A stretch of 64,000 bases of DNA, taken from positions 203,717-267,716 of the forward strand of contig JAQUPP010000002.1 of the NCBI GenBank assembly GCA_028716665.1. Reading direction: 5' to 3'. The stretch comes from Patescibacteria group bacterium. Its GTDB lineage: Bacteria; Patescibacteriota; Patescibacteriia; UBA2591; JAQUPP01. The first letter of the stretch is position 1. Every line of letters begins with the position of its first letter. This document shows, one piece after another, positions 1 through 64,000 of the stretch. The position numbers and the translations under genes were made by a program. Under the pieces are notes generated by a model that searched no databases, had not been told where the DNA came from, and saw only the letters and a program-made list of their open reading frames with translations.

Positions 1-203
1 AAAACCCTTATTTTTATATTTCAAAACCGTCCCAACCCCGGTAGGGAATAGGAATCGAACCCAACGTAAATACTGGGTTATATGATGATCAAAAATTCGA
101 GTCCAGCTCCAGTCAAAGTCCTTGTTTTATTCAAATTTTGTGATAATATAAATTTATAATAGTCGTTATAGTTTTTACTTAATGATTTAATAAAATAAAT
201 ATT

Positions 204-737
204 ATGAGCAACTATATTTTGCAAAATTTAAATTTTATTATCTTCTCGTCGGTTTTATTTTTAACAATTCTGTTTATTATCATTTTATTCTCAATATTCA
301 TAAAAATAATTCATAAAGATAATATATCCGTAAAATTTAATGAACTCCATTTAAAAATTAGAGAGGAAATTAAGTACGCAGTAACTCCTAAATTTATAAA
401 CGTGTCGGCCGAGGTGAATGAGATTACTGATCTTGCGGTTGAAATATGGCGCATTGAACAGCGTATCGCAAAATCCGCTTCAAGCTTATCAGAACAACAA
501 CTTATGGGATTAGATAATTCAGTTCAAAAATTGAAACGGTATCTTTCAAAATACGATATTGAAATCTTGGATTATAAAAATACAAAATATAACGACGGTC
601 TTAATCTTGATATCCTGTCTATTGAAAAAAATTCTTCTTTACCTGAGCCAATCATAAAAGAAATAATCGAGCCAACTATTATGTGTAAGGGCCAGGTTGT
701 TCGTAAAGCAAAAATTATTTTAATAAACAATCATTAA
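204..737 (+). CDS. Membrane-anchored hypothetical protein (one N-terminal TM helix); possible GrpE-like nucleotide-exchange factor, first gene of the Hsp70 operon
   Basis: ORF is 10 bp upstream of the Hsp70 gene. It has an N-terminal hydrophobic helix and then a long helical region. The C-terminal stretch 'EPTIMCKGQVVRKAKIIL' resembles the GrpE C-terminal beta-domain pattern (GY..GR.lRpA.V.V). The similarity is weak and is my inference. Confidence 0.45.
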   Translation: MSNYILQNLNFIIFSSVLFLTILFIIILFSIFIKIIHKDNISVKFNELHLKIREEIKYAVTPKFINVSAEVNEITDLAVEIWRIEQRIAKSASSLSEQQLMGLDNSVQKLKRYLSKYDIEILDYKNTKYNDGLNLDILSIEKNSSLPEPIIKEIIEPTIMCKGQVVRKAKIILINNH

Positions 738-746
738 TTTGTTAAT

Positions 747-3251
747 ATGGCTAATCAACAAAACATTTCAATAGGTATTGATCTTGGAACAACCAATTCG
801 TCTGTTGCCATCAATAACAACGGTAACATCGAAATCATAAAAAGGGCGGGGGGCGTGGAATATACGCCGTCCGTTTTTGGCTTTAATAGAGATGAAAATA
901 AAGTAGTTGGCCAAAAGGCTTATGAGAGTTTTTATAGATCTGCAGACGTAAAAAACTACAAACCGGAAGTAAAAAGATTGATGGGCTCTTCAGAGAAGTT
1001 TCACTTCGAGAGAGTAAATATAGACATGGGGCCGGAAGAAATATCTGCTGAAATCCTTCAGAGCCTAAAAGAGGACATTCTAAGAAAATATCCAAACTTT
1101 AATACTGTAGCCGCCGTAATTACGGTTCCAGCCGCTTTCTCTGTATTACAGTCGGAGGCAACTAAACGGGCTGGTAATCTTGCCGGATTTAAACACGTAG
1201 TTTTATTACAAGAACCTATCGCTGCGGCTGCTGCTTACGGCTCCACAAATATCAAGAATGAAAACTGGCTCATTTACGACTTTGGTGGTGGCACATTTGA
1301 TGTTGCATTAATTGCTTCCAAAGACAGAGCGCTTTCAGTGCTTGGCCATAACGGTGACAATTTCCTTGGTGGTAAAAACTTTGATTTAGAGATTGTCGAT
1401 AAAATAATAGTACCAAAAATCTTAGAGAAGTTTTCCGTCAAAAACTTCAACAGGAATAATGAAAAGTATATAAGTGCCTTCTCTCGATTAAAGTTCTCTG
1501 CAGAGACGGCTAAAATAGAACTCTCTGAATATAATAAAACCTCAATCGTGGTAGAAAATGTCGGGAAGGACGATGAGGATAAGGAGATTTTTCTCTCCAT
1601 TAATTTTACGAGAAAAGAATTTGAAAATCTTATCAAACCAATGGTTGACCGCACTATCGAGCTTTCTAGGAAAACCCTGAAAGATGCCGGCATTAAGAGT
1701 GGTTCTGTTGCTAAAGTGATTCTCGTTGGTGGTCCGACTCAGATTCCATATATTCGAGAAAGAATAGAGAATGATCTCAAAATAACTGCTGATGCGTCTG
1801 TTGATCCTTTAACTGTCGTTGCGAGAGGTGCTTGCGTGTTTGGTATCGGCCAGAAGATTCCAAAGGAATTCCAAGAAAATGATGGTAAAAAACTCCGAGA
1901 AGGAACTCTTTCTATTGATCTAAATTACGATTCCGTTACTTCTGACACAGAGGCAACGATCGCGGGAATCATAGAAGACCTCAAAGATGCTAAGGATGAA
2001 TATTATGTACAAATTCAATCTGACAGTGGCTTTTATAACGGTTCAAAGAAAAAACTAAAAGGCGGTAAATTTTTTGACACAGTTTCTGTCGAGCCGAATA
2101 AGTCTAATGTTTACTGGATTTATCTTTTTGACAAAGAAGGTAATTCTGTTCCAGTTGATCAAGATTCTTTTACCATTACTCAGGGTCAGACGATATCGGG
2201 TATACCCTTGTCCCATTCGGTAAAAATAGTTGTGGTTCAAAAGGATTATACGAGGAATGTGGCTTTTAATATTTGTGACCTAGTTTTTGATAAAGGGTCA
2301 ATACTTCCTATTAAAAAAACTTTATATGTGTATAAAACATCAAGAAAGCTAAAGAAGGGCGAAGAGAATGATCTTGATATTATAGTGGTTGAAGGAGAAT
2401 CCGATATGCCAGATCGTAATGGATTTTTATGCAAAGTGGGTATCCCTGGCAAGGATCTACCCCATGATCTTCCCGAAGGAACTCCGGTAGAAATAACTGT
2501 TGTGATGAATGAATCACAAGAAGTTTTTGTTACTGCTCATATTCCACTGATTGATTTTACTGTTAATGCTCGCTCCACTTTTCACAATGAGACAATTGAT
2601 CTTAAGAATATCGAACAGGATTTAGAAATTCAAAAAGAAAGAGCAAAGGTTGTCTCTGAAAATTTGTCGCCCGATGAAAGAAAAACAATTGATAATGATA
2701 TTCAATCCGCCCAAACGAGCGTTAATAATTCTTCCATAGACGAAGATGAAAAAATGAAAGCGAATAAACAAATTAAAGATATTAAGATTGCGTTGGATAA
2801 AATTGAAAAAGAAAAGGAAATGCCTCAACTGGTTAAGGAATTTAAAGATGGTATTCAAGATACACAATCGATCATCAATGACTACGCAGATGAAAAAGAC
2901 AAAGATATAAACAATGATCAATTAAATAAGCTCATTAAAGAAGGAGAGAAAGCAATAGCCGATAATGATAAATCTCTTTTGATTCGGACCAATGAACAAA
3001 TTAACGAACTTCGCTCAAAAGCCGTTTATTCTAACCCGGCCACATGGATTCATCAGTTTAAAAAAATTACTGATAGCAAGCCAGACTTTACTAATGAAAA
3101 AGAAGCAAAGTATTATATTGAAAAGGGCAAAAGAGCGATTGAACTTGGTGATGTCGATGAGATAAAACGTTGCGTCCGTAATTTGTCGCTGTTACTCCCG
3201 TCTGATGTACAAGAAAAAATAAAAGATAATCTTTCGGGCATTACCCGCTAA
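747..3251 (+). CDS. Non-canonical Hsp70-family ATPase (DnaK-like nucleotide-binding domain plus about 460 aa of divergent C-terminal extension)
   Basis: Hsp70 NBD signatures are all present: phosphate-1 'IGIDLGTTNSSVA', connect-1 'QEPIAAAAAYG', phosphate-2 'YDFGGGTFDVAL', 'VLGHNGDNFLGG', and the adenosine motif 'VILVGGPTQIPYI'. At 834 aa it is longer than DnaK and lacks a canonical substrate-binding-domain sequence. Confidence 0.85.
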   Translation: MANQQNISIGIDLGTTNSSVAINNNGNIEIIKRAGGVEYTPSVFGFNRDENKVVGQKAYESFYRSADVKNYKPEVKRLMGSSEKFHFERVNIDMGPEEISAEILQSLKEDILRKYPNFNTVAAVITVPAAFSVLQSEATKRAGNLAGFKHVVLLQEPIAAAAAYGSTNIKNENWLIYDFGGGTFDVALIASKDRALSVLGHNGDNFLGGKNFDLEIVDKIIVPKILEKFSVKNFNRNNEKYISAFSRLKFSAETAKIELSEYNKTSIVVENVGKDDEDKEIFLSINFTRKEFENLIKPMVDRTIELSRKTLKDAGIKSGSVAKVILVGGPTQIPYIRERIENDLKITADASVDPLTVVARGACVFGIGQKIPKEFQENDGKKLREGTLSIDLNYDSVTSDTEATIAGIIEDLKDAKDEYYVQIQSDSGFYNGSKKKLKGGKFFDTVSVEPNKSNVYWIYLFDKEGNSVPVDQDSFTITQGQTISGIPLSHSVKIVVVQKDYTRNVAFNICDLVFDKGSILPIKKTLYVYKTSRKLKKGEENDLDIIVVEGESDMPDRNGFLCKVGIPGKDLPHDLPEGTPVEITVVMNESQEVFVTAHIPLIDFTVNARSTFHNETIDLKNIEQDLEIQKERAKVVSENLSPDERKTIDNDIQSAQTSVNNSSIDEDEKMKANKQIKDIKIALDKIEKEKEMPQLVKEFKDGIQDTQSIINDYADEKDKDINNDQLNKLIKEGEKAIADNDKSLLIRTNEQINELRSKAVYSNPATWIHQFKKITDSKPDFTNEKEAKYYIEKGKRAIELGDVDEIKRCVRNLSLLLPSDVQEKIKDNLSGITR

Positions 3252-3256
3252 ACCAT

Positions 3257-4891
3257 ATGTCATCTACACTCAAAAACAACGCATATCACATCCTTGGACT
3301 AGATACTTCTGCTAGTGAGAAAGATATTCTTAAACGCTCAAAGGAGATTATTAATCGTCTTAAGGCTGATGACACTCCTGACTACGATTTAGATATTGGA
3401 TTGTTTAAAGATTTTCGGACAGAGGATGCAGTAAAAGATGCCCTGCAGCGACTCCAAGCTTCCAAGAAACGGATCAAAGAATATTTCTTTTGGTTTCAGA
3501 TAGCAGATAGCGTCGATGAGCAGGTACTGGGTCTGTTTAAATTTAAAGATTACTTGAATGCCATTCGCACTTGGCAGAATGTGGCCGAAGGTCAAAGTAC
3601 GAAAGCTTTCTCTTATAAGAAGAATCTTGCTATTTTGTATTGCCTTGTACTCTCTGCCGAGGATGATAAAGACTATCTAAGAAGTTCCTTAGTTGCATGG
3701 AAAGAACTTATAGACTCAGATAAATTTTGGACTTTTTTTTCTGAAGTCTACAAACTTCATGATGAACAAACTGCCAGCGAAGATATTATTTTTGATTTCA
3801 AAAAGCATGTAGTAAGTTATCTGGCCGATATTTATACGGATTTATATCAAACCCATAAAAATGTAGATTATATTAGTCAATTTCAAAAAGTTTTTTCAGT
3901 AAAAGGTGAGCGAATAGAAAAAAACGTTTTAGAACCAGCATACCAAATGATTAATAATGCCGTTGATGAACTTGAAAAAATGGAAGTGAGTAAGGATAGT
4001 ATATTTGATAAAGAAGAGTCAGAAACAATCAAGAGGCTTATTACTACAATACAGAAGGAACTCAATCAACTGATTGATTTAAGACTCTATGACGATAGTC
4101 AGACCAAAATAATGCGGGATCGCTCGGCTAATGCCTTACGATCTATTGCTTTGGATTTACACAATAACTTAAGCGAGCTTGATAAATCTCGAGGACTTTT
4201 AGAGGTAGCAATTAAGTTCGCTGGTATGGAATCCTTGAAATACGAACTTCAAGGTCAACTCGAACAAATCCAAAAAAATATCAAAGACGATGCAGAAAAT
4301 TCTCTTACCATAGACGTACCGGGCACGTTTGGGAGAGGTACGGTTATTTTTAAGAATAACTATCTTGAATACAATAACAAGAAAATATTCTATAAAGACG
4401 CGACAAGTATTTCTTATCATGCCCATTCGCAGTCAATAAACTTTATTCCGGCTTCACAATCGTTCAGTTACATGGTTGCTTCGCCAAATGAGACTATTTC
4501 ATTCTCATTTGGAACTACCCTCTATATTGGTCACAAAACAATGCAAGAGGTGTGGGGAAAGTTGATTGGGCTTTCAGAGGGACTAATTGAGTCACATATT
4601 ATAGAAAGTATGGTCGATCAAATTTTTGATCGCGATAAACCCATAACCATTGGTCGTATTGAATTCTCCAAACAAGGATATTCACAAACCAAATCCAAGC
4701 TATTTGGCAAGAGCGAGAAAGAGATAGTTTACTGGACGGATACTATTTACACCCCAAAGTTCAGTTCCGGAATGGTAGTTTTATGGAAAGATAAAAACGG
4801 AGTGAGTCAACAATTTACCACAATAGCGATGTCGACGCCAAATGCGGTTGTAATACCAGGGTTAGTTAAAGCATGCATTAATCGTCTATAA
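3257..4891 (+). CDS. J-like domain protein (degenerate HPD->TPD) with a large helical C-terminal domain
   Basis: The N-terminus 'AYHILGLDTSASEKDILKRSKEIINRLKADDTPD' aligns to J-domain helices I-II and the HPD loop, with His replaced by Thr. The gene starts 6 bp after the Hsp70 stop. It has no DnaJ zinc finger or G/F region. Confidence 0.65.
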   Translation: MSSTLKNNAYHILGLDTSASEKDILKRSKEIINRLKADDTPDYDLDIGLFKDFRTEDAVKDALQRLQASKKRIKEYFFWFQIADSVDEQVLGLFKFKDYLNAIRTWQNVAEGQSTKAFSYKKNLAILYCLVLSAEDDKDYLRSSLVAWKELIDSDKFWTFFSEVYKLHDEQTASEDIIFDFKKHVVSYLADIYTDLYQTHKNVDYISQFQKVFSVKGERIEKNVLEPAYQMINNAVDELEKMEVSKDSIFDKEESETIKRLITTIQKELNQLIDLRLYDDSQTKIMRDRSANALRSIALDLHNNLSELDKSRGLLEVAIKFAGMESLKYELQGQLEQIQKNIKDDAENSLTIDVPGTFGRGTVIFKNNYLEYNNKKIFYKDATSISYHAHSQSINFIPASQSFSYMVASPNETISFSFGTTLYIGHKTMQEVWGKLIGLSEGLIESHIIESMVDQIFDRDKPITIGRIEFSKQGYSQTKSKLFGKSEKEIVYWTDTIYTPKFSSGMVVLWKDKNGVSQQFTTIAMSTPNAVVIPGLVKACINRL

Positions 4892-4895
4892 ATAC

Positions 4896-5549
4896 ATGGA
4901 AAATGATAAAAAACATTTGGATATCGACCTTGAATTCCTTGATAAAAAGGAGCCGACTAGAGTTACACCGCCTAAGCTAGAATCTCCTAAGGGTAGCGAA
5001 CCAAACTGGCGATATTACGATAAAGACAAGGCTAATGCTAATTCCGGCTCTGGTAAAAAATATAAATGGAAAAATATTTTAATAATAGGTGGCGTTGTTA
5101 TATTCTTTGGCTGGGTTATTTTTTCAAATAGTAACTCAAAGAATGATACTAATACCGGAAGCTATACACCACCTAGTGTAAATCAAGTGTCGTCGAATAG
5201 TAATACGGTTGTGATAGGTGAATATAGATGTTTAAGTTATAACTACGATAGAGCAGTCGCACTTACTCCCAGTGAAAGTGAACAGCAAATAGATACCGCC
5301 AGAAATGACTTGGAATATAAAAGTAATGAGCTTGATCGTTTGAAAAATAAAATTGATAGTTCTTATGTGGATGAATACTCATCGCAATATGAGATTAATC
5401 AATACAATGAGACGGTGAACGATTATAATATTAAACTTACTTCATATAAGCGAGACGAGGCAAATTTTAATTCGCGGGTTGAAAGATATAATACCCAAAT
5501 TGAAGCCCATAATAATTATTTAAGAAATAATTGCACACTTAATAGATAA
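4896..5549 (+). CDS. Single-pass membrane protein with a C-terminal coiled coil
   Basis: TM helix 'ILIIGGVVIFFGWVIF' is followed by an Asn/Ser-rich linker and a heptad-like helical region. The gene sits in 5-bp gaps between the J-like protein and the AAA ATPase. Confidence 0.55.
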   Translation: MENDKKHLDIDLEFLDKKEPTRVTPPKLESPKGSEPNWRYYDKDKANANSGSGKKYKWKNILIIGGVVIFFGWVIFSNSNSKNDTNTGSYTPPSVNQVSSNSNTVVIGEYRCLSYNYDRAVALTPSESEQQIDTARNDLEYKSNELDRLKNKIDSSYVDEYSSQYEINQYNETVNDYNIKLTSYKRDEANFNSRVERYNTQIEAHNNYLRNNCTLNR

Positions 5550-5553
5550 AGTT

Positions 5554-6630
5554 ATGACAACATTAACGAAACCAATTCTCTATAATGGATTCAAAGTCAA
5601 AGACGGGTTAACCGTCAAAAATCGCATTGAGCGAATTTTCTTTACCGAAGTATATGCGTTATCTGACGGATCTTTTTTATACTTATTTTTTAATCTTAAA
5701 CCAAACGAGATATTTGATCGTCGCGAAAAATACGACCTTGTTAGAATAAAAAAAGAAGGAGAGGAATTACCTGGTGTTATTGTTAAGGATTATTCGAATC
5801 GTCAATTATTAACAGCTATTGAAGATCTAACTACGACAAAAGGTTTTGATTGTGTCGCTGGAATGGATAAATTAAAAACTTTTTTAATTAAAAAAGTTAT
5901 TGAACCACTTCGAAATCCTGAAAAATTTAAGAAATACAGACTCTCAATTCCAAACGGTATTTTACTGTACGGACCACCCGGATGCGGAAAAACATTTATT
6001 GTCAACAAACTGGCAGAAGAATTGGGATACAACTTTGTTGAATTAAAACCCTCATCGGTTGCAGTTCCTTATGTTCACGGTGCTGTTAATAAGATTGCCG
6101 AACTTTTTGAAAGGGCAAAATTACAAGCACCGTCAATTGTATTTATTGATGATGCCGAAGCACTTATACCAAAAACAGAAGAGCTATCATTTAGTGCGGA
6201 TATAAAAAAAGAAGAAATTAACCAATTTAAACTAGAACTAAATAATATTGGAGAGAAGAAAATTCTTGTTGTTTATGCAACAAACTGGCCAGAAATGATT
6301 GATTTAGCAATACTTAGAGGCGGAAGAACGGATTATAAGATATATGTTCCTGCGCCAGATTTTGATGCTAGAAAGGGACTATTTATAAATTTTCTTTCAG
6401 GAAGACCCTGTGGCAAAGAAATTGATATAGAAAAATTAGCAAAGATGACAAATAATTATGCGAGTACCGATATTGAACTTATAGTTAAAAATGCGGCTTA
6501 CGTGGCATTAGAGTTGGAAAAAAATATTGATGAAAAAATGTTAATTAAATCAATAAACAAACTTAATTCATCAATTTCGCCAGAACAAATTCGACATTAC
6601 GAACAACTTAGTGGTATGGAAAGGTGGTAG
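5554..6630 (+). CDS. AAA+ ATPase (classic AAA clade, FtsH/CDC48/Vps4-like ATPase domain)
   Basis: Walker A 'LLYGPPGCGKTF', Walker B 'IVFIDDAEAL', and the second region of homology 'ATNWPEMIDLAILRGGRTDYKIYVPAPD'. An N-terminal domain of about 110 aa is not recognised. Confidence 0.85.
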   Translation: MTTLTKPILYNGFKVKDGLTVKNRIERIFFTEVYALSDGSFLYLFFNLKPNEIFDRREKYDLVRIKKEGEELPGVIVKDYSNRQLLTAIEDLTTTKGFDCVAGMDKLKTFLIKKVIEPLRNPEKFKKYRLSIPNGILLYGPPGCGKTFIVNKLAEELGYNFVELKPSSVAVPYVHGAVNKIAELFERAKLQAPSIVFIDDAEALIPKTEELSFSADIKKEEINQFKLELNNIGEKKILVVYATNWPEMIDLAILRGGRTDYKIYVPAPDFDARKGLFINFLSGRPCGKEIDIEKLAKMTNNYASTDIELIVKNAAYVALELEKNIDEKMLIKSINKLNSSISPEQIRHYEQLSGMERW

Positions 6631-6703
6631 TTTTAGGTGATGACGCACCAATGAAATTGGTACTGGTATCTTTAGGGGAATTAGCATTATAACTTTTAAA
6701 CAA

Positions 6704-7525
6704 ATGAAGAACTGTCAATTTTGTAAAAATTCTATCACCGACAATAATGACATTTGTCCTTATTGTCGGCGGGTTTTGGTTGAAAGAATTTATTCTAATT
6801 CAAAACACACATCACACACTGTCAATCAAGGCGCAAAAATCTCGATTAATAGAAAATTAAAAAATTATTTTAAGCAACTAAGCAATAAATTTAAAAAAAT
6901 AAAATGGAATAATTTTAAAAAATATATTCCAATTCTTGCTCTACTACTGTTAATTATTTTTATCAGCCTCCAAAAAGAAAAAAATAACACGCATACAACT
7001 TATAGTCATACTCCAGTTTCGGTTATTCCAAGCAACGAGAATTCATCGATTAAATTGAGTGATACTCCAGTGGCTCAAATCAAAGATCCCAAAAACTATA
7101 TTTCATTGCCCAATGGCACACCTCTATCCAAAAATACTTATTATTTTAATGGATTGGGACAATTAAAAATAGACAATGGGACGAGCCTAGATGCTATAGC
7201 TAAACTAGTAGATATCACAACCAATAAATCGATTCTTACAGTATATATAAAAGCTAATAGTACTTATGATATTAATAAAATATTAGATGGCAATTATAAA
7301 CTATTCTTTAATCTCGGAAATGATTGGAGCACAGAAGTTAAGGCGTTCGCCGTAAATTCTAGCTATGAAGTTTTTAAAGAAAATTTTGACTTTACTACAT
7401 CAGAGTATAGAGAAGGCGATTATATACGCACACGATATATAACTTTTAGCGTAACATTAAATCCTGTAATTGGCGGACAAGCTAAAACAGAAGAAATTAA
7501 CGCGGTAGAATTCGGTGGCTATTAA
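6704..7525 (+). CDS. Zinc-ribbon / TM / extracytoplasmic-domain protein
   Basis: N-terminal 'CQFCKNS...CPYCRR' zinc ribbon, one TM helix 'ILALLLLIIFISL', and a C-terminal beta-rich domain of about 180 aa. Confidence 0.55.
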   Translation: MKNCQFCKNSITDNNDICPYCRRVLVERIYSNSKHTSHTVNQGAKISINRKLKNYFKQLSNKFKKIKWNNFKKYIPILALLLLIIFISLQKEKNNTHTTYSHTPVSVIPSNENSSIKLSDTPVAQIKDPKNYISLPNGTPLSKNTYYFNGLGQLKIDNGTSLDAIAKLVDITTNKSILTVYIKANSTYDINKILDGNYKLFFNLGNDWSTEVKAFAVNSSYEVFKENFDFTTSEYREGDYIRTRYITFSVTLNPVIGGQAKTEEINAVEFGGY

Positions 7526-7648
7526 AAATAGATAAGAATAAAATAAGATAATACGGTTTACTTTAAAGAGGTGAGATAAAATCTCACCTCTTTAAATTGA
7601 ATAAATACAAAAATCTGCTATAATGAAAACAAAGTTTAGAAAATAAAT

Positions 7649-8761
7649 ATGACAAAAATATATTTTACAAGATATTTTATAGAAACTCCTAACTCTGTTG
7701 GTAATCGTAGAAATATAGAATCAGGTAAGATTTTGGGGTTGAAATTTAAGCTAGGTAGTAATGAAATATCTTTCTATGATCATGATAAAGGTCTTTCTTC
7801 TGATTGTTATATTGAAGCAGACTCCTTGAACGATGCTGAGAATAAATCGAAGGTTTTTATAGAAAACATTTTAAACTTAATTGATCTCTCAATGTCATCT
7901 GCCTCAGCATCTCCCCAATTTATAACATCTTATAATGCTTCTTCTAATTTGCCCATCAGAGAATATAAGCAAATTTTATATGTTCCTATACGAGAAAGAA
8001 ATATCGCAGTGATTGATCAAGATTTCTTCGGCAAATTATTTAACCTTCTTGATAAAAATAAAGACAAAAGAACGGAAATGGCTATATCTTGGTTAAGAAA
8101 GGGGTACCTTGAGCAAAAACATGTTGATAAATTTATTGCTTTTTGGACTGGATTAGAATCTATAAATGAGTTATTATGTGATTTATTTATTATTCCTCAG
8201 GAGGAAAGGAAATTAAAATGTAAAAAATGCGGTGAAGTCCTTCATCCAATTACAACCGGAATTAAAAAATTATTTATTGATGAGATAAAAATTAACGATA
8301 AAAAATTTGAAGATATAAGAAAAGCAAGGGGCAAACTTTTACATGGTGGTCCATTAGATAATATTTTTATTAATGAAATTAAAGAATATAATCCTATTGT
8401 TAAAAAAACTTTAATAGTGGGATTAGGTAAATTATTAGGGATGGAAGGAAAAGATATAGATAAAATAATTAAACAAAAATCTAATTTATATAATGAAACA
8501 ATCAGATTTATTATTAAGGCGAATTTAGTAAATTTTGAACCGCCCAAAATTAACGAATTTGGCAAACAACCTAAAATAGATTTAATTGAGGAAAATTTAT
8601 TAAATCGTATAATAGATAGCAAAGGAAAACTGAGTTTAAAATTAGAAACAACGTTAAAATTAAATGCCAATTTTAATAATATAACCTTTGAAGTATGGGG
8701 CGAGGATAATACTTGTATAAAAAGTATCAAGATTGATGATATCAAGAAAGTAACTGAATAA
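7649..8761 (+). CDS. Hypothetical protein with a candidate HEPN-like Rx4H motif and a CxxC pair
   Basis: 'DIRKARGKLLHGG' contains R-x4-H, and 'CKKCGEVLHP' is present. The gene has its own promoter (TTGAAT-16-TATAAT at about 7596-7623) after a terminator hairpin, and the region is very AT-rich. Confidence 0.5.
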   Translation: MTKIYFTRYFIETPNSVGNRRNIESGKILGLKFKLGSNEISFYDHDKGLSSDCYIEADSLNDAENKSKVFIENILNLIDLSMSSASASPQFITSYNASSNLPIREYKQILYVPIRERNIAVIDQDFFGKLFNLLDKNKDKRTEMAISWLRKGYLEQKHVDKFIAFWTGLESINELLCDLFIIPQEERKLKCKKCGEVLHPITTGIKKLFIDEIKINDKKFEDIRKARGKLLHGGPLDNIFINEIKEYNPIVKKTLIVGLGKLLGMEGKDIDKIIKQKSNLYNETIRFIIKANLVNFEPPKINEFGKQPKIDLIEENLLNRIIDSKGKLSLKLETTLKLNANFNNITFEVWGEDNTCIKSIKIDDIKKVTE

Positions 8762-8786
8762 ACAATAGAAAAATATATTAAGTAAT

Positions 8787-9404
8787 ATGACCATAGAAAA
8801 TTCTTTAAAACATTTAGAATCTTTAAAAGAAAGTTACATCAAGATAACCAAGGAGATGCTACAAGCGAATAATGGTAATTTATACTCATTTGATTTGTTT
8901 ATTCTTGGAATAATCAAGAGGTCTATTTTGTTGACAACGGGATTTTGTACATTAGTGCGACAGAATAATTTTTTAAGCGCAGCCCCGCTTATTCGATTAC
9001 ATCTAGACAATCTATTACAGATGCACGCGGCTTTTATTGTGAAAAATTCAGATGATTTTTCGTTTAAAAAGATAAAGGGAGAGCAAACAAATAATTTAAA
9101 AGACTTAAAGGGGAATAAAATGACGGATAATTACTTAGCAATGTCACTCTCAGAAATAAAAGAAACTTCGTGGGTTTTAAATTTATACAAAGAAACATCA
9201 AAATTTGTGCACATCAGTGATAAACATATTTTGAGTGTAGTAGAGAAATTAGATGAAGGCGGTGTTATTGATTTTGTTATTTCAGATAAACAAACAATCC
9301 CAGAGAAACACGCCACTGAAGCTGCACAAGCTATGATAAGTATTACTGAACAATTATTTCGGTATGTGTATGGATGGATACATGTAAAAAATAAAAAGTC
9401 ATAA
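8787..9404 (+). CDS. Hypothetical protein
   Basis: ORF in the AT-rich block with no recognisable motifs. Confidence 0.45.
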   Translation: MTIENSLKHLESLKESYIKITKEMLQANNGNLYSFDLFILGIIKRSILLTTGFCTLVRQNNFLSAAPLIRLHLDNLLQMHAAFIVKNSDDFSFKKIKGEQTNNLKDLKGNKMTDNYLAMSLSEIKETSWVLNLYKETSKFVHISDKHILSVVEKLDEGGVIDFVISDKQTIPEKHATEAAQAMISITEQLFRYVYGWIHVKNKKS

Positions 9405-9455
9405 GTGTTTTATGGCTGACTGGCCAACAAAAAATAATTAAATAATTTAAGACAT

Positions 9456-10211
9456 ATGAATATACAAAAACCATTTTATAAGATGTTTAGGCCAAATAAA
9501 CAGAAGGATGGATATTTTGGGGATTACGTTATTGATTATAGAAACATTTTGGATTGGAGTTCCCCGATTAGGGCCTTTAATTTAATAATTGAAGATTTTA
9601 AAAAAATTTGTGAATATATTGATCCAAGTGATGAGAATACTGCGGTTTATTCTCATAGATTATACGAAATATTTATTAGAACTTGCACGGAATTAGAGTC
9701 CAATATGAAGGCAATATTAAAGGCAAATGGATATGTAAAAACTGGGAGATGGTGGGATATGACTGATTACAAAAAGTTAGAACCTGTATTAAAATTATCT
9801 GATTATGAAGTGTTAATAAATTTTTGGAACAATGGTAGGGGAATGAGTGGTGGTTGCGTCCCTTTTAGAAATTGGGCACAGAGCAAGAGTGGTATACTAG
9901 TTTGGTATCAAGATTACAATAATGTAAAACACTCTAGGGAAGAAAACTTTCATTTAGCTTCTTTGGGTAATTTACTTGACTCAATCTGTGGGTTATTTAT
10001 AATTTTGTTTTCTCAATATGGTGTTCAAATTTTTAATCCCTACCAAATTGTAAAGAGTTATGACGAAGATGATTTGGGTAAAATAATTTCTAAAGATTCC
10101 TTTATATTTAGTATCAAACCACCCGAATGGCGCGAAAACGAAAAATACGATTTTGATTGGGATATAATTAGAGCAGAGAAAAATCCTTTTCAGGAGTTTA
10201 AATCATTTTAA
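9456..10211 (+). CDS. Hypothetical protein
   Basis: ORF in the AT-rich block with no recognisable motifs. Confidence 0.45.
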   Translation: MNIQKPFYKMFRPNKQKDGYFGDYVIDYRNILDWSSPIRAFNLIIEDFKKICEYIDPSDENTAVYSHRLYEIFIRTCTELESNMKAILKANGYVKTGRWWDMTDYKKLEPVLKLSDYEVLINFWNNGRGMSGGCVPFRNWAQSKSGILVWYQDYNNVKHSREENFHLASLGNLLDSICGLFIILFSQYGVQIFNPYQIVKSYDEDDLGKIISKDSFIFSIKPPEWRENEKYDFDWDIIRAEKNPFQEFKSF

Positions 10212-10231
10212 AAAAATAGTAAAATAAATTT

Positions 10232-10957
10232 ATGATCGAAATATATTTTGATGGTGCTTGCGAGCCAGTAAATCCCGGTGGTACTGCAAGTTATGGTTAT
10301 TTAATTAAGAGGGACAATCAAATTATTGAGCGCGGTTCAGGTATTATAGGCAAAGGAGAAGGAATGACAAACAATGTGGCCGAGTATTATGGTTTGATCG
10401 AAGGAATAAAAGCTCTTAAAAAATTAAGAATTGAAGAAAAGGTAATGATTTATGGTGATAGTAAAATGGTGTGTTGTATTGTTGCGAAAGAATGGGGATG
10501 GAAAAAGAAAAAGACGGTATGGATGCCCCATGAAACAGCTTTACATTTAAAAAAGTTACTTGATGAAGCCTTAAAATATTTAGAGGGTATGGATTATAAT
10601 ATTCAATGGGTGACGAGAGAGAAGAATCAAGAAGCTGATGATTTATCGAAAGAACCACTTATTAAAGCGGGTATTATTAAATCTATTTACCCTAAATATA
10701 ATTTTACAAAGAAAATAGATAAAGAAAAGGAAAAGCATATCATTAAATCTAAAATTAAGAAAAAACCCCAAGAAGGGGATGCTTGTCCTAAAAATTGTGG
10801 TGGAATTCTTTATTGGGCAAACAGCAAAATGACCCCCAAAAAAATGCGGAGGATTTATCATTTTGAAAAATGGCTTAAGTGTAATAAATGTAGGACTGTT
10901 TTCTTTGATGAAAAATATAAAATTATTCATCAAAATGAAACTAAATCATTATTTTAG
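10232..10957 (+). CDS. RNase H-like (RNase HI fold) protein with a C-terminal zinc ribbon
   Basis: 'IYFDGACEP' supplies the catalytic Asp. 'AEYYGLIEGI' supplies the Glu. 'IYGDSKMV' supplies the second Asp. 'QEADDLSK' contributes the last acidic residue. The C-terminus carries 'CPKNCGG...CNKCR'. Confidence 0.7.
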   Translation: MIEIYFDGACEPVNPGGTASYGYLIKRDNQIIERGSGIIGKGEGMTNNVAEYYGLIEGIKALKKLRIEEKVMIYGDSKMVCCIVAKEWGWKKKKTVWMPHETALHLKKLLDEALKYLEGMDYNIQWVTREKNQEADDLSKEPLIKAGIIKSIYPKYNFTKKIDKEKEKHIIKSKIKKKPQEGDACPKNCGGILYWANSKMTPKKMRRIYHFEKWLKCNKCRTVFFDEKYKIIHQNETKSLF

Positions 10958-11091
10958 TACTTCTCTTATTTTGTTTATTTAAAACAATAGTGAGTAACGC
11001 GGTGGGGTAGACTAACTTCTCGGATTCAAATCCGGTATATAAACATATCCAGTTTGTCTTTGAATTATGGTTCTAACGTCCTCTACGATGC

Positions 11092-11158
11092 GGAGCCAAA
11101 AAAATAACCGCTTATTTAAGCGGTTATTTTTTTATATCCATCGTGGAAGTTAGAACTT
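11092..11158. repeat. Direct repeat copy A: terminator hairpin plus downstream sequence ('ggagccaaaaaaataaccgcttatttaagcggttatttttttata..gtggaagttagaactt')
   Basis: About 90% identical to 14594-14660. It contains the hairpin AACCGCTTA-n-TAAGCGGTT followed by a T-tract. Confidence 0.8.
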
Positions 11159-11182
11159 GTTTTAAATTAGAAAAACAATTGA

Positions 11183-11210
11183 TTGATAAAAAGTCAAATT
11201 ATGATATAAT
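11183..11210 (+). promoter_or_regulatory. Sigma70-type promoter for xseA (TTGATA-16-TGaTATAAT)
   Basis: -35, extended -10 and -10 elements read directly from the sequence. Confidence 0.6.
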
Positions 11211-11348
11211 AAAAAATAAGTGTACGGACAGCTGTCCTGCCTTACTAAATCAATTTTACAATACAGACCTTTACTGAACTGACTAAAAAATGTATTGGTA
11301 TTTGTTCGTGGATAGAAAAGTATAATAATAGAATGAATAATCTAAAAA

Positions 11349-12920
11349 ATGGATAATAACTTATTACAAAAATTAAAAGATTGGCGGAAAGCGAAAGCTG
11401 AGGCAGAAGGAGTCCCAGTTTTTAGAGTTTTTTCTAATGCTGTCATAGAAGCTATTGCTCAATTTAAACCAAAAGACAAAGAAGCTCTTTTCTTGATAAA
11501 AGGTATCCGTGATAGAAAATATAATAAATATGGTGAAGCTATATTGGCTTTAGTTAATGGAGGGCAAGAAGGGCCGGAATTTTTTGCGGATAATTTTATA
11601 AAAGACGAAGAAAGTAAGCCATTTTCAGTTAGTGACTATCTTAATTTTCTTAATAATCAATTGAGTAAAGATACAGCGCGAATTCAAGGAGAGATTAGTA
11701 GTTTAGATATAAGAGACAAAGTAGTTTACTTTTCTTTAAAAGATTCTAAAGATGAAAGTGTTATTAACTGCCTTATTTGGAAAAATGTTTACGAATTAAA
11801 CGGAGTTGAATTTGAAGTAGGAATGGAGATTATATTAAGTGGTTGTCCAGATATCTATAAACCCAGTGGCCGTTTATCATTTAAAGCTTCGTCTGTAGAA
11901 TTAGTTGGTGAAGGGGCATTAAAAATTGCATATGAAAAACTTAAAGCGAAATTACAAAAAGAAGGCTTATTTGATGAAGCAAGAAAGAAACCTATTCCTT
12001 TATATCCTAATAAGATTGGCTTAATTACTTCGAAAAGTGGTGCTGTGATAGCAGATTTTTCTACTAACATAGGAAGATTTGGATATAAAATATCTTTGAT
12101 AGATTCAAGAGTTGAGGGTCAGTTGGCAACAGAAGAATTATTAAACTCTATAAAAACATTTAGAAATAAAGATATTGATGTTCTTGTTATTATTCGAGGT
12201 GGAGGTTCCATGGAATCTTTTTTACCATTTAATAATGAAGTTCTTATTAAAGAAATAGCGAGTTTCCCCGTCCCAGTTCTAGTTGGAATTGGACACGAAA
12301 AAGATGTTTCTCTTTTGGCATTGGCGTCTGATATGATGTTTTCTACACCCACAGCCGTTGCCAATTATCTAAATGAATCATGGGAGAAAGCAGAATCAGT
12401 AATAATCTTATCAGAACAAAAAGTCTTTAGAAAATTTCAAAATACAATTCAAGAAAATAAAGATTATATTAGAGACAGTTTGGATATAATGAAAAATACT
12501 TTCCAAAAAATATTTAATGATTTTTCAAAGGCCCAAGAATCATTAAAAATTGGCTTTAAATCAATTAAGGATCAGATGGTTGATATTGATAGAAGAATTA
12601 ATGGAGTTCTTATACCAGTATTTAGAAAAATAAACTTTTCCATATCAGGCATTAGAAATAACATATCCGATTCCATTATAAAAGAAATTTTTGAAGGATT
12701 TATAGATGCTAAAAATAAAATTAAGGAATCACTAATATCATATCAAAAACAACTCATCAATAATAACCCTAAAAGACAATTAAAATTAGGATATAGTATC
12801 GTAACAAAAAATGGTCGAATTTTGAAAACAACCAGTCAAATACAAAAAGGAGATATTGTTAGCGTTGGATTAAGTGAGGGCGTATTTGATTCAGAGGTCA
12901 AAATTATTAAAAATAATTAA
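11349..12920 (+). CDS. xseA: Exodeoxyribonuclease VII large subunit with an N-terminal HRDC domain
   Basis: OB-fold region 'VYFSLKDSKDESVINCLIWKN' and catalytic core 'LVIIRGGGSMESFLPFNNE...VLVGIGHEKDVSLLALASDMMFSTPTAVA' match XseA. The first 75 aa or so, 'LLQKLKDWRKAKAEAEGVPVFRVFSNAVIEAIAQFKP...KYGEAILALV', align well with the RecQ/RNase D HRDC domain. Confidence 0.85.
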   Translation: MDNNLLQKLKDWRKAKAEAEGVPVFRVFSNAVIEAIAQFKPKDKEALFLIKGIRDRKYNKYGEAILALVNGGQEGPEFFADNFIKDEESKPFSVSDYLNFLNNQLSKDTARIQGEISSLDIRDKVVYFSLKDSKDESVINCLIWKNVYELNGVEFEVGMEIILSGCPDIYKPSGRLSFKASSVELVGEGALKIAYEKLKAKLQKEGLFDEARKKPIPLYPNKIGLITSKSGAVIADFSTNIGRFGYKISLIDSRVEGQLATEELLNSIKTFRNKDIDVLVIIRGGGSMESFLPFNNEVLIKEIASFPVPVLVGIGHEKDVSLLALASDMMFSTPTAVANYLNESWEKAESVIILSEQKVFRKFQNTIQENKDYIRDSLDIMKNTFQKIFNDFSKAQESLKIGFKSIKDQMVDIDRRINGVLIPVFRKINFSISGIRNNISDSIIKEIFEGFIDAKNKIKESLISYQKQLINNNPKRQLKLGYSIVTKNGRILKTTSQIQKGDIVSVGLSEGVFDSEVKIIKNN

Positions 12921-12929
12921 TATAAAAAT

Positions 12930-13136
12930 ATGACAGATCCAAAAATTAATTTAAAAGAGTCATTAGGTAGGTTAAATAATATCGTTGAATGGTTTAATGA
13001 ACAAGAAGAAGTAGATGTTGAAATTGGTTTAGAAAAAGTTAAAGAAGGAGCAGAGCTAATAAAAGTTTGCAGAAAAAGATTATCAGAAGTCGAAAATGAG
13101 TTTACGGAGATACAGAGAGAAATAGACAAAGAGTAA
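12930..13136 (+). CDS. xseB: Exodeoxyribonuclease VII small subunit
   Basis: 68-aa helical protein immediately downstream of xseA. 'LEESLGRLNNIVEWFNEQ...GAELIKVCRKRLSEVE' matches the XseB pattern. Confidence 0.8.
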   Translation: MTDPKINLKESLGRLNNIVEWFNEQEEVDVEIGLEKVKEGAELIKVCRKRLSEVENEFTEIQREIDKE

Positions 13137-13213
13137 TTTTTAAGTGGCAGAAAGAAATTGAGCAGGAGCTTGTGGAAATGTTCTAAAATAGGCAAATTAT
13201 AAACTGAAATTTT

Positions 13214-14467
13214 ATGAATAAACATACAACAACAATTATTCCTATTGAGCCATGGCTTTATCATTCGCCTAAACTAAAACTCAAAGGATCAATTATAGAT
13301 ATAGGATTAATATGTGAATCTTTAATTTATTATGAAAAAATATTTATTAATATAGATATCCTTTCTAAAAACTTTTTATTTAATGAAATTATAAAATGGT
13401 TTAAACAACAGGATGCATATAAAGATTTTTTACGACTTTTGGACGAGGGTATTATAAATTTTGTTTATCATTCTTTTTTTACATCTCCTATTTTTGATCC
13501 TAGAAATAATACTTATAGTATCTGGAATCTTGAGGACGAAGAATCAAAAGAAAAAGATATTTTTAATTCTAGAGTTTTATATAACGATGAATTGAATAAA
13601 ATAATTAAAGGAAGAGAAAGACAACAACTATATAGAGTAATTGAAAATAAAGTCATTGAATTTAGGGCAGACAAATTCAAAGATGCAGTTGAAAATGCTA
13701 GAGCTGATTACGAAAAAGTAGATACTTGTAATATTATTGTTCAAAGTTTTGTTGATGAATTATATAAAGAATTTGATTTCGGAAAACCACCTGTTATAAG
13801 TAGTAAAATAAATAAAATGGGAGAAAAAATTAATATTTCCTGGAATATTAATTTTGATGAATTAAATAAAAAAACGAATAATAAATTTAAAATAAATCCA
13901 GGGATTCCACTTCATGGAATTGCTCATTGCAACAGGATAATTAAAACAGCGTCGCTTATAGAATCGGATATATGTTTGGGAGAAGTTATGAGCAGTTTAG
14001 TCAATAATAAATTATCTGAAATTAACTTAAAGAATAATGATAAAGTTTTGAATATTATTAAAGAATTAAATCAAGAAGTAGAATTTCCAGATATTAGGGG
14101 TTTGGTAAATAATAACTTAATAACCTTTAAGGATATTCTTGAAATCCGGAAAAAAGCATTGAAGTTTAGGAAATGGCTACAGTGTGAAGGAGAAAGAGAT
14201 AGGGATGCAATAATTGCTTATCATAACGAGGTGGCAGAGGAAGCTAAATTAGAAAAATTTGGCAAAAGTATTTTATCGTTAACAGGTGTAGTGACAGGAG
14301 GATTAATAGGGACAATTGGTGGTCCTATTGGCGGAATAGCGGGAGCAACGATGGGGTATGGAGTAGATAAATTTATTTCTTTAATAAATCAAGAATGGAA
14401 GCCAATAGTTTTTGGAAAATGGCTAACAAAGTATTCTGATAAAATTCAAAAAACGAGACATCCATAA
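13214..14467 (+). CDS. Hypothetical protein with a C-terminal glycine-zipper segment
   Basis: 417-aa ORF. The C-terminus 'GVVTGGLIGTIGGPIGGIAGATMGYGV' is a glycine zipper. No other motifs recognised. Confidence 0.5.
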   Translation: MNKHTTTIIPIEPWLYHSPKLKLKGSIIDIGLICESLIYYEKIFINIDILSKNFLFNEIIKWFKQQDAYKDFLRLLDEGIINFVYHSFFTSPIFDPRNNTYSIWNLEDEESKEKDIFNSRVLYNDELNKIIKGRERQQLYRVIENKVIEFRADKFKDAVENARADYEKVDTCNIIVQSFVDELYKEFDFGKPPVISSKINKMGEKINISWNINFDELNKKTNNKFKINPGIPLHGIAHCNRIIKTASLIESDICLGEVMSSLVNNKLSEINLKNNDKVLNIIKELNQEVEFPDIRGLVNNNLITFKDILEIRKKALKFRKWLQCEGERDRDAIIAYHNEVAEEAKLEKFGKSILSLTGVVTGGLIGTIGGPIGGIAGATMGYGVDKFISLINQEWKPIVFGKWLTKYSDKIQKTRHP

Positions 14468-14593
14468 TTTCCTTTTATATTGTCTCATTTTGTTTGTTTG
14501 AATCCGACCCGTCCCTGTCAGTAGAATCATTAGGCCGACCCTCAGGAACGCTTGCGTGGTCTAGATGCGAAAGCGTTCTGAAACCCGAGAGGG

Positions 14594-14660
14594 GAGCCAA
14601 AAAATAACCGCTTATTCAAGCGGTTATTTTTTTATACTCGTTGTGGAAATTAGAACTTTT
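14594..14660. repeat. Direct repeat copy B (terminator module, paralogous to 11092-11158)
   Basis: Sequence identity read directly. Followed by the promoter TTGACA-17-TGcTATTCT at 14670-14698. Confidence 0.8.
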
Positions 14661-14740
14661 TTAATGAAATTGACAAAAGTGAAAAAATATGCTATTCTAA
14701 TAATAGATAAATAATCAATTAAAAGATTTTTTAAATAAAA

Positions 14741-15190
14741 ATGATACATATGACGCTACAAAACAAAGTAAAAGATAACGAAGGTTCGGTGATGAAGGGC
14801 GGAGGAATTGTTGCTAAAAAAGAAGATGGCAAAATTTATATTCTGATGCTTTATCGCGGCAATCATGAAGACTGGTCATTTCCCAAGGGCCATACAGAAC
14901 ACGGCGAAACTGTTCAACAAACGGTTATTAGAGAAGTGGAGGAAGAAGGTGAAATAAAATCAGAAATTATCAAAGAAATTACTCCCTTTAAATATTTTAA
15001 TACTAACAGCAATGAAGAAATTATTTGTTATATGTATTTATTAAGACCAATATCCGGCGAGATCAAACCGGAGTATAAAGGCGATAAGGTGGAATGGGTG
15101 CCATTGGCAGAAGTCGGGAAAAGAATCAGTTACGCAAACCTTAGGGATTATTTTAATAAAATCGTTGGAGAAGTGGTTGATTTAATTTAA
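14741..15190 (+). CDS. NUDIX hydrolase
   Basis: Nudix box 'GHTEHGETVQQTVIREVEEEGEI' (GX5EX7REUXEEXGU). Confidence 0.8.
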   Translation: MIHMTLQNKVKDNEGSVMKGGGIVAKKEDGKIYILMLYRGNHEDWSFPKGHTEHGETVQQTVIREVEEEGEIKSEIIKEITPFKYFNTNSNEEIICYMYLLRPISGEIKPEYKGDKVEWVPLAEVGKRISYANLRDYFNKIVGEVVDLI

Positions 15191-15199
15191 ATTTTTTAT

Positions 15200-15664
15200 A
15201 TGATTAAATTTCGTCCGCATTCCAAGGAGGAGATACCGTTTCGACTCAAATGGCTTAATGATAAAAAAGTCGTTAATTTTATTTTTGATAATTTTAAACA
15301 ACCTACGACACTGGCAAAACAAAAGGTGTGGTTTAAAAATTACGAAAATAATCCTTGTAAGAATTTTTTTACGATTTTAAACGATGATAAACCTATTGGT
15401 TTTATGGGTTTATCAAAAATTGATACGAAAGAAAAAAGAGCAGAAGTTTTTATTTTAATCGGAGAAGGGGAATATCGTGGTAAGGGCGTAGGCAGAATTT
15501 CCATGAATTATCTTATTGATATTGCTTTTAAAAAATTGAAACTCAAACGTTTGATTTTAGAGGTTAATAAGCTGAATGATCCCGCCATTAATCTTTATCA
15601 GTCGCTTGGTTTTAAAAAAACAAAAGAAAAAGGCAAGGAGATTGAAATGATATTAAAAAAGTAG
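15200..15664 (+). CDS. GNAT family N-acetyltransferase
   Basis: Acetyl-CoA-binding motif 'YRGKGVGRISMNYLIDIAF'. Confidence 0.7.
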   Translation: MIKFRPHSKEEIPFRLKWLNDKKVVNFIFDNFKQPTTLAKQKVWFKNYENNPCKNFFTILNDDKPIGFMGLSKIDTKEKRAEVFILIGEGEYRGKGVGRISMNYLIDIAFKKLKLKRLILEVNKLNDPAINLYQSLGFKKTKEKGKEIEMILKK

Positions 15665-15678
15665 TATAATTAAAAAAT

Positions 15679-17322
15679 ATGAAAATTGCCATTTGTCAGT
15701 TAAACCCGACGATCGGGGATTTCAAAGGAAATCTAGCCAAAATGAAAAAAGCCTTGTCTCAAGCGAATAAAGAGAAGGCCGATTTGGCTGTTTTTTGCGA
15801 ACTTTTTATAACCGGCTATCCGCCGCGCGATTTTTTAGAAAAAAAAGAGTTTATTGAAAAAGCCGAACAAGCCAATCAAGAGGTTATTATATTTTCCAAA
15901 CAATATCCTCAATTAGGCATTCTTTTCGGCAATATCACGACTCGCAAGGCGAAGACCGGCAATCAGCTTTATAATTCGGCTATTTTGGTTCATGGCGGAA
16001 AAATAGTTTTTCAACAACATAAATCTTGCTTGCCAAGAAGAGATGTTTTTGACGAGCCGAGATATTTTGAACCGACCTCCGAAATAAAAATGTGCACTTT
16101 TAAAAAAGAAAGATTGGGTATTTCCATTTGCGCTGATATTTGGACCGGTCTGCAATGGTTGGAACAGGAATATTCATCAGAACCGTTGAAAGTATTGGCG
16201 AAAATGAAACCGTCTTTATTTTTAAATCTTTCCGCTTCGCCATTTTATGCCGGAAAAGAAAAAATCAGATTTAAAATTTTACACGACCAGGCGAAAAAAT
16301 ATAAACTTCCGATTTTTTACGTTAATCAAGTCGGAGGCAATGATGAATTGATTTTTGACGGTCGAAGTATGGTGGTTAATCAAAAAGGGGAGTTAGTTGA
16401 TATTTGTCCGGCTTTTAAAGAAATTGTCAAAATTGTTGATACGACAAAATTTAATCAGACGATGGTTTACAAACCTGATTTGGAAATGGAAACTATTTAT
16501 CAAGCTTTGATTTTAGGTCTTAGAGATTATGTCCAAAAAGTCGGTTATAAAAGCGTGATTCTCGGATTTTCCGGAGGAATAGATTCCAGTGTTACCGCCG
16601 CCTTGGCCGCGGAAGCTTTGGGTTCAAAAAACGTTTTTGGCGTGAGCATGCCTTCTTCCTATTCTTCGAAGGGCAGCAAAACAGACGCTCAAAAATTAGC
16701 GAAAAATTTAGGCGCTCATCTTGAAACAGTTGCTATTGCTAAAATTTATGATGCTTATTTAATTGCCTTGAAAAAACTTTTCGGGAAAAGCGACAAAGTG
16801 GTCGTGGCGCAAGAAAATATTCAAGCCAGAATTCGCGGAAATATTTTAATGGCTTATTCAAATAAAAATGGTTATTTGGTTCTTTCTACCGGAAATAAAA
16901 GTGAGTTGGCTGTCGGGTATTGCACTTTATATGGAGACATGAGTGGCGGACTGGGAGTCCTTTCCGATTTGCCGAAAAATAAAGTTTATGAATTGGCTCA
17001 TTACATTAATCGAAATAAAGAAATAATTCCGAAAGAAGTTTTAGAAAAAAAACCTTCGCCGGAATTAAGACCGGATCAGTTAACCGAGAAAGATCTTATG
17101 CCTTATCAAATTTTAAATCCGATTATGGAATTTTATGTTGAAGAAAAACTTTCAACCAAAGATATTGTTAAAAAAGGATTTGACGAAAAAATAGTTAAAT
17201 GGGTTATTCATAAAATTGACCGCAATGAATTCAAAAGAAGACAGGCGGCGCCCGGTTTAAAAGTAACCAATAAGGCCTTCGGTATGGGCCGTAGAATGCC
17301 GATCGCGGCTAAATTTGATTGA
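15679..17322 (+). CDS. nadE: Glutamine-dependent NAD+ synthetase (nitrilase domain plus NAD synthase domain)
   Basis: N-terminal CN-hydrolase domain 'IAICQLNP...CELFITGY' and C-terminal PP-loop 'GFSGGIDSSV'. Confidence 0.9.
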   Translation: MKIAICQLNPTIGDFKGNLAKMKKALSQANKEKADLAVFCELFITGYPPRDFLEKKEFIEKAEQANQEVIIFSKQYPQLGILFGNITTRKAKTGNQLYNSAILVHGGKIVFQQHKSCLPRRDVFDEPRYFEPTSEIKMCTFKKERLGISICADIWTGLQWLEQEYSSEPLKVLAKMKPSLFLNLSASPFYAGKEKIRFKILHDQAKKYKLPIFYVNQVGGNDELIFDGRSMVVNQKGELVDICPAFKEIVKIVDTTKFNQTMVYKPDLEMETIYQALILGLRDYVQKVGYKSVILGFSGGIDSSVTAALAAEALGSKNVFGVSMPSSYSSKGSKTDAQKLAKNLGAHLETVAIAKIYDAYLIALKKLFGKSDKVVVAQENIQARIRGNILMAYSNKNGYLVLSTGNKSELAVGYCTLYGDMSGGLGVLSDLPKNKVYELAHYINRNKEIIPKEVLEKKPSPELRPDQLTEKDLMPYQILNPIMEFYVEEKLSTKDIVKKGFDEKIVKWVIHKIDRNEFKRRQAAPGLKVTNKAFGMGRRMPIAAKFD

Positions 17323-17344
17323 TATATTATTTAAAATAGTGCGT

Positions 17345-17370
17345 AAAAACGAGCTTTTCGGCTCGTTTTT
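17345..17370 (+). terminator. Rho-independent terminator of nadE
   Basis: Hairpin AAAACGAGC-tttt-GGCTCGTTTT followed by a T run. Confidence 0.7.
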
Positions 17371-17399
17371 ACTATAATGGATTTTGTCCACCAAAAGGG

Positions 17400-17553
17400 C
17401 TCTTGACCCCCTCACAAGGAAAATTATTGTCTTTTTTAAAAATTACGATTTAATTAAGTATAAACTTAAAATAAACATCTAATCTTAAGATATGTATATA
17501 AAAGAACAAAAGACAAGTAATTTTATAATTTTCCCCATGTGAGGGGGTTGACA
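17400..17553. mobile_element. MITE-like inverted-repeat element copy 1 (TIR GGGGGTCAAG.../...GTGAGGGGGTTGACA) carrying an outward promoter at 17548-17576
   Basis: The left arm 'cttgaccccctcacaaggaaaattattgtc' is the inverse of the right arm 'tgtgagggggttgacaaaa'. Homologous copies lie at 19174, 25891 and 35326. Confidence 0.75.
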
Positions 17554-17576
17554 AAAACCGAAAAATCTGATATTAT
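17548..17576 (+). promoter_or_regulatory. Promoter TTGACA-17-TGaTATTAT inside the MITE right arm, driving the 17685 gene
   Basis: Consensus spacing. A G-rich tract lies immediately upstream of the -35. Confidence 0.65.
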
Positions 17577-17684
17577 AATATTAAATAATATCCGAGTTAT
17601 AAAGATAACTTATGGATATTCCCTACACGAGGGTAACGTGGATAGAAGAAAGAAGGTCTTTACAAAAGACAAAAGGAGGAAAAG

Positions 17685-19082
17685 ATGAAAAAAGTCTTTT
17701 CATTTTTGGCGATAGCTGCAATTCTTTGCAGCTCGATGGCTTATGGTACCTGGCCAATGTTCCAAAGAAATGCAAAACACGATGGAAGTGGACCAGCCGG
17801 ACCGGAGACAAATAATGTCAGTTGGTCTTTAAATTTAGGGACCACCTGCGGATTATTTTCTTCACCGATCAGTGATTCGTTTAATGGTGATGAAAGAATA
17901 TTTCTCGGCACCCAAAAGGGTGTGTATGAAATAAGTTCTCAGGGAGGTCTGATTCAAAAAATAGATACCGGTTATGGAACAGAAGTGTCAGTGGCTGTCC
18001 ATGATAGTACGATTTTCTTTTGCTCTAAAGATTCTTTGATTAAAAAGAATCTGACAGACAGCACAAAGAATTGGTCATATTATTTGGGAGCCAACCCTTC
18101 GGCACCAACTATTTTCGGCGGAAATATTTATGTTTACGCCAATAATAAACTCTGGTGTTTTGTTGATACCGGACTTAGCTGGGTGACCGTAACTTTAGAC
18201 AAAGGAAATGATAAAAGCGTTTCACCGGCAGTTGATGACAGTGGTAACATTTATGTTGCTACTCTCTCAAATCCGGCCGCTTATTATGATTTTCTTTTAT
18301 ATGTCTATAATCCAAACGGAACAATGAAATGGGGATATACAGCCTTAACAGGTGAACCAACGGGTGTTCATGGAACACCAACAATTGGTCCTCATGGTGA
18401 AGTTCTAGTTTGGACTTATCCAACACAGAGTTGGCCTTCAAGTCTGTACTGCATAAATGAATCAGGGAGACTTTGGCAAAAATCATCGCCGAAAATTCGT
18501 TATTCAAGTGTAGGAATATTTGGAGACACGATTATTTATTGCGGAGATAACGGAATTACGGCTTGTCTTTTGTCTGATGGTAGCACTGTTTGGAACTATG
18601 CTTTAGCAGGTCCGATCACAATTTCTTCCCCAGCCATTGGTGCTGATGGAACAATTTACGTCGGCAATGATGCAGGCAAAGTTTTGGCAGTTTCCAAAAA
18701 TGGAACTTTGTTATGGGAATATGACACCAAACAAGGACCTCTTGGAAGCCCGTCTATCGGTCCCAATAAGACGCTCCGCATCAATTCTTTAAGCGGCATA
18801 TTGTATGTTTTTAAACAAGCAGTAGGGGTCGCAGAAAAAGAAAAAATTGAAAAAATGGTAACAGTGTCTCCGACCGTTTCAGCCACTAACTTTGAAATTC
18901 AAGCTCCGGAAAGAGCTATAAAGAAAGTGTATGATATAGCCGGTAAACTGGTTAAAACCATAGGGAGCTCAAGTTGGGATGGGACAAACGAATTAAACAA
19001 GAAGTTATCGAACGGAATGTACTTTATTAACGTAAGCGTAGGTGGAGCTACGGTTACGAAGAAGATAATATTGATGAGATGA
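17685..19082 (+). CDS. Secreted PQQ-like beta-propeller protein with a C-terminal T9SS-type/FlgD-Ig-like sorting domain
   Basis: Signal peptide 'MKKVFSFLAIAAILCSSMA' and repeated 'G.iY.g..dg.l.a' propeller blades. The C-terminus 'VYDIAGKLVKTIGSSSWDGTNELNKKLSNGMYFINVSVGG.TVTKKIILMR' matches the secretion C-terminal sorting-domain pattern. Confidence 0.7.
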   Translation: MKKVFSFLAIAAILCSSMAYGTWPMFQRNAKHDGSGPAGPETNNVSWSLNLGTTCGLFSSPISDSFNGDERIFLGTQKGVYEISSQGGLIQKIDTGYGTEVSVAVHDSTIFFCSKDSLIKKNLTDSTKNWSYYLGANPSAPTIFGGNIYVYANNKLWCFVDTGLSWVTVTLDKGNDKSVSPAVDDSGNIYVATLSNPAAYYDFLLYVYNPNGTMKWGYTALTGEPTGVHGTPTIGPHGEVLVWTYPTQSWPSSLYCINESGRLWQKSSPKIRYSSVGIFGDTIIYCGDNGITACLLSDGSTVWNYALAGPITISSPAIGADGTIYVGNDAGKVLAVSKNGTLLWEYDTKQGPLGSPSIGPNKTLRINSLSGILYVFKQAVGVAEKEKIEKMVTVSPTVSATNFEIQAPERAIKKVYDIAGKLVKTIGSSSWDGTNELNKKLSNGMYFINVSVGGATVTKKIILMR

Positions 19083-19095
19083 TCTTATCAATCAC

Positions 19096-19130
19096 AAGGC
19101 AGGTGTAAAATTACACCTGCCTTTTTTATT
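19096..19130 (+). terminator. Rho-independent terminator
   Basis: Hairpin AGGCAGGTGTAA-aat-TACACCTGCCT followed by TTTTTT. Confidence 0.75.
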
Positions 19131-19173
19131 CTTTAGAAAGGACTATTAAAGAGTGGGGGAATAGCTTATCCAC

Positions 19174-19410
19174 AGCAGAAGGATTGACCCCCTCACAAGG
19201 AAAATTATTGTCTTTCTTAAAAATTATTACCTCCTTAAATATAAGTCTCTTAATTAAAATAAAATCAGTATATATATAAAATAATAAGAAACAATCAATT
19301 TTTATTGCCAAGCGAGTGAGGGAAAAGAAAATTTATTTTCTTTTCCGAGCGAGTGCGGGCAACACAAGGTTAATATCTTTTATAATTTTCCACATGTGAG
19401 GGGGTTGACA
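19174..19410. mobile_element. MITE-like element copy 2 (longer internal region with internal 'gcgagtgaggg/gcgagtgcggg' repeats), with an additional solo promoter module at 19432-19475
   Basis: Same terminal inverted repeats as copy 1. The right arm ends at TTGACA 19405-19410, and a second 'aaaagggggcTTGACA' module lies 35 bp downstream. Confidence 0.75.
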
Positions 19411-19583
19411 AAATGTTAATTTTTGTTTTATCCCCAAAAAGGGGGCTTGACAAATTCTCATTTTTATGATATATTATATAAATAAATAAAAGGACAGACC
19501 TATAACATAGATTTAAAGCTCTTTATAGCAATAATGTAAAATCAAGAAAATATAATTTATTTCGCATAATTAATTTATTTTAA

Positions 19584-22500
19584 ATGTTTATCATTATGAA
19601 AAATATGAAAAAGTTAAGTTTATTTCTCACAGTCTGTTTAGCAAGTTTTATTATCTTAGGCAATTCTCCATTGCCTGCTTTTGCATTAACTGAATTTAAC
19701 ACAGTGTATGTTTCTACAAACGTAGAAATAGGGGGTACTGTTTATCCTTATTTGGCAACTGTTTATGCCAGTGATGCAAGTTCTGTTAAAGTAATCGTGG
19801 AAGATCCAAGAGGAACTCAGTTTGAAAATGATTTATCTATGCATCAGGGAACAACATGGTTTGGTCCGATATCAATTTCACCTAATAATGAAGGAGGACT
19901 TTGGAAAGTGGCAAGAGTTGATATTGTAGATAATGGAGGCGCGTCTACTTCTTATTCCGAACAAACCGATCCGGGTATTTTTGCCATGTCCGGCACAACT
20001 TTTAATGTTTATAATTCACCCAAATATATTGATTCTTTTACTTTTGAAGGATTAAATCCAGCGGTTGCCGGTGTTATTAATGAAGAAACTCATAAAATTA
20101 CCGCAACTGTACCTTCTGGCACGGATTTACTTACACTTGCGCCAACCGTCGTTTTTCACGGATCATCTATTAGTCCGATAAGCGGTACTGCTCAAGATTT
20201 TACCGATTCAGTTGCTAACCCGGTAATTTATACTGTGACTGCGGAAGATAATGCAACCAAGGATTATGAAGTCACTGTTAATGTGGCGGCTAGTACTGAT
20301 AAAGCGATTACTTCTTTTACTATTCCAGGTCAGGTAGGCGATACAACTATAAATGAAGCTGATGAAAATAATTATACTATTAATTTAAATATGCCTCATG
20401 GCACGAAGGTAACTGCTCTCACCCCAACCGTTATTATTAAGGGTAATGAAGTTGAACCAAAATCGGGCATAACTCAAAATTTTGCTAATCCACGAGTTAA
20501 ATATACAGTTACATCTGCGGTTGATTCCGGTGATACTCAAGATTATTTCGTTACCGTAAATGTTCTTAATAGAATTGATGATACACTACCATATCTTAAT
20601 AATGACCAGAACAACCCTGATGGCGTGACAATTAATCCATCAATTATACATATAGGAAATTCTGTCACCGCAACTGTCAAAGCTCATGATGTGGGATCGG
20701 GTGTTGAATTTGCTAAAGTAACTATTGCCAGTCCGTCAGGAAATCAAACAGTTGAGTGCACCACTCAAGACTCAGAATTCTCTTGTGATTTATTAATTCC
20801 ATTAAATGGCGAGCTTGGAATTTGGGAAGTAAAAAAACTTGATATTAAAGATTACGCGGGAAATATTGCGCATTTTAATTATCCAGAAGGTAATCCTTCC
20901 AAACTTCCTACATTCACTGTCACCAGTTCAGCCAAAGATATTACTTCTTTCAGTTTCCCGGAAGGCGTAGGTGCTATTACCGGAACTGATATTGCCGTGA
21001 CTGTCCCATTTGGAACACTTCCTTTACTTACTCCGACAATTACGGTTTCCGAAGGAGCAACAGTCAGTCCTTGGAGTGGAATACTTCAAGATTTTACCGA
21101 CCCGGTAACTTATACTGTTACTGCGGCCGATTCTTCCACAAAAGTTTATACTGTGACTGTAACTGTCGCAGCCAATCCAACCAAATCAATTACATCTTTT
21201 AATTTTAATGAATTAAATCCGGATGTTATTGGTGTTATTAATGAAAATAACCACACTGTCGCTTTAACTGTTCCTTTTGGAACAGACGTGACAATGTTGA
21301 CACCAACCATTGCTATTACCGGATCATTTATTAATCCATTGAGCGGCATACCTCAAGATTTTACCAATCCGGTAACCTATACTGTCACTGCCACGGATAT
21401 GACAACTCAAGATTATACTGTCACTGTTGCTGTGGCTCCTAGCCCGGCGAAAGCGATTACTGCTTTCAGTTTTGTGGCTCCGGAAGCCAATGGCGTTATC
21501 AACGAAGCCAATCACACTATTGCCGTTACTGTTCCTTTTGGAACTAACGTGACAATGTTGACACCAACCATTACTATTACCGGACAATCAGTTTGGCCGA
21601 TAAGCGGCACTGCTCAAGATTTTTCAATTCCGGTTGATTATACTGTTACTGCGGCTGATATGACAATTCAAACTTATACTGTTACGGTTGTTGTCGCCGC
21701 CACCAGTTCTGAAAAAGAAATTACATCTTTCATTTTTAATGAATTAACTCCGGCAGCTGTTGGTGTTATTAACGGTGATGTTATCACAGTAATTGTTCCG
21801 TTTGGAACCAATGTGACAATGTTGACTCCAACCATTGCGCATACCGGATTATTTGTTAATCCATTCAGCGGTATAGCTCGTGATTTTACAACTCCGCAAA
21901 CTTATACTGTCACGGCCGCGGATTTTTCACAAAGAGTTTATACTGTGAATGTTACTGTGGCTCTTAATCCGGCCAAAGCAATTACTGCTTTTACAATTCC
22001 TAACCAAGTAGGTACTACAACTATCAATGAAGCTACTCATAATATTCATTTGACTATGCCGTTTGGCGCAGACGTGACAATGCTTGTGCCGACCATCGTG
22101 CATACCGGATTATTTGTTAATCCATTAAGTGATACTGCTCAAGATTTCACCAGCCCGGTAACTTATACTGTTACTGCTGCTGATTCTTCTACTCAAGCTT
22201 ACACGGTAACTGTTGCCGCAGCCACCAGTTCAGCTAAAGCAATTACTTCATTTATTATTTCTGATCAAGCAGCGGCTATTAACGAAACCGATCACACGAT
22301 CACTTTAACCATGTCTTATGGCACGGTTGTGACCGCGCTCGTTCCGACTATCACGGTTTCTGCCGGAGCAACGGTTAATCCCGCTTCTGGCGTAGCTCAA
22401 AATTTTTCCAGCCCGGTAACTTATACTGTTACTGCTGCTGATAATTCCACTCAAACCTATACTGTTACCATAACTGTTAGAGGCGGCGGTGGAGGCGGAG

Positions 22501-22961
22501 GCGGCGGTGGAAGTTCTTATACTTACAGCTCTGCCAAGGCAATCACAGCTTTCAGTTTTGATGGATTAAAACCAATCGTAGGCACTATTAATGAAACAAA
22601 TTATACAGTTCTTTTGGTTGCTCCTTATGGCACAGACGTAACTCATTTAGTGCCGACTATCACGGTTTCTGATAAAGCAAAAATTTCTCCAGTTTCAGGT
22701 GTTGCTCAAAATTTCACCAATCCTGTTGTTTACACAGTCACTGCCGAGAGCGGCGCAATGCAAACTTATACTGTGACCGTAGCCTTTACTCAAAATATTA
22801 AAACAGGTGATATTAACAAGGATGGAAAAGTTGATAAATATGACTTCTCAATATTGATGGCAAATTGGGGACAGACAGGTTTAAACATTTGCGATGTCAA
22901 TACTGACAGCAAAGTCGATAAATATGATTTCTCATTATTAATGTTAAATTGGTCTCTATAA
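19584..22961 (+). CDS. Giant secreted surface protein with about ten roughly 88-aa Ig-like repeats, a poly-Gly tract and a C-terminal type-I dockerin
   Basis: Signal peptide. Repeat unit 'AKAITSFxF..LNPAV.GVINE..HTI.VTVPFGT.VT.LTPTI...G..V.P.SG.AQDFT.PVTYTVTAAD.STQ.YTVTV'. Poly-Gly tract 'GGGGGGGGGG'. Dockerin segments 'DINKDGKVDKYDFSIL' and 'DVNTDSKVDKYDFSLL'. Confidence 0.8.
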   Translation: MFIIMKNMKKLSLFLTVCLASFIILGNSPLPAFALTEFNTVYVSTNVEIGGTVYPYLATVYASDASSVKVIVEDPRGTQFENDLSMHQGTTWFGPISISPNNEGGLWKVARVDIVDNGGASTSYSEQTDPGIFAMSGTTFNVYNSPKYIDSFTFEGLNPAVAGVINEETHKITATVPSGTDLLTLAPTVVFHGSSISPISGTAQDFTDSVANPVIYTVTAEDNATKDYEVTVNVAASTDKAITSFTIPGQVGDTTINEADENNYTINLNMPHGTKVTALTPTVIIKGNEVEPKSGITQNFANPRVKYTVTSAVDSGDTQDYFVTVNVLNRIDDTLPYLNNDQNNPDGVTINPSIIHIGNSVTATVKAHDVGSGVEFAKVTIASPSGNQTVECTTQDSEFSCDLLIPLNGELGIWEVKKLDIKDYAGNIAHFNYPEGNPSKLPTFTVTSSAKDITSFSFPEGVGAITGTDIAVTVPFGTLPLLTPTITVSEGATVSPWSGILQDFTDPVTYTVTAADSSTKVYTVTVTVAANPTKSITSFNFNELNPDVIGVINENNHTVALTVPFGTDVTMLTPTIAITGSFINPLSGIPQDFTNPVTYTVTATDMTTQDYTVTVAVAPSPAKAITAFSFVAPEANGVINEANHTIAVTVPFGTNVTMLTPTITITGQSVWPISGTAQDFSIPVDYTVTAADMTIQTYTVTVVVAATSSEKEITSFIFNELTPAAVGVINGDVITVIVPFGTNVTMLTPTIAHTGLFVNPFSGIARDFTTPQTYTVTAADFSQRVYTVNVTVALNPAKAITAFTIPNQVGTTTINEATHNIHLTMPFGADVTMLVPTIVHTGLFVNPLSDTAQDFTSPVTYTVTAADSSTQAYTVTVAAATSSAKAITSFIISDQAAAINETDHTITLTMSYGTVVTALVPTITVSAGATVNPASGVAQNFSSPVTYTVTAADNSTQTYTVTITVRGGGGGGGGGGSSYTYSSAKAITAFSFDGLKPIVGTINETNYTVLLVAPYGTDVTHLVPTITVSDKAKISPVSGVAQNFTNPVVYTVTAESGAMQTYTVTVAFTQNIKTGDINKDGKVDKYDFSILMANWGQTGLNICDVNTDSKVDKYDFSLLMLNWSL

Positions 22962-22983
22962 GAATAAATAAATAATTATAAAT

Positions 22984-24264
22984 ATGAAAAATATGAAAAA
23001 TATAAAAATGAAAATTGTATTATTGACAACTGTCCTCTTATTGTCGGTTGCCGGTTTTATCGGAACAGCAGATGCTGCCAGTACTTTCTTGTACGTCTCT
23101 CCGACAAACGTCAGCAAAACTGCCGGAAGCGTATTTAACGCAACCGTAGGACTTAATAATGCCGGTGATAAGGTTTGCACCATTGAAGGTACTTTGGTTT
23201 TTAACAATTTAACTTGTCAGGGCATAACTCTTTCAAGTGGTTTGCAAGCGTTATCTTCTCCAAGTTGTTCAAGTCCTTATTTCTTAATCGGTATACCGAG
23301 TTGTACAGTGTCGGATAGAACATTAATGACTGTATCTGTTAAAGCGGAAAATGCCAAACCGTCTTCAATCAGTTTCAAAGGTGTTGATATTATCGGTGAA
23401 GGAACTTCAGTTTCTAATACTTCCGTAGCCGGAAATTATAATGTCGCTCCTGTTGTCAAACCGACTCCTGTTGCTCCGGCTCCTGTCGTGAAAGAAACTC
23501 CTAAAACAACTCCGAAAACTACAACTCCTTCAACAAAAAAAGAAACCACGCCTGCTCCTGTTGTAAATTCAGCCAAAGCTATTACTTCGTTTGACTTTGC
23601 AGCTTATGCGGTCGTAGGTGCTATTAATGAAGATACAAAAACAATCGTGGCCACCTTGCCCTATGGCACTGATGTCACCGCGCTTGTTCCAATGATTACT
23701 ACAACCGGAAAATCAGTCAGCCCGGCTTCTGGCGCGGCTCAGGATTTCTCTGATCCGATCGCTTACACAGTCACGGCTGAAGATAAATCCACTCAAACTT
23801 ATACTGTTGCCATAACCGTTGCCGCTAATCCGGCTAAAGCAATCACTGATTTCAGCTTTAAAGGTTTAGGCGCGGGTGTTATCAATGAAACAAATCATGT
23901 CATTACCGTAACCGTTCCTTTTGGAACCAAGGTTAACGCTCTTACTCCGACCATCGTTATTAACGGAGTGGCGGTCAGCCCGGCTTCCGGAATGACGCAA
24001 GATTTCACTCATTCAGTTATTTACACTGTTACCGCTGCCGACGATACAACTCAAGCTTATACTGTTACCGCAACTGTTGCTGCTAAAAAAGTTGCGAAAT
24101 CAAGTTTGTTGGGTTCAATGGCAAATGTATTATCTCTCGGAACCGGTAAAGTGTGGTTAGGTGTAATAGTGACTTTGATCATACTCGGTGTTATTGGCTA
24201 CTTCATTCTTAAAGGAAAAAAGAAAGTTAAGAAAGAAGTAAAACAAGAACCGTTGATAAAATAA
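22984..24264 (+). CDS. Membrane-anchored cohesin-like scaffold protein: signal peptide, cohesin-like beta-sandwich, Thr/Pro linker, two Ig-like repeats shared with the 19584 protein, C-terminal TM anchor
   Basis: N-terminal domain of about 130 aa with a cohesin-like pattern. Linker 'PTPVAPAPVVKETPKTTPKTTTPSTKKETTPAPV'. Repeats 'AKAITSFDF...YTVAITV' and 'AKAITDFSF...YTVTATV'. C-terminus 'VWLGVIVTLIILGVIGYFILKGKKKVKK'. Confidence 0.65.
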   Translation: MKNMKNIKMKIVLLTTVLLLSVAGFIGTADAASTFLYVSPTNVSKTAGSVFNATVGLNNAGDKVCTIEGTLVFNNLTCQGITLSSGLQALSSPSCSSPYFLIGIPSCTVSDRTLMTVSVKAENAKPSSISFKGVDIIGEGTSVSNTSVAGNYNVAPVVKPTPVAPAPVVKETPKTTPKTTTPSTKKETTPAPVVNSAKAITSFDFAAYAVVGAINEDTKTIVATLPYGTDVTALVPMITTTGKSVSPASGAAQDFSDPIAYTVTAEDKSTQTYTVAITVAANPAKAITDFSFKGLGAGVINETNHVITVTVPFGTKVNALTPTIVINGVAVSPASGMTQDFTHSVIYTVTAADDTTQAYTVTATVAAKKVAKSSLLGSMANVLSLGTGKVWLGVIVTLIILGVIGYFILKGKKKVKKEVKQEPLIK

Positions 24265-24287
24265 TTAAGTTTTAATTGAACCTCGGA

Positions 24288-24322
24288 AAGGCGGATGAGA
24301 TTTTCATCCGCCTTTCATTTTG
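24288..24322 (+). terminator. Rho-independent terminator
   Basis: Hairpin AAAGGCGGATGAG-atttt-CATCCGCCTTT followed by a T-rich tail. Confidence 0.7.
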
Positions 24323-24400
24323 TTAAAAATATTTGACAAATTTTTAAAAATTTGCTAATCTATTAAATCAAGCATTGCAATTATATAATTTAAATTTTTT

Positions 24401-25882
24401 ATGGCTGAAGAAGTAGTTTTGCGTTTTGATAAAGTTATTTTTGAATATGTCCATAAAAAGCCCGTGTTGAACGAGGCCAGTTTTAGCGTGCGAAAAGGCG
24501 CGAAAATAACTTTAATGGGTCAGAACGGATCGGGGAAAAGCACGATTTTTAATTTAATTAAAGGAGATATCAAACCGAAGGGCGGTCAAATATCGGTTTC
24601 TTTGGGTGCTACGGTAGGTATTGCCAGTCAAACTATCAACAGAAGTGATTTGGATTTAAGCATAGAAGATTATTTTTCCAAAGCTTTTTCCATTGTGCCG
24701 GCTGATTTGCGCAGTCAGATAGCCAAAGTTATGGATGCGGTTAATATGTCCATCGGCCCCGAAGAAAGCAGCGGAGCGATCAGTTTGAAGAGGCGAGTCG
24801 GCGATCTTTCCGGTGGCCAACAAGCTCGGTTATTATTGGCTTTTGCCATGATTAAAAATCCTGATATTTTATTATTGGACGAACCGACCAACAATTTGGA
24901 CAAAGAAGGCATTGATCACTTGTTGGGATTTTTGATTATGTATCCGAAAACCGTGATTGTTATTTCTCATGACGCTGATTTTTTAAATTGTTTTACCGAG
25001 GGCGTAATTTATCTTGATATTTTTACGCATCAGACAGAAATGTATTTGGGAGATTATTATTCAGTGGTTGAGGAAATTTCAAAGCGAGTGGAAAGAGAAC
25101 AAATGAAAAACGCTCAATTAAAAAAACAAATTCTTGATCGCAAAGAAAAAGTTAATTTTTTCGCCAATAAAGGTGGAAAGATGAGAAAATTGGCCAGCAA
25201 GCTTCGCGAAGAAACAGAAGAATTGGAAGAAAATATGGTTGATGTCAGAAAAGAAGACAGGGTCATCAGAAAATTTTCAATTCCGGTGCAGGAAGATTTA
25301 ATCGGCAATATCGTGGAAATCAGATCTGTCAAAATTTTTAAAGATAATAAACTGGTTGTCAAAAAAGTTAAAAAAGATATTAATAAAAAAATTCATCTCT
25401 CGGTGGTCGGGCCGAATGGAATCGGCAAAAGCACTTTTTTGCGCTCGCTGGTTTCGGAAAAACACGAGGGTGTCAAAATCGCCGACGATATCAGAATCGG
25501 TTATTACAGCCAGGATTTCTCAAATCTTAATTTTCAGGAAACCGTACTTGATTCATTGAAAAATGTTGTGTTTGACAATTCGGATTCCCAACATTTGCGA
25601 ACAGTGGCGGCCGGATTTCTTTTAACAGGGGATATTATGGATAATCTTATTTGCGAATTATCCGAAGGGCAAAAAGGACTTTTGACTTTTGCTCGGCTTG
25701 TTTTAATGCGGCCCGGTTTATTGATTTTGGACGAGCCGACCAATCACATTAATTTTCGTCATTTGCCTTTAATCGCCGAAGCAATTAATAATTTTCACGG
25801 ACCTGTTATTTTGGTCAGCCATATGGAAAAATTTGTTGAATCATTGAAAATTAACGAAGAACTTGATCTAGGCAAATTATAA
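24401..25882 (+). CDS. ABC-F family ATPase (two tandem ABC domains, no TM domain)
   Basis: Walker A 'GQNGSGKST' and 'GPNGIGKST'. Signature motifs 'LSGGQQARL' and 'LSEGQKGLL'. Walker B 'LLLDEPTNNLD' and 'LILDEPTNHIN'. Confidence 0.85.
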   Translation: MAEEVVLRFDKVIFEYVHKKPVLNEASFSVRKGAKITLMGQNGSGKSTIFNLIKGDIKPKGGQISVSLGATVGIASQTINRSDLDLSIEDYFSKAFSIVPADLRSQIAKVMDAVNMSIGPEESSGAISLKRRVGDLSGGQQARLLLAFAMIKNPDILLLDEPTNNLDKEGIDHLLGFLIMYPKTVIVISHDADFLNCFTEGVIYLDIFTHQTEMYLGDYYSVVEEISKRVEREQMKNAQLKKQILDRKEKVNFFANKGGKMRKLASKLREETEELEENMVDVRKEDRVIRKFSIPVQEDLIGNIVEIRSVKIFKDNKLVVKKVKKDINKKIHLSVVGPNGIGKSTFLRSLVSEKHEGVKIADDIRIGYYSQDFSNLNFQETVLDSLKNVVFDNSDSQHLRTVAAGFLLTGDIMDNLICELSEGQKGLLTFARLVLMRPGLLILDEPTNHINFRHLPLIAEAINNFHGPVILVSHMEKFVESLKINEELDLGKL

Positions 25883-25890
25883 ACAATAAC

Positions 25891-26051
25891 CTTGTAAGGG
25901 GGTTGACCCCCTCACATAGTAAATTATAAAAATTACTGTCTTTCGTTTTTACATATACTGATTTTATTTTAATTAGACATCTATTTTAACTTTTGACCTA
26001 TTAAATCGTAATTTTTAAGAAAGACAATAATTTCCTTGTGAGGGGGTTGAC
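25891..26051. mobile_element. MITE-like element copy 3 (perfect palindromic left end GGGGGTTGACCCCCTCAC; right-arm promoter TTGACA at 26046)
   Basis: The internal sequence near the right end, 'attaaatcgtaatttttaagaaagacaataatttccttgtgagggggttgac', is the reverse complement of the copy-1 left arm. The TIR is therefore about 45 bp. Confidence 0.75.
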
Positions 26052-26156
26052 AAATATTATCAATAGTGTATACTTATATAGTTACAAAAGATGCGGAAAC
26101 ATAGTCGAGTTTTTCTGTATTAAAAATTATTAAAATTAAAATAAAAGTTTAAACGT

Positions 26157-26354
26157 ATGAACGGAACTATTAAAACTCTTACGGATAGAGGATTTGGATT
26201 TATTTCTCGCGAAGGCGAAACAAAAGATCTATTTTTTCATTCCAAAAACTTGGTTGGCGTTACTTTTGCCGAATTAAAGGTTGGCGATGCCGTCACCTTT
26301 GAAGTCGAGCAGGGCGATAAAGGCCCAGCTGCCATCAATGTAGCACGCGCATAG
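26157..26354 (+). CDS. cspA: Cold-shock protein (CspA family)
   Basis: 'GTIKTLTDRGFGFISREGETKDLFFH' contains the RNP1 and RNP2 motifs. 65 aa long. Confidence 0.9.
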   Translation: MNGTIKTLTDRGFGFISREGETKDLFFHSKNLVGVTFAELKVGDAVTFEVEQGDKGPAAINVARA

Positions 26355-26370
26355 TCGTCGTGAGCAAAAA

Positions 26371-26406
26371 AGACCACTTTCGTTTGAGAGCGGTCTTTTT
26401 GTTTTT
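26371..26406 (+). terminator. Rho-independent terminator of csp
   Basis: Hairpin AGACCACTTTCG-tttgaga-GCGGTCT followed by TTTTTGTTTTT. Confidence 0.75.
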
Positions 26407-26506
26407 AATTTTTTTATAAGGGTCCCGCCCTTAATATTTAAATTTTTTATTTATTTTTTTTCTTATCAACTTATTTGCTTATCAACTTATTAACTGAACA
26501 CGGGGG

Positions 26507-26535
26507 TTGACATTTTTACTAAAATATGATATAAT
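26507..26535 (+). promoter_or_regulatory. Solo 'GGGGGTTGACA' promoter module: TTGACA-17-TGaTATAAT
   Basis: Perfect consensus -35, extended -10 and -10. Preceded by the tandem direct repeat 'cttatcaacttatt' x2 (26462-26492). Confidence 0.7.
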
Positions 26536-26588
26536 TTTTAACAGTAGTTTAAAATAAAAAATTAAAAATTAAAAAAGGGGAGGGGAAA

Positions 26589-26891
26589 ATGGCAAAATGG
26601 AAATTTCCTTACTGGGGCATCATTGGTTGTTATATAGTCAGAATTGATGCAGAAAGCGATGATCTTGTTTTTCCTAAATATAAAGAAGGACAAGCAGCGC
26701 TGGAGCCAGTGAGTAAGTCGAACGAGATGTTTAAAGTATTAAAGTTTAAAACAGTAGAAGCGGCAATAAAAGCAATGGCTAAGATCAAAAATAAAACTGA
26801 AAAAGAAATTTTGAAAGAAGTACAGGATAATTTCCCTAGCATGGAAATTACTCTGAAAAAAAGAAGCTTTTTCTTTTTCTGGAAAAGGTAA
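26589..26891 (+). CDS. Hypothetical small protein (100 aa) with its own consensus promoter and a very strong SD (GGGGAGGGG)
   Basis: ORF with an RBS 8 bp upstream. No recognisable motifs. Confidence 0.5.
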   Translation: MAKWKFPYWGIIGCYIVRIDAESDDLVFPKYKEGQAALEPVSKSNEMFKVLKFKTVEAAIKAMAKIKNKTEKEILKEVQDNFPSMEITLKKRSFFFFWKR

Positions 26892-26942
26892 AATAACAAA
26901 AACTGGGGCAGATTATTCCCCAGTTTTTTCTTTATTCGGAAA

Positions 26943-28040
26943 TTATTGTTTTTTGTCAATAATAATTCCTCCGCCAAGAACCATATCTTTGTCGTAAAAA
27001 ACAATTGATTGGCCCGGAGTAACCGCGAATTGCGGTTTTTTAAATTTTAAAACAGCGCTCTTGTTTGTTTTTGATAAAAATACGGCTTCGGCGAATTCGG
27101 CGCCGTATCTTATTTTGGTTCTGACTTTATTGGTTTTTATCAGTTTTAACGGAACGATCCAATTGATTTTTTTCACAAATGCTTTATCTGAAAAAGCGAG
27201 ATTTCTCGGCCCCGCAACAATGATATTTTTTTTGACGTCTATTTTTAAAACATAATAAGGTTCTTTTAATCCGCCGATATGGAGATTTTTTCTCTGACCC
27301 AAAGTGTAATTTGATATTCCTTTGTGCTGTCCTAAAATATTTCCCTGCCAGTCAACTATTGATCCGATTTTTCCGGCCGGCAGTAAGACCGAATAATTGT
27401 CGCATTCAATGAAATTTTGGCTTTCGTCTTTTTCCGCGTAATCGGCAAACCCGTTTTTTTGAGCGAATTTTTTAATATCATCTTTTCTTTTTTCTCCAAG
27501 AGGAAAAAGAATTTTTTTCAATTGTTTTTGTTTTAATCGGTATAAAAAATAAGACTGGTCTTTGTTTTTATCAAGACCGGTCTTTAACAAATAAATATTA
27601 TTTTTTTTATCAAAGCTTGTTCTGGCATAATGTCCGGTGGCGAAATAATCAAATTTTATTCCGCTGTTAATCGCTTTGTCTATCAATAATCCGAATTTTA
27701 TTTTTGAATTGCACATCACGCACGGATTGGGAGTTTTTCCTTTTTGGTATTCTTCTTTGAAATAATCAATGACGCTTTTGTGATATTCTTTTCTGAGGTC
27801 TATTACGTAGTGGGGGATATTCATTATTCTGGCCGCTTTTTCCGCTTCGGCAATATCTTTAATTTCTCCCGGTCCGTAACACCCGCTTCGGTTGCCTTTA
27901 ATCAGGGGATTATTATCCCAAATTTTCATTGTTAACCCGACAATGTCATATCCTTCATTTTTGAGCATCAAAGCGGCGATTGTGGAATCAACTCCACCAC
28001 TCATTCCCACTGCGATTTTTGTTGTTTTTTTATTTTTCAT
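26943..28040 (-). CDS. mnmA: tRNA-specific 2-thiouridylase MnmA
   Basis: PP-loop 'KIAVGMSGGVDSTIAA', 'GHYAR', and 'CNSKIKFG'. I placed the start at the internal Met of the ORF (MKNKKTTKIAVG...) because the upstream 32 codons are not conserved. Confidence 0.85.
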   Translation of the reverse strand: MKNKKTTKIAVGMSGGVDSTIAALMLKNEGYDIVGLTMKIWDNNPLIKGNRSGCYGPGEIKDIAEAEKAARIMNIPHYVIDLRKEYHKSVIDYFKEEYQKGKTPNPCVMCNSKIKFGLLIDKAINSGIKFDYFATGHYARTSFDKKNNIYLLKTGLDKNKDQSYFLYRLKQKQLKKILFPLGEKRKDDIKKFAQKNGFADYAEKDESQNFIECDNYSVLLPAGKIGSIVDWQGNILGQHKGISNYTLGQRKNLHIGGLKEPYYVLKIDVKKNIIVAGPRNLAFSDKAFVKKINWIVPLKLIKTNKVRTKIRYGAEFAEAVFLSKTNKSAVLKFKKPQFAVTPGQSIVFYDKDMVLGGGIIIDKKQ

Positions 28041-28127
28041 TGAATTAATTTTAAATCTTTTTTTGATTATTGACAAGGTTCTAAAATATGATATATTTAA
28101 AATAAATATTTTAAAAAGGAGGAAAAA

Positions 28128-28346
28128 GTGAATCAAAATAGAATTAAAGCATTGACAAAAGTAGGAGGAATATTCGGACTCGGTATTGGAATTATGAATG
28201 GAATTGCATTTGGGTTTGGGTCCGGCGTTGGGGTTGGGATTGAATCGGGTCTTGTAAATGGAATCGTATTTGGGCTTATGATCGGATTTGTGGGTGGATT
28301 AGCAACTTTTTTATTATTAGGGTCTTTAACAAACAGGGCCCAATAA
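28128..28346 (+). CDS. Small glycine-zipper membrane peptide (72 aa, GTG start)
   Basis: 'GGIFGLGIGIMNGIAFGFGSGVGVGIESGLVNGIVFGLMIGFVGGLATFLLLG'. Its own promoter is TTGACA-17-TGaTATAT, with a 'AAGGAGG' SD. A terminator hairpin follows at 28362-28392. Confidence 0.55.
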   Translation: MNQNRIKALTKVGGIFGLGIGIMNGIAFGFGSGVGVGIESGLVNGIVFGLMIGFVGGLATFLLLGSLTNRAQ

Positions 28347-28464
28347 TGAAAAATAAATTAAAAAGGCGGTGAAATAATTTTAGCCGCCTTTTTTATTTTT
28401 AATCAGTCGTCAATCATTGACAAAATTAGAAAATATGATATTATATGAAGAAAGGAGGAAAAAA

Positions 28465-28665
28465 ATGGGAAAAAAGAAAAATTACTATTTCAAAATAAAG
28501 ACTGTTGTAAACGGTTGTGATACAATTATTTTCCATATTGATACTAGGCCTCATCTCAAAGAGAAGGGAAAGTGTTTAACAGTAACTGCTCACGACAAAA
28601 AGGAGTCCATTTCTATATTAAAAGGAGAAACAGGAAAAGTACATGGAGGAATTATTAGTTTATAA
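28465..28665 (+). CDS. Small basic hypothetical protein (66 aa)
   Basis: Start chosen at the ATG downstream of 'AGGAGGAAAAAA'. The promoter is TTGACA-17-TGaTATTAT, and a terminator hairpin follows at 28676-28700. Confidence 0.45.
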   Translation: MGKKKNYYFKIKTVVNGCDTIIFHIDTRPHLKEKGKCLTVTAHDKKESISILKGETGKVHGGIISL

Positions 28666-28742
28666 TTGTATCATAATGAGGCGCTAAAACCGCCTCATTA
28701 TTTTATCTTGAAATTTTTGCGAAAATATGCCATAATGTATTT

Positions 28743-29336
28743 ATGCCGGAAATAAATGACGAGCAACTGGTTAAAAAATATTTAAAAGGCGATGAAAAGT
28801 CGTTGGAAATTTTAATTCAACAATATCTCAAACCCGTCTATAACTTTATCTATCATTATGTAAATAGCGCTTCGGACGCCGAAGATATAACCCAAGAGGT
28901 ATTTGTAAAAATGTGGAGAAATCTTAAAAAACCTGCCCTGAGCTTGTCGAAGGGGTTTGATCCTGAAAAAGGAAAGCTTAAAACTTGGCTTTTCAGTATT
29001 GCCAAAAATGCTTCGATTGATTTTCTTAGAAGAAAAAAAACATTGTCGTTTTCCGTATTCACAGATGAAAAAGGGGATAATATTATTACAGATACATTAA
29101 AAGATAGTTCTCTATTGCCTGATGAAATTTTTGAACAAAAAAATGCAACTCAATCTCTTTTTTCGGCTATAAAAAAACTTTCTCCGAAATATCGTTTAGT
29201 GCTTGATAAACATTATAATGACGATCTTACTTTTCGTGAAATCGCCCAATCTCTTAATGAACCGCTTCATACCATAAAAAGCCGATACAGACGCGCCCTG
29301 ATTTCTCTTAAAAAATTTCTTGTTGAATCAATATAA
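28743..29336 (+). CDS. ECF-type sigma-70 family sigma factor
   Basis: Region 2 'YNFIYHYVNSASDAEDITQEVFVKMWRN' and region 4 HTH 'LTFREIAQSLNEPLHTIKSRYRRAL'. Confidence 0.8.
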   Translation: MPEINDEQLVKKYLKGDEKSLEILIQQYLKPVYNFIYHYVNSASDAEDITQEVFVKMWRNLKKPALSLSKGFDPEKGKLKTWLFSIAKNASIDFLRRKKTLSFSVFTDEKGDNIITDTLKDSSLLPDEIFEQKNATQSLFSAIKKLSPKYRLVLDKHYNDDLTFREIAQSLNEPLHTIKSRYRRALISLKKFLVESI

Positions 29337-29400
29337 ATAAATTTTTTTTCAGAAGACAAAGGGATGCACCAAAATGCATCCCTTTGACGTATTATATAGT

Positions 29401-29799
29401 ATGAATAATCAGGAAAAATTATTTAAACCCTCGGATGGTCTTTTTGACCAAATAATGTCTCGTATTCACGAGGAGCAAAAAATAATAATGGTTAAGCGCA
29501 GATTTGCGATATTTTTTGTCGGCTTGATCGGTTCTATGGCGGCTTTTATGCCTGCCTTTAAAATGATGCAAACTGGATTTAATGAATCCGGTTTTATTAA
29601 TTTTTTCTCTTTATTTTTCACTGATATTGGAATGGTCATGACTTATTGGCGCAGTTTTGCCATGACGCTTTTAGGAACACTGCCCCTGATGAGCGTGGCC
29701 ACTTTTCTGGTTATTGTTTTCATATTCCTCGAATCGCTCAAATTTTTAACGCAAGATATGAGAATTATTTTAAAGCACGCGCAAATATTTAATCATTAA
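29401..29799 (+). CDS. Putative anti-sigma factor / membrane protein
   Basis: Immediately downstream of the ECF sigma. It has a cytoplasmic N-terminus and then TM helices. I moved the start to 29401 because the ATG at 29374 lies inside the hairpin AAAGGGATGCA-ccaaaa-TGCATCCCTTT. Confidence 0.45.
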   Translation: MNNQEKLFKPSDGLFDQIMSRIHEEQKIIMVKRRFAIFFVGLIGSMAAFMPAFKMMQTGFNESGFINFFSLFFTDIGMVMTYWRSFAMTLLGTLPLMSVATFLVIVFIFLESLKFLTQDMRIILKHAQIFNH

Positions 29800-29813
29800 T
29801 ATTAAATAATAAT

Positions 29814-30335
29814 ATGGATTTTAATAAAATTGATTTCAATAAATTTTTTCGATCAAAATCATTTAAGATCATTACTCTGATAATAATCGGAGTGATTGTT
29901 TTTTTACTTATTTTTAATCTTGGAATGATCATCGGGTTCAGAAAGGCTAATTTTTCTTACAAGTGGGGAGAAAATTATCATCAGAATTTTGCCGGTCCCC
30001 GCGGCGGTTTTTTCAGAGATTTCGGCGGCAGAGATTTTATAGAACCGCACGGAGTTTTTGGGCAAATTATTAAAATTGAAGACTCCACGCTTATTATCAA
30101 AAGTCCTGATAATGTGGAAAAAACTGTAATTGCCAAAGACGATACTGTAATTGAGCGTTTTAGAGAAACTATAAAATTAACCGATCTTAAAATTGATGAT
30201 CAAATCGTGGTTATAGGCGAACCGAACACCAGCGGACAAATAGAGGCGAAATTTATCAGAATCATGCCTCAACCAAAAAAAGAAATGCCGATGGGAAAAT
30301 TGCCTGATTTTCAAATGCCCGGCCGCCAGCGCTAA
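29814..30335 (+). CDS. Membrane-anchored hypothetical protein
   Basis: One N-terminal TM helix 'IITLIIIGVIVFLLIFNLGMIIGF' and a soluble domain. Confidence 0.5.
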   Translation: MDFNKIDFNKFFRSKSFKIITLIIIGVIVFLLIFNLGMIIGFRKANFSYKWGENYHQNFAGPRGGFFRDFGGRDFIEPHGVFGQIIKIEDSTLIIKSPDNVEKTVIAKDDTVIERFRETIKLTDLKIDDQIVVIGEPNTSGQIEAKFIRIMPQPKKEMPMGKLPDFQMPGRQR

Positions 30336-30370
30336 ATTATATTAATTATTCTTTTATTATATTTATTATG

Positions 30371-30579
30371 CCAGGTAGTGGACTTTGACTTGTCCTCTCA
30401 CAGCTAAAAAGTTTTATCTGGTATATATTTCGCGCATCTAACATATTGTTGAAGATTTAATTTGTTGATTTTTGGTCGGACAAAAAATCATAAGATAAAC
30501 AAAGGTTTCCTAAAATAATTTAATTAATAATTTAAAACTTTGGTAATTTTACAAAAATTGTCAAAGTTCTACTACCTGG
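30371..30579. promoter_or_regulatory. Pair of 19-20-bp inverted repeats (CCAGGTAGTgGACTTTGAC ... GTCAAAGTtCTACTACCTGG) bracketing the 5' leader of the ABC exporter operon; the right arm abuts the start codon
   Basis: Read directly from the sequence: 30371-30389 and 30560-30579. Confidence 0.6.
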
Positions 30580-30580
30580 T

Positions 30581-32461
30581 ATGAAGAAAAAAATTACATC
30601 AAAACAAAAATTTATTATCGCGCTGATTATTATTTTAATAGCCGGCGGAAGTTATTTTGTATATAAAAAAAATAAAAGCAACACAACTGAAATTCGTTAT
30701 ACATTAACCAAGGTTGAAAAGGGGACGTTGATTACTTCTGTTTCCGGAAGCGGACAAATTTCAGCCTCCAATCAAGTGGATATTAAAGCAAAAGCATCGG
30801 GCGACGTGGTTTATTTGGGAGTAAAATTAGGCCAAGAAGTTAAAAGCGGGACCTCTCTTGTCAGATTGGATCCCAGTGATGCTCAAATAAATGTACGGAA
30901 CGCCGAGACAGCTCTTGAAACAGCCAAGCTTCAATTGGAGGATCTATTGGCTCCGGCAGACAAGCTTACAATGTTGCAAGCGGAAAATTCTCTTGTTCAA
31001 GCCAAGGACAGTTTGACTAAACTTAAATTTACTCAAGCGACTAATTATCAGAATGCTTTAGACGCTAAACAAAACGCCAAAGATGATCTTCAAAAAGCTT
31101 ATGAGGATGGTTTTAATAATGTATCGAATACATTTCTTGAACTTCCGAACATTATAACCGGACTTCAAGATTTATTGTTTGGTTTTAATTTTTCAACAAC
31201 TCAATACAATCTTGATTACTATACAAGTATTTCTCAATTATATGACGAAAAAGCGACGCAATACAGAGATGACACTTATACGAAATATCAATCTGCCCGC
31301 ACAGCCTATGATAAAAATTTTTTGGATTACAAATCCGCGGACAGGTCTTCGGATAAAATCGTAATTGAATCACTGATCAGTGAAACCTACGAAACCACCC
31401 GAAGTATTGCTGAAGCGTTAAAAAGTGTCACTAATTTAATTCAATTTTATAAAGATAAATTAACCGAGCGCAGTTTAAGACCACAAACACTTGCCGATAC
31501 TCATCTCTCCACTCTCAGCACTTATACCGGAAAAACAAACACATATCTTCTTAACCTTCTTTCAATCAAGAGTACTTTGCAAACAGACAAAGATACAATT
31601 ATTGATAAAGAGAGAGATTTGAAAGAAATGGATCAAAATTATCCTCTTGATTTGACAGCCAGTGAAGAAAGTATAAAAGAAAAAGAACAAAAATTGGCCG
31701 ATTTGAAAGCCGGTGCCACTGATCTTGATATTAGAAATCAAAAAATAACTATTCAGCAAAAGCAAGATGCTTTAACAAGCGCGAAACAAACTCTTGCGGA
31801 TTATTATATTCAGGCCCCTTTTGACGGAGTGGTTGCAGAGTTAAATGTTAAAAACGGAGATTCAATTTCTTCCGGTGCCTCGGTTATTACCTTTATCACC
31901 AAGCAAAAAATGGCTGAGGTTACTCTTAACGAAGTTGATATTGCTAAAGTGAAAATAGGACAAAAAGTAACCATCACTTTTGACGCAATTGAAGATTTAA
32001 GTATCAGCGGTGAAGTGATAGAAACCGACGCAATCGGAACGGTTTCTCAAGGAGTGGTGACTTATAACGTAAAAATCGGATTTGACACTCAAGATGAACG
32101 TGTGAAATCAGGAATGAGTATGTCTGCGACAATAATTACGGATGTTAAACAAGACGTTTTATTAATTCCCAACTCCGCGGTAAAAACTTTGGGCGACACG
32201 TCTTACGTGGAAATATTTGATTCAACAATTAATCCAAAAAATTCAACGACAAATACTGCGACTGTTATTGTAAAAAATTCTCCCGCTCAGCAATCAATTC
32301 AGACCGGTTTGATAAATGATTCGTCCACGGAAATTATAAGCGGTCTTAAAGAAGGCGATTGGGTGGTCAGTGGGACCAGCAGCAGTTCTTCTGCCACGCA
32401 AACAAAAACAACCAATACAAGAAATTTATTTCAAATGGGAGGCGGCGGACCGCGCGATTAA
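30581..32461 (+). CDS. HlyD/MacA-family periplasmic adaptor (membrane fusion protein)
   Basis: N-terminal TM helix, long coiled coil, and lipoyl/beta-barrel motifs 'YIQAPFDGVVAELNVKNGD'. Confidence 0.8.
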   Translation: MKKKITSKQKFIIALIIILIAGGSYFVYKKNKSNTTEIRYTLTKVEKGTLITSVSGSGQISASNQVDIKAKASGDVVYLGVKLGQEVKSGTSLVRLDPSDAQINVRNAETALETAKLQLEDLLAPADKLTMLQAENSLVQAKDSLTKLKFTQATNYQNALDAKQNAKDDLQKAYEDGFNNVSNTFLELPNIITGLQDLLFGFNFSTTQYNLDYYTSISQLYDEKATQYRDDTYTKYQSARTAYDKNFLDYKSADRSSDKIVIESLISETYETTRSIAEALKSVTNLIQFYKDKLTERSLRPQTLADTHLSTLSTYTGKTNTYLLNLLSIKSTLQTDKDTIIDKERDLKEMDQNYPLDLTASEESIKEKEQKLADLKAGATDLDIRNQKITIQQKQDALTSAKQTLADYYIQAPFDGVVAELNVKNGDSISSGASVITFITKQKMAEVTLNEVDIAKVKIGQKVTITFDAIEDLSISGEVIETDAIGTVSQGVVTYNVKIGFDTQDERVKSGMSMSATIITDVKQDVLLIPNSAVKTLGDTSYVEIFDSTINPKNSTTNTATVIVKNSPAQQSIQTGLINDSSTEIISGLKEGDWVVSGTSSSSSATQTKTTNTRNLFQMGGGGPRD

Positions 32462-32497
32462 CATAATAAATAGAAATAGAATCATTAAAATATAATT

Positions 32498-33211
32498 ATG
32501 ATTGAATGTAAAAATATTTCAAAAATATATCAAGTCGGTGAATTCGAAACTGCTGCTTTGCAGAAAGTGTCATTTACCATTAATGATGGCGAATTCGTGG
32601 CGATTATGGGACCGTCCGGTTCAGGTAAATCAACTTTGATGCATATTTTGGGCGCGCTTGATACTCCGACCAGCGGTCAATATTTTTTAGACAATCATGA
32701 TGTTTCCACTCTTTCTGATGATGAATTGGCGGATATCAGAAAAAATAAAATCGGTTTTATTTTTCAATCATTCAATCTTTTGCCGCGCGCGACGGTTTTG
32801 CGAAATGTCATGCTGCCGCTTATTTATTCAAACGTCCCCAAAGCGGAGCGCGAAATATTGGCGCGACAAGCTTTAAAAAATGCAGGATTGGATGAATCGC
32901 ATTTTAATCATCTTTCCAATCAGCTTTCCGGTGGTCAAATGCAAAGAGTGGCCATTGCCCGCGCCTTGGTTAATAATCCGGCTTTAATTCTTGCCGACGA
33001 ACCAACCGGAAATTTGGATACCAAAACCGGTGATATTGTTTTGGAGGCTTTTCAAAAATTAAATCAAGAACAGCATCGCACGATTATTTTAATTACGCAT
33101 GAACGATATGTAGCTGAACACACGGACCGGATAATTTTTATCCGCGACGGCGCTATTGTGGAAGATTCAAAAAATAAAAACAGATTAACTATTAATCACG
33201 ATCATTTATGA
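32498..33211 (+). CDS. ABC transporter ATP-binding protein (MacB/LolD family)
   Basis: 'GPSGSGKST', '[15 protein letters not shown]', '[11 protein letters not shown]'. Confidence 0.9.
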
Positions 33212-34431
33212 AAGTACAAGACTTATTTGAAGAAACATATTTTGCTTTGCTCGCCAATAAAGCGCGAACAGGTTTAACTGTTCTTGGCATTGTAATCGGT
33301 ATCGGATCAGTGATTGCCATGATTTCACTCGGTCAAGGCGCGACAGGTTCCATAGAATCAAGTATTCAATCAATCGGTTCAAATTTAATTATCGTAATGC
33401 CAAGTTTTCAAAGAGGAGTCGGCACTCAAGTAAGCGCGGGTCGGGGATCTGCTCAAACGCTCAAGCCGGCGGACGCAGAAGCCATTCAAGAACAAATTAC
33501 TCTTGTGAAAGCTGTTGCTCCTGAACTTTCAGGCCGCTATCAAATTACGACAAAAGGAAAAAACACCAATACTTCGGTTATCGGGACTACGGCCGCATAT
33601 TCTTCGGTTCGCAATGTTGAAGTTGATATTGGTTCTTTTATTTCAGATCAAAATGTGCAGGGTTCATCAAAAGTGGCGGTTATCGGTCCAACGGTCAGAG
33701 ATGATCTTTTTGGCGAAAATGTAAATCCGGTCGGACAAACGATTCGCATCAAAAAAATTGAATTTAAAGTTATCGGTCTTACCAAAACAAAAGGCGGAAG
33801 CGGTTTCAGCAATCAGGACGATCAGATTTATGTTCCTTTGTCCACGGCTCAGCGTTTCTTGGCCGGTAGCGAATATGTAAGTACAATCAGCGTGCAGGCA
33901 GTTGATCAAAAATCAATGACTGAATTGCAAAGTCAAATTACAACATTATTATTAAGCCGTCACAATATTTCAGATGCTGCCTTGGCTGATTTCAGTACTA
34001 TGAATCAATCTGATATTGTGGAAAGCGCATCTTCAATAACTAAAACTTTAACCATGCTTTTGGCCGCGATTGCCGGAATTTCTTTGATTGTCGGCGGTAT
34101 TGGTATTATGAATATGATGTTGACTAACGTTACTGAGCGAACAAGGGAAATCGGTTTGCGAAAAGCCATTGGTGCCAAAAGATCGGAGATTAATCTTCAA
34201 TTTTTAACTGAGGCGGTGATGGTTACTTTCCTTGGAGGAGTTATCGGCGTTTTATTCGGCTGGCTTATTTCACTTGGCATTTCTCAATTTAGCAGTATTG
34301 CCACCAAGATGTCATTATCGTCAGTTTTGTTGGCCTTTGGCGTATCGGCCGCGATTGGAATTATATTCGGTTATTACCCGGCCCGCCGTGCTGCAGCCCT
34401 TAATCCTATTGAAGCACTGAGATACGAATAG
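33208..34431 (+). CDS. ABC transporter permease (MacB-type periplasmic domain plus FtsX 4-TM domain)
   Basis: N-terminal TM helix, a periplasmic domain of about 220 aa, then three C-terminal TM helices. 4-bp overlap with the upstream ATPase gene. Confidence 0.85.
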   Translation: MKVQDLFEETYFALLANKARTGLTVLGIVIGIGSVIAMISLGQGATGSIESSIQSIGSNLIIVMPSFQRGVGTQVSAGRGSAQTLKPADAEAIQEQITLVKAVAPELSGRYQITTKGKNTNTSVIGTTAAYSSVRNVEVDIGSFISDQNVQGSSKVAVIGPTVRDDLFGENVNPVGQTIRIKKIEFKVIGLTKTKGGSGFSNQDDQIYVPLSTAQRFLAGSEYVSTISVQAVDQKSMTELQSQITTLLLSRHNISDAALADFSTMNQSDIVESASSITKTLTMLLAAIAGISLIVGGIGIMNMMLTNVTERTREIGLRKAIGAKRSEINLQFLTEAVMVTFLGGVIGVLFGWLISLGISQFSSIATKMSLSSVLLAFGVSAAIGIIFGYYPARRAAALNPIEALRYE

Positions 34432-34482
34432 AATAAGCTAATAAGTAAATAAGTTAATAAGCTAATAAGTAATTAAAAAATT

Positions 34483-34935
34483 ATGAAAAAAATATTACCA
34501 ATTATTATAATATTGGTTGTCGTAGTAGGCGGAGGAGCTTTTTTCGGAGGCATGAAATATGCTCAAAGTAAACAATTAAAAAATGGTAATTTTGGCAATC
34601 TCTCGGCAGCAGAACGGCAACAGCGTTTTCAACAAATGGGGAACGGTATGGCTCCAACTGGAAATAGACAAGGCGGTGTAAATTCTATCAGCGGAGAAAT
34701 TATTTCTCAAGATGATAAAAGCATTACCGTCAAATTAAACGATGGCGGATCAAAAATTATTTTTTATTCCGACACGACTCAAGTTATGAAATTTTCTCAA
34801 GGATTAGCTGCTGATTTAAAAATAGGGGAGAATGTTATGGTGAATGGTTCTTCTAACTCAGACGGCAGTATTACCGCCAAATCAATTCAGCTAAGACCGG
34901 CTACACCGCCGGCTCAGCCGCAAATTCAAAAATAA
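34483..34935 (+). CDS. Small secreted protein (signal peptide/anchor, Gln/Pro-rich C-terminus)
   Basis: '[23 protein letters not shown]'. Terminator at 34951-34982. Confidence 0.5.
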
Positions 34936-35041
34936 AAGAGTTTCTATAATCAAAAAGCGTTGTTTTTAAACAACGCTTTTTGATTTGACAAAAACAAAAA
35001 AAATGTTATTATAAAATCAGTAAATAAAAAAGGAGGAAAAA

Positions 35042-35302
35042 ATGAAATTATTTATCTGTGATGAGTGTCGCAGAGCAATAGTTTTAACCGGTGAATGGCA
35101 AAATTGTGGATGCGGAAAGGTTGGCGGTAAAAATGTTGAAAATGGCATAGAAATAATAATCGCTGTCAAAAATAAAGAAACCGCCAGAATATTGGATATA
35201 CCGGAAAGTGTTGTAAGTGGAGGCGCCCAGGAAGGAAAAGTTTCAATTATTCCATGGGCCAGTAAGGCTATAATTTTCAAAAAAAACAAACAGAAGGCTT
35301 AA
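35042..35302 (+). CDS. Small Cys-rich (CxxC...CxC) putative zinc-binding protein
   Basis: 'CDEC...CGCG'. Promoter TTGACA-17-ATTATA and a strong SD 'AGGAGG'. Confidence 0.45.
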   Translation: MKLFICDECRRAIVLTGEWQNCGCGKVGGKNVENGIEIIIAVKNKETARILDIPESVVSGGAQEGKVSIIPWASKAIIFKKNKQKA

Positions 35303-35325
35303 AAACCTTCTGTTTTTCTATATTT

Positions 35326-35486
35326 TAGGGGGTTGACCCCCTCACCAAACGTTGATATATGTATTAAACAAGAAGTCCATATTTGTTTATATTTAAAGTA
35401 TTTTTATTTATATTAAATTTTAAATTTATGGATTTGATAAATATAAAACTGAGTGTTTATCAGCGTTATAGGTGAGGGGGTTGACA
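35326..35486. mobile_element. MITE-like element copy 4 (GGGGGTTGACCCCCTCAC ... GGTGAGGGGGTTGACA; promoter TTGACA-17-TATATT at 35481-35509)
   Basis: Terminal inverted repeats, plus the direct repeat 'aaacgttgat' next to both arms. Confidence 0.7.
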
Positions 35487-35562
35487 AAACGTTGATTTTG
35501 TGCTATATTTATACTATATAAAATGGATCTTTAAAAAAAACAAAGAAAAAAAGGGAGGAAAA

Positions 35563-36453
35563 ATGGCAACAAAATTGAATGAGACGGAAAGAAGCGAATT
35601 TATAAGTAAACTTATTGATACGGTTCTACCGCAATGTAAGGATTTATCCATGAATCAATTATTAGGCGACGGGATTGTTGAGGGTCTAAAAGAAGGAATT
35701 GTGGAGTATTTGATGACTGAACAAAAAGAATATCTTTCGGAGTGGATTAATTCTAAGATGAAAATATATCGGGACGCAGGCATATCTGGAAAGATATCTG
35801 ATCTATGGCTTGATCAGATAGAAAGTATCTTAGGGGTAATTGAAGGAGAAATTGTCAACAAAAGACCTGATGGAATTGTTATCAGAGGATTAGTCGTCGG
35901 AGATGATAATATCCCTTTGATTCCTCGTATTCCGGTAAGTCGGAAAAGTTTGGATGACCAAGTAGAGATACTTATGGATAAAAAAAACGGGAGCAATAAT
36001 ATTGATCCCGAAATGATAAAGGGGTTGTTTCAATCACCAAAATCATTTTGGATACTCGATATAGATTTAGGGGAAAAATTTAGGGGAAAGTCTCCTCAAT
36101 TTGCCCTGAATGTGATCGCTACTGAACATCCAAAATTCGTACAGTATTTCAGGAAATTATCGTCTATGACTGACGAAACCGATAAGACCAATGAAGCTCA
36201 AGAAGAGAAAAAAGAAAATCAGCCATCCTTTGCGATAATGCCGAACAGAACAGGTCTTACGATTGAGGAGGTAATTTCTCTTGCTATCCAACAAGGTAAC
36301 TTGGACTATGGTATGTATGCCATAGCTTCGGAAACAGTGGACGGAAAAATCCCATGTCTAAAATTAATTGATGGGGTCCCCACGCTTTTCGCGGTAGACA
36401 AGGACAATCAAGATGAAAATTGTCAGACTCCGTTTTGTGTTCGTTTGAGGTGA
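35563..36453 (+). CDS. Hypothetical protein
   Basis: Start placed at the ATG after 'AAGGGAGGAAAAATG'. No recognisable motifs. Confidence 0.5.
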   Translation: MATKLNETERSEFISKLIDTVLPQCKDLSMNQLLGDGIVEGLKEGIVEYLMTEQKEYLSEWINSKMKIYRDAGISGKISDLWLDQIESILGVIEGEIVNKRPDGIVIRGLVVGDDNIPLIPRIPVSRKSLDDQVEILMDKKNGSNNIDPEMIKGLFQSPKSFWILDIDLGEKFRGKSPQFALNVIATEHPKFVQYFRKLSSMTDETDKTNEAQEEKKENQPSFAIMPNRTGLTIEEVISLAIQQGNLDYGMYAIASETVDGKIPCLKLIDGVPTLFAVDKDNQDENCQTPFCVRLR

Positions 36454-36542
36454 TCTATATAAATAGCCAGGTTGGTAATCAACCTGGCTATCTTTTTTTA
36501 AATGGGATTGACAAATGACATTTTTTATGTTATTATAATAAT

Positions 36543-38012
36543 ATGAAAAAATATAAATTTATAATTATTTCAATTATTTTTTCTTTTATTTTAACCCCTT
36601 TGCAAGGGGCTCTTGCTGATTATCTTCCACCCAGAGGAGCGGCGCCGATTGAAACAGGCAGTTGGAAAACTGATTTTGGTTCCCAATCTGCCATTGATAC
36701 CAAGCAAAGCACTGTTAAATGGGCGAAAAATAGCATTACATTGGCAAAAGAAGGCGACGGTTATATGTCTAATGGTGTTTTCTGGACCAATGAAATCAGT
36801 TTTAAGCAAGATATTCTTAATGTGACATTGGATGGTAATTTTGATCGTCCGACCGGAACCACTATTTTAGGTTTTGTCACTTTTGAAAATAGCGTTAGAG
36901 AATATCCTTTGAATCCTTTTGAGTGGGGAGATTTATATCAACCTGATGGCAGGGTCAGAAAAATGCGTTTAAGAATATTTCTAGCCAGCGATAATCCGGC
37001 TTTGACGCCGGTGGTTCATGAATTAAGGGTGAAGGTGGAGTTGGAAGATCGTTCCGACAGCGGACCGATTAATCGAGATAATACCAGAGTCTCGGATTTA
37101 AAAAAGATAAGAAATGTCGTTAATAATTTTTACAAAGATTTTATTATATATCCGGCTGTAAGTATATCTAATGATAATAAAGAAAACAAGGATTATCAAT
37201 GGAAATTATTAAAAGATGTTTTGGATTCCGCATCGTTAACCTGGCATAAAAGTTATACCAATGGATTTGTCGCACAACCGAAAGTGTTAGGCAATGATTT
37301 TAAATATGGATATTTAACGGGGGATTCAGGCGCTTATTATTTGATGTGGACCAGATTAGAAGATGTAAATTCCAAACATTTTGCCGGATCTGATTCGTGG
37401 AAGGGCAGTATTTTGGGAGTAAATTGTACTCCGCCAATTTATTGTTTTTCATCAAAAGGTATTCCCGGTCAAACGGAAATAATTGCCAAAACTTTTGAAA
37501 CCAATAAAAATAAAGCGAATAAAATCAAAGGCACGGTTTTTGCCAGAATTAAAAATGATCCGAAGGTTTGGTTTGTATTGAATAACCGCCGGTTTTGGAT
37601 AAGAGATCCTAAAATTTTGGATAAACTTAACGCCACTTCAAAAGATGTGGTAATTAACTCAAATATCAGTAAAGTTCCTTTATTCAAATTTATCAGAGCC
37701 AAGGACGATAAAAAAATTTATTTAATTTCTGAATCGGGATTTAAAAGATATATACCTGATATTAAAGTTTTAAATTTCTACGGCCGCACGACCGAGGTTG
37801 TCACTTTGCCGAATGATATACTTAACGCTATTCCTGATAATTGTTTAATCAGAGCCAAGGGAGACACAAAAGTTTACTTTCTTGATCAGAAAATAATCAG
37901 ATGGGTGACTTCGCCGGATGTCATTAAAAAATTGGGATTTACCACTTCAGATATAGTTAATATTGATACCAGAGAATTGAAATATTATACTGAAGCCAGT
38001 CCTATATTCTAA
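36543..38012 (+). CDS. Secreted hypothetical protein (signal peptide)
   Basis: 'MKKYKFIIISIIFSFILTPLQGALA'. Promoter TTGACA at 36508 with -10 TATTATAAT. Upstream terminator at 36463-36500. Confidence 0.6.
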   Translation: MKKYKFIIISIIFSFILTPLQGALADYLPPRGAAPIETGSWKTDFGSQSAIDTKQSTVKWAKNSITLAKEGDGYMSNGVFWTNEISFKQDILNVTLDGNFDRPTGTTILGFVTFENSVREYPLNPFEWGDLYQPDGRVRKMRLRIFLASDNPALTPVVHELRVKVELEDRSDSGPINRDNTRVSDLKKIRNVVNNFYKDFIIYPAVSISNDNKENKDYQWKLLKDVLDSASLTWHKSYTNGFVAQPKVLGNDFKYGYLTGDSGAYYLMWTRLEDVNSKHFAGSDSWKGSILGVNCTPPIYCFSSKGIPGQTEIIAKTFETNKNKANKIKGTVFARIKNDPKVWFVLNNRRFWIRDPKILDKLNATSKDVVINSNISKVPLFKFIRAKDDKKIYLISESGFKRYIPDIKVLNFYGRTTEVVTLPNDILNAIPDNCLIRAKGDTKVYFLDQKIIRWVTSPDVIKKLGFTTSDIVNIDTRELKYYTEASPIF

Positions 38013-38099
38013 TTTTTTATTTTTAGCAGAATACCTCGTGGTTTACTGCGAGGTATTTTATTAAATTTTTCATTTTGATTTTTACATTTTTAATTTTTT

Positions 38100-38906
38100 A
38101 TGATCGATACTCATAGTCATCTCAATTTTAAAGTTTTTGATAATAATTATAAAGAAGTAATCAAAAGAAGTCTTGATAACGGCGTCCAGGCGATTATTAA
38201 TATTGGCACTGATTTGGAGAGCAGTAAAAAAGTTGTGGCTATTGCCAATGAATTTCAGAATTGTTATGCCGCTGTCGGACTTCATCCGACTGATATTGAA
38301 AAAGAAAATTTTGATCCCAAAAAATATATTAATTTGGTTAATTTAAATCAAGATAAAATTAAAGCAATAGGGGAGACAGGACTTGATTATTATCACATAA
38401 CGAATAATGCCGAGCGCGACAAACAAAAAGAAATTTTTAAAAAACATTTGGAATTGGCTCAAAAATTAAATTTGCCGATAATAATTCATTGTCGCGGCAG
38501 TAAAGAAAATCCAAAAGACGCCTATTTGGAAATATTGTCAATTCTTAGTTCTTTGTCGTTTATACCCCGAGGCGTGATTCATTGTTTCACGTCTGATTTG
38601 GAAATCGCTCAAAAATTTTTAAACCTTGGTTTTTATTTGGGATTTACCGGAGTTATTACTTTCAAGAATACGCATTCTCTTTTTGAAGTTGTTAAAAATG
38701 TTGATTTGAACAGAATATTAATTGAAACGGATTGTCCGTTCTTAGCACCCGAACCCCATCGGGGAGAACAAAATGAACCTTCTTATGTCCGTTTTGTAGC
38801 TGAAAAAATTGCCGAAATTAAAGAATTGTCATTGGAAGAAATCATAAAAATAACCACTCAAAACGCAATTAAATTATTTAATTTACCCCGCACCCAGAAT
38901 TTATAA
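38100..38906 (+). CDS. tatD: TatD-family metal-dependent DNase
   Basis: 'MIDTHSHLNF', 'GETGLDYY', 'PIIIHCR', 'ILIETDCPFL'. Confidence 0.9.
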   Translation: MIDTHSHLNFKVFDNNYKEVIKRSLDNGVQAIINIGTDLESSKKVVAIANEFQNCYAAVGLHPTDIEKENFDPKKYINLVNLNQDKIKAIGETGLDYYHITNNAERDKQKEIFKKHLELAQKLNLPIIIHCRGSKENPKDAYLEILSILSSLSFIPRGVIHCFTSDLEIAQKFLNLGFYLGFTGVITFKNTHSLFEVVKNVDLNRILIETDCPFLAPEPHRGEQNEPSYVRFVAEKIAEIKELSLEEIIKITTQNAIKLFNLPRTQNL

Positions 38907-39139
38907 TGCTCAGCATTTTTTAAAAATTTGTATAGAAAACATTATAGAGTATCTTTTTTTAGAGATACTTTATTTTTTTTAAGAGATATAGCTTCGCATT
39001 TAAAAAATAAATAAATTCTGGGTGCGGGGTTTAAAACAAGATTTAATAAAAAAAGAAGATTATTAATAATCTTCTTTTTTATATATTTTTTAAATTACTA
39101 ACTCATTTTAGACGGCCGTCCGAAATGAGTTAGTAATTT
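38885..39139. repeat. Palindrome-rich intergenic region. Contains a 20-bp perfect inverted repeat pair (38885-38905 / 39010-39030), 'aatgctcagcatt', 'agagtatct..agatactt', a terminator hairpin at 39052-39080, and a 48-bp near-perfect palindrome at 39092-39139 with a GC core GACGGCCGTC
   Basis: All symmetry elements read directly from the sequence. Confidence 0.7.
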
Positions 39140-39315
39140 AAAAAATAGATATTTGAGGCGAGTTTCGTAATACTCGTTGCCATTCGATATTTTTTGTGGT
39201 AAAATGTTAAACATGCCCGCCCAAATTTTTTATTTATCCATATTTCTGCATAATCAAGGGGCTGGGTAGAAATTATATTAAAAAAATTATTTAAATATTA
39301 TAAATTTAGGCGGGT

Positions 39316-42315
39316 ATGCCAGAAAACGAAATTATTTCTAAAATTATAGAAGAATTGAATCCTCGGCAAAAAGAGGCTGTTACTCATGTTAACGGCCCCT
39401 TAATTATAATTGCCGGAGCAGGTACGGGAAAAACCAGAGCCATTACTTATCGCATTGCTTGGTTGATTTTAAGCGGACAAGCAAAACCGGAAGAAATTTT
39501 GGCCGTTACTTTTACTGATAAAGCCACTCAAGAAATGGAAGAACGGGTGGATAAATTATTGCCTTATGGTTATGTTGATATTTGGATTTCCACTTTTCAT
39601 TCTTTTTGCGAAAGAGTTTTGCGAGATTATGCCATAGAAATCGGCCTGCCTATTGATTTTAAATTGCTTGATACGGCCGGGCAGTGCTTTTTGGTCCAGA
39701 AAAATTTTGATCGTTTTGATTTGGATTATTATCGTCCGCTTGGCAACCCGACCAAATTTATTCGCGAACTGGTAAAACATTTCGGCCGGGCCAAAGATGA
39801 GGTTATTTCGCCGAAAGAATATTTGGAATATGCTCAAGGTTTGGAAATGGATAACGATAGATCAATGTCTGACAATTTGGTCAAAGGAGAGGCAGGCAGA
39901 ATCAAAGAAGTGGCCAATGCTTATTACACTTATCAGCAATTATTATTGGATAACGGCGCTTTGGATTTTGGCGATTTGATTAATTACACCATTGAATTAT
40001 TTTCAAAACGCCCGGAAATTTTGGAAAAATACCGCAAGAAATTCAAATATATTTTAGTGGATGAATTTCAGGACACCAATTGGGCGCAATATAAATTGCT
40101 TCAAATGCTTGCCCAACCGGAAAACCTGTCTGACCGGCAGGCAGGTAATATCACGGTCGTAACCGACGATAAACAGGCGATTTACCGATGGCGCGGCGCG
40201 GCTTATAATAACGTGTTTCAATTAAAAAAAGATTTTCCAAAATGCAAAATTGTTTTCTTGGATGAAAATTATCGTTCTCGGCAGGCGATTCTTGATTTGG
40301 CTTATAAATTTATTGAACAAAATTATCTTGAAGACAAAGATTCAGGCGTAAAATTCAAGGGCTTGTTAAGCAAAAATTTAAAATCAACCCGAAAAGGAGA
40401 AGCGGAAATCGCGCATATTCACGCCAAAACGCAGGAAGAGGAAGCAAAAGAAACAGTTAAAAAAATTATAGAACTAAGAAAATTAAACCCAAAAGCGAGT
40501 TGGAACGACTTCGCCATTTTGGTCAGAGCGAATAATCAGGCGGAAATTTTTTGCCAAACTTTGCGTTGGAATAATATTCCTTATCAATTTTTGGCCAGGA
40601 CCGGATTATTTTCAAAACCGATTGTGATGGATATTTTGGCTTATTTGAAACTTCTTGATAATTATCACGAAAGTCCGGCTGTTTACCGCATTTTAACTTC
40701 GCCGATTTTTTTTGATGAACTTCCGAATCAAGATTTGATTAATTTGACTTATTGGGCAAATCGAAAAAATTGGTCAATTTATGAAGCCATTGCCAAAGTT
40801 TCAACTGTTCCGAATATTTCACCAAAAGGAATCGAAGAATTGAATAAAGTTTTGGTCTGGATTGAGAAACACACTCAGCTGGCAAAAAAAGAAAATGCCA
40901 GCAAAGTTATTTACGCTTTTTTGGAAGACACCGGTTATTTGAAACTTTTATCCGAATCGGCCGAAAAAGGCAATGAACAAAATATTGAAAATATTTTTTG
41001 GCTGCGGCAATTTTTCAATAAAGTTAAAAATTTTGAAGAAGTCAATTTGGATAAATCAATTTCCAATTTTATCCAGATGATTGATTTGATGCTGGATGCG
41101 GGGGACACGGGTGCGGTCGCGACTGAGGCCGAAGAGAGCGGTCCGGAAACAGTCAAAGTTATGACCATTCACGCCGCCAAAGGATTGGAATTTAATTGGG
41201 TTTTTGTCGTTAACTTGGTTGATCGCCGTTTTCCAACCACCGAACGGCACGAAGCCATTGAAATACCGCCGGCTCTGATTAAAGAAATTATTCCCGAAGG
41301 CGATATTCATTTTCAGGAAGAACGGCGTTTGTTTTATGTCGCCATGACCAGAGCCAAAGACGGATTATTTTTAACTTCTGCTGAAAATTACGGCGGCAAA
41401 ACAGTTAAAAAGTTTTCCAGATTTTTACATGAATTGGGTTTGATTGATAAAAAATTTCCGCCCGAGCCGATTCCTTCTGTCAAAGATTTGCGCCAATTTT
41501 TGGCTCCGAAAGAAATAATGGTTTCATCAAAAAGTGATTATCAATTGCCGACCAAATTCAGTTTTACTCAGTTAATGGCTTTTGAAACTTGTCCGCTTCA
41601 ATATAAATTCGCTCATATTTTAAAAATTCCCAGAAAAGGAAAAGGTAGTTTGGTTTTTGGCCAAAGCATTCACAACACACTTCAGAAATTTTTACAAAAG
41701 TATCTGGAATTAAAAGATGTGAAACAGGCGGAATTGTTTGTCACGTCCGGCAAAAAGAAATCAAAAAAAGAAATAACTTTCAAAGATTTAATTCAAATTT
41801 ATAATGAATGTTGGATTGATGAATGGTATGAAGATAAAAATAATCAGGATGAATACAAAGAAAGAGGAAAAAAGATTTTGAAACTTTTCTACGATAATTT
41901 CATGAAAAATCCGCCAAAAATAAAATCATTGGAACTCCCGTTTAATTTTAAATTGGGGGAATACGCGTTGAAAGGAAAAATAGACCGAATTGACGAAGTT
42001 GAAGGCGGAATAGAAATCATTGATTATAAAACAGGCAATTTAAAAGAAAAACTGAATGCGAATGAAAAGTGGCAGCTTTTGATTTATCAATTGGCTCTTA
42101 GATCTTTATTTCGCGAACCGGCAGTGCGTTTGACTTATTACTATTTGGAAACAGGGGATAAGATTTCATTTTTAGGCGATGAAAAAGAACTTGAAGAAAT
42201 TGAGGAAAAAATCAAAAAAATTATTAAAGAAATCAAGCAAAGCGAATTCCCGCCTAAAGCTACTAAGTGCCAATGGTGCGATTTTAAAGATATCTGTGAA
42301 TACAAAGCTGTTTAA
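39316..42315 (+). CDS. UvrD/PcrA-family SF1 helicase fused to a C-terminal RecB/Cas4-like PD-(D/E)xK nuclease with Fe-S cysteines
   Basis: Walker A 'IIAGAGTGKTRAIT', 'ILVDEFQDTN', 'VMTIHAAKGLEF'. C-terminal nuclease 'DRIDEVEGGIEIIDYKTG'. Cys ligands 'ETCP...CQWCDFKDIC' (C-x2-C-x5-C). Confidence 0.85.
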   Translation: MPENEIISKIIEELNPRQKEAVTHVNGPLIIIAGAGTGKTRAITYRIAWLILSGQAKPEEILAVTFTDKATQEMEERVDKLLPYGYVDIWISTFHSFCERVLRDYAIEIGLPIDFKLLDTAGQCFLVQKNFDRFDLDYYRPLGNPTKFIRELVKHFGRAKDEVISPKEYLEYAQGLEMDNDRSMSDNLVKGEAGRIKEVANAYYTYQQLLLDNGALDFGDLINYTIELFSKRPEILEKYRKKFKYILVDEFQDTNWAQYKLLQMLAQPENLSDRQAGNITVVTDDKQAIYRWRGAAYNNVFQLKKDFPKCKIVFLDENYRSRQAILDLAYKFIEQNYLEDKDSGVKFKGLLSKNLKSTRKGEAEIAHIHAKTQEEEAKETVKKIIELRKLNPKASWNDFAILVRANNQAEIFCQTLRWNNIPYQFLARTGLFSKPIVMDILAYLKLLDNYHESPAVYRILTSPIFFDELPNQDLINLTYWANRKNWSIYEAIAKVSTVPNISPKGIEELNKVLVWIEKHTQLAKKENASKVIYAFLEDTGYLKLLSESAEKGNEQNIENIFWLRQFFNKVKNFEEVNLDKSISNFIQMIDLMLDAGDTGAVATEAEESGPETVKVMTIHAAKGLEFNWVFVVNLVDRRFPTTERHEAIEIPPALIKEIIPEGDIHFQEERRLFYVAMTRAKDGLFLTSAENYGGKTVKKFSRFLHELGLIDKKFPPEPIPSVKDLRQFLAPKEIMVSSKSDYQLPTKFSFTQLMAFETCPLQYKFAHILKIPRKGKGSLVFGQSIHNTLQKFLQKYLELKDVKQAELFVTSGKKKSKKEITFKDLIQIYNECWIDEWYEDKNNQDEYKERGKKILKLFYDNFMKNPPKIKSLELPFNFKLGEYALKGKIDRIDEVEGGIEIIDYKTGNLKEKLNANEKWQLLIYQLALRSLFREPAVRLTYYYLETGDKISFLGDEKELEEIEEKIKKIIKEIKQSEFPPKATKCQWCDFKDICEYKAV

Positions 42316-42316
42316 A

Positions 42317-42358
42317 ATAAAAAATAGGCCCTGTTTCATTACAAAACAGAAGCCTATT
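42317..42358. terminator. Bidirectional terminator hairpin between the helicase gene (+) and the small minus-strand gene
   Basis: AATAGGC-CTGTTT-cattac-AAACAG-aa-GCCTATT. Confidence 0.6.
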
Positions 42359-42368
42359 TGGGATCTCA

Positions 42369-42644
42369 TTATTCAATGGTTTCAATGTAGATAATATTGC
42401 TAAAATCAAAGTAATCTGATCCTACAAAGACTCCATATTTATCGACGGTTAATTTTCCTCTGTATTCCTTCATCTCAGGTTGAAATCCACTTTGACGTTT
42501 ATTGTCTTTATTGGATCTAAGCATTACTTCCTTCCCATCGAAAGGCTTAAGCCATTTATGTGACTTTTTTTTAAGTTGTTCGTAAAGCCGCTCGGTAAGT
42601 TTTTTTTGAAGTTTTTCAACTTCAAAGGCAAGACCTATTTTCAT
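42369..42644 (-). CDS. Hypothetical small protein (91 aa)
   Basis: ORF on the minus strand with an upstream RBS 'AAAGGAGGG'. Confidence 0.45.
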   Translation of the reverse strand: MKIGLAFEVEKLQKKLTERLYEQLKKKSHKWLKPFDGKEVMLRSNKDNKRQSGFQPEMKEYRGKLTVDKYGVFVGSDYFDFSNIIYIETIE

Positions 42645-42789
42645 TTTATTACCCTCCTTTTATTATAAATAATAGCACATTTTTTTGTTCTTGTCAAGAG
42701 ATATTGGAGTGCTATAATAATGTTATTATTTTAAATTCTATATTCTCCGCCCAAGGCGGACCAGCCTCGGGCTGGTAACTTTTAAACTT

Positions 42790-43173
42790 ATGACCCTAAA
42801 AAAATATCTCAATTTAATGACAATTCTAACCATTATTTGTTGGCTGGCTTGGGTGGCGGTAATTTTTTTTATCAATCCGAGAGGGCTGGGACTGGTTGGT
42901 TTTATTTTATTCTATTTCAGTTTATTTTTGGCTATTTTGGGCGCGGCCTCACTTCTTGGTTTTATTATCAGAACAAGATTGAATTTAAAACCGATTTTTG
43001 TTCAAGTGGAATTGGCTTTTCGCCAGGGGATTTGGCTGGGACTAGTGATTGTCTCCATGCTGATTTTGAAAGGGCTTGATCTTTTGCGTTGGTGGAATTT
43101 TTTATTTTTAGTTTTGTTCTTCGTTGTTTTGGAATTTTTCTTTTTATCTTCTCAAAGGAAATATAAGATTTAA
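42790..43173 (+). CDS. Small polytopic membrane protein
   Basis: Three to four hydrophobic helices. Confidence 0.5.
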   Translation: MTLKKYLNLMTILTIICWLAWVAVIFFINPRGLGLVGFILFYFSLFLAILGAASLLGFIIRTRLNLKPIFVQVELAFRQGIWLGLVIVSMLILKGLDLLRWWNFLFLVLFFVVLEFFFLSSQRKYKI

Positions 43174-43179
43174 AATAGT

Positions 43180-43587
43180 ATGAAGTTAATTTATAATTGG
43201 CTTAAAAAAATTTTACAGAGTTTGAAATTGACACCCAGAAAATCGGTTAAAGGATTAGAAAAAGTTATTGCCGTGAAAATCATAGATATTAAACCGCATC
43301 CAAATGCCGACCGATTAAGAATTGTCACTGTGGATACGGGCGAGCAAAAAATGGAAATAGTTTGCGGCGCGCCAAATGTGGAAATAGGCCAAATGGTTCC
43401 TTTGGCTCTTAAAGGAGCGAAATTGCCTTGCGGCATTGAAATTAAAGAAAGCGTTATTCGGGGCGTCAAATCAGAAGCAATGCTTTGCGCCAAAGACGAA
43501 TTAGGCTTGGGCCAGGATCATACCGGTATTTATATTTTGCCTCAGAAGGCGAAAATAGGCGAGAGAGTTGATAAATTTTTAAGATAA
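43180..43587 (+). CDS. Stand-alone tRNA-binding domain protein, homologous to the PheT N-terminal (B1/Myf-like) domain
   Basis: 'HPNADRLRIVTVDTGEQ..EIVCGAPNV..G..V..A..GA.LP.G.EIK...IRGV.SEAMLCAKDELGL' aligns with E. coli PheT residues 40-150 or so. Confidence 0.75.
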   Translation: MKLIYNWLKKILQSLKLTPRKSVKGLEKVIAVKIIDIKPHPNADRLRIVTVDTGEQKMEIVCGAPNVEIGQMVPLALKGAKLPCGIEIKESVIRGVKSEAMLCAKDELGLGQDHTGIYILPQKAKIGERVDKFLR

Positions 43588-43600
43588 GTAAATAAAAAAT

Positions 43601-44743
43601 ATGCAAAGAAATATTATAATAAAAAACGAAAAAGAAAATACTTTAATTGAAGAAATTAATAAAAGAAGTGATATTAAAGCCGAAAGAATTAAAAGATTAT
43701 TAAAGCTTCCGGATTTGACAAAAAAAGAAAATTCTCCTGTTAAAATTTTGGTTGATCAGATATTGAAGCTGCCCAGATTCAAAGATTTTGATTTGGTTGA
43801 TTTTCCAAGAATTGTTACGGTTAAAGATAATTTTGACCTTTTAAACACCCCAAAAGACCACCCGAGCAGAAAAGAAACAGATACTTATTATGTTACAGAT
43901 GAGTATGTTTTAAGAACGCAGATGACGGTCATGTGGTCTTTTTACTTGAAAGACCCCGAAGTTTTGAAAAAATTAGAAACAGATGGCCAAATAGAGGCTC
44001 TCTCAACAGGAATAGTTTTTCGCAAAGACGCAATTGATAGAAGCCATTATCCGGCATTTCATCAGATCGACGGATTGGGTATTTATAAAAAATCTCAAAA
44101 AATTATTACGGTGAAGGAGTTAAAGGATGTTCAAATTGATTTGGCAAAAGGTATTTTTGGTCCGGATATTGAATATAACTTTATTGTTGATTCTTTTCCT
44201 TTTACAACTCCGTCAGTTGAAATGGATATTAAATTTAACGGGGAGTGGATGGAAGTGAACGGAGCAGGCCTGGTGCATCCGCAAGTTTTAAAAAATTTTG
44301 GATTGGATCCGGAAATTTATAACGGTTGGGCTTTTGGATTTGGAGACAGACTAGCGATGATAAAAATGGGAATTCCTGATATCAGAATTTTGTGGTCAGA
44401 TGATCCGAGAATCACCAGTCAATTTAAAGACATAAACAGCAAGTTTAAAGAAGTCAGCAAATATCCCGCAACCACAAGAGATATTTCATTTGTCATTGAT
44501 AAAAATATAAATTTGAATAATTATTACGAAATTGTAAGAGATTTTGCCGAGAACTTGATTGAAGAAGTAAAATTTTTGGATAGCTACGAAAATGAAGAAA
44601 AATTCGGCAAGGATAAAAAAAGTTATACGTTCAGAATCGTGTATCGTTCACCGGAAAAAACTTTAACCAATGAGGAAATAAATAAAATACAAGATGAGAT
44701 CAGACAGAAGACTGTACAAGATTTAAACGCAGTCTTGCGCTAA
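43601..44743 (+). CDS. pheS: Phenylalanine--tRNA ligase alpha subunit fused to a C-terminal PheT-type FDX-ACB anticodon-binding domain (monomeric-type PheRS architecture)
   Basis: Motif 1 region 'HPSRKETDTYYV', motif 2 'FHQIDGLG', and motif 3 'GWAFGFGDRLAMIKMG'. The C-terminal 95 aa 'YPATTRDISFVIDKN...KSYTFRIVYRSPEKTLTNEEINKIQDEI' matches the PheT B8/FDX-ACB domain. Confidence 0.85.
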   Translation: MQRNIIIKNEKENTLIEEINKRSDIKAERIKRLLKLPDLTKKENSPVKILVDQILKLPRFKDFDLVDFPRIVTVKDNFDLLNTPKDHPSRKETDTYYVTDEYVLRTQMTVMWSFYLKDPEVLKKLETDGQIEALSTGIVFRKDAIDRSHYPAFHQIDGLGIYKKSQKIITVKELKDVQIDLAKGIFGPDIEYNFIVDSFPFTTPSVEMDIKFNGEWMEVNGAGLVHPQVLKNFGLDPEIYNGWAFGFGDRLAMIKMGIPDIRILWSDDPRITSQFKDINSKFKEVSKYPATTRDISFVIDKNINLNNYYEIVRDFAENLIEEVKFLDSYENEEKFGKDKKSYTFRIVYRSPEKTLTNEEINKIQDEIRQKTVQDLNAVLR

Positions 44744-44781
44744 TTTTTAAATTTTTAGTTTTTTAGATTTTTAAATTTATT

Positions 44782-45732
44782 ATGTACGATATAGTTACAA
44801 TTGGCGGAGCCATACGCGATATTATTTTTTACACCAACGAAGGATTAGTGGTTAATAATCCGAATCCTTTGTGTGAAAAATTAATCGCTTTTGAATTAGG
44901 GGCTAAAATCTATACTGATGAAGCATATTGGTCATGGGGCGGTGGAGCCGATAATACGGGCGTTGGCGTGGCTAAATTAGGGCTAAAAACAGCTATTATT
45001 GTCAGAGTCGGCGCTGATGGGGAAGGCGATGAGCTGGTGAAATATTTTAAAAAACAGGGCATAGAAACAAAATTTATTCAACGCGACAAAAATATCCGCA
45101 CCGGTTTTTCGCTTGTTACGACTCTGAAAAATAAAAAAGCCCACACTATTTTTGTTTATCGCGGACCGGGCGAGAATCTTAATTCTTTGCCGAAAAATAT
45201 TTCCGCAAAATGGATTTATATTTCTTCTTTAAGCGCCAAATATTGGGAAAAAATGCTGAATCAGATTTTAAAATATAAAGCGATTAAAGCCTGGAATCCT
45301 TCAATTGTTCAACTGAAGACCGGTTATTCAAAGTTGGCCAAGTTTTTGAAAAAAATTGATGTTTTGATTCTTAATGAAGACGAAGCGAGAGAATTGGTTT
45401 TATCAGCCCAAAAAACAAAAGATTTGTCAATTAAACATTTATTAAAAAGAATTTATCAGATGGGGCCGAAAATTGTCGCCATCACTGCCGGACCAAAAGG
45501 AGTTTTTGCTTATAACGGCGATAAATTTTATTCGCACAAAATCAAAAAAGCTAAAGTCATAAATACGGTTGGGGCGGGTGATGCTTTTTCTTCCGGTTTT
45601 ATTGCCGGTTTGTTTTATGACAAAAATGATATTCAAAAAGCGCTTCATTGGGGAATTATAAACAGCGCTTCAGTGATTGCCAAGGTTGGCGCTCAGGAAG
45701 GATTATTAAATAAATCTCAAATTAATAAATAA
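44782..45732 (+). CDS. PfkB-family carbohydrate kinase (ribokinase-like)
   Basis: 'NTVGAGDAFSSGFIAGL' (GAGD anion hole) and an N-terminal Gly-rich motif. Confidence 0.8.
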   Translation: MYDIVTIGGAIRDIIFYTNEGLVVNNPNPLCEKLIAFELGAKIYTDEAYWSWGGGADNTGVGVAKLGLKTAIIVRVGADGEGDELVKYFKKQGIETKFIQRDKNIRTGFSLVTTLKNKKAHTIFVYRGPGENLNSLPKNISAKWIYISSLSAKYWEKMLNQILKYKAIKAWNPSIVQLKTGYSKLAKFLKKIDVLILNEDEARELVLSAQKTKDLSIKHLLKRIYQMGPKIVAITAGPKGVFAYNGDKFYSHKIKKAKVINTVGAGDAFSSGFIAGLFYDKNDIQKALHWGIINSASVIAKVGAQEGLLNKSQINK

Positions 45733-45733
45733 T

Positions 45734-46312
45734 ATGATTATAGAAATTCCAGTTGAAGTTTCAGCCAGACATATTCATTTAAGCCGCGAACATTTGGACG
45801 CGCTTTTTGGCGTTGGTTATGAATTGAATAATTTAAAAGAACTTTCTCAAAAAGGGCAATTCGCCACCACGGAAACGATTACCATTCAAACAGAAAAAGA
45901 TAAAATTGAAAAAGTGAGAATTTTAGGTCCGGTAAGAAAACAAACCCAGGTGGAAATTTCCAAGACTGATGCAAAGAAATTGGGTATTAATCCGCCCATC
46001 AGGCACTCCGGAGATTTAAGCAGTTCTGCCGGTTGCATGTTAATCGGGCCAAAAGGCACGGTTTTATTGAAAGAAGGAATTATTATCGCATGGCGGCATA
46101 TTCACGCTACACCGAAATATATGCAAGATTATAATTTGGACAGCAGAAAATTTGTCTCGGTAAAAATCAGCACTCCTTCAAGAAGCGTTACTTTTAATCA
46201 AGTTTATCTCCATATTGACCCGAGCTTTACGCCGGTTTTATGTTTGGATACTGACGAAGCCAATGCAGCCGGAATTGAAGGACCGATTTCGGGAGAAGTT
46301 ATTTTGGATTAA
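45734..46312 (+). CDS. pduL: Phosphate acyltransferase PduL (phosphotransacetylase-type)
   Basis: 'PVEVSARHIHLSREHLDALFG', 'VRILGPVRKQTQVEISKTDA', 'GIIIAWRHIHATP', and 'LHIDPSFTPVLCLDTDEANAAG' match the two PduL repeats. Confidence 0.85.
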   Translation: MIIEIPVEVSARHIHLSREHLDALFGVGYELNNLKELSQKGQFATTETITIQTEKDKIEKVRILGPVRKQTQVEISKTDAKKLGINPPIRHSGDLSSSAGCMLIGPKGTVLLKEGIIIAWRHIHATPKYMQDYNLDSRKFVSVKISTPSRSVTFNQVYLHIDPSFTPVLCLDTDEANAAGIEGPISGEVILD

Positions 46313-46315
46313 ATT

Positions 46316-47386
46316 ATGTCTAAAAAAATCGCAATCATAATTGTTTGTTATAACGGCCGGGAATATCTCCCGGATTTGTTAAATAGTTTGAAAAATCAAA
46401 CTTTAAAACCGGCGGAAATTATTTTTGTTGATAATAATTCAAAAGATGATTCTGTTGATTATGTTCGGAAAAATTTTCCGGAAGTGATTTTAATTGAAAA
46501 TAAAAAAAACTTGGGTTTTGCCCAAGCTAATAATCAGGGGATAAAAGAAGCTTTTACCCGCCAAAGTTTTTCTTCGGAAAATTTAGGCGGGCTAGATTTT
46601 ATTTTTTTATTAAATCAGGATACGATTTGTGATAATAATTGTTTAGAAGAATTGGCCAGAGTGGCGGATAATGAAAATGCCAAAACTTTTGCTTTTCAGC
46701 CGCTTGTTCTTTGCTGGCCGGAAAAAGATAAAATTCAAACTTCCGGCGATAAATTTCATTTTTTGGGTTTTGGTTATTCCGGCGGTTACAAACTGCCAAT
46801 CGCGAATAGTCAACTGCAATCCAGGGACATTACCTACGCTTCCGGAGCGGCAATGTTTATTAATACTCAGGCCTTAAAAGAAGTTGGCTTATTGGACGAA
46901 GATTTATTTATGTATCATGAAGACCTGGATCTTTGCTTAAGAGCGCGTTTCTTGGGTTATAATATATTTCTAGCGCCTCAATCTTTGGTTTATCACAAAT
47001 ATAGAGCCGGGGTTTCACCTCATCGCTGGTATTGGTCGGAGAGAAACAGGGGATTAACTTTGCTTAAATTTTATAAACTGCCGACTTTAATTTTGATTTT
47101 TTTACCTTGGTTATTTATGGAATTGGGAGTTTTGGGTTATAGTTTAATGAGCGGCTGGTTTTCTTTGAAAATAAAAAGTTATTTCAGCGCTCTGCGTCTT
47201 ATTCCTAAAACCTTGGTTAAACGGGCAAAAGTTCAAAGAACCAGAAAAATCAGCGACCGACAATTTTCCAAATATCTGGAAGCGAAATTTAATTTTGCCG
47301 GATTTGAGCACCCATTATTGAAATATTTGGTTAATCCCATTTTCGGCTTATATTGGAAAATATTTAGAAAAATAATTTTTTGGTAG
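46316..47386 (+). CDS. Family-2 glycosyltransferase with a C-terminal membrane region
   Basis: 'IAIIIVCYNG', 'VDNNSKDDS', 'YHEDLDLC'. Confidence 0.8.
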   Translation: MSKKIAIIIVCYNGREYLPDLLNSLKNQTLKPAEIIFVDNNSKDDSVDYVRKNFPEVILIENKKNLGFAQANNQGIKEAFTRQSFSSENLGGLDFIFLLNQDTICDNNCLEELARVADNENAKTFAFQPLVLCWPEKDKIQTSGDKFHFLGFGYSGGYKLPIANSQLQSRDITYASGAAMFINTQALKEVGLLDEDLFMYHEDLDLCLRARFLGYNIFLAPQSLVYHKYRAGVSPHRWYWSERNRGLTLLKFYKLPTLILIFLPWLFMELGVLGYSLMSGWFSLKIKSYFSALRLIPKTLVKRAKVQRTRKISDRQFSKYLEAKFNFAGFEHPLLKYLVNPIFGLYWKIFRKIIFW

Positions 47387-47400
47387 AAGAGGTAAATTTA

Positions 47401-47440
47401 AAAACGGTGTATAATTTTTTATACACCGTCTTTTTTATTA
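47401..47440. terminator. Bidirectional terminator (ACGGTGTATAA-tttttt-ATACACCGT flanked by A/T runs)
   Basis: Read directly from the sequence. Sits between convergent genes. Confidence 0.7.
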
Positions 47441-47734
47441 CCATTTCATGTATGTATACTGAAATTTTATCCATCCCCAGGCTATCCCGAGGAGAGCAAG
47501 AAATAAAATCATCGCTTGCCACGCCGCGGGCATTCTATTTAGCCACTCTCTGATTTTTTTGAAAAAAGAACAAATCGATTGGAATTCTTGGATTAGAATT
47601 TTTATTGAACAGACTATTAATTCTAAAATTCCCAAGATTGCAAGGATAATAGAGAGAATAACCAGCATGACAGAATCGTATATTTTCCCGCCCAATTTTT
47701 TCATTATTTCCTCCTTTGTTATTGTCAACGCCAA
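47438..47734 (-). CDS. Small membrane protein (98 aa, 2-3 TM helices)
   Basis: Hydrophobic helices. RBS 'AGGAGGAAATAATG' identical to the neighbouring gene. Confidence 0.45.
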   Translation of the reverse strand: MALTITKEEIMKKLGGKIYDSVMLVILSIILAILGILELIVCSIKILIQEFQSICSFFKKIREWLNRMPAAWQAMILFLALLGIAWGWIKFQYTYMKW

Positions 47735-47796
47735 TATTTAATTTTAACCAAATCCAGCCAATAATTATTTTTTAAAAGTACAGAGAATATAATTAT

Positions 47797-47994
47797 TTAG
47801 CCCTCATCTCCTAAGGGTATTTTTCTTAGACATTTTTTGACGTTTTTTATTAGCAACCAAATTTTATAAATAATCATTGCCATTCCTACTATTAGCCACA
47901 TTATTGCCAAACTAGCCGGAATAAAAGGAAAGACAATAAAGATAAAAATTACTCCTACATTTGACAGCTTGGGCCATTTATATAATTTTTCCAT
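47797..47994 (-). CDS. Small membrane protein (65 aa, 2 TM helices, basic C-terminus)
   Basis: RBS 'AGGAGGAAATAATG'. The upstream minus-strand promoter at 48064-48092 (TTGACA-17-TAAAAT) has the same 'ggggTTGACAaaaaccgaaaaat' module as 17548. Confidence 0.45.
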   Translation of the reverse strand: MEKLYKWPKLSNVGVIFIFIVFPFIPASLAIMWLIVGMAMIIYKIWLLIKNVKKCLRKIPLGDEG

Positions 47995-48187
47995 TATTTC
48001 CTCCTATCTGCGCGGGCAGATTATTTAATTTCAATGAACTTATTTTTAGCTTTTATAAAAAATATTTTAGCGTATTTTTCGGTTTTTGTCAACCCCGTCT
48101 TAATTAACTTGACAAAAATCAAAAAATTTGTTATTTTTACTTTATATAAAGTTCATTAAATTAAAAGAAAAAAAAGGGGGGGGATCT

Positions 48188-48493
48188 ATGGGAAAAAAGA
48201 AAGAAAATAAAATATCTCCGTTGGTGGTTAAGGAATTAGTAAAGAATAGAGAAGAGCTTTACGAAAAAATAAAGAAAGAATTAACACCGGTGATGCTGAA
48301 GGCAATTGGGTGCGCCGAGAAAGCTAAAGGATACAAGGATTATTGGGATCTTTTTAAGGAGTTGGGAATCATTTTTGACCTGAGAATGGACGATTACGAA
48401 AGGATAATCGCAGAACTAGAAAAGGAAGGGGCTATAAAAAAGGGTTGGGCGGCTTGTAGGGGCGGTTTCTTAACAATAAAAAATGATAAATAA
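48188..48493 (+). CDS. Hypothetical small protein (102 aa)
   Basis: Start at the ATG after 'AAAGGGGGGGATCTATG'. Terminator at 48506-48540. Confidence 0.45.
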   Translation: MGKKKENKISPLVVKELVKNREELYEKIKKELTPVMLKAIGCAEKAKGYKDYWDLFKELGIIFDLRMDDYERIIAELEKEGAIKKGWAACRGGFLTIKNDK

Positions 48494-48564
48494 AGATTAA
48501 ATTAAATGGGAGCAAATATATTTGCTCCCATTTTTCTTTTCTCTCTGAGTCCCAGTACCCCTTT

Positions 48565-48900
48565 TTAATTTAAAATATCTAACATTTCCAATAATTCTTG
48601 TTTTATTTCATCCGGCGGTACGGTATTTCTGTCCGGATATTGCTGTTTCAAATCAAAAAGTTTTTGTTTCAAAATTTCCAGTTTTTCTTGAGCAGTATTA
48701 TATTTTTCCAATCCAAGTTCATCTTCAACTTTTTTATCAGACATCATAATTTCAATCGCGAAAACCCGGCTGGTAAAACAGGCGAGCCATGAATTTACTG
48801 TTCTTTGAAATTCTTTTTCGATTCCTTCTGAGGATTTTGAAATAGTATTTTTGATTTCATTAATTCTGTTTTCAGAAGATTGTTTTTCAAAATTTTCCAT
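48565..48900 (-). CDS. Hypothetical helical protein (111 aa)
   Basis: Last gene of the five-gene minus-strand cassette. Confidence 0.45.
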   Translation of the reverse strand: MENFEKQSSENRINEIKNTISKSSEGIEKEFQRTVNSWLACFTSRVFAIEIMMSDKKVEDELGLEKYNTAQEKLEILKQKLFDLKQQYPDRNTVPPDEIKQELLEMLDILN

Positions 48901-48909
48901 ATAATTTTT

Positions 48910-49278
48910 TTAAGAAATTGATGCGAGTCTCATAAGAATATTTTTGTCAATTATTGTATAAGCCCAAAGCGCGGCCGGCAGGGGAGGATCTTTCTGCATC
49001 ATAGGAATTTCAGCGGAGCAGAGATAGGTTAAATTGCGTCTCATTTCGTTTTCGTCAACAGTATCAGGCAGATTAATAATTTCTTTAGTCGCCGAATAAA
49101 GGTCCGGGATGGTCCAGGCGTCTATAATTTTACCAATCGCCGGTTTATATTTATTTTTAAATTCTTCAAATTCTTTGGGATCCGAAGGAATTTGATCGAA
49201 AATAGAAGAATAACCCATGATAATTTGCTTATCGGATTTTTCCGGCGAAAAACTTTTTTCTCTAAATTGCTCGGTCAT
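48910..49278 (-). CDS. Hypothetical protein (122 aa)
   Basis: ORF in the cassette, packed with 2-10 bp gaps. Confidence 0.45.
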   Translation of the reverse strand: MTEQFREKSFSPEKSDKQIIMGYSSIFDQIPSDPKEFEEFKNKYKPAIGKIIDAWTIPDLYSATKEIINLPDTVDENEMRRNLTYLCSAEIPMMQKDPPLPAALWAYTIIDKNILMRLASIS

Positions 49279-49279
49279 A

Positions 49280-50122
49280 TTATTTTTTTGTTAAAACTAA
49301 AATTTCTTGGTTCATTGATTCGTTGCCTTGATTGTCTTGTTTGACAAAATCTTTCCAATCACCAAGAAAAATGTCAAAACCCGAAGATTCGGCAAGTTGT
49401 TTAATTTTTTCCGCAGAGTAAAAATATTTTACTGTTTCCGCTCCTTCCAAATAACCGGAATTAGGATCGCCCGACACTTTGAAAAATTTGACTGTAAAAT
49501 TATCTCCGTCTTTTAATATCCTGATTTCATTGTCGGGAAATTGTTCGCCGTTATATAAAAAGCGTGCGTTTGTTGAATAACTTTTTAATTCCGGACTTGA
49601 ACTGCCGATCGTGGCGATAAGCTTGCCGCCATTTTTTAATTTCAGCGCAAGCAGTTTGAATAATTCATTAAGATTATTTAGGTGATCAATTGTGTATTTC
49701 ATCAAAGCCAGATCAAGTTTTTCATTCTCAAGGCCTTGTAAATATTCTAATATTTCGCTTTTGACAAACGATATAACTTCTTTTCGATTCTGATATTTTT
49801 CGTCAGAAATATATTTCCCCGCCAATTCAAGCATATATGGCGAAATGTCCACCCAATCAATATGGCCGCGCGGTTCTTTTAGTAACTTGTTGAAAAATTC
49901 ATGATATCTGTCGGGATGCGCGCCTCCGCCCAATTCAGCAGCGTAAATCGGATCAGGTATATCTTTTATTTCCTGTATAATCGTTCGATCAACGATTTCC
50001 GCGACTTTGAAATTTTTATCGTTTTGCTCAAGCTCGGCGAATTTTTCGGCAATTTCCGGCGAGAAATACATTTCTAATCCTTTGTGATTATTGAAATGAT
50101 TTTTTATTTTTTCTTGATCCAT
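49280..50122 (-). CDS. Putative class-I SAM-dependent methyltransferase
   Basis: Motif I-like 'AAELGGGAHPD', post-I 'WVDISPYML', and 'LKNGGKLIATIG'. The assignment is moderate. Confidence 0.55.
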   Translation of the reverse strand: MDQEKIKNHFNNHKGLEMYFSPEIAEKFAELEQNDKNFKVAEIVDRTIIQEIKDIPDPIYAAELGGGAHPDRYHEFFNKLLKEPRGHIDWVDISPYMLELAGKYISDEKYQNRKEVISFVKSEILEYLQGLENEKLDLALMKYTIDHLNNLNELFKLLALKLKNGGKLIATIGSSSPELKSYSTNARFLYNGEQFPDNEIRILKDGDNFTVKFFKVSGDPNSGYLEGAETVKYFYSAEKIKQLAESSGFDIFLGDWKDFVKQDNQGNESMNQEILVLTKK

Positions 50123-50128
50123 AAAAAA

Positions 50129-50638
50129 TTATAATTTTTTTCCAAAAATATAACGGCCTTCAACTTGATTTTTTTCTAATACTTTGTCAAAAGGATATTT
50201 TTTCAGATCCTCGTCGGATAAAATTTGATAATTATTTTTTTTATAAAAATTTGTGGCCCAGACCGCCTTTTGGTCAGTTTCTAATACCAACACTAATGCG
50301 TTTAATTTTTTCGCGAATTCTTCTATTTTATTCAAGAAAATACTGCCAAAACCTTTCTTCTGATATTTGGGATCAATATATATCATACTTAACCATACGG
50401 TTTGGGGATTTTTTAAACGAAAAGATGAATATCCGATAATAGCGCCGTTCTCATTATAAGCGCACAAATATTCTCTACTTTTTTCTCCCTTTATTAAATT
50501 ATCAATTGATTCGGAAGCGCAATCATATTCTTTGAATTCTTGCGGAGAAAAAATATTGAGATAAATTTGATCGGCATTATTTACCAAATTAACTATTTGA
50601 GGATATTCAGATTTTTGAGGTTTATCAAATTTTATCAT
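50129..50638 (-). CDS. GNAT family N-acetyltransferase
   Basis: 'YQKKGFGSIFLNKIEEFAKK'. Confidence 0.7.
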   Translation of the reverse strand: MIKFDKPQKSEYPQIVNLVNNADQIYLNIFSPQEFKEYDCASESIDNLIKGEKSREYLCAYNENGAIIGYSSFRLKNPQTVWLSMIYIDPKYQKKGFGSIFLNKIEEFAKKLNALVLVLETDQKAVWATNFYKKNNYQILSDEDLKKYPFDKVLEKNQVEGRYIFGKKL

Positions 50639-50647
50639 ATTAATTTT

Positions 50648-50965
50648 TTAAGAATGTTTTTCATTCATTTTATCCCAATCCCAATCTCTTTTCTTGTTTG
50701 AATTTATTTTTTTTAATATTGATTTCTCAACATCTATATTTAAAACACCGCAAAGATGCAGAATGCGCTGAACAGCATCGCCCAATTTTTCTTTAAGACC
50801 GTTTTTGCCGTTAATATTTTTATGGCGATAAGCCTCAAATGCTTCGGAAATTTCCGAATGAATTAAAGCGATTTTTTCCGCCACATTAATTTCTTTTGGT
50901 TTTACGCCAAATCCTTTTTGTTTGGCTTGCTTCATAATTAAGTCTGTTAATTGTTGTATTGTCAT
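50648..50965 (-). CDS. MazG-like all-alpha nucleoside triphosphate pyrophosphohydrolase
   Basis: 'KIALIHSEISEAFEAYRHKN...LGDAVQRILHLCGVL' is an EExxE/D metal-binding helix pair. About 105 aa. Confidence 0.6.
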   Translation of the reverse strand: MTIQQLTDLIMKQAKQKGFGVKPKEINVAEKIALIHSEISEAFEAYRHKNINGKNGLKEKLGDAVQRILHLCGVLNIDVEKSILKKINSNKKRDWDWDKMNEKHS

Positions 50966-51058
50966 AAAAGTATTTTAATAAATTTTGTGCCAAATTATTG
51001 ACTTTAGCTCTTAATTATAGTAAAATTATAGCATAATTAAGGCTTTCGTAAAGAATCT

Positions 51059-52201
51059 ATGAATATCGCTCATATTGTTTCAACATTTCCTCCTTATTTC
51101 GGCGGAATGGGTAATACCTGTTATTCCCAGGTTAAAGAATTCGCAAAAAGGGGACATAATGTTTTAGTTTTAACGCCAAGATACGGAGGTAAGAAATTAC
51201 CAGCTCAAAGTCCTGATTTTCGGGTTATTTATTTAAAACCGTTTTTAAAATTCGGAAATGCCGCCATGGTGCCGCAAGTTACTTGGCATCTGAAAGATTT
51301 TGACATTATTCATCTTCATTGGCCGTTTATCGGGGCTGAATTTATTATTTTCGCCAAACTTTGCGGTTTGATCAAGAAATCGTTGGTTGTTCAATATCAA
51401 ATGGATTTGGTTGATCGCGGCTGGCGCGGAATATTTTTTAAACTTTACAGTTTAATTTTTATTCCTTTATTGGCCAGAGCGGCGGACAAAATTTTAGTTT
51501 CTTCGTTTGATTACGCCCATTATTCCCATATCAGACGATATGTTGATCGTTTTGAAAAAAAATTTATTGCCGTGCCGCTGGGAGTGGACACCAGCAAATT
51601 TTATCTTCAACCCAAAGACGAAGAATTATTGAAAAAATATAATTTGTCTTATCGCGAGAAAATTGTTTTATTTGTCGGCGGACTGGATCGGGCGCATTAT
51701 TTCAAGGGGATTGATGTTTTAATCAAGGCCATCGCTGATATAAATTGCAAATTGATTATTGTCGGCGAAGGCGATTTGAAACCGAAATATCAAGCGCTGA
51801 CCAATAATTTAAATATAAAAGAAAAAGTTATTTTTGCCGGCCATGTTTCAGATGAAGATTTGCCTAAATATTATAACTTGGCCGATGTTTGCGTTTTGCC
51901 GTCAATCGGCCGTTCCGAGGCATTTGGTTTGGTCTTGGTTGAAGCCATGGCTTGCGCCAAGCCGATTATTGTTTCCGATTTGCCCGGACCGAGAACCTTG
52001 GTTCAAAATAACGGCTTTAAAGTTAAAATTCGTGACGTTAATGATTTAAGGCAAAAAATATCTTTAATTTTGGAAGATCAAGTTTTAGCCAATCAACTCG
52101 GCGCTCAAAGTTTTAAATTGGTGAAAGAACAATATAATTGGCCGACCTCGGTTCAAAAATTAGAACAAATTTACCATGAAGAAATTGTTTTTAAAAATTA
52201 G
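51059..52201 (+). CDS. Family-1 (GT4) glycosyltransferase
   Basis: 'GGLDRAHYFKGIDVLIKA' and 'EAFGLVLVEAMACAKPIIVSD'. Confidence 0.85.
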   Translation: MNIAHIVSTFPPYFGGMGNTCYSQVKEFAKRGHNVLVLTPRYGGKKLPAQSPDFRVIYLKPFLKFGNAAMVPQVTWHLKDFDIIHLHWPFIGAEFIIFAKLCGLIKKSLVVQYQMDLVDRGWRGIFFKLYSLIFIPLLARAADKILVSSFDYAHYSHIRRYVDRFEKKFIAVPLGVDTSKFYLQPKDEELLKKYNLSYREKIVLFVGGLDRAHYFKGIDVLIKAIADINCKLIIVGEGDLKPKYQALTNNLNIKEKVIFAGHVSDEDLPKYYNLADVCVLPSIGRSEAFGLVLVEAMACAKPIIVSDLPGPRTLVQNNGFKVKIRDVNDLRQKISLILEDQVLANQLGAQSFKLVKEQYNWPTSVQKLEQIYHEEIVFKN

Positions 52202-54458
52202 AGAAGACAAAAATTTTGTTTTTACGTTAATTGCGATACTCTGCGCAGTCGGTTGGTTTTTAAATTTTCAGTTTTGGCACATTTCGGGATTTTATTTATT
52301 GTTTTCTGTTTTTTATTTTCTAATCAATTCCGTTTGGTTGGGGAAAATTTTAGCGCGTTTTGGTTTTGAAAAAGAGTTTCAATTTATTTTCGGATTATTT
52401 TTGTTGTTTTTTTTAATCGCTTTCGGCATGGCCGTGCCGATTGTTCTTTATAAAATAACGCCGATTTATTTGGCGTTATTATTGATTTTACTGACAATTA
52501 TCATTTCTTTATCAAGCCGTTTGAAAAGAAAAGGGGAGGACGAAGAAATGGAAAAAGAATTGGTACTGGTTGAAAATAAAGAAAAAATTAAAATTCCAAA
52601 ATTTGTTTATGGTTTATTCGGCCTTGCTTATATTTTTTGCTGGTTTTTACTTTTCAGGGCGAGAACAGGGGCTGATATCCGTTCGCCGTGGACAGTAATT
52701 CATCCTTTTTATCTTTATGGCTGGCTGTTCATAATTTTTGTCATCGGGCTTTTTATTTTTTCAAAATGCCGTTTAAAGACATTTTTATTTTTCATTATTT
52801 TAACTTCTTTGCTTTTGCATTCTTATTTGTTGATAACATATCAAACCGGTTTTGGCGGCGATAAATGGCGGCATCTTGGCGCTGAACAATGGCTGATGGA
52901 CGGTCATATTTACACGCCGTCTCTCTTTGGCGAACAGATTTCTTACAAGCAATTGGGGCCGATAAAAATTCCCGAAGTTTTGATCGCGGGCAATAAAACT
53001 TCTTACGCCAATATGTGGGGGATAACAATCGCTCTTTCTTGGCTGACGAAAATTGATATTTTTTATATTGATCTTTTTTTGGGTTTATTGTTGTTCTCAA
53101 TATTTTTGCCGTTTTTACTTTTGAAAATCGGCAGTTTATTCTCCAAAAAGAAAGAATTTTTGTGCTTGTTGGTTTTATCGCCGGTTTTATTTTTTCCTTT
53201 TCAAATTTACGGCAGTATTACTGTGCCGCAGGCTTTCGGCTTTCTGCCATTTTTATTTTCTCTGATTTTTCTTTTGGAATATTTCATGGATAAATTTTCT
53301 TTTCGCCAGCTGCTCAAAAGACTGGTTTTTTTAATTCCATTTTTATATTTTAATTACGTTCTTTATTTGGTTGTTTTCGTGGAAATATTTATTTTAGTAT
53401 TTTTGCTTAAGAATTTTTATAAATTCAAACGCGGCAAAATGATTTGGCTGGCCCTGATTTTTATTTGTTTTTTGGCCTTAGTGTTTTTAATTCCCTTGCT
53501 TGATACGAATAATCAATATTCATCTTTTAAAAAGAATTTAACTTCAACTGATTTTAAAAGCGCTTTGATAAATTTTCCGATTAGAATTTTAACTTCAGAC
53601 GCCATCTTTCCGCGTCTTTATCGGATGGAACAGGATAATTGGCTTTATTCACAGACGGGCGAATATCTTTCCAGGGCAACTCTGTTGAAGGCCTTGCCTT
53701 GGCATTTGATACTTACGCCGATAATTTTATTTTTAATAATTTTGGGAATTATTAATTATCGTAAATTATTTCAACCGAAAATCGGACATCTTTTTGTTTT
53801 AGTTTTGGTTATTTTTTTGCTGAACCAATTTATCAGTTCTTATTTCATGGAGGGCAATCATATTTTTTCCAAGCGATTGGTGATTTTAACTTCTTTCTTG
53901 ATGATGATTCCGTTGGCATGGGGGATTTATTGTTTAACCGAATATTCCAAATCTGTTTTTTCGCGCAAAGTTATAATTTTTGCTTTGATAATTATAATCG
54001 GTTTAACCTCCACTACCGTTTATGCTTCCGGACCGAAGTCTCAAACCGTTTCTTCGGATGAATTGGCGGCCGCCAAATATGTTTGGGGAAAAATCAATTC
54101 AGGTGAATTGGCGAATAAACACTGCGTTTTAGCCAATACTTGGCCACTTTTGGCCTTAGAGGCGGCTTCGGGAAAACAAATCGTTACGGGCGGATTTCCT
54201 TATTATATTGAATATCGCCAGCCCGAAAGAGTTCAATTGTTTGACAACATGAATACTGCTCCGTCAATTCGTTATATTGAAAAAGCCATGGAAGTAACCG
54301 GCGCAAATCAGTGTTATTTTATGACTGAAGGAAGATGGATGTTGTTTAATCGCAAAGATCAAATTATTAATCAGCTTGATTCCATATTGGGTAATCATCA
54401 AAATATCGGACAGGTGATGATTTGGTTGTATCAGCCCAATATAGTCAATAGTTATTAG
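52176..54458 (+). CDS. Large polytopic membrane protein (at least 12 TM helices plus a C-terminal soluble domain), possibly a GT-C-type glycosyltransferase
   Basis: Hydrophobicity pattern. Overlaps the GT4 gene by 26 nt. The GT-C assignment is my inference. Confidence 0.65.
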   Translation: MKKLFLKIREDKNFVFTLIAILCAVGWFLNFQFWHISGFYLLFSVFYFLINSVWLGKILARFGFEKEFQFIFGLFLLFFLIAFGMAVPIVLYKITPIYLALLLILLTIIISLSSRLKRKGEDEEMEKELVLVENKEKIKIPKFVYGLFGLAYIFCWFLLFRARTGADIRSPWTVIHPFYLYGWLFIIFVIGLFIFSKCRLKTFLFFIILTSLLLHSYLLITYQTGFGGDKWRHLGAEQWLMDGHIYTPSLFGEQISYKQLGPIKIPEVLIAGNKTSYANMWGITIALSWLTKIDIFYIDLFLGLLLFSIFLPFLLLKIGSLFSKKKEFLCLLVLSPVLFFPFQIYGSITVPQAFGFLPFLFSLIFLLEYFMDKFSFRQLLKRLVFLIPFLYFNYVLYLVVFVEIFILVFLLKNFYKFKRGKMIWLALIFICFLALVFLIPLLDTNNQYSSFKKNLTSTDFKSALINFPIRILTSDAIFPRLYRMEQDNWLYSQTGEYLSRATLLKALPWHLILTPIILFLIILGIINYRKLFQPKIGHLFVLVLVIFLLNQFISSYFMEGNHIFSKRLVILTSFLMMIPLAWGIYCLTEYSKSVFSRKVIIFALIIIIGLTSTTVYASGPKSQTVSSDELAAAKYVWGKINSGELANKHCVLANTWPLLALEAASGKQIVTGGFPYYIEYRQPERVQLFDNMNTAPSIRYIEKAMEVTGANQCYFMTEGRWMLFNRKDQIINQLDSILGNHQNIGQVMIWLYQPNIVNSY

Positions 54459-54459
54459 T

Positions 54460-54545
54460 TGGTGGTTTTAGTTTATGGTTTTCAGTTTAACACTTAACCG
54501 AACAACCATAACTATCAACCAAAAACTATAAACCATTAAATGGTT
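54460..54545. repeat. Intergenic repeat family 2, copy 1 ('..ggttttagtttatggtt..caaccataactatcaaccaaaaactataaaccattaaatgg')
   Basis: About 75% identical to 62650-62728. It has internal inverted symmetry, and both copies abut the downstream start codon. Confidence 0.65.
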
Positions 54546-54547
54546 AT

Positions 54548-55165
54548 ATGAAAATTATTTTAAAAATTTATACTATTTTATTAATCATCGGCGTGCTTTT
54601 CTTTTTTGGTTGGCTGGTTTATAAAAATTTGGTAGTTACGGGAAAACTTTTTTTGGTCAATGATTTTTGCAATGAGTCTCAGGTTGTTTCCAATCTTTAT
54701 CCGGAAAATAGGGTAGGGGGCGTGGAAAAAGAAAATGATATTTGTTCTCAGCGCATTTTTACCGAACCGGTTTATTTTAAAGTGAAAATTTCACGAACTT
54801 TTTCCAAAGCGAAAATTAAAGTTGTCTATGAAGATGAAGGACAATCGCTTGTTCAACTTGGCCTGATGAAAAGAAAAATAACTCCTCTTGATTGGCGATT
54901 TGATTTACAATCAACCGAAGATCAAATTATTAATCATATTTCAAAAGATAATTTGGAAGAGCAGAGCGCGGAATTTTCTGTCAGCTTGGACGATATCACG
55001 GATCATTCTCTGGAATTCATTATTTCCGTGCCCGGTTTGACTGACGGCCGCCATCAAATAAAAATCAGAAGAATAGAAGTTGAACTGAGCCGATCAACTC
55101 AAGATTGGAAAACTATTTTTGCGGACTTGAAAAATTATTTGCTTAGAAAAATAAATAAATTTTAA
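54548..55165 (+). CDS. Membrane-anchored hypothetical protein
   Basis: N-terminal TM helix. Confidence 0.5.
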   Translation: MKIILKIYTILLIIGVLFFFGWLVYKNLVVTGKLFLVNDFCNESQVVSNLYPENRVGGVEKENDICSQRIFTEPVYFKVKISRTFSKAKIKVVYEDEGQSLVQLGLMKRKITPLDWRFDLQSTEDQIINHISKDNLEEQSAEFSVSLDDITDHSLEFIISVPGLTDGRHQIKIRRIEVELSRSTQDWKTIFADLKNYLLRKINKF

Positions 55166-55166
55166 A

Positions 55167-55382
55167 ATGAATATATTATTTAAAAAAATTGCCGGGATTG
55201 CTTATTATTTTTTGCGTAATACTTTTATAATCGTGGGTATATGTTTTTTGTTGCTTATAATTGCCGAAGATCTTCAGCCGGGTTTTTTCTCATTTTGGTT
55301 TGATATAAAAGGCCTGACTATCGGAGTAATAGCCAGCGGCATTTTGGCTCTGTTTTCTTCTAAATTTGTTAATCAATCTTAA
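55167..55382 (+). CDS. Small membrane protein (71 aa)
   Basis: Two hydrophobic helices. Confidence 0.4.
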   Translation: MNILFKKIAGIAYYFLRNTFIIVGICFLLLIIAEDLQPGFFSFWFDIKGLTIGVIASGILALFSSKFVNQS

Positions 55383-55422
55383 TTTTGACATTTTAAGGAT
55401 AATAATTTATACTTATACTATT

Positions 55423-56457
55423 ATGAATACCTTACTCATTGTTTTAATCGTAGTTTTTATCGGCGGATTCATCGGCCTGGCTGTTTTTTTGAACAAGCGT
55501 TTCGGAACAGGGAAGGGCGATCAGAGTTTTTTATTGATTCAAAACCAGATTAATGAATTGAATAAAACCATAGATAATAAGCTTGGCCAGTCAAATCAGA
55601 TATTGCAGCAGCAATTCAGCCAAAGCGCTCAAATTATCAGAGAGGTTACTGAGCATTTGACCAAATTGGACGAGACCAATAAGCAGGTTATAAATTTTAC
55701 CGAACAATTGCAGAGCCTGCAGGATATTTTAAAAAATCCGAAACAAAGAGGAATTCTCGGTGAATATTATTTGGAAACGCTTTTGAAAAATATTTTGCCG
55801 CCCGACACTTATAAAATGCAATATAAATTTTTGGACGGGGAAATTGTTGACGCAGTCGTATTTGTGGGAAATAAAATAATTCCGGTTGATTCAAAATTCA
55901 GTTTGGAAAATTATAATCGTATTATTGAAGAAAAAAATCAAGCGGAAAAAGATAAGCTGGAAAAACAATTTGTCAGTGATCTGAAACAAAGAGTCACGGA
56001 AACAGCGAAATATATTCGGCCGAACGAAAATACGATGGATTTCGCTTTTATGTTCATTCCTCACGAGGCGATTTATTATGATCTCTTGATTAATAAAATC
56101 GGCAGCATAACAGGGGATACAGAAAGTATTATTCAGCGGGCAGCCGGCAAATATCACGTGATTATTGTTTCACCGACGAGTTTTCTCGCTTATTTACAAA
56201 CCGTCTTACAAGGTTTGAAAGCGCTTAAAATTGAGGAATCAATTAAAGAAATTATTAAAAATGTCGGCGATGTCGGCAAGCATCTTTTAAGTTATGAAGA
56301 ATATATGAAAAAATTGGGCAATAATCTCGGAACGACAGTTGGCATGTATAATTCCGCATACAAAGAATTTAAAAAAATTGACAAAGATATAACGAAAATT
56401 GCCGGAGGAAAAAGCGGCGTTGACCCGCTTGAACTTGAAAAACCGAGTAATGAATAA
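55423..56457 (+). CDS. rmuC: DNA recombination protein RmuC
   Basis: N-terminal TM helix, a long coiled coil, and the conserved C-terminal RmuC domain 'FMFIPHEAIYYDLL...VIIVSPTSFLAYL'. I placed the start at the internal ATG to avoid overlap with the upstream gene. Confidence 0.8.
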   Translation: MNTLLIVLIVVFIGGFIGLAVFLNKRFGTGKGDQSFLLIQNQINELNKTIDNKLGQSNQILQQQFSQSAQIIREVTEHLTKLDETNKQVINFTEQLQSLQDILKNPKQRGILGEYYLETLLKNILPPDTYKMQYKFLDGEIVDAVVFVGNKIIPVDSKFSLENYNRIIEEKNQAEKDKLEKQFVSDLKQRVTETAKYIRPNENTMDFAFMFIPHEAIYYDLLINKIGSITGDTESIIQRAAGKYHVIIVSPTSFLAYLQTVLQGLKALKIEESIKEIIKNVGDVGKHLLSYEEYMKKLGNNLGTTVGMYNSAYKEFKKIDKDITKIAGGKSGVDPLELEKPSNE

Positions 56458-56460
56458 AAT

Positions 56461-57594
56461 ATGAAAAATAAAAAATTTTTCGAAGCTATTGCTGTTTTAA
56501 TCGGAACAATTGTCGGAGCGGGAATTTTTGGCTTGCCGTATGCTTTTAATAAATCGGGCTTTATGGTGGGCCTTTTTTATTTATTGATTTTAGGCGGAGT
56601 ATTTTTAATAACCAGTTTTTGTTATGGTGAGATAGTCTTGCGCACCAAGGATCAATTGGAAATGTCAGGTTATACCGAACGTTATTTGGGCAAAAAGGGC
56701 AAGATTATAATGACTGTTTCTTTAATATTGGGAATCTATGCCGCCTTAGTGGCTTATATTATCGGCGTCGGTCAATTTTTACAAGCGATTTTAGGGCCGA
56801 TTTTGGGGGGCAGTCAATTTTTTTGGTCTTTGATTTTTTGGGCTTGCGTCAGCTTGATTGTTTTAAAAGGTATCGGCATTGTCAGTAAAATGGAATTATT
56901 AATGACCGGCGGTCTTATTTTTATCGCTTTGTTTATTTTTATTTTCAGTTTTCCTTATATCCATCTTGATAATCTCAAAACATTTCATCCCGCGAATTTA
57001 TTTTTTCCTTACGGCATAGTTTTATTCGCTTTGGGTGGAGCAACCGCTATTCCGACAATGCGCCGTTTGCTTAATGAAAAAACCAAATGGCTTAAACCAA
57101 CGATATTTTTGGGTCATCTTATTCCGATTATCGTTTATATTATTTTTACTTTTGCCGTGATCGGAGTGTGCGGAAAAGATACTTCCGAAACTGCCATTCT
57201 CGGACTGGCTGCCAAAACAAGCAACTTAATACTTCTTGTCTGCGGAATTTTCGGCGTTTTAGCCATAAGCACTTCTTTCTTGTCTTTGAGTTATGTTTTA
57301 AAAGAAGTTTTCCAAAGAGATTATAAAATTCCCGTTTTATCAAGTTGGGGATTAACGGTTTTTATTCCGCTGATTTTATTTTTATTCGGATTAAACAGTT
57401 TTGTGAGTGTCATTGGTTTTTCCGGCGGCATTCTTTCAGGTATTCAAAGTATTATTTTAATAACAATTTTTTACAAAGCGAAAAAAATGGGCGACAGAAC
57501 ACCGGAATATAATTTTAATCTGGCTAAGCCCTTGGCTTGTCTCATTTGTTTGATGTTTGTCGGAGGAATTATTTATCAAATTATTTATCATTAA
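56461..57594 (+). CDS. Amino-acid transporter (APC/HAAAP-type permease, about 11 TM helices)
   Basis: 'AVLIGTIVGAGIFGLPYAF' together with the polytopic topology. Confidence 0.7.
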   Translation: MKNKKFFEAIAVLIGTIVGAGIFGLPYAFNKSGFMVGLFYLLILGGVFLITSFCYGEIVLRTKDQLEMSGYTERYLGKKGKIIMTVSLILGIYAALVAYIIGVGQFLQAILGPILGGSQFFWSLIFWACVSLIVLKGIGIVSKMELLMTGGLIFIALFIFIFSFPYIHLDNLKTFHPANLFFPYGIVLFALGGATAIPTMRRLLNEKTKWLKPTIFLGHLIPIIVYIIFTFAVIGVCGKDTSETAILGLAAKTSNLILLVCGIFGVLAISTSFLSLSYVLKEVFQRDYKIPVLSSWGLTVFIPLILFLFGLNSFVSVIGFSGGILSGIQSIILITIFYKAKKMGDRTPEYNFNLAKPLACLICLMFVGGIIYQIIYH

Positions 57595-57602
57595 TAAACG
57601 AT

Positions 57603-58649
57603 ATGGCCTTAATTTTAGTTTTAAATGCCGGCAGCACTTCTCTGAAATACAAATTATTTGATTATCAGACGCTTAAAGTTGTCAAAAAAGAATCTTTTGA
57701 AAATTTGCCGATCAGCGGTGACGCTCACTTAAGCGCTGTTGTTTCTGTTTTAAAACAAATCGGTAATTTAACCGATATTAAAATAGTTGGTCATCGAATA
57801 GTGCATGGCGGAACTGAATTTCAAAAGCCGACCTTGCTTGATGATAAAAATTTAAAAAATTTGGCCAATTACAGCAGTTTGGCTCCTCTTCATAATCCTT
57901 ATAATTTAAAAGTGGCGCAATTGGCCAGGGTTTATTTAAATGACATACCGCACGTAGGGTGTTTTGACACCGGTTTTTTTATTGACTTGCCGCTGCAGGC
58001 CAAGCTGTATGCCATTCCGCTTGAATATTACAGAAAATATAATATTCAACGTTTCGGGTTTCATGGTATTTCTCATCAATACGTAGCCAACCAAGCGGCA
58101 AAAATTTTAAAAAAGAATTTGAATAAAATAAATTTAATCACTTGCCATTTGGGCGGGGGATGCAGCATGGCGGCGATTAAAAAAGGCAAGGCGGTTGATA
58201 CCAGTATGGGTTTTACTCCGCTTGAAGGATTAGTGATGATGACACGTTCGGGTGATATTGATCCGGGTCTTATTAATTATTTTAATAAAGAATGCGGCTT
58301 ATCTATGGATCAGGTAAACGATCTGTTAAATTATGAATCCGGAATGAAAGGTTTGTTTGGAACAAGTAATTTCAGAGAAATTTTAAAAGCCGCAAAAAAG
58401 GGAAACAAAAAGGCAAAATTGGCTTTTGAAATTTTTATTTATAGAATTCAAAAATATATCAGTTCTTATTTTGGAATTCTAGGCGGCGCTGACGCGATTG
58501 TTTTCACCGGAGCAATCGGCGCGGGAGATTCTTATACTCGAAAAAATATTTGCCAAGGATTAAAATTTATCAAGTCCGCAAAAATTTTAGCCATTGAAAC
58601 CGATGAAGAATTGGCGATTGCCCAAGAGTGTCAAAAAATTCTAAAATAA
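57603..58649 (+). CDS. ackA: Acetate kinase
   Basis: 'ILVLNAGSTSLKYKLF', 'HRIVHGG', 'GFHGISHQY', 'ITCHLGGGCSM', 'DTSMGFTPLEGLVMMTRSGDIDPG'. Start set at the Met of MALIL. Confidence 0.85.
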   Translation: MALILVLNAGSTSLKYKLFDYQTLKVVKKESFENLPISGDAHLSAVVSVLKQIGNLTDIKIVGHRIVHGGTEFQKPTLLDDKNLKNLANYSSLAPLHNPYNLKVAQLARVYLNDIPHVGCFDTGFFIDLPLQAKLYAIPLEYYRKYNIQRFGFHGISHQYVANQAAKILKKNLNKINLITCHLGGGCSMAAIKKGKAVDTSMGFTPLEGLVMMTRSGDIDPGLINYFNKECGLSMDQVNDLLNYESGMKGLFGTSNFREILKAAKKGNKKAKLAFEIFIYRIQKYISSYFGILGGADAIVFTGAIGAGDSYTRKNICQGLKFIKSAKILAIETDEELAIAQECQKILK

Positions 58650-58663
58650 AAATTTAGTTTAAA

Positions 58664-58690
58664 AAATAAAAAGACTCAATTTTTTGGGTC
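58664..58690 (+). terminator. Rho-independent terminator of ackA
   Basis: AAGACTCAA-tttttt-GGGTCTTTTTTT. Confidence 0.65.
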
Positions 58691-58929
58691 TTTTTTTGTT
58701 ATTCAACCCTATCCTAATTTTGCGAATGAAAAATTTTAGGCGAGGCGCTGCGCCCAACAAGGAATGTCCCTATTCGGGACACGCGCCTCGCGAGAATTTT
58801 ATAAAATTTATTTTTAAATTTTTATTTTTAAAAAGAAAATTTGGCAAAATTAGGACGGGGTTTCGCTCTTTTTAGTCGCTCAAAGTTATCCACAATCAGG
58901 TGGTTGCCTAGTGGGAGAAAATGGATTAC

Positions 58930-58985
58930 AATTGATTCGTTGTGTAGGAAAGTGGATAAATGTGGGGATAAGCCAGTTTTTATGT
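58930..58985 (+). promoter_or_regulatory. Candidate MraZ operator: GTGGG/GTGGA/GTGGGG direct repeats with roughly 10-nt spacing upstream of mraZ
   Basis: 'aGTGGGAGaaaatggattacaattgattcgttgtgtaggaaaGTGGATaaatGTGGGGAtaag'. MraZ proteins are known to bind direct GTGG[G] repeats. Confidence 0.45.
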
Positions 58986-59195
58986 GAATAACTAATAAAT
59001 TTTGTCTCCGGACGTTAAGTCGGAGCTACAAAATTATTACCGAGCACTCAACACAGTTTATTTAAAATATTTCAAATATAATTATTATAACGAGTAATTC
59101 AGTAAAAATTTATAAATTATACTGAGTGCTCGGTACTCAAAATTATAGTTAAAAATTTTGCGTTTTGCGAACTTAAATTTTTAAATAATTTTTGT

Positions 59196-59627
59196 ATGTT
59201 TATTGGTGAATACCATTATACAATAGATGAAAAAAATAGATTGGCCGTTCCGGTCAAATTTAGAGCAAGCATTTTAAAGGGAGCAGTAGTGACTCGCGGA
59301 ATAGATGCTTGTCTTTTTTTATATCCTAAAAAAGAATGGGATAATTTAGCCGCTAAGTTGGCGGCAATGCCGATTAATAAATCCAAGACCAGAGCTTTTT
59401 CCAGATTAATGTTGGCTGGTGCGATGGAAGTGGAGCTTGATAAACAAGGAAGAATAAATTTACCTGATTATTTAAAACAATACGCGAGTATTAATAAAAA
59501 AATAGTTATTGCCGGACTTTATAATCGCTTGGAAATTTGGGATGAACAAGCTTGGGAAGAATATAAGAAAAAATCAGAAGAAGAAAGCACTGATATTGCC
59601 GAAGAGCTTGGGGGTTTAGGCGTGTAA
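59196..59627 (+). CDS. mraZ: Transcriptional regulator MraZ
   Basis: 'MFIGEYHYTIDEKNRLAVPVKFR' and the duplicated DXXXR motif. Confidence 0.9.
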   Translation: MFIGEYHYTIDEKNRLAVPVKFRASILKGAVVTRGIDACLFLYPKKEWDNLAAKLAAMPINKSKTRAFSRLMLAGAMEVELDKQGRINLPDYLKQYASINKKIVIAGLYNRLEIWDEQAWEEYKKKSEEESTDIAEELGGLGV

Positions 59628-59628
59628 T

Positions 59629-60498
59629 ATGGCACACACACCGGTACTTTTAAATGAAGTCATTGCATATCTGAATCCGCAAAAAAATAAAAATTTTATT
59701 GATTGCACGGTTGGCGGCGGGGGACATGCTTTAAAAATTTTATCTTTAACAAAACCTAATGGCAAGTTATTAGGTTTAGATTTGTCTCAAGAAGCAATTT
59801 TAAAACTTCAGCAAATAGAAGAACAGAGATTAATTTTAGTTTGCGACAATTTTGCTCATTTAAAAACAATTGTTGAACAGTATAATTTTGGTCCGATAAA
59901 CGGTATTTTAATGGATTTGGGACTTTCGTCTGATCTTTTAGAGACAAGCGGAAGGGGATTCAGTTTTGCGAAAGACGAACCATTGGACATGAGATTCAGT
60001 CCGACTACTCAAGATTTCACCGCTCAAATGATTATCCGCCAATATCCAAAAGATAAATTAACGGAAATTTTCAGGAAATTCGGCGAGGAAAAATTTTCTC
60101 GTCAAATAGCAGAGGCGATAGTCAATATCAGAAAAAAAGAAAATATTACTTCAACTGTTCAATTGGCCGGTTTGATTGAAACAACTTTGGGAAGAAGGTT
60201 TCATATCAAAAGTTTGGCCAGAGTTTTTCAAGCTTTAAGGATTGAAGTCAATAATGAATTGGAAATTTTAGAACAAACATTAAATCAGGGGATGGAGATA
60301 TTAAGTCCGGGAGGCAGATTGGCAGTGATCAGTTTTCATTCTTTAGAAGACAGGATTGTCAAATTATTTTTTAAAAAATTCAAGAAAGAGGGAATGGCGG
60401 AAATTATAACCAAGAAACCGCTTATTCCGACGGATGAAGAAATTAGAATCAACTCGCGCAGCAGAAGCGCCAAATTAAGAGTTGCAGAAAAAATATAA
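59629..60498 (+). CDS. rsmH: 16S rRNA (cytosine1402-N4)-methyltransferase RsmH/MraW
   Basis: 'HTPVLLNEV', 'DCTVGGGGH', 'LGLDLS'. Confidence 0.9.
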   Translation: MAHTPVLLNEVIAYLNPQKNKNFIDCTVGGGGHALKILSLTKPNGKLLGLDLSQEAILKLQQIEEQRLILVCDNFAHLKTIVEQYNFGPINGILMDLGLSSDLLETSGRGFSFAKDEPLDMRFSPTTQDFTAQMIIRQYPKDKLTEIFRKFGEEKFSRQIAEAIVNIRKKENITSTVQLAGLIETTLGRRFHIKSLARVFQALRIEVNNELEILEQTLNQGMEILSPGGRLAVISFHSLEDRIVKLFFKKFKKEGMAEIITKKPLIPTDEEIRINSRSRSAKLRVAEKI

Positions 60499-60519
60499 TT
60501 ATTATTTTATTTAAATTTT

Positions 60520-60849
60520 ATGACTTCTTACAAAGTAATATCACAATCTAATTTAAGACAGGAGTCAGATAAATATTTTATTTTTAATGCTGTTGGGGCA
60601 GGTATTGTTTTGTTGATGGTAATTATTTCATTGACCCAAGTTAACGCCGGTATTTTTTACAGTTTAAAAATTAAACAAGCTAATTTTAGATTAACGACTT
60701 TAAGAACTGAGAATGAGCGTTTAGCCCAAGAAGTGTCTCAGCTAAATTCTCTTGCTAATATTGATCAAAACATTTCCGTTTTAGGCATGGTTAAAACTAC
60801 TAAAATCAATTATCTTTCCCCAACAGAACAAACCCTTGCCAGACGTTAA
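60520..60849 (+). CDS. ftsL: FtsL-like cell division protein (TM helix plus coiled coil)
   Basis: Position between rsmH and ftsI, size, and one TM helix 'AGIVLLMVIISL' followed by a coiled coil. Confidence 0.55.
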   Translation: MTSYKVISQSNLRQESDKYFIFNAVGAGIVLLMVIISLTQVNAGIFYSLKIKQANFRLTTLRTENERLAQEVSQLNSLANIDQNISVLGMVKTTKINYLSPTEQTLARR

Positions 60850-60873
60850 TTATTTAATGTTTAATAAGATATT

Positions 60874-62619
60874 ATGCCCCGGCTCAAAATCTTGATAGTC
60901 GTTGTTTTTATTTGCGGATTTTTGATAATTGGCAGGCTTTTTGAGCTGCAGGTTTTGCGTCATGATTTCTATACCACTTCGGTTGAAAACAGGGGAGGGG
61001 TTAATGAAATAATTCCCGTTGAAAGAGGCAGAATCTTAATTGAAGACGGAGGCGAGACCTATCCGCTTGCCACAAATATTAATACTTATAATTTAATCGC
61101 TGTTCCGGCCAGAATTACCAATCCGGAAGAATGGCTGGAAAAAATGGCGCCTTATTTGAATTTCCATGATAATATTACCGGCGATCAAATAATTGAAGAA
61201 GGTGAAAAAACGGATGAATATAAAGCGATGATAGAGCGCCTTTCTCGCGAAAAAGATTTTTACGAATTATTAAAAAAAGAATTGACTATTAATGAAGTCA
61301 ATGCCATTAAGAAGCTAAATTTAGAAGGTATTGATTTTGAAACAATTTCTAAAAGATATTGGCCGGAAAAAAATCTTTTCAGTCATGTAGTCGGTTTTGT
61401 TTCTCCATCAGACAATAAGCCAAGCGGTCAATATGGCATAGAAGAATTTTTTAATCAAGAATTAGAAGGCGTTCCTGGCCAAATGAAGGGTGAAAAAGCG
61501 CCGGGAGGATATTTAATCAGTTCTTCTTATCAAGAAATTAAAAAAGCGGAAAAAGGGGAAGATATAGTTTTAACTCTTGACCGATCTATACAATTTTTCG
61601 CTTGCCAGTTAATACAGCAAGCGGTAAAAGATTACGGCGCGGAAAGAGGTTCTATTATTGTTGAAGATCCTGAGAGCGGAAGAATATTGGCTTTATGCAA
61701 TCAACCTGACTTTGATCCCAATCAATATTCAAAAATTAAAAATTTGGAAGTATTTAAAAATTCAGCCATTGATTATTCATATGAACCAGGTTCTATTTTT
61801 AAGGTGATCACCATGGCTGCCGCGCTTGATGCCGGAAAAGTTACTCCAGACACTTCGTACGTTGATACAGGATCTCTGACAATAGACGGACATGTTATTA
61901 AAAATGCCGCAGACAGAGTTTTTGGCAAAGCAACTATGACTAATGTTCTGGAAAGATCAATCAACACAGGAGCGGTATTTGCCGCCAAGGCCACGGGAAA
62001 AGAATCATTTAGAAATTATGTTAAGAAATTTGGTTTTGGCAGATTGACTGAAATAGAATTAAGCGGAGAGGCAAGCGGTAATATTGACAATTTGGAGCAG
62101 AAAGCGGAAATATATTTGGCCACCGCTTCATTTGGGCAAGGTATCAGTGTTACGCCGATTCAGATGATTAATGCCGTAGCTGCCATCGCCAATCAAGGTA
62201 AATTGATGAAACCTTATATTGTTGATAAAATTATTAAAAATGGTGAGACTATTCAGCGAGAACCGGTTTTTGTTCGCCAAGTTATTTCTTCATCAACCGC
62301 CGCTACTTTAACGTCAATGATGGTTTCAGTTTTGGAAAACGGCTGGCGAATAGGGGCGGGAGTGCCGGGATATTTTACGGCTGGCAAAACAGGAACTGCT
62401 CAAGTGGCCGGAACAAGCGGTAATTATTCTGAAAAAACCGTTCATTCTTTTATCGGATTTGCACCGGCAACCAATCCTAAATTCATAGCTTTGATAAAAA
62501 TTGATAATCCGGCAACAGGGCATTTTGCCGATACGACAGCCGCGCCGACTTTCGGCAAGCTATCGGAATTTATTTTAAAATATTATAATATTCCACCGGA
62601 CCGGCCAAATACAAAATAA
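60874..62619 (+). CDS. ftsI: Penicillin-binding protein (FtsI/PBP2-type transpeptidase)
   Basis: SxxK 'GSIFKVIT', SxN 'ERSINTG', KTGT 'GKTGTAQV'. Confidence 0.85.
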   Translation: MPRLKILIVVVFICGFLIIGRLFELQVLRHDFYTTSVENRGGVNEIIPVERGRILIEDGGETYPLATNINTYNLIAVPARITNPEEWLEKMAPYLNFHDNITGDQIIEEGEKTDEYKAMIERLSREKDFYELLKKELTINEVNAIKKLNLEGIDFETISKRYWPEKNLFSHVVGFVSPSDNKPSGQYGIEEFFNQELEGVPGQMKGEKAPGGYLISSSYQEIKKAEKGEDIVLTLDRSIQFFACQLIQQAVKDYGAERGSIIVEDPESGRILALCNQPDFDPNQYSKIKNLEVFKNSAIDYSYEPGSIFKVITMAAALDAGKVTPDTSYVDTGSLTIDGHVIKNAADRVFGKATMTNVLERSINTGAVFAAKATGKESFRNYVKKFGFGRLTEIELSGEASGNIDNLEQKAEIYLATASFGQGISVTPIQMINAVAAIANQGKLMKPYIVDKIIKNGETIQREPVFVRQVISSSTAATLTSMMVSVLENGWRIGAGVPGYFTAGKTGTAQVAGTSGNYSEKTVHSFIGFAPATNPKFIALIKIDNPATGHFADTTAAPTFGKLSEFILKYYNIPPDRPNTK

Positions 62620-62649
62620 TCTTCAAGTTACAAGTAGTATTTAAATAGT

Positions 62650-62728
62650 TTTTGGTTATTGGTTTTTAGTTTTTAAACTGACAACCAGACAACCATAACC
62701 ATTAACTAAAAATCATAAACCATTAATT
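62650..62728. repeat. Intergenic repeat family 2, copy 2
   Basis: 'tggttattggtttttagtttttaaactgacaaccagacaaccataaccattaactaaaaatcataaaccattaattaa'. Confidence 0.65.
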
Positions 62729-62730
62729 AA

Positions 62731-63987
62731 ATGAAAAAATTTATTCAAACATTATTAAAATTTTTTGCCAAACAGGCGATTATTAAATATAAACCGCTGA
62801 TTATTGGTATTACCGGAAGCGTCGGCAAATCGTCCACCAAGGAGGCGATTTATCAAGTTCTTAAAAATCATTTTGTCTGCCGGCGAAATTTTAAAAATTA
62901 TAATAATGAAATCGGCGTACCCTTAACAATTTTGGGTCAAGACGCGCCGGGTAAGAATTTAATCAGTTGGTTCAAAGTTTTTTTTAACAGCTTGGGAATA
63001 ATTCTTTTTTTTCAAAAGTCTTATCCTAAAATTTTAATTTTGGAAATGGCCGCTGATCATCCGAGTGATATAAAATATTTAACCAAAATTGCGCCTTGCA
63101 ATATCGGTGTTGTCACGGCTATCGGTTCTTCGCATTTGGAATTTTTCAAAAGCATAGAAAATGTGGCCAAGGAAAAACAAGAAATTATCAGTCATTTATT
63201 GCCAACTGGTTGGGCTATTTTAAATTCTGACGATGAGAGAGTAATATCGATGAAAAATAAAACAGAAGCTAAAATTTTAACTTATGGTTTGTCGGAAAAA
63301 TCAGATGTTAAGGCTATAGAAATTATTTTAGATCAGGAGTGGGAGGACGGTAAATATAAAATTGAAGGATTAAGATTTAAGGTAAACTACAAGGGATCTA
63401 TCGTACCGGTGTTTTTACCGAATATTATTGCTCGGTCTCAAGCTTATTCTGCTTTGGCGGCCATTGCGGTTGGTATTATTTTAGATCTTAATTTAATTGA
63501 AATATCTGAAGCTTTGAATGATTTTAGTCCCTTGCCCGGTCGGATGAAAGTGATAAAAGGCATTAATAATAGTTTGATTATTGATGATACGTATAATTCT
63601 TCTCCGGTTGCCGCTCAAAGCGCTTTAGAAACATTGGCTGAAATAAAAAAACAGCCGGATGCCAAGAAATGGGCTGTTTTGGGTGATATGTTGGAATTAG
63701 GCGCGGCAAGCCGCGGAGAGCATTTAAATTTAGGTAAAAATGTCGCTAAAGCAGGAATAGATTATTTGGTTTTTATTGGGAAAGAAGCTGAGACGGTTGT
63801 TGAAGCGGCTCAAGAAGCAGGATTAAATCAAGATCAAATTAAAATTTATCAAAATTCTGTTCTAGCCGGAGAGAGTATAAGTCAAGAAATTGAAGAAGGG
63901 GATATTGTTTTAATAAAAGGTTCTCGCGGCATACACATGGAGGAAATAGTGAAAAGGGTAGTGGCAAAAATCGGTGATATAGAATAA
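62731..63987 (+). CDS. murF: UDP-N-acetylmuramoyl-tripeptide--D-alanyl-D-alanine ligase
   Basis: 'GITGSVGKSSTKE', Mur ligase central and C-terminal domains, and position in the dcw cluster. Confidence 0.85.
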   Translation: MKKFIQTLLKFFAKQAIIKYKPLIIGITGSVGKSSTKEAIYQVLKNHFVCRRNFKNYNNEIGVPLTILGQDAPGKNLISWFKVFFNSLGIILFFQKSYPKILILEMAADHPSDIKYLTKIAPCNIGVVTAIGSSHLEFFKSIENVAKEKQEIISHLLPTGWAILNSDDERVISMKNKTEAKILTYGLSEKSDVKAIEIILDQEWEDGKYKIEGLRFKVNYKGSIVPVFLPNIIARSQAYSALAAIAVGIILDLNLIEISEALNDFSPLPGRMKVIKGINNSLIIDDTYNSSPVAAQSALETLAEIKKQPDAKKWAVLGDMLELGAASRGEHLNLGKNVAKAGIDYLVFIGKEAETVVEAAQEAGLNQDQIKIYQNSVLAGESISQEIEEGDIVLIKGSRGIHMEEIVKRVVAKIGDIE

Positions 63988-64000
63988 GTTGATAAGTAAA

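Follow-up and report, generated by a model that had tools for sequence, protein, structure and literature searches.

Positions 204–7525 of the window (the whole 64-kb stretch of DNA that was analysed) carry six open reading frames, O1 to O6, all on the plus strand and at exactly the coordinates given in the first-pass annotation, which our analysis partly supports overall. The tight packing that it described holds, but the gap sizes (5–10 bp and 74 bp) do not: from O1 to O6 they measure 9, 5, 4, 4 and 73 nt. The cassette O1–O5 (204–6630) has a GC content of 0.31–0.40, compared with about 0.35 for the window, and an AT-rich orphan block does lie alongside, the downstream ORFs at 7–14 kb having no family matches and a GC content of 0.27–0.31. 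The genes and their features are the following:

204–737, + strand: O1, 177 aa
213–326, + strand: O1 membrane anchor (aa 4–41, from hydropathy)
483–719, + strand: O1 GrpE-like region, cytoplasmic (aa 94–172, Pfam GrpE)
747–3251, + strand: O2, 834 aa
771–1844, + strand: O2 NBD (aa 9–366; Pfam HSP70, E=4e-73)
aa 370–400 of O2, + strand: disordered linker
1950–2186, + strand: O2 family-specific beta insert (aa ~402–480)
2220–2576, + strand: O2 SBD-beta-like region (aa ~492–610)
2601–3248, + strand: O2 helical lid and extension (aa 619–834), with the conserved tail LSGITR at the end
3257–4891, + strand: O3, 544 aa
3257–3496, + strand: O3 helical bundle of J-like topology, without HPD (aa 1–80)
3509–4297, + strand: O3 TPR/14-3-3-like helical scaffold (aa 85–347)
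4304–4585, + strand: O3 PH-like beta module 1 (aa 350–443)
4643–4885, + strand: O3 PH-like beta module 2 (aa 463–543)
4896–5549, + strand: O4, 217 aa
4914–4949, + strand: O4 cytoplasmic N-terminal tag HLDIDLEFLDKK (aa 7–18)
5067–5135, + strand: O4 transmembrane segment (aa 58–80)
O4 extracytoplasmic part, + strand: Ser/Thr-rich linker and Cys-flanked coiled coil
5554–6630, + strand: O5, 358 aa
aa 1–95 of O5, + strand: family-specific N-domain
5971–5994, + strand: O5 Walker A, GPPGCGKT (aa 140–147)
R255 and R258 of O5, + strand: SRH arginines
O5, other motifs, + strand: pore loop [YWF]-[VI]-H-G and AAA lid
6704–7525, + strand: O6, 273 aa
6908–6982, + strand: O6 transmembrane segment (aa 69–93), with a Zn ribbon N-terminal to it and an extracytoplasmic domain

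O2 is an Hsp70 with an intact ATPase core, in which the phosphate-binding and catalytic motifs are kept. The canonical NBD reported earlier is confirmed, but the “non-DnaK C-terminus” is not: a DnaK-type SBD and lid are recognisable. Between NBD and SBD, the DVLLLD linker gives way to a disordered stretch and then a beta insert of ~100 aa, and a helical extension of ~110 aa is also present. O2 aligns collinearly with the DnaK SBD in hhalign (E~1e-3), the AF2 model has a pLDDT of 75.5, and Foldseek searches with O2 return DnaK chains containing both NBD and SBD at E~1e-33, compared with E~3e-26 for NBD-only chains.

Could this be the organism's own housekeeping grpE-dnaK-dnaJ operon in divergent form? 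The gene order is superficially similar, and no further Hsp70 besides O2 was found within the 64-kb window; we nonetheless regard this reading as very improbable. O2 falls under every NCBIfam DnaK/HscA cut-off (266.9 bits versus 648 for DnaK), and the insert occupies the site of a conserved linker. Moreover, every branch of the O2 family has substitutions at the positions through which DnaK contacts J-proteins (Y145/N147/D148 and R167/N170/T173). HscC, by contrast, which matches O2 in the NBD only, keeps Y145, D148, R167, N170 and T173, with S for N147, and Y145, N147, D148 and R167 are retained in a second Hsp70 that neighbours a cassette. Co-occurrence with a second Hsp70 is seen at locus L020: at the Thaumarchaeota locus it lies 2 kb upstream, SBD included. 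The missing HPD partner and the rare, patchy distribution with near-identity across domains, both described below, also speak against a housekeeping operon.

The window copy of O1 matches Pfam GrpE at E=5.5e-4, under the gathering score, and 25 of 26 syntenic orthologs match the same family (best E=2.8e-9), in support of the GrpE-like C-terminus proposed earlier; the hydrophobic segment at aa 4–41 likewise bears out the proposed membrane anchoring. Since the mean net charge over 26 orthologs is 0.0 in the N-terminal flank of this segment and +2.4 in the C-terminal flank, the C-terminus is placed inside. From a similarity of roughly 80 residues, O1 is a putative membrane-tethered nucleotide-exchange factor. 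The O1 family profile did not retrieve GrpE from PDB sequences, and the Bacteroidota O1-like proteins start with an apparent cleavable signal peptide; export of the domain would put it out of reach of a cytoplasmic Hsp70, which counts against this role.

O3 is a candidate adaptor or co-chaperone. Its TPD had been equated with the HPD of a J-domain, which we reject: the T and D vary among orthologs, HPD is absent from all 83 O3 orthologs examined and Pfam DnaJ matches none of them. A J-like fold for O3 is only a possibility. The cassette contains neither a DnaJ zinc finger nor a G/F region, as the first-pass annotation had stated, and an HPD J-protein is absent as well; with both sides of the interface missing, O3 would not act via the canonical HPD-R167 contact. 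Across the family, O3 combines a constant N-module of ~345 aa with swappable C-termini (tandem PH-like domains, TPR arrays, Zn ribbons or a membrane anchor), some variants carrying a C-terminal hydrophobic segment or helix.

O5 is, as annotated, a classic AAA ATPase (Pfam AAA, E=1.4e-27, plus AAA_lid_3), with its Walker A and SRH arginines in place; its Walker B is D-D in the window copy compared with D-E in the family, a detail that the earlier reading overlooked and that weighs against the remodelling system favoured below. It belongs to the classical, CDC48/FtsH/PAN-like clade, yet lies under all curated cut-offs. The best PADLOC match of O5 is IetA (E=1e-25), the AAA ATPase that acts with the IetS protease in the IetAS anti-phage system; an assignment to IetA is rejected, as O5 reaches 83.5 bits against an NCBIfam IteA cut-off of 510, the likeness being generic to classical AAA domains, and the cassette holds no IetS-type protease.

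O4 is a bitopic membrane protein and the variable component of the cassette. Alignment and a tag HMM place an N-terminal tag resembling HLDIDLEFLDKK on every membrane protein at the O4 position, and a regular expression for it gave 37 matches in 1.1 M six-frame residues, 36 of which are N-termini of O4-position ORFs. Its bearers belong to at least four unrelated membrane-protein classes, RDD and Yip1 included. Cassettes of the CPR branch encode 0–2 membrane proteins, all with this same cytoplasmic tag; some cassettes have no O4, and the tag is absent from these and from the Bacteroidota and Vibrio branches, which weighs against a general role for it. O6, previously counted as an operon member, has homologs in only 3 of 31 loci (L004, where it follows the AAA gene by 8 nt, L021 and L023), carries no tag by regular expression or HMM and has no family match; it is a peripheral, occasional neighbour outside the core.

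The synteny that the first-pass annotation proposed to look for does recur. With the patterns used, 31 loci were matched among 185,579 species representatives, so that occurrence is rare and patchy, and essentially all of those long enough to show it have the order O1-O2-O3-(O4)-O5, an arrangement far beyond chance. Further metagenomic contigs share it, and the loci with this order number more than 30; the 31 come from no fewer than 10 Patescibacteria classes, from Omnitrophota and from two archaeal bins (Thaumarchaeota and Nanoarchaeota). The constant core, O1-O2-O3-O5, is retained even in a host that uses UGA as a sense codon and whose O3 is only 24% identical, and many loci encode an extra small DUF6804 membrane protein. 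Hsp70 identity is 60–87% between distant CPR classes and about 57–60% between bacteria and archaea.

The flanking genes vary from locus to locus, which, like the Hsp70 identities, points to mobility, as do many of these genes themselves. In 10 loci (BLAST clustering) a serine recombinase is encoded within 10 kb, in 6 a terminase large subunit (phrog_38, E=2e-79) together with a ParB-methyltransferase, and a HerA/TrwB-like ATPase and an integrase lie downstream of the archaeal copy; phage-type methyltransferases, Fic/SoFic, RadC, UvrD and tyrosine integrases also occur. The cassette might be cargo that a temperate phage or an integrative element, in CPR as in other bacteria, carries for its own needs: to assemble virions or a transfer apparatus, to take over the host, or for superinfection exclusion or anti-defence. 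This reading is further favoured by plasmid-borne copies in Haliscomenobacter and Vibrio and by phage Hsp70-like PHROGs families that match the O2 NBD. We consider it unlikely. Because the recombinase/terminase block changes side and orientation relative to the cassette, the latter is not a constant part of any single element. Searches of IMG/VR and of 50,697 sequenced phages (INPHARED) gave no relative of O3 or of the Hsp70 C-terminal half, and a relative is present on just 2 of 72,556 plasmids; O1, O3, O4 and O6 have no PHROG match. Both the window and the Lacibacter chromosome carry the cassette without phage structural genes. The recombinase, terminase, methyltransferase and DUF6804 genes that co-occur elsewhere are all missing from the 64-kb window, which, like the scarcity of phage and plasmid relatives, also counts against the conflict reading favoured below.

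Homologous O3, Hsp70, AAA, DUF6804 and O1-like proteins are present in Bacteroidota and Vibrio (hhalign 94–100% for most). We read the cassette at 204–6630 as one branch, the Patescibacteria/DPANN type, of an uncharacterised Hsp70 system that is widespread and moves horizontally. The defence setting suggested earlier is seen in these relatives, which adjoin BREX brxL/pglZ, McrBC-like, AbiEii and GmrSD genes and a BrxL fragment, along with reverse transcriptases, giant DEAD/SNF2 helicases, integrases and one toxin-antitoxin pair; the window copy adjoins the housekeeping genes dnaG and rpoD, a point against a conflict role. PADLOC (2023) has no model for O1–O4. A defence or conflict role is probable, by guilt by association without a background rate.

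We found no description of such a system in the literature searched. With canonical DnaK-GrpE-DnaJ it shares the intact Hsp70 motifs, the predicted fold of a DnaK-type SBD-beta and helical lid, and a partner whose C-terminal region is GrpE-like, and its gene order is reminiscent of grpE-dnaK-dnaJ; it differs in the length (~835 aa) and linker region of O2, in the replaced J-contacts, in its short, membrane-anchored O1 and in the addition of an AAA ATPase and tagged membrane proteins. The mitochondrial PAM motor (mtHsp70, Tim44, Pam18/Pam16 and Mge1) localises Hsp70 cycling to a membrane by tethered co-factors, with a GrpE-type exchange factor and a J-like subunit, Pam16, which lacks HPD and regulates rather than stimulates. 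This is a functional analogy, the sequence relation being limited to Hsp70 and GrpE; in the cassette no translocon was identified, the anchored component is the exchange factor itself and an AAA ATPase is present. The Hsp70-ClpB/Hsp104 bi-chaperone disaggregase also pairs Hsp70 with a substrate-threading AAA+ ATPase, but O5 is a single-ring classical-clade protein (CDC48/FtsH/PAN/Vps4-like) rather than a two-ring Clp/Hsp100 with M-domain, and here a single mobile operon encodes both partners along with membrane proteins. Predicted GAP1-N2 conflict operons of Actinobacteria and Firmicutes likewise include a dedicated Hsp70 and GrpE, besides DnaJ-fused proteins (Kaur et al. 2020, PMC7159879); their defining components are GAP1-N2 GTPases and FNIII/DnaJ or TPR proteins, whereas every cassette seen lacks a GTPase, and an AAA ATPase belongs to the core here.

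The specialised, sporadic HscC of E. coli has two co-chaperones, DjlB and DjlC; their genes lie nearby, and both proteins are tail-anchored through a C-terminal helix, which indicates a membrane-directed function (PMC8215388). O3 variants, too, can end in a hydrophobic helix, although O3 has no detectable relation to DjlB or DjlC (hhalign <1%), and HscC systems have HPD J-domains and neither an exchange factor nor an AAA partner. HscC with its tail-anchored J-proteins is nonetheless a precedent for a specialised Hsp70 directed to the membrane. By analogy, the cassette could have no part in conflict and be a membrane-proximal Hsp70/AAA+ machine for biogenesis, quality control or extraction of particular envelope proteins, such as those in the surface structures of ultra-small episymbionts; its usefulness would then explain its horizontal acquisition. 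All parts are of chaperone type or membrane proteins, with no nuclease, protease or recognisable toxin in the core; domains of the tagged proteins lie outside the cytoplasm, the CPR branch is found mainly in lineages with small cells that depend on a host, and the neighbours here are dnaG and rpoD. We give this reading perhaps one chance in four, the strongest of the alternatives: the rarity, the very high identity across phyla and domains, the recurrent recombinases, terminase, methyltransferases and BREX, McrBC, AbiE and GmrSD genes weigh against it, and exchangeable O3 C-termini and exchangeable tagged partners are hallmarks of conflict systems, unlike conserved biogenesis pathways.

We lean, by a little over even, towards a horizontally mobile, membrane-associated Hsp70/AAA+ remodelling system that is accessory and conflict-related. 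Membrane association is suggested by the O1 anchor with its inside C-terminus, by the hydrophobic C-termini of O3 variants and by DUF6804. In such a system, O1 would anchor nucleotide exchange, and hence Hsp70 cycling, at the membrane; O3 would stand in for a J-protein as targeting and regulatory factor, its variable C-terminus determining which client, which location or which trigger is used. As dedicated clients or effectors, the tagged membrane proteins would be recognised at their tag, whether by the Hsp70 SBD, O3 or the N-domain of the AAA protein, and the O5 ring would then thread, extract or remodel them. The output would be a change at the membrane, in defence against phage or mobile elements or in competition between elements. 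Because microbes of very different kinds carry it, in the company of genes for virus defence and of mobile elements, the cassette is probably an undescribed accessory remodelling system rather than part of housekeeping proteostasis.

All six open reading frames described by the first-pass annotation are present on the forward strand, at exactly the coordinates it gave (O1-O6 denote the genes and their products):

204-737, + strand: O1, membrane-anchored GrpE-like protein, 177 aa
747-3251, + strand: O2, Hsp70, 834 aa
3257-4891, + strand: O3, candidate adaptor or co-chaperone, 544 aa
4896-5549, + strand: O4, membrane protein with a short N-terminal tag, 217 aa
5554-6630, + strand: O5, AAA ATPase, 358 aa
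6704-7525, + strand: O6, occasional neighbour, 273 aa

The gaps between them measure, in order, 9, 5, 4, 4 and 73 nt. O6, which consists of a Zn ribbon, one transmembrane (TM) segment and a domain outside the membrane, has homologs in only three of the related loci (L004, L021 and L023) and is an occasional neighbour of the cassette, O1-O5, rather than the sixth operon member it had been taken for. The GC content is 0.31-0.40 within the cassette and 0.27-0.31 in the block that follows it (7-14 kb), while the genes immediately upstream are dnaG, an acetyltransferase gene, rpoD and a 23S-rRNA-IVP gene. Promoter and terminator scans gave no enrichment relative to shuffled sequences and do not inform the operon boundaries.

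The window's O2 is 100% identical to an NCBI 'Hsp70 family protein' from a Patescibacteria metagenome-assembled genome. Full-length relatives number in the hundreds for each of O2 and O3; they are 60-87% identical and come from Harrison-, Peregrini-, Pace-, Andersen-, Morani-, Woese-, Doudna-, Uhr-, Sacchari-, Gracili-, Yanofsky- and Falkowbacteria as well as from Omnitrophota. A scan limited to one genome per species retrieved 31 loci, many of them contigs of metagenome-assembled genomes (a few short ones, binned to Akkermansia, Bdellovibrionales, Bacteroidales and Pseudomonadota, may be mis-binned). Thaumarchaeota and Nanoarchaeota bins are among them, and in the archaeal bins O2 is 57-60% and O3 37-40% identical. 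The order O1-O2-O3-(O4)-O5 is kept throughout these loci; in L039 the four-gene core persists although O3 is only 24% identical. The high identity across deeply separated lineages, together with flanks that are not the same from one locus to the next, points to horizontal transfer. Three loci whose Hsp70 genes contain in-frame stops were considered as pseudogenised cassettes:

L039, 580-3084: Hsp70 gene with 49 in-frame TGA codons and no other internal stop
L003, 10001-12514: Hsp70 gene with in-frame TGA codons
L010, 1202-3715: Hsp70 gene with in-frame TGA codons

Since all of the stops are TGA, we reject decay and regard these genes as intact members of UGA-recoded lineages; in L039 the cassette has thus been resident for long enough to follow the genetic code of its host. 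In L014 (7484-9999; L015 is identical) the Gracilibacteria Hsp70 gene is broken into pieces of 168 and 683 aa that lie in different frames. TGA recoding cannot account for the break, which is due either to a genuine frameshift or to faulty assembly. A contig binned to Bacteroidales carries this sequence too, a sign of mis-binning.

The textbook Hsp70 nucleotide-binding domain (NBD) claimed for O2 was confirmed. Pfam HSP70 matches residues 9-366 (E=4e-73), the best PDB match is DnaK (E=4e-71), and DLGTTNS, K76, QEP and DFGGGTFD are invariant across the O2 family, so that the phosphate-1 and phosphate-2 motifs and the equivalents of catalytic K70 and E171 are all kept. Against the NCBIfam DnaK equivalogs O2 scores 266.9 bits (NF001413, cut-off 648) and 259.4 bits (TIGR02350, cut-off 822.6), and it falls below every curated DnaK and HscA cut-off. 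In the AlphaFold2 model (pLDDT 75.5) the NBD is followed by a disordered stretch (370-400, pLDDT <50), a beta domain (~402-480), a second beta domain (~492-610) and a helical region (619-834). The sequence after residue 368 reads GIGQKIPKEFQEND..., and the model indicates that the conserved hydrophobic interdomain linker DVLLLD is missing after the NBD and that a beta domain of ~80 residues precedes the substrate-binding domain (SBD). The first-pass annotation had described the C-terminus as unlike DnaK, a view that Foldseek does not sustain: the lid-less NBD plus SBD-beta chain of DnaK (5obu, 518 residues) ranks first over 645 columns (E=1e-33), full-length DnaK (~600 residues) aligns over ~790-813 columns (E~1e-30), and chains containing the NBD alone come lower (366 columns, E=3e-26). 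HMMER and hhalign likewise place residues ~509-633 in weak collinearity with SBD-beta of DnaK. As modelled, O2 is an NBD followed by a family-specific insert, SBD-beta, a lid and a helical extension.

DnaK residues Y145, N147 and D148, and R167, N170 and T173, reportedly contact the J-domain (Gassler et al. 1998; Suh et al. 1998). O2 carries A/S/V at the first three positions and V/Q/I at the second three, and the contact residues are replaced in the Patescibacteria (CPR), archaeal, Bacteroidota and Vibrio branches of the family. Escherichia coli HscC keeps Y145, D148, R167, N170 and T173, while a second archaeal Hsp70 encoded near a cassette keeps Y145, N147, D148 and R167. HscC itself was rejected as a model for O2, with which it aligns over residues 1-369 only, that is, over the NBD.

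On the side of O3, the N-terminus had been aligned to a J-domain with TPD in place of the catalytic HPD. This interpretation failed on inspection of the family. Across 52 close, 22 syntenic and 61 divergent aligned relatives, the first position varies among T/V/N/L/I/Y/H/A and the third among D/S/T/E/V/N/K, the proline alone is conserved, and no N-module contains HPD; the true family motif is L-K-I-[DG]-[ED]-phi-P-x-[YF]-[DE]-x-D. O3 has no family match in Pfam, NCBIfam, PADLOC or PHROG, and none of the 22 syntenic and 61 divergent relatives matches Pfam DnaJ (PF00226). Comparison with the J-domain of E. coli DnaJ gave an hhalign probability of 18% over 26 columns, a profile search of the PDB returned DNAJC5 at E=0.42 and the PP5 TPR at E=0.04, and no J-domain profile or fold match reached significance. 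Kinship with DjlB or DjlC was rejected as well (hhalign probability 0.1-0.2%). In J-domains two short helices, I and IV, enclose a long antiparallel pair, II and III, and HPD lies between the latter. The AlphaFold2 model of O3 places helices at 9-13, 21-37, 56-67 and 69-79, with a II-III loop of 18 residues (pLDDT 63-78), and the pattern NAYxILGL...KR.KEI...A.Q.L..PK.R..E.FFWF appears collinear with J-domain helices I, II and III/IV.

The N-terminal ~345 residues form the constant part of O3. Of the 1,287 clusters (50% identity level) found by an exhaustive profile search, 211 reach E<=1e-30, and most match positions 1-345 only. Among the syntenic loci no fewer than three types of C-terminus alternate, namely tandem PH-like modules, a 'GKP...GDT(L/V)Y' region with a terminal hydrophobic helix, and a helical region with a terminal hydrophobic helix; more distant members have TPR arrays and Zn ribbons. 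As a separate observation, the extreme C-terminus of O2, LSGITR (residues 829-834, 3231-3248), is near-invariant in the CPR and archaeal branch and absent from the Bacteroidota and Vibrio branches. By analogy with the EEVD motif recognized by TPR co-chaperones, it might serve as a docking tail, O3 having a TPR-like scaffold.

O1 comprises a single N-terminal hydrophobic segment (residues 4-41), a helical region and a C-terminal domain. Pfam GrpE describes a helix of the four-helix bundle and a C-terminal beta domain. The window copy scores 20.1 bits against it (gathering score 25.8; E=5.5e-4; profile positions 85-162 of 165), and 25 of the 26 syntenic orthologs match the same profile individually (best E=2.8e-9), which makes the resemblance a family trait. 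The O1 family profile found no GrpE among PDB sequences, and the support for GrpE therefore comes only from the Pfam profile. Over the 26 orthologs the mean net charge of the TM flanks is 0.0 on the N-terminal and +2.4 on the C-terminal side, which under the positive-inside rule puts the GrpE-like domain in the cytoplasm. The matches of the orthologs, the TM segment and the charge bias together support the proposed membrane-anchored GrpE-like protein, to which we assign a putative nucleotide-exchange activity. Canonical GrpE is a soluble cytoplasmic dimer with a long N-terminal dimerising helix, whereas in O1 the TM segment replaces the N-terminus.

The assignment of O5 to the classical clade of AAA ATPases also stands. 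The protein matches Pfam AAA (E=1.4e-27) and AAA_lid_3; GPPGCGKT (Walker A), sensor-1 N244, and R255 and R258 of the second region of homology (SRH) are invariant in the family, the pore loop reads [YWF]-[VI]-H-G, and an N-domain of ~95 aa is family-specific. Its nearest families, CDC48, FtsH and PAN, are all far under cut-off (CDC48, 164.8 bits against 802.7; FtsH, 151.4 against 600), and O5 belongs by curated whole-protein score to none of the named subfamilies compared, CdvC/Vps4 included. A PADLOC match to IetA (E=1e-25) reflects generic AAA similarity, as NCBIfam IteA scores only 83.5 bits against a cut-off of 510, and neither an IetS gene nor a protease domain was found in the cassette. 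The window copy departs from its family at residues 199-200 and 241-247, where Walker B reads D-D instead of D-E and VVYATNWPEMID replaces the consensus VVGATNRPHMID; these departures may lower the ATPase activity of O5 in this genome.

O4 is bitopic: its N-terminus is cytoplasmic, its TM segment spans residues 58-80, and outside the membrane it continues with a linker rich in Ser/Thr and a coiled coil flanked by Cys. Weak coiled-coil matches to IcmG/DotF and to ABC-3C CTD12 are far under cut-offs, and both assignments were rejected. All genes in the O4 position open with one peptide, approximately (K)HLDIDLEFLDKK, 4-7 residues past an in-frame Met. This common N-terminal tag, of the form MENDKKHLDIDLEFLDKKEP, is a new finding. 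As a regular expression it has 37 matches in 1.1 million six-frame residues from all loci and the window, 36 of them at the N-termini of forward-strand reading frames between O3 and O5 and one spurious, and a tag HMM adds diverged copies in L021, L023 and L027. The tag is found on at least four unrelated classes of membrane protein: the coiled-coil type, the RDD family (E<=1e-14), Yip1-domain proteins (E=1.5e-10), and proteins whose resemblance to Cys-rich extracellular modules is weak and sub-threshold. Two tagged genes occur in some loci, and the residues of the tag alternate between hydrophobic and acidic. No tagged gene was found in the archaeal loci or L039, and the tag is absent from the Bacteroidota and Vibrio branches.

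The O2 C-terminal half led to these two branches, since plasmids of Haliscomenobacter hydrossis and Vibrio rumoiensis encode matching 'Hsp70 family proteins' that measure 832-841 aa. The neighbouring genes are homologous to those of the window: a 571-aa 'CFI-box-CTERM' protein resembles the O3 N-module (97.6% probability), the AAA ATPases resemble O5 (100%), a 114-aa Vibrio protein without a TM segment resembles the GrpE-like domain of O1 (94%), and Bacteroidota proteins of ~300 aa have an O1-like C-terminus (25-84%). DUF6804 is shared as well (E=7e-9). The Bacteroidota branch holds at least 120 clusters at >=80% identity and has a member on the chromosome of Lacibacter sediminis. Its AAA ATPase carries an N-terminal Ser/Thr protein-kinase fusion and is followed by a TerB-like protein; in L045 an RVT_1 reverse transcriptase (503 aa) lies within the cassette, between the O3-like and 300-aa genes.

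L041, 6728-7627: O1-like protein of ~300 aa; 10173-11987: kinase-AAA fusion
L043, 9077-9979: O1-like protein of ~300 aa; 13067-14884: kinase-AAA fusion
L044, 9081-9983: O1-like protein of ~300 aa; 13166-14965: kinase-AAA fusion
L045, 9062-9970: O1-like protein of ~300 aa; 12532-14361: kinase-AAA fusion

The ~300-aa proteins (one annotated 'septum formation initiator') begin with an apparent cleavable Sec signal peptide, which makes a nucleotide-exchange role hard to reconcile with them. Judged by these predictions, the topologies conflict, with a signal peptide in Bacteroidota, a C-terminus predicted inside in CPR O1 and no TM segment in the Vibrio homolog.

The genomic context bears on the suggestion that the cassette is an accessory, possibly defence-related system. 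All four sampled Bacteroidota loci sit amid defence or mobile-element genes, with the following flanks:

BREX brxL/pglZ and an McrBC-like pair
AbiEii, a BrxL fragment and an SNF2 helicase
GmrSD, an integrase and transposases, with a reverse transcriptase within the cassette
a reverse transcriptase, RmuC and 1,750-aa DEAD and SNF2 helicases

The Vibrio copy lies near a tyrosine recombinase, a RelE/ParE pair and a group II intron. Elsewhere, 10 loci are flanked by a large serine recombinase and 6 by a terminase large subunit (phrog_38, E=2e-79). Other recurrent flanking genes encode DNA methyltransferases, some of them fused to ParB, as well as tyrosine integrases, nucleases, lysin-type amidases, Fic/SoFic, RadC and UvrD, and a polytopic DUF6804 protein of ~104 aa adjoins the cassette in 18 loci. 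The recombinase/terminase block varies in position and orientation relative to the cassette. A HerA/TrwB-like ATPase and an integrase make one Thaumarchaeota locus look like an integrated element:

L020, 3149-5191: second Hsp70, 680 aa, Pfam HSP70 E=7e-125 extending into the SBD, 2 kb upstream of the cassette
L020, 12864-16843, downstream: HerA/TrwB-like ATPase (862 aa) and tyrosine integrase

In the present genome the cassette lies beside dnaG and rpoD, and none of the flanking companions (recombinase, terminase, methyltransferases, DUF6804 and the others) occurs within the 64 kb of the window. Among known viruses and plasmids, O3 relatives were absent from IMG/VR, INPHARED and PLSDB, and the O2 C-terminal half retrieved only the two plasmids and no phage. 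In four Paceibacterota/Parcubacteria-type loci an S49 (SppA-type) peptidase-like gene lies a few genes downstream of the cassette and might be an extra accessory component of that sub-branch:

L021, 16579-17493: S49 peptidase-like gene
L023, 15188-16024: S49 peptidase-like gene
L024, 13402-14334: S49 peptidase-like gene
L026, 9000-9848: S49 peptidase-like gene

Several features downstream of the cassette in the window were recorded in their own right:

7597-7624: promoter-like site with an extended -10, directly 5' of the first orphan reading frame
7649-10211: three successive orphan reading frames (370, 205 and 251 aa) in the AT-richest part of the window (GC 0.27-0.31)
10232-10957: RNase HI (NCBIfam Thermoprotei-type RNase HI, E=2.8e-32; Pfam RNase_H, E=2e-11)
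28743-29336: 197-aa sigma-70-family factor with regions 2 and 4 only, ahead of the efflux module
30581-34935: MacAB-like efflux module, namely an HlyD-type membrane-fusion protein (626 aa), an ABC ATPase (237 aa), a MacB/FtsX permease (407 aa) and a DUF5666 protein (150 aa)

Family matches were sought for the reading frames of the 7-14 kb block and none was found; the three orphans have no match in PADLOC, NCBIfam or PHROG, and the sole hint is a sub-threshold DUF5677 match of the 205-aa frame (E=9e-5). In two further assemblies of the same organism the contigs end immediately past the cassette, which suggests that a strain-variable island follows it. The RNase HI has a C-terminal extension of ~100 aa with CxxC...CxxC spacing and a weak Zn_ribbon_5 match. 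No canonical dnaK was found elsewhere in the 64-kb window; the 626-aa frame (30581-32461) was considered as a candidate and rejected as HlyD-like.

Taken together, the components suggest a machine that uses ATP to remodel proteins at the membrane. In this scheme O1 would give nucleotide exchange its location, and O3 would fill the co-chaperone and targeting role through an interface that may have co-diverged on both sides (no HPD in O3; no R167, Y145 or D148 in O2), its exchangeable C-terminus presumably setting specificity or location. The tagged membrane proteins would be dedicated clients or effectors, which the O5 AAA ring could thread or extract. With its alternating residues the tag could form an extended peptide that lies in the Hsp70 SBD or adds a strand to a beta domain.

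The cassette is an Hsp70 system with its own cofactor set. Reviews of prokaryotic Hsp70s recognise DnaK, HscA and HscC (PMC8215388), other DnaK derivatives being unexplored 'dark matter' (PMC13580251). The HscC-DjlB/DjlC system pairs an HscC of 550-580 aa with HPD co-chaperones, and the cassette matches it in neither respect. Hsp70 occurs in two kinds of predicted conflict system, those centred on a GTPase (PMC7159879) and the CoCoNuTs, which derive from McrBC and whose Hsp70 ATPases are degenerate (PMC11090510). The former are built on a GAP1-N2 TRAFAC GTPase (PMC7159879), whereas no GTPase occurs in the cassettes of the window or of any locus; CoCoNuTs with CnuD combine an McrB-like NxD GTPase and McrC/DUF2357 with a degenerate Hsp70 ATPase (PMC11090510), whereas the cassette is without McrB and McrC and the ATPase motifs of O2 are intact. 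No account of this system was found in the literature on DUF6804, CFI-box-CTERM, or Hsp70 with defence, BREX, TerB or CPR.

Mobility, patchy distribution, the exchange of O3 C-termini and tagged partners, and island context together lead us, by association, to favour a conflict or defence role. A more specific and tentative proposal, which we consider possible but somewhat short of probable, is a chaperone-based immune or conflict system of a new class, in which sensing and transduction would fall to a J-uncoupled Hsp70 together with an AAA+ unfoldase, and specificity to the exchangeable O3 C-terminus. Such a system would switch on tagged membrane effectors in CPR, or work via the kinase-AAA fusion, TerB and DUF6804 in Bacteroidota, and so exclude phage and mobile elements or cause abortive infection.

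One of the 'dark matter' DnaK derivatives is now defined as a complete, conserved multi-gene system, with a nucleotide-exchange-factor-like partner, an adaptor in the place of the J-protein and an AAA+ motor, to which one branch adds tagged membrane proteins. Both sides of the classical J-Hsp70 interface are missing from it, and it has spread horizontally over bacterial phyla and into archaea, and is located in defence and mobile-element islands. Should the cassette prove to serve defence, it would be the first such system with an Hsp70 cycle at its core; if not, it still offers a natural experiment in Hsp70 regulation without an HPD J-domain. As the sister branches include cultured hosts (Lacibacter sediminis, Haliscomenobacter hydrossis and Vibrio rumoiensis), the question is directly testable.

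Follow-up and report, generated by a model that had tools for sequence, protein, structure and literature searches.

A putative mini defence islet of unrelated single-gene modules in a Patescibacteria genome

Introduction

Do four consecutive, tightly packed genes of a Patescibacteria group bacterium form a defence islet, and if so, do they work together or are they independent passengers of the same site? The genes are located downstream of an Hsp70-like gene cluster in a stretch of 64 kb (hereafter, the window, i.e. all the DNA analysed). A previous sequence-only reading described them as an AT-rich block of orphan genes of the kind expected from a horizontally acquired abortive-infection or defence islet. 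The question is of interest because the genomes of CPR/Patescibacteria are tiny and, to our knowledge, contain few recognised defence systems beyond restriction-modification (R-M).

Organization and composition of the block

The block is composed of gene A (7649-8761, 370 aa), gene B (8787-9404, 205 aa), gene C (9456-10211, 251 aa) and gene D (10232-10957, 241 aa), exactly as previously delimited. The four open reading frames are on the forward strand, and the intergenic gaps A-B, B-C and C-D are 25, 51 and 20 nt long. On the same strand, a perfect 16-bp hairpin with a weak T tract (7562-7597) constitutes a terminator-like end of the Hsp70-like gene cluster and corresponds to the terminator formerly placed at 7565-7593. 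Its predicted RNA fold is very stable (dG -24.5 kcal/mol, z -5.6; 0 of 200 shuffles equally stable), and a simple terminator scan missed it. A promoter-like site, TTGAAT-16 nt-(TG)TATAAT (7597-7624, forward strand), is situated 25 nt upstream of the A start codon and shows 10 of 12 matches plus an extended -10, a consensus match only. The promoter attributed to the block has a good candidate sequence, but such sites are equally common in shuffled sequences, their count in the region being that expected by chance, with no excess. At the other end, the A-D transcription unit finishes in a perfect 17-bp bidirectional terminator hairpin (11098-11133), which represents one copy of a 64-nt repeat that occurs twice. 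The spacer between 10958 and 11348 (the GGATTCAAATCC stretch) was also examined for remnants of a tRNA or an att site, for which ARAGORN and Rfam gave no support.

The GC content of the block is 29.5%, in comparison to 34.6% for the window. This drop is mild: 5% of the segments of the same size are equally low, all of them located from 6.4 to 14.5 kb. Gene A alone is a GC outlier (27.1%, z -2.2), B, C and D being within about 1 SD, and the flanking housekeeping gene xseA (GC3 18.5%, z -2.4) and a 417-aa gene match the block in AT-richness or even exceed it. The combined share of AAA, AAT and ATA codons, previously considered to be high in the block, is raised in A (z 1.65) but not in B, C or D, and flanking genes behave likewise. 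The codon-usage divergence of the block genes is normal for their length. Since a housekeeping gene such as xseA is equally AT-rich, GC content and codon usage do not separate the block from it, and composition says little about horizontal transfer; the argument for acquisition drawn from it was therefore abandoned. With respect to other signs of an island, there is no tRNA gene in the 64-kb window, no direct repeats bracket the region 7.6-11 kb, and the proteins scanned from 0.2 to 19 kb include no integrase. In relatives with 60-82% XseA identity, the block is absent beside xseAB; no other neighbouring gene is shared either, the synteny being eroded.

Gene A, a candidate HEPN-type RNase

A good AF2 model (pLDDT 84.8) divides protein A into three domains: an alpha/beta domain at the N terminus (7649-7987), a core of helices that resembles MauJ and HEPN (8018-8473), and a beta domain at the C terminus (8498-8755). 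The two motifs pointed out by the sequence-only reading are present in the core. One is R227-x4-H232 (RGKLLH, within RKARGKLLH; 8327-8344, forward strand), the candidate catalytic pair. The other is the C191-x2-C194 knuckle (8219-8230, forward strand), carried by a beta-hairpin inserted into the core. In 38 close relatives, R227 and H232 do not vary; in 109 divergent ones, with identities down to 17%, their conservation is at least 90%, and E170 (8156-8158) is the sole invariant residue there. Zinc binding is uncertain because only two cysteines are conserved; relatives of A show weak matches to zinc-ribbon and zf-BED profiles.

The A family is far from being an orphan, since it comprises at least 600 representative clusters at 50% identity, and the protein is named "HEPN domain-containing protein" by NCBI. 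No matches to A were found on plasmids or in viral contigs. Protein A itself matches neither the curated Pfam HEPN profiles nor MauJ (PF17419). Among its relatives, HEPN_Cthe2314 is matched by 3 of the 38 close and 1 of the 109 distant ones (best E 2.8e-4), HEPN_Apea by one of each set (E 0.007-0.04), and MauJ by 28 of the 109 at E<=0.01. The MauJ matches (116-position profile) fall on the central domain, with its W-x3-E and R-x4-H motifs; in the four relatives inspected they reach 16-20 bits in comparison to a gathering threshold of 28 bits, and all the inspected HEPN and MauJ matches of the family are under the curated cut-offs. No paper connecting MauJ to HEPN or to defence was found in the searchable literature. 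A Foldseek search of the AF2 model against the PDB gave nothing significant and no HEPN fold match, so that the HEPN fold of A is putative; single-sequence and profile searches of PDB sequences gave nothing for A, B or C. Judged by sequence, A is most likely a HEPN-superfamily RNase with a MauJ-like central domain, in which E170, R227 and H232 are the candidate catalytic residues. The conserved motif and the NCBI name speak for this assignment, but the profile matches are below threshold and the fold search gave no significant match, and the HEPN call is supported at the level of the motif only.

The usual home of A is the middle slot of a type III R-M-like operon. In four Paceibacterota lineages, A is the central gene of a tight Mod-A-Res arrangement, with gaps of 3-16 nt in loci L091, L111 and L188 and the same order plus one extra ORF in L087. 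Genes for an N6_N4 methyltransferase and a ResIII helicase-nuclease flank A in L087-94, L111-112 and L188, and Mod and Res flank it in 4 of the 6 contexts examined. The 215-aa gene that follows A in L087 was evaluated as a B homologue and rejected. The Res proteins of these operons retain their own C-terminal D...DxK nuclease-like motif; therefore A is an add-on and not the restriction nuclease, and the possibility that it replaces the missing nuclease of a truncated Res was discarded. A 79%-identical copy of A is located in a wholly different defence island, together with McrB-like, DUF3800, SMODS+SLATT and recombinase genes and with no flanking R-M genes. In the window, A is not flanked by N6_N4 methyltransferase or ResIII genes either, and tblastn searches of the 64 kb found nothing with 13 probes taken from the fetched loci, which were proteins of R-M and other defence loci (Mod, Res, HsdR/M/S, GmrSD, MmeI and McrB proteins included).

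Genes B and C

By its sequence, B is probably a divergent member of the DUF5677 family (PF18928). It matches profile positions 3-83 of 166 with 23.0 bits (E 9.4e-5), under the cut-off of 27.1. DUF5677 is also matched by 22 of 31 B relatives (best E 4.3e-6), which like B align with the N-terminal half of the profile, and three relatives carry the precomputed domain. The alignment shows as conserved residues R70, D74, Y134, E136, S138-K-F-x-H142, K146 and H147. There is no canonical Rx4-6H motif; S-K-F-x-H...K-H is present instead. Gene B has at least 30 close homologues, as well as plasmid or phage relatives. For instance, one homologue is found 20 nt after the gene of an MmeI-type restriction enzyme and those of plasmids adjoin integrase or IS110 genes, while another one stands alone among housekeeping genes. 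An enrichment of DUF5677 has been found in the vicinity of serine recombinases that serve as markers of defence loci, but the Enterococcus DUF5677 gene that was tested was not among the ORFs giving phage defence (PMC12632615).

Gene C codes for a helical protein of an unnamed family, which has no Pfam entry and matches phrog_19461 of PHROGs. Its conserved constellation consists of C77-T-E79-x-E81, D104 and W150-Y-x2-Y-N-x2-K158-H159-x-R161, the latter (9903-9938, forward strand) being conserved in the C family. As in B, the canonical Rx4-6H motif is lacking, and N-x2-K-H-x-R is found instead. Foldseek searches of the C model gave only HEPN toxin matches in the PDB (E>1, probability <=0.35) and a sole match in BFVD, an uncharacterised fragment of the C family itself.

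Like B, C has at least 30 close homologues in addition to plasmid or phage relatives. In CPR genomes, C homologues follow GmrSD (GmrSD_N) or type I R-M genes, and one of them belongs to an island with GmrSD, NYN-PLD and HicAB genes. The family is also present on 14 plasmids and 38 viral contigs (IMG/VR). The phage and plasmid proteins are longer than C (about 330 aa), with some 110 additional residues at the N terminus, show 26-35% identity to C, and are uncharacterised. In the P2-like Salmonella phage SEN8, the C domain is encoded by gene 1, which is placed between cos and the portal gene and beside an HNH gene, in the slot that P2 uses for old and tin. The cos-proximal region of P2-like phages is documented as a hotspot for defence genes (Rousset et al. 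2022, PMC9122126).

Gene D, an RNase HI

Gene D contains a type 1 RNase H domain (10232-10666) whose catalytic residues D7, E51, D76 and D136 align with those of the Sulfolobus tokodaii RNase HI (PDB 2EHG). The similarity to the S. tokodaii enzyme (PDB 2EHG and 3ALY) covers D residues 2-149 (E 6e-19), with conservation of the four acidic catalytic residues. D reaches 44.7 bits against Pfam RNase_H, above the 25.8 cut-off, 2.8e-32 against NCBIfam RNAseHI_Thmprot, and 111.5 bits against NF041175, under the 140-bit equivalog cut-off. Unlike the S. tokodaii protein, D has a C-terminal extension of about 95 aa, with a relic zinc finger of topoisomerase type followed by a C4 zinc ribbon (10784-10891, C185-x3-C189...C217-x2-C220). 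The DEDD residues and the C-terminal ribbon formerly noticed in the last protein are thus confirmed, and the statement that the block is devoid of housekeeping motifs does not hold for D, a clear RNase HI.

D homologues are widespread in Paceibacteria, generally as proteins of about 190 aa with RNase H plus a Topo-type zinc finger, and most of them are encoded beside repair genes, either xth/yceG or an AddA-like helicase-nuclease. On these grounds D is probably a housekeeping gene, namely the lineage's own RNase HI of Sulfolobus type and not a defence effector, and it may be outside the islet. Its exclusion is insecure, since D homologues also adjoin Res, HsdR or GmrSD genes in about four independent loci (L113/114, L121, L136 and L137). 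A, B and C are absent from all the 36 loci with D homologues. In the window, D adjoins the repair genes xseAB, and it could be co-transcribed with the islet or simply be adjacent to it.

Independent modules or a single system

HMM searches of all the 188 fetched loci found A, B and C together only in contigs of the same species, which rules against a conserved four-gene operon. A common origin of the three proteins was rejected as well, because hhalign probabilities among them are below 1%, broadened alignments included. Separately, the homologues of each one are found in R-M/GmrSD loci, defence islands, mobile elements or the cos-side hotspot of P2. As A, B and C never appear together elsewhere among the fetched loci, the block seems to be an accretion of independent single-gene modules and not one system. 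The best explanation overall, to which we assign a probability of about 0.6, is that A, B and C (7649-10211) have no relationship to one another, that each is a single-gene module mobile on its own, and that they have been stacked here without an R-M partner. PADLOC-DB 2.0.0 gave no match for any of the four genes at E<=1, and the PADLOC, NCBIfam and PHROGs scans of the block returned only RNase H calls and phrog_19461 for C. The idea of a defence islet is maintained by association for A, B and C, but not for D nor for the four genes as a conserved system, and from such sequence comparisons the block can plausibly be regarded as a mini defence islet whose general kind is already known.

Under the modular reading, A, B and C would be genes that ride in or near R-M loci and defence hotspots and that are arranged here head-to-tail behind their own putative promoter. 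By analogy with PrrC/RloC, ApeA and the immunity-suicide coupling idea (Makarova et al. 2013, PMC3632139), A might be a latent toxin that upon sensing of infection would cut cellular or phage RNA (tRNA, mRNA or rRNA), its N- and C-terminal domains possibly serving as sensor or oligomerisation modules, and the infection would thereby be aborted. B (DUF5677) and C (the WYxxYNxxKHxR family) could be stand-alone nucleic-acid effectors, as their enzyme-like constellations of conserved polar residues weakly suggest. The control that a latent toxin would need here is not accounted for by the window, which holds no relative of the Mod, Res, HsdR/M/S, GmrSD, MmeI or McrB proteins used as probes.

The presence of HEPN toxins within R-M loci is well established (Anantharaman et al. 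2013, PMC3710099; PMC3632139). A resembles PrrC, RloC and ApeA/BMEI1217 in its conserved R-x4-H within a helical core and in its usual place inside an R-M operon, and, like the toxins described in those two papers, it has no antitoxin encoded nearby. However, A lacks the fusion to an ABC ATPase that PrrC and RloC have, and its place is between the mod and res genes of a system similar to type III and not in a type I hsd locus; moreover, the copy in the window has no R-M partner and its similarity to the named HEPN families is sub-threshold. ApeA is a single-protein HEPN defence that cuts the anticodon loops of tRNAs once deoxydinucleotides have activated it (bioRxiv 10.64898/2026.01.26.701840), and it is the best-studied model for a solitary A that would sense infection and cut RNA. 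Both are stand-alone proteins that combine non-catalytic domains with a HEPN domain, which is putative in A. In ApeA this domain is C-terminal, after a beta-rich domain of about 300 aa, whereas the HEPN-like core of A is central and flanked on both sides.

Three other explanations have to be weighed against that of independent defence modules. Functions other than defence are improbable for A-C, which in that case would take part in RNA processing or regulation, or would be cargo serving a mobile element (addiction, anti-defence or exclusion of rivals). Their closeness to R-M loci would then only reflect common integration hotspots. In agreement with this proposal, C occurs in phage and prophage genomes, whose genes can be anti-defence, B occurs beside integrases and IS elements and once alone among housekeeping genes, the tested DUF5677 gene gave no defence (PMC12632615), and the name MauJ derives from a methylamine-utilisation cluster (Pfam description). 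However, the 3-16 nt gaps of Mod/A/Res in several lineages favour co-expression with restriction over chance, and the P2 slot that holds the C domain is a validated defence hotspot (PMC9122126). Slightly less credible is that the block is decaying debris, A being left from a Mod-A-Res operon after the loss of R-M, B and C having a similar history, and all of them being neutral passengers. Reductive pressure acts on CPR genomes, and the frequency with which Mod and Res flank A (4 of 6 contexts) contrasts with a window devoid of relatives of the R-M, GmrSD, MmeI and McrB proteins used as probes. Nevertheless, A, B and C are full length, retain every family-invariant residue and are tightly packed behind a good promoter-like site, and the 79%-identical A is maintained in the defence island of another genome, likewise with no R-M genes beside it.

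The least credible explanation, very unlikely in our opinion, is that the four genes are a single two-nuclease system, in which A (HEPN) and D (RNase H) would act jointly and B and C would be sensor or regulator. Combinations of HEPN and RNase H folds have been described (PMC3710099), and the arrangement could be likened to the RnlA/LsoA or NamA-HEPN pairs. The tight packing on a single strand between one promoter-like site and one terminator, together with the D homologues near Res, HsdR or GmrSD genes mentioned above, also point in this direction. This proposal is contradicted by the restriction of the A-B-C combination to own-species contigs among the 188 loci, by the lack of A, B or C in all 36 D-homologue loci, and by the D family itself, mostly composed of RNase H proteins of about 190 aa with a Topo-type finger in housekeeping contexts.

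Returning to the explanation of independent modules, if A-C are active, CPR/Patescibacteria would keep stand-alone abortive-infection effectors, and two sizeable uncatalogued families, A (MauJ/HEPN-like) and C, would become candidates for defence catalogues. The recurrent Mod-A-Res operon offers a clean natural test bed for the long-standing proposal that restriction is coupled to RNA-directed suicide. On sequence grounds, the present case is one of ordinary guilt by association, and similar cases have been described since 2013. A more ambitious joint reading, which we regard only as tentative, takes A (a MauJ-like HEPN) and C (a helical defence enzyme) as two uncharacterised effector families. 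The Mod-HEPN-Res arrangement would then be a variant of type III restriction coupled to RNA-directed suicide, in which A also works alone; and C would represent a family with no match to any solved structure, common to CPR, to proteobacterial and Bacteroides plasmids, and to the P2 hotspot. In that hotspot, the SEN8 gene pair is rare, being present in 12-16 of 5426 E. coli genomes.

Four genes, probably separate modules

The four genes A (7649-8761), B (8787-9404), C (9456-10211) and D (10232-10957) are best understood as independent modules of one gene each that have accumulated side by side. The window derives from a metagenome-assembled genome of Patescibacteria/Paceibacterota (CPR) with an overall GC of 34.6%. 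The genes lie on one strand, with intergenic gaps of 25, 51 and 20 nt. Upstream of A, where the sequence-only reading placed a terminator hairpin and a promoter, the hairpin is perfect, 16 bp long (7562-7597, dG -24.5 kcal/mol, z -5.6), and is followed by a promoter-like site that matches the consensus (TTGAAT-16 nt-TG-TATAAT, 7597-7624). A perfect bidirectional terminator hairpin (11098-11133) closes the unit. Identical copies of gene A are carried by GCA_028690995.1 and GCA_028713475.1, and a third NCBI protein accession exists.

This layout could suggest that A-D form one system. This possibility is considered unlikely, since HMMs of the A, B and C families, applied to 188 fetched loci, found the three together only in contigs of this same species. 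Profile-profile comparison revealed no relationship among A, B and C.

Base composition and horizontal transfer

The block had been described as an AT-rich islet acquired horizontally. Its GC content is indeed low (29.5%, with 5% of equal-sized windows as low), but the trough extends past the block. All equally low-GC windows fall within one broad trough, from ~6.4 to 14.5 kb, which takes in a 417-aa gene and also xseA, a housekeeping gene (GC3 18.5%, z -2.4). Among the four genes, A alone is a GC outlier (z -2.2), B, C and D being within ~1 SD. The supposedly distinctive codon usage was not found: neither codon-usage divergence nor the share of AAA+AAT+ATA distinguishes the block from the flanks. 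Because the trough includes xseA and codon usage resembles that of the flanks, composition is uninformative, and horizontal acquisition is neither supported nor refuted by it. The nearest XseA relatives belong to Parcubacteria/Paceibacterota MAGs. The block was not found beside xseA-xseB (xseAB) in relatives with 60-82% XseA identity, but no other neighbouring gene is common to them either, so this comparison is also uninformative.

The 417-aa gene (13214-14467), located directly after xseB, is AT-rich like A (27.5% GC, GC3 17.5%). It belongs to no Pfam family, shows weak matches only (BrxB, E 0.017), and is not beside xseAB in relatives; it may be another accessory gene.

Gene A, a HEPN-like protein

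Gene A (370 aa) is not the orphan it was taken for. It has 55 close homologues, and a profile search against 1.84 billion representatives returned a family of at least 600 clusters at E<=1e-3, most of them of ~370 aa and matching from end to end. The AF2 model (pLDDT 84.8) divides into three: an alpha/beta domain at the N-terminus (residues 1-113), a core of helices (124-275) and a beta domain at the C-terminus (284-369). C191-x2-C194 sits on a small beta-hairpin inserted in the core. The R-x4-H motif noticed in the sequence corresponds to R227 and H232, invariant in 38 close relatives. In a wider set of 109 relatives, with identities as low as 17%, E170 never varies, and conservation reaches at least 90% at F162, W166, R227 and H232, which is how catalytic residues would be expected to behave.

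No Pfam family is matched by A itself. PF17419 (MauJ) is matched by 28 of the 109 divergent relatives, with sub-threshold scores in the members inspected, and its 116-position profile maps exactly onto the central domain of the A family; a handful of relatives match HEPN_Cthe2314 (best E 2.8e-4) or HEPN_Apea. The NCBI name is 'HEPN domain-containing protein'. On account of motif conservation and these weak profile matches, A can be called HEPN-like, with a probability, in our estimate, of about 0.7 of being a true HEPN protein. Our literature search found no paper tying MauJ-like proteins to HEPN or defence.

In four separate lineages (52-61% identity), A homologues are the middle gene of an operon resembling type III restriction-modification (R-M), between Mod (N6_N4_Mtase) and Res (ResIII/DEAD helicase). 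The gaps are of 3-16 nt at three of these loci (L091, L111 and L188), one extra small ORF is present at the fourth (L087), and the operon is often located downstream of radC. A might be thought to supply the nuclease of the restriction enzyme. This is ruled out by the Res proteins, which conserve their own C-terminal P-x3-D...D-x-K segment; A is therefore an addition to the enzyme. At another locus (L113/L114:58-4776), an SLFN/AlbA_2-like gene occupies the place of A within the same frame, and thus the middle slot of type III-like Mod-X-Res operons in Paceibacteria is a variable cargo position. The copy closest to the A of the window (79% identity) sits in a different island, together with McrB-like, DUF3800, HATPase, SMODS+SLATT (CBASS-type) and serine recombinase genes. 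The window contains no relative of 13 probe proteins (Mod, Res, HsdR/M/S, GmrSD, MmeI, McrB-like, NYN-PLD and SLFN-like).

By analogy with PrrC/RloC, with ApeA and with the idea of immunity-suicide coupling (PMC3710099, PMC3632139), gene A would encode a latent HEPN RNase that cuts RNA and thereby aborts infection, its flanking domains possibly acting as sensors. B and C could be further stand-alone effectors. R-M loci that carry HEPN toxins have been on record since 2013 (PMC3710099, PMC3632139), and DUF5677, the family to which B is tentatively assigned, was previously singled out as a candidate for a role in defence. A, B and C are thus further members of an already described type, of moderate value as experimental candidates.

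Small unannotated ORFs beside A or C homologues show weak matches to HEPN_Apea (L087:8201-8848, E 0.037) and HEPN_MAE_28990 (L109:7849-8292, E 0.005), which suggests that the CPR restriction loci concerned carry several HEPN-like passengers.

Genes B and C

B and C are associated with defence loci or mobile elements. The match of B (205 aa) to DUF5677 scores 23 bits, below the 27.1-bit cut-off, and is supported by matches to this family in 22 of 31 relatives. Among the polar residues, R70, D74, E136, S138, K139, H142, K146 and H147 are conserved. One homologue follows an MmeI-type R-M enzyme at a distance of 20 nt, another adjoins DUF2130, and another stands alone amid housekeeping genes; plasmid homologues adjoin integrase or IS110 genes. 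DUF5677 is reported to be enriched near serine recombinases marking defence loci, and the one DUF5677 gene assayed in Enterococcus was not among the protective genes (PMC12632615). In a conjugative element on a Hymenobacter plasmid (L191:6780-11669), a B-family gene lies beside a convergent pair annotated as 'ATP-dependent DNA helicase' (1062 aa) and 'RNaseH domain-containing protein' (534 aa).

C (251 aa) has no Pfam, NCBIfam or PADLOC match; it matches phrog_19461 at 4e-18. In a broadened alignment of 42 sequences, Y105, P136, W150, Y151, Y154, N155, K158 and H159 are invariant, and C77, T78, E79, E81, D104 and R161 nearly so. The AF2 model is helical (pLDDT 85.5, pTM 0.89). Foldseek against PDB gave nothing significant, HEPN toxins recurring among weak matches (E>1, probability <=0.35) that are not evidence, and the sole return from BFVD was one uncharacterised phage fragment of the C family. 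In CPR genomes, C is found after GmrSD_N and a type I R-M locus, as well as in an island with GmrSD, NYN-PLD, NUDIX and HicAB genes. The C domain is also present on 14 plasmids, in 38 IMG/VR contigs, and in the P2-like Salmonella phage SEN8, where it forms gene 1, has an HNH gene as a neighbour and is located between cos and the portal gene. This slot of P2 is a validated defence hotspot (PMC9122126).

The SEN8 C-domain gene and its convergent HNH neighbour (genes 1-2, L104:128-2142) occur together in 12 of 5426 complete E. coli genomes (~92% DNA identity, chromosomal, single copy), with partial or more distant matches in four more. Annotated as hypothetical or HNH, the two genes may together make up an uncharacterised cargo carried in the P2 hotspot.

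Gene D

D (241 aa) is, as had been proposed, a type 1 RNase H (Pfam 44.7 bits), with D7, E51, D76 and D136 conserved and a match to S. tokodaii RNase HI (2EHG) at 6e-19. Homologues in related metagenomes are mostly of ~190 aa and combine RNase H with a topoisomerase-type C4 finger (…GCSNYPxCxFTKK), a common fusion in RNase HI of Paceibacteria (CPxCxGxL...GKFGxFYGCSNYPxCxFTKK; L114:6001-6729, L115:3428-4222, L116-L136). In D this finger is reduced to a cysteine-less relic (YPKYNFTKKI), and a different C4 ribbon is present, shared with the L114 homologue; that of L115 has both fingers. D homologues lie near Res, HsdR or GmrSD genes at ~4 independent loci. Mostly, they adjoin genes for repair or housekeeping, either xth and yceG or an AddA-like helicase-nuclease; A, B and C are absent from all 36 D-homologue loci, and D abuts xseAB in the window. 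D is probably the lineage's own RNase HI.

Other features near the block

A 64-nt direct repeat (11099-11162 and 14599-14662, 89% identity), whose core is a perfect bidirectional terminator hairpin, has only two copies in the window, none being expected by chance. The spacers that carry it (10958-11348 and 14468-14740) align over ~250 nt and lie on either side of the segment with xseA-xseB and the 417-aa gene. A stretch of ~100 nt, richer in G+C than the surroundings, apparently precedes each hairpin, and this stretch plus hairpin gives fold z values of -3.7 and -3.0 in the two spacers. Rfam and tRNA searches gave no match for the spacers, which could be small RNAs or else the scar of a recombination or duplication.

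The upstream 'Hsp70 operon' (204-7525) is not the canonical dnaK-grpE-dnaJ set. It encodes a sub-threshold GrpE-like protein (E 5.5e-4), an 834-aa protein with the Hsp70 nucleotide-binding domain only (residues 9-366), a 544-aa protein without matches, a 217-aa protein with weak coiled-coil-type matches only, a CDC48/FtsH-like AAA+ ATPase (PADLOC IetA, 1.2e-25) and a 273-aa protein with weak N-terminal zinc-finger/zinc-ribbon matches. Since Hsp70-like proteins occur in conflict systems (PMC11090510), this cluster may be a separate atypical module.

Follow-up and report, generated by a model that had tools for sequence, protein, structure and literature searches.

A probable two-gene cohesin-dockerin cassette for non-cellulosomal surface display in a Patescibacteria (CPR) bacterium

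Two adjacent genes in a 64,000-nucleotide stretch of DNA from a Patescibacteria (CPR) group bacterium, here called the window, probably form an operon for a non-cellulosomal cohesin-dockerin surface-display cassette. The probability of this reading is put at roughly 0.78. The first gene, ORF1, encodes a secreted cargo protein that ends in a dockerin, and the second, ORF2, encodes a membrane anchor with a single cohesin-like domain. Direct support exists for the identities of the domains and for their predicted folds, for an operon-like arrangement of the genes, for an invariant pairing across genomes and for graded conservation. In CPR/Patescibacteria episymbionts, surface construction and partner contact are little understood, and most surface proteins are without annotation. 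Both open reading frames (ORFs) are present on the plus strand at the coordinates given by an earlier, sequence-only reading of the window. In the following list, the signal peptides, the linker, the dockerin loops and the C-terminal helix and tail were read from the sequence, while the DUF5018 repeats R1-R8 and those of ORF2 were delimited by Pfam and internal alignment.

19096-19123: second terminator hairpin, closing the gene upstream of ORF1
19447..19475, plus strand: promoter-like site (TTGACA-17-TATATT, extended -10 TG), 109 nt 5' of the ORF1 ATG
19584..22961, plus strand: ORF1, cargo, a 1125-aa secreted fibre with the architecture SP-X-R2-X-R6-Gly10-R1-dockerin
19584..19685, plus strand: ORF1 signal peptide (aa 1-34) with a basic n-region, a hydrophobic core and an AFA motif
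19686..20021, plus strand: X1 (aa 35-146), distal N-terminal domain without an assigned family, related to X2
20022..20567, plus strand: DUF5018 repeats R1-R2 (aa 147-328)
20568..20933, plus strand: X2 (aa 329-450), second X copy, related to X1
20934..22481, plus strand: DUF5018 repeats R3-R8 (aa 451-966), the tandem core
22482..22511, plus strand: Gly10 hinge (aa 967-976), mixed GGC/GGT/GGA codons
22536..22793, plus strand: DUF5018 repeat R9 (aa 985-1070), a module beside the dockerin, conserved by ortholog identity
22800..22958, plus strand: dockerin (aa 1073-1125), from Pfam, a PDB sequence match, AF2 with Foldseek, and internal symmetry
22809-22844, plus strand: Ca-binding loop of dockerin segment 1, DINKDGKVDKYDFSIL
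22893-22928, plus strand: Ca-binding loop of dockerin segment 2, DVNTDSKVDKYDFSLL
22984..24264, plus strand: ORF2, anchor, a 426-aa membrane-anchored single-cohesin protein, from sequence, profiles and structure prediction
22984..23076, plus strand: signal peptide of ORF2 (aa 1-31) with ADA at its end, conserved among the aligned family members
23077..23463, plus strand: cohesin-like beta-sandwich (aa 32-160) with four near-invariant Cys, from AF2 and Foldseek
23464..23574, plus strand: Pro/Thr/Lys/Val-rich linker (aa 161-197)
23575..24090, plus strand: two DUF5018 repeats of ORF2 (aa 198-369), the spacer in the anchor
24151..24261, plus strand: C-terminal transmembrane (TM) helix VWLGVIVTLIILGVIGYFIL (aa 390-409) and Lys-rich tail KGKKKVKKEVKQEPLIK
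24286..24316, plus strand: intrinsic-terminator-like hairpin whose 14-bp stem leads into a T-run, lying 22 nt past the ORF2 stop

The intergenic gap between ORF1 and ORF2 is 22 nt, and the pair has a near-consensus promoter ahead of it and a strong terminator on either side, features absent from the sequence-only reading. The promoter-like site at 19447 scores 11 of 12 matches, a consensus match only, and is the top-scoring plus-strand site of the region. Because one hairpin lies at 19096-19123 and another follows ORF2, the two genes appear to constitute a separate two-gene unit. An RNA element was ruled out, there being neither an Rfam nor a tRNA match, and minus-strand ORFs of 67-87 aa within both genes were rejected as lying inside strongly supported plus-strand coding sequence.

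That the giant protein ends in a dockerin, as had been proposed, is upheld by profile, sequence and model. Pfam Dockerin_1 (PF00404, type I-like) matches aa 1075-1120 with 34.6 bits, above its cut-off of 22.9. The domain comprises two EF-hand-like segments of about 22 residues, DINKDGKVDKYD and DVNTDSKVDKYD, which are identical at 15 of 22 positions and spaced 28 residues apart. Failure of the Ca-binding-loop geometry had been named as grounds for abandoning the idea; both loops retain the D1/N3/D5/D9/D12 pattern. A search of PDB sequences with the domain returned dockerins, the best being NagH (2jnk/2ozn, E 3e-5). Its AF2 model (pLDDT 77.8, which is moderate and comes from a 7-sequence alignment) has the two antiparallel loop-helix motifs of a dockerin, and every one of the 22 best Foldseek matches is a dockerin chain (TM-score 0.76, rmsd 1.0-1.4 A); the short length of the domain, 60 aa, keeps the E-values weak (0.03). 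The symmetric segments suggest that the ORF1 dockerin may have a dual binding mode, and its predicted binding to a cohesin would be expected to depend on Ca2+.

The anchor carries every element previously predicted for it, from the signal peptide through a sandwich of about 130 aa, a linker and two repeats to the TM helix, with a tail that reads KGKKKVKK. AF2 models the sandwich as an all-beta domain (pLDDT 92.9), and the predicted structure is the nine-stranded flattened beta-sandwich (jelly-roll) typical of cohesins. When it was compared with the PDB by Foldseek, the 16 top matches were all cohesins, as were 20 of the 21 matches at E <= 1e-3. The best is 2xdh (E 1.2e-8), TM-scores reach up to 0.70, and the single-cohesin anchors OlpA (3ul4) and OlpC (4dh2) are included; non-cohesin sandwiches (CLIPPER 9ifr, YcnI, BslA) appear at lower ranks. 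Pfam Cohesin (PF00963) gives the domain 15.2 bits, short of its cut-off of 24.1, covers only 40 of its residues, and yields any signal in just 2 of 37 family members, while phmmer and a family profile found no cohesin among PDB sequences. Since these sequence-level searches fail, the cohesin assignment rests on predicted structure. No recorded protein is identical to the ORF2 product; the relatives from which the taxonomy was taken are labelled Patescibacteria. Clustered at 50% identity, the anchor family numbers at least 191 clusters when E <= 1e-30 is required and up to 723 when E <= 1e-3 is allowed. Nearly all members are 220-290 aa in length with one domain, and most are without DUF5018 repeats. 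In the family alignment, all members have a linker of varying length, and the architecture of TM helix and Lys-rich tail is conserved. Anchoring by SLH or sortase was rejected, as no such domains were detected at E <= 1 and PF00395 gave no match.

Most of ORF1 consists of DUF5018 repeats (PF16410 / PF22243), which score 215.7 bits in ORF1 and 63.5 in ORF2 against a cut-off of 38.2; with E = 1e-63, the match to this family is far beyond chance. The repeats are 82-93 aa long and number nine in ORF1 and two in ORF2, so that the tandem array described by the sequence-only reading is real while its count of about ten for the giant protein was not. Pairwise identity is 43-65% in protein and 53-77% in DNA, a wider range than the 60-70% once estimated. 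It had also been feared that the repeat might be a common adhesin domain. As a generic surface module, DUF5018 formally is one, yet this is irrelevant to the pairing of cohesin and dockerin. The array is broken up by two copies of an X domain of about 115 aa that had been overlooked, X1 and X2 being 32% identical (E 1e-6). Pfam gives nothing above cut-off for X1, loose Pfam scans of the X domain return noise-level matches only (CBM_48, Caudo_bapla_N, Bac_rhamnosid_C), and a word-indexed search found no homologs of X2. Among 157 proteins collected, the X domain occurs in only two orthologs, L030 and L035, each with a single copy versus two in the window.

Conservation is graded across the locus. 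Between the window and its relatives L030, L034 and L035, the flanking ABC-F gene is 98% identical, the anchor 86-94%, and the last repeat with the dockerin 83-86%; identity falls further in the internal repeats (56-77%) and the X domains (just 42-43%). The ORF1 signal peptide is 94% identical to its orthologs, and R9 alone is 84-87% identical to their last repeats. Exactly two DUF5018 repeats are found in 4 of 4 orthologous anchors, the window's included. The ORF1 tip may have an adhesive or host-contact role, but the label of adhesin for the cargo is a guess because no binding or catalytic domain is recognisable. It is also conceivable, if rather unlikely, that the pairing is real and the fibre is a glycan-capture or nutrient-scavenging appendage, or an envelope or S-layer-like component, instead of a host adhesin. 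The best solved relatives of DUF5018 lean that way, being Ig-like domains of Bacteroides surface proteins (DUF4960 in 8a9y/8aa0/8aa2; 'putative glycoside hydrolases' 3hbz and 3s30), as does a levan-binding screen that recovered DUF4960/DUF5018 proteins (PMC10076258), and other cassette cargos are enzymes (S8 peptidases) or contain terpene-cyclase-like domains. However, Pfam detects neither a carbohydrate-binding nor a catalytic domain in ORF1, and such divergence of the distal domains beside a nearly invariant flanking gene would be more typical of recognition surfaces exposed to partners, phages or immunity.

The length variation expected by the sequence-only reading does exist between lineages, since the window and its close relatives have 9, 12 or 14 repeats and the Gly tract, Gly10 in the window, is Gly8, Gly8 and Gly11 at the same position in the orthologs. 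A contingency locus, in which Gly10 slippage or repeat recombination would switch or resize the fibre within a population, is improbable. While repeat pairs of 87% identity in L035 and L034 suggest some recent duplication, the differences are seen between lineages only, and changes in the Gly tract would alter the size of the protein, not turn it off. The tract itself, formerly placed at about 22478-22510 with GGC and GGA codons, runs from 22482 to 22511 and includes GGT (in order, GGC GGC GGT GGA GGC GGA GGC GGC GGT GGA). It was rejected as a simple-sequence contingency locus, having 78% matches by TRF and a longest direct repeat of 14 nt, and lying in frame and internal to the ORF. The codons are mixed, and exact identity between repeats in the window extends over no more than about 15 nt, which offers homologous recombination little to work on; the sequence thus gives no indication of rapid slippage or recombination. 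A Gly run is found near the dockerin in 35 of 42 family dockerin proteins, and in most family members the hinge abuts the dockerin directly, without an intervening last-repeat module.

Docking of the cargo by the anchor is predicted from gene order and is strongly backed by it. For all 41 distinct cohesin-family domains with upstream sequence, a dockerin ends directly upstream on the same strand, and the gap between cargo and anchor genes ranges from -13 to +31 nt. Starting instead from three proteins picked by their dockerins (two of them S8 peptidases), a cohesin-anchor gene comes next in 3/3 (E 1e-56 to 1e-69); the dockerin-to-cohesin statistic is biased because most loci were located via the cohesin and only these three via the dockerin. 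From one locus to another, the bodies of the cargo proteins are unrelated (SQHop_cyclase_C, Fn3_assoc/CHB_HEX_C, S8 peptidase, DUF5018 fibres, 189-aa proteins), and the dockerin alone is the conserved part of the upstream gene, beside the cohesin gene. A search for further dockerin or cohesin ORFs, which the sequence-only reading had suggested, found none within the 64-kb window. Over 29 cohesin-dockerin pairs, column-level co-variation is not above that of shuffled pairings (top normalised MI 0.83; shuffled maximum mean 0.76 +/- 0.06, reached by 42 of 300), and a modest Mantel r of 0.33, reached in 97 of 5000 permutations, is confounded by shared ancestry. SEML1_0315, an essential dockerin protein of the cultivated Saccharibacterium Southlakia epibionticum, has a hydrolase and a tRNA as neighbours. 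A link to the cassette was rejected as no anchor gene adjoins it, and not all CPR dockerins therefore use the cassette. It is very improbable that ORF1 and ORF2 are surface proteins expressed together without binding one another, with dockerin-like EF-hands that bind Ca2+ for stability, a polymer of the cell wall or a cohesin from another locus, and with some other Ig-like or adhesin module as the ORF2 sandwich: the sub-threshold Pfam score, the lower-ranked non-cohesin folds and the lack of column-level co-variation would suit it, but the adjacency persists whatever the cargo and also in the dockerin-first search, only the dockerin is conserved upstream, 16 of 16 top structural matches are cohesins, and the last repeat, dockerin and anchor are kept together as the remaining cargo diverges.

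In the proposed cassette, ORF2 would be exported and held in the membrane through the TM helix at its C-terminus, its Lys-rich tail in the cytoplasm, while its Pro/Thr linker and its pair of Ig-like DUF5018 modules would raise its single cohesin off the membrane. ORF1 would be secreted and then caught non-covalently as its Ca-binding dockerin plugs into the ORF2 cohesin, a physical interaction predicted from the two folds and their pairing. The outcome would be a surface fibre of roughly 11 beta-sandwich modules, in which the poly-Gly hinge may part a conserved base of last repeat and dockerin from a stalk that varies. At the outer end of the fibre and close to it lie the X domains, which evolve fast and probably bind a ligand.

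A two-gene pair of socket and plug with varied cargo most likely recurs across CPR/Patescibacteria, missed by standard domain databases. More tentatively, and with the odds somewhat against it, a modular display system may extend throughout the Patescibacteria, in which TM-anchored single-cohesin sockets receive swappable dockerin cargo encoded in cis, the poly-Gly hinge uncouples cargo from plug, and the outer domains are hypervariable for partner or host specificity or for phage evasion. If so, wall-bearing, sortase-poor episymbionts would have in it a main route for decorating their surface. Annotation stands to gain as well: membrane proteins of 240 aa now listed as 'hypothetical', hundreds of them, could be named anchors, and the genes just upstream labelled as surface-displayed cargo. 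The divergence of the cargo tips next to a 98% identical flanking gene makes them candidates for partner specificity or for evasion of phages and predators. The cassette is small and modular, with interacting modules of about 130 and 55 aa that are expressible for in vitro work, and the pairs could serve as orthogonal parts in designer display systems.

Among known systems, the description of this one as cellulosome-like was overstated. There is one cohesin per anchor and no carbohydrate-active enzyme or CBM; neither ORF1 nor ORF2 has a glycoside hydrolase or CBM domain above the Pfam cut-off. A true cellulosome was rejected, as its scaffoldin carries several cohesins and ORF2 has one. A nearer likeness is to OlpA and OlpC of Clostridium thermocellum (3ul4, 4dh2), in which one cohesin on a cell-bound protein likewise catches dockerin proteins directly. 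Whereas these bind the cell wall through SLH domains and dock cellulosomal enzymes, ORF2 ends in a TM helix and a Lys tail, with no SLH detected, its cohesin is invisible to Pfam, its partner comes from the neighbouring gene, and what it would carry is a non-enzymatic repeat fibre. The NagH/NagJ toxin complex of Clostridium perfringens (2ozn, 2jnk) supplies the top sequence and structure match of the ORF1 dockerin, and the non-cellulosomal cohesin of Archaeoglobus fulgidus (2xdh) is the closest structure match of the ORF2 cohesin. As here, both are used outside plant cell-wall degradation; they differ in serving a secreted glycosidase assembly or having partners that are not known, and neither has a cassette of a dockerin gene followed by a TM-cohesin gene. 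The NagH/NagJ and A. fulgidus cohesins are also picked up by standard cohesin profiles. In the type II X-module-dockerin dyads of cellulosomal scaffoldins (2b59, 5k39), an Ig-like module precedes the dockerin and is conserved with it, as R9 is in ORF1, where the Gly hinge sets R9 and the dockerin (83-86% identical between orthologs) off from the stalk. R9 differs in being an ordinary DUF5018 repeat instead of an X-module. Finally, the tandem-repeat surface proteins with DUF5018 (PF16410) in Bacteroidota, Bacillota, Chloroflexota and others share the same repeat in long secreted arrays. In those phyla their means of attachment is lipidation, a T9SS C-terminal domain (PF18962) or SLH (PF00395), while the CPR proteins bear a dockerin (P0039, P0040). 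Since it takes the place of the SLH or T9SS tails on DUF5018 proteins elsewhere, the dockerin would fit the role of a cell-attachment module.

ORF1 and ORF2 lie side by side on the forward strand of the window, as a sequence-only reading had described, and encode a secreted repeat protein that ends in a dockerin (the cargo) and a membrane-anchored protein with a cohesin-like domain (the anchor), respectively. The layout of ORF1 was obtained by searching with Pfam and with custom HMMs derived from copies in the window itself. The features of the region are listed below, by nucleotide position in the window unless marked aa.

17685-19082, +: upstream gene, secreted PQQ-like beta-propeller protein
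19096-19123: strong hairpin terminator 3' of the upstream gene
19447-19475: promoter-like site 5' of ORF1, near-consensus (11/12 matches, with TG)
19584-22961, +: ORF1, 1125 aa
ORF1 aa 1-34: signal peptide
ORF1 aa 35-146: first X domain
ORF1 aa 147-328: two DUF5018 repeats
ORF1 aa 329-450: second X domain, 32% identical to the first (E 1e-6)
ORF1 aa 451-966: six DUF5018 repeats
ORF1 aa 967-976 (22482-22511): Gly10 tract
ORF1 aa 985-1070: last DUF5018 repeat, R9
ORF1 aa 1073-1125: dockerin
22984-24264, +: ORF2, 426 aa, beginning with a signal peptide
ORF2 aa 32-160 (23077-23463): beta-sandwich of about 130 aa
ORF2 aa 161-197: Pro/Thr/Lys-rich linker
ORF2 aa 198-369: two DUF5018 repeats
ORF2 aa 390-409: TM helix, followed by the tail KGKKKVKKEVKQEPLIK
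24286-24316: strong hairpin terminator 3' of ORF2

About ten repeats had been proposed; the tandem array is borne out, but the count is nine (R1-R9), and two copies of a domain of about 115 aa, X, had been overlooked. The window's DUF5018 copies are 82-93 aa long and share 43-65% identity in protein and 53-77% in DNA. Scanning all 64 kb of the window in six frames found no further cohesin, dockerin, DUF5018 or X modules besides those of ORF1 and ORF2. Given the promoter-like site, the intergenic gap of 22 nt and the bracketing terminators, the two genes look like a separate operon. Both N-termini have the form MKNMK(K/N), and a tandem 9-nt ATGAAAAAT unit at the 5' ends of both genes (19593-19631 and 22972-23028; TRF, direct-repeat families D11 and D12) gives several in-frame ATG starts. 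Window GC content is 27-42%, with a peak of 39-42% over the two repeat genes, and neither tRNA genes nor Rfam families (at gathering thresholds) were found across the 64 kb.

The dockerin of ORF1 is recognized by Pfam Dockerin_1 at 34.6 bits against a cut-off of 22.9. Its matches among PDB sequences are dockerins, the best being 2jnk/2ozn (E 3e-5), the dockerin of C. perfringens NagH, which is non-cellulosomal. Both canonical Ca-binding loops, DINKDGKVDKYD and DVNTDSKVDKYD, are intact, with acidic or amide residues kept at positions 1, 3, 5, 9 and 12, and no failure of loop geometry was seen. In an AlphaFold2 (AF2) model of the 60 C-terminal residues (pLDDT 77.8, from a shallow alignment), both expected helices are present. 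The top 22 Foldseek matches of this model in the PDB are all dockerin chains, with a TM-score of 0.76 and rmsd of 1.0-1.4 A to 2y3n_B and 2ozn_B; for so short a domain the E-values are weak. The two segments are identical at 15 of 22 positions, with K-Y at loop positions 10-11 in both. Such symmetry points to a possible dual binding mode, by analogy with dockerins shown to bind in two orientations (e.g. 2vn5).

Turning to ORF2, its N-terminal domain is predicted to have a cohesin fold yet escapes sequence profiles. Full-length ORF2 has no match to Pfam Cohesin, the isolated beta-sandwich scores 15.2 bits over 40 residues (cut-off 24.1), and a Pfam Cohesin signal of any size is present in only 2 of 37 relatives of the domain. 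Neither phmmer nor the family profile found cohesins among PDB sequences. When modeled by AF2 with the family alignment, however, the domain is all-beta with a pLDDT of 92.9, and the top 16 Foldseek matches in the PDB are cohesins, as are 20 of the 21 at E <= 1e-3, which upholds the cohesin-like beta-sandwich first proposed. The best match is a non-cellulosomal cohesin from A. fulgidus (2xdh, E 1.2e-8), TM-scores reach 0.70 (5n5p), and OlpA (3ul4) and OlpC (4dh2), both single-cohesin anchors, also appear in the match list.

The relatives of this domain are small proteins (225-260 aa) in which Pfam recognizes no domain; they come from Staskawiczbacteria, Woesebacteria, Gribaldobacteria and other Patescibacteria, with a common architecture of signal peptide, domain, Pro/Thr linker, TM helix and Lys-rich tail. 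At E <= 1e-3 an exhaustive profile search yielded 723 cluster representatives, of which 191 reach E <= 1e-30; almost all are 220-290 aa long. Few are longer: P0164 (423 aa, two DUF5018 repeats) matches the window anchor in length and architecture, while P0267 has a Bact_surface_Ig-like spacer and P0188 has Fn3. Four Cys are near-invariant across the family alignment (A1), which suggests two disulfides in the domain; these are not known to be typical of classical cohesins. Directly before the TM helix, about half of the family carries a conserved (L/F)GTG motif, found in ORF2 at aa 384-392 (LSLGTGKVW, 24133-24159), in many A1 anchors and at loci L013, L019, L023, L025, L057 and L058. In position it resembles signals for C-terminal sorting or processing, which combine a motif, a TM helix and a basic tail; no NCBIfam or Pfam sorting-signal model matched. 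A few family members are on contigs binned as Pacearchaeota, Firestonebacteria, Bacteroidota and Halanaerobiales (protein P0021; L012, L019, L029). Since these contigs are short, mis-binning is likely, with horizontal transfer as the alternative.

Loci were gathered through the cohesin family from assemblies, GTDB species genomes and metagenomes. At every locus with upstream sequence, the same-strand gene directly upstream of the cohesin-anchor gene has a two-segment dockerin at its end; the dockerin's tail, KYDF(A/S)LLM(L/S)(N/K)W(S/G)x, is nearly constant, and the gaps between the genes are -13 to +31 nt. By HMM counts, a dockerin precedes all 41 distinct cohesin domains, and a cohesin follows 42 of 43 distinct dockerins, a figure biased by loci mostly found via the cohesin. 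Because of this bias, three starting points chosen by dockerin only were added (P0137, P0150 and P0129, the first two being S8 peptidases); a cohesin-anchor gene is next in 3/3 (E 1e-56 to 1e-69). The cargo bodies are unrelated between loci and include SQHop_cyclase_C, Fn3_assoc/CHB_HEX_C and S8 peptidase proteins, along with small proteins (113-260 aa) and giants (1,350-1,970 aa). The dockerin is the part of the cargo gene that travels with the cohesin gene. This conserved pairing is the main evidence that cargo and anchor would bind one another. One Staskawiczbacteria MAG (JBAZYR01; L015, L016) holds two complete cassettes with different dockerin subtypes, and L013 (1995-2160) has a second dockerin-ended protein, of 241 aa, without its own cohesin gene; both hint at shared anchors or orthogonal specificities.

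Synteny with the window is kept at three loci, L030 (GTDB 'Patescibacteria group bacterium STD1_195'), L035 and L034, which reveal a gradient of conservation.

Identity of orthologs to the window, followed by cargo architectures (R, repeats; G, Gly tract; Doc, dockerin)
Flanking ABC-F protein: 98%
Anchor (417-427 aa, two repeats in every case): 86-94%
Signal peptide of the cargo: 94%
Last repeat, R9: 84-87%
R9 together with the dockerin (141 aa at the C-terminus): 83-86%
R8: 71-77%
Internal repeats, which lack one-to-one orthology: 56-70%
X domains: 42-43%
Window cargo: X-R2-X-R6-G10-R1-Doc, 1125 aa
L030 cargo: X-R11-G8-R1-Doc, 1271 aa
L035 cargo: X-R13-G11-R1-Doc, 1444 aa
L034 cargo: partial, Gly8

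The anticipated length variation is therefore real between lineages, in both repeat number and Gly tract. Rapid switching is not indicated for the window allele, since its repeats share exact matches of no more than about 15 nt and mixed codons encode the Gly tract. Across the family, a Gly run of 3-19 residues occurs in 35 of 42 distinct dockerin proteins. It is found close to the dockerin (no more than about 17 aa away) or is separated from it by a single beta-sandwich module of 80-100 aa, the arrangement seen in the window, L003 and L021. The tract is best read as a putative flexible hinge, conserved but variable in length, and not peculiar to ORF1. L003 (8221-9996) and L021 carry another cargo (591 aa) in which Gly17-19, an Fn3-like module of about 95 aa and the dockerin share the window's layout, but the module is unrelated.

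The DUF5018 module is already known and occurs widely: in Myxococcota, Bacillota, Bacteroidota, Chloroflexota, Spirochaetota and CPR, secreted proteins contain it in long tandem arrays, together with SLH (PF00395), T9SS tails (PF18962) or, in CPR orthologs, dockerin (PF00404). Its relatives of known structure are Ig-like domains in surface proteins of Bacteroides (3hbz, 3s30 and the DUF4960 proteins 8a9y/8aa0/8aa2), and the literature searched gave no established function. The 8a9y-series entries represent the B. thetaiotaomicron levan utilisome. The repeat is accordingly a generic stalk or spacer and does not belong to the cohesin-dockerin machinery; that both genes carry it is peculiar to the window's lineage.

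The analysis shows the domains, their predicted folds, the gene layout, the pairing and the gradient of conservation; the following mechanism is proposed. The anchor would be inserted in the membrane via its C-terminal helix, leaving the basic tail inside the cell, while the linker and two Ig-like modules would extend the single cohesin out across the envelope. Once secreted, the cargo would dock through its Ca-loaded dockerin, possibly in either orientation. R9 and the dockerin may form a conserved base, the Gly hinge may permit movement, and the DUF5018 stalk could project the fast-evolving X domains. The cargo may serve in adhesion, partner recognition or host contact.

The segment beside the cassette is prone to insertions and deletions. 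Between the anchor and ABC-F genes, L030 has two small extra ORFs (7304-7969) and L035 an extra 711-aa ORF (11836-13971), all absent from window 24265-24400. On the other side, the upstream beta-propeller protein is 42-44% identical to its syntenic counterpart in L030/L035 (the nearby ABC-F gene, 98%) and is thus a further hypervariable surface protein adjoining the cassette. At the C-terminus it scores above the Por_Secre_tail/T9SS cut-offs (Pfam 29.4 vs 27; TIGR04183 35.7 vs 23). An outer membrane and T9SS are not expected in Patescibacteria, making such a sorting domain odd there.

The core of the cellulosome-like scaffold first proposed is supported, but it narrows to a single-cohesin surface-display cassette; with one cohesin, no CAZyme and no CBM, a cellulosome is rejected. 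A non-exhaustive literature search found no prior description of a TM-anchored cohesin/dockerin cassette. An essential dockerin-domain protein is reported in a cultivated Saccharibacterium, its cohesin partner not named (PMC10633639), and no anchor gene is among its neighbours; other papers that name cohesin or dockerin alongside CPR deal with CAZyme counts or with giant proteins of Omnitrophota. In how it would work, the window system resembles OlpA and OlpC, which anchor through a single cohesin, as well as the cohesin-dockerin pairs known outside cellulosomes from C. perfringens toxins and A. fulgidus. It differs from these systems in that a TM helix replaces SLH as the anchor, the cohesin family fails the Pfam profile, the cargo-dockerin and anchor genes are strictly paired in cis, and the distribution is mainly within Patescibacteria.
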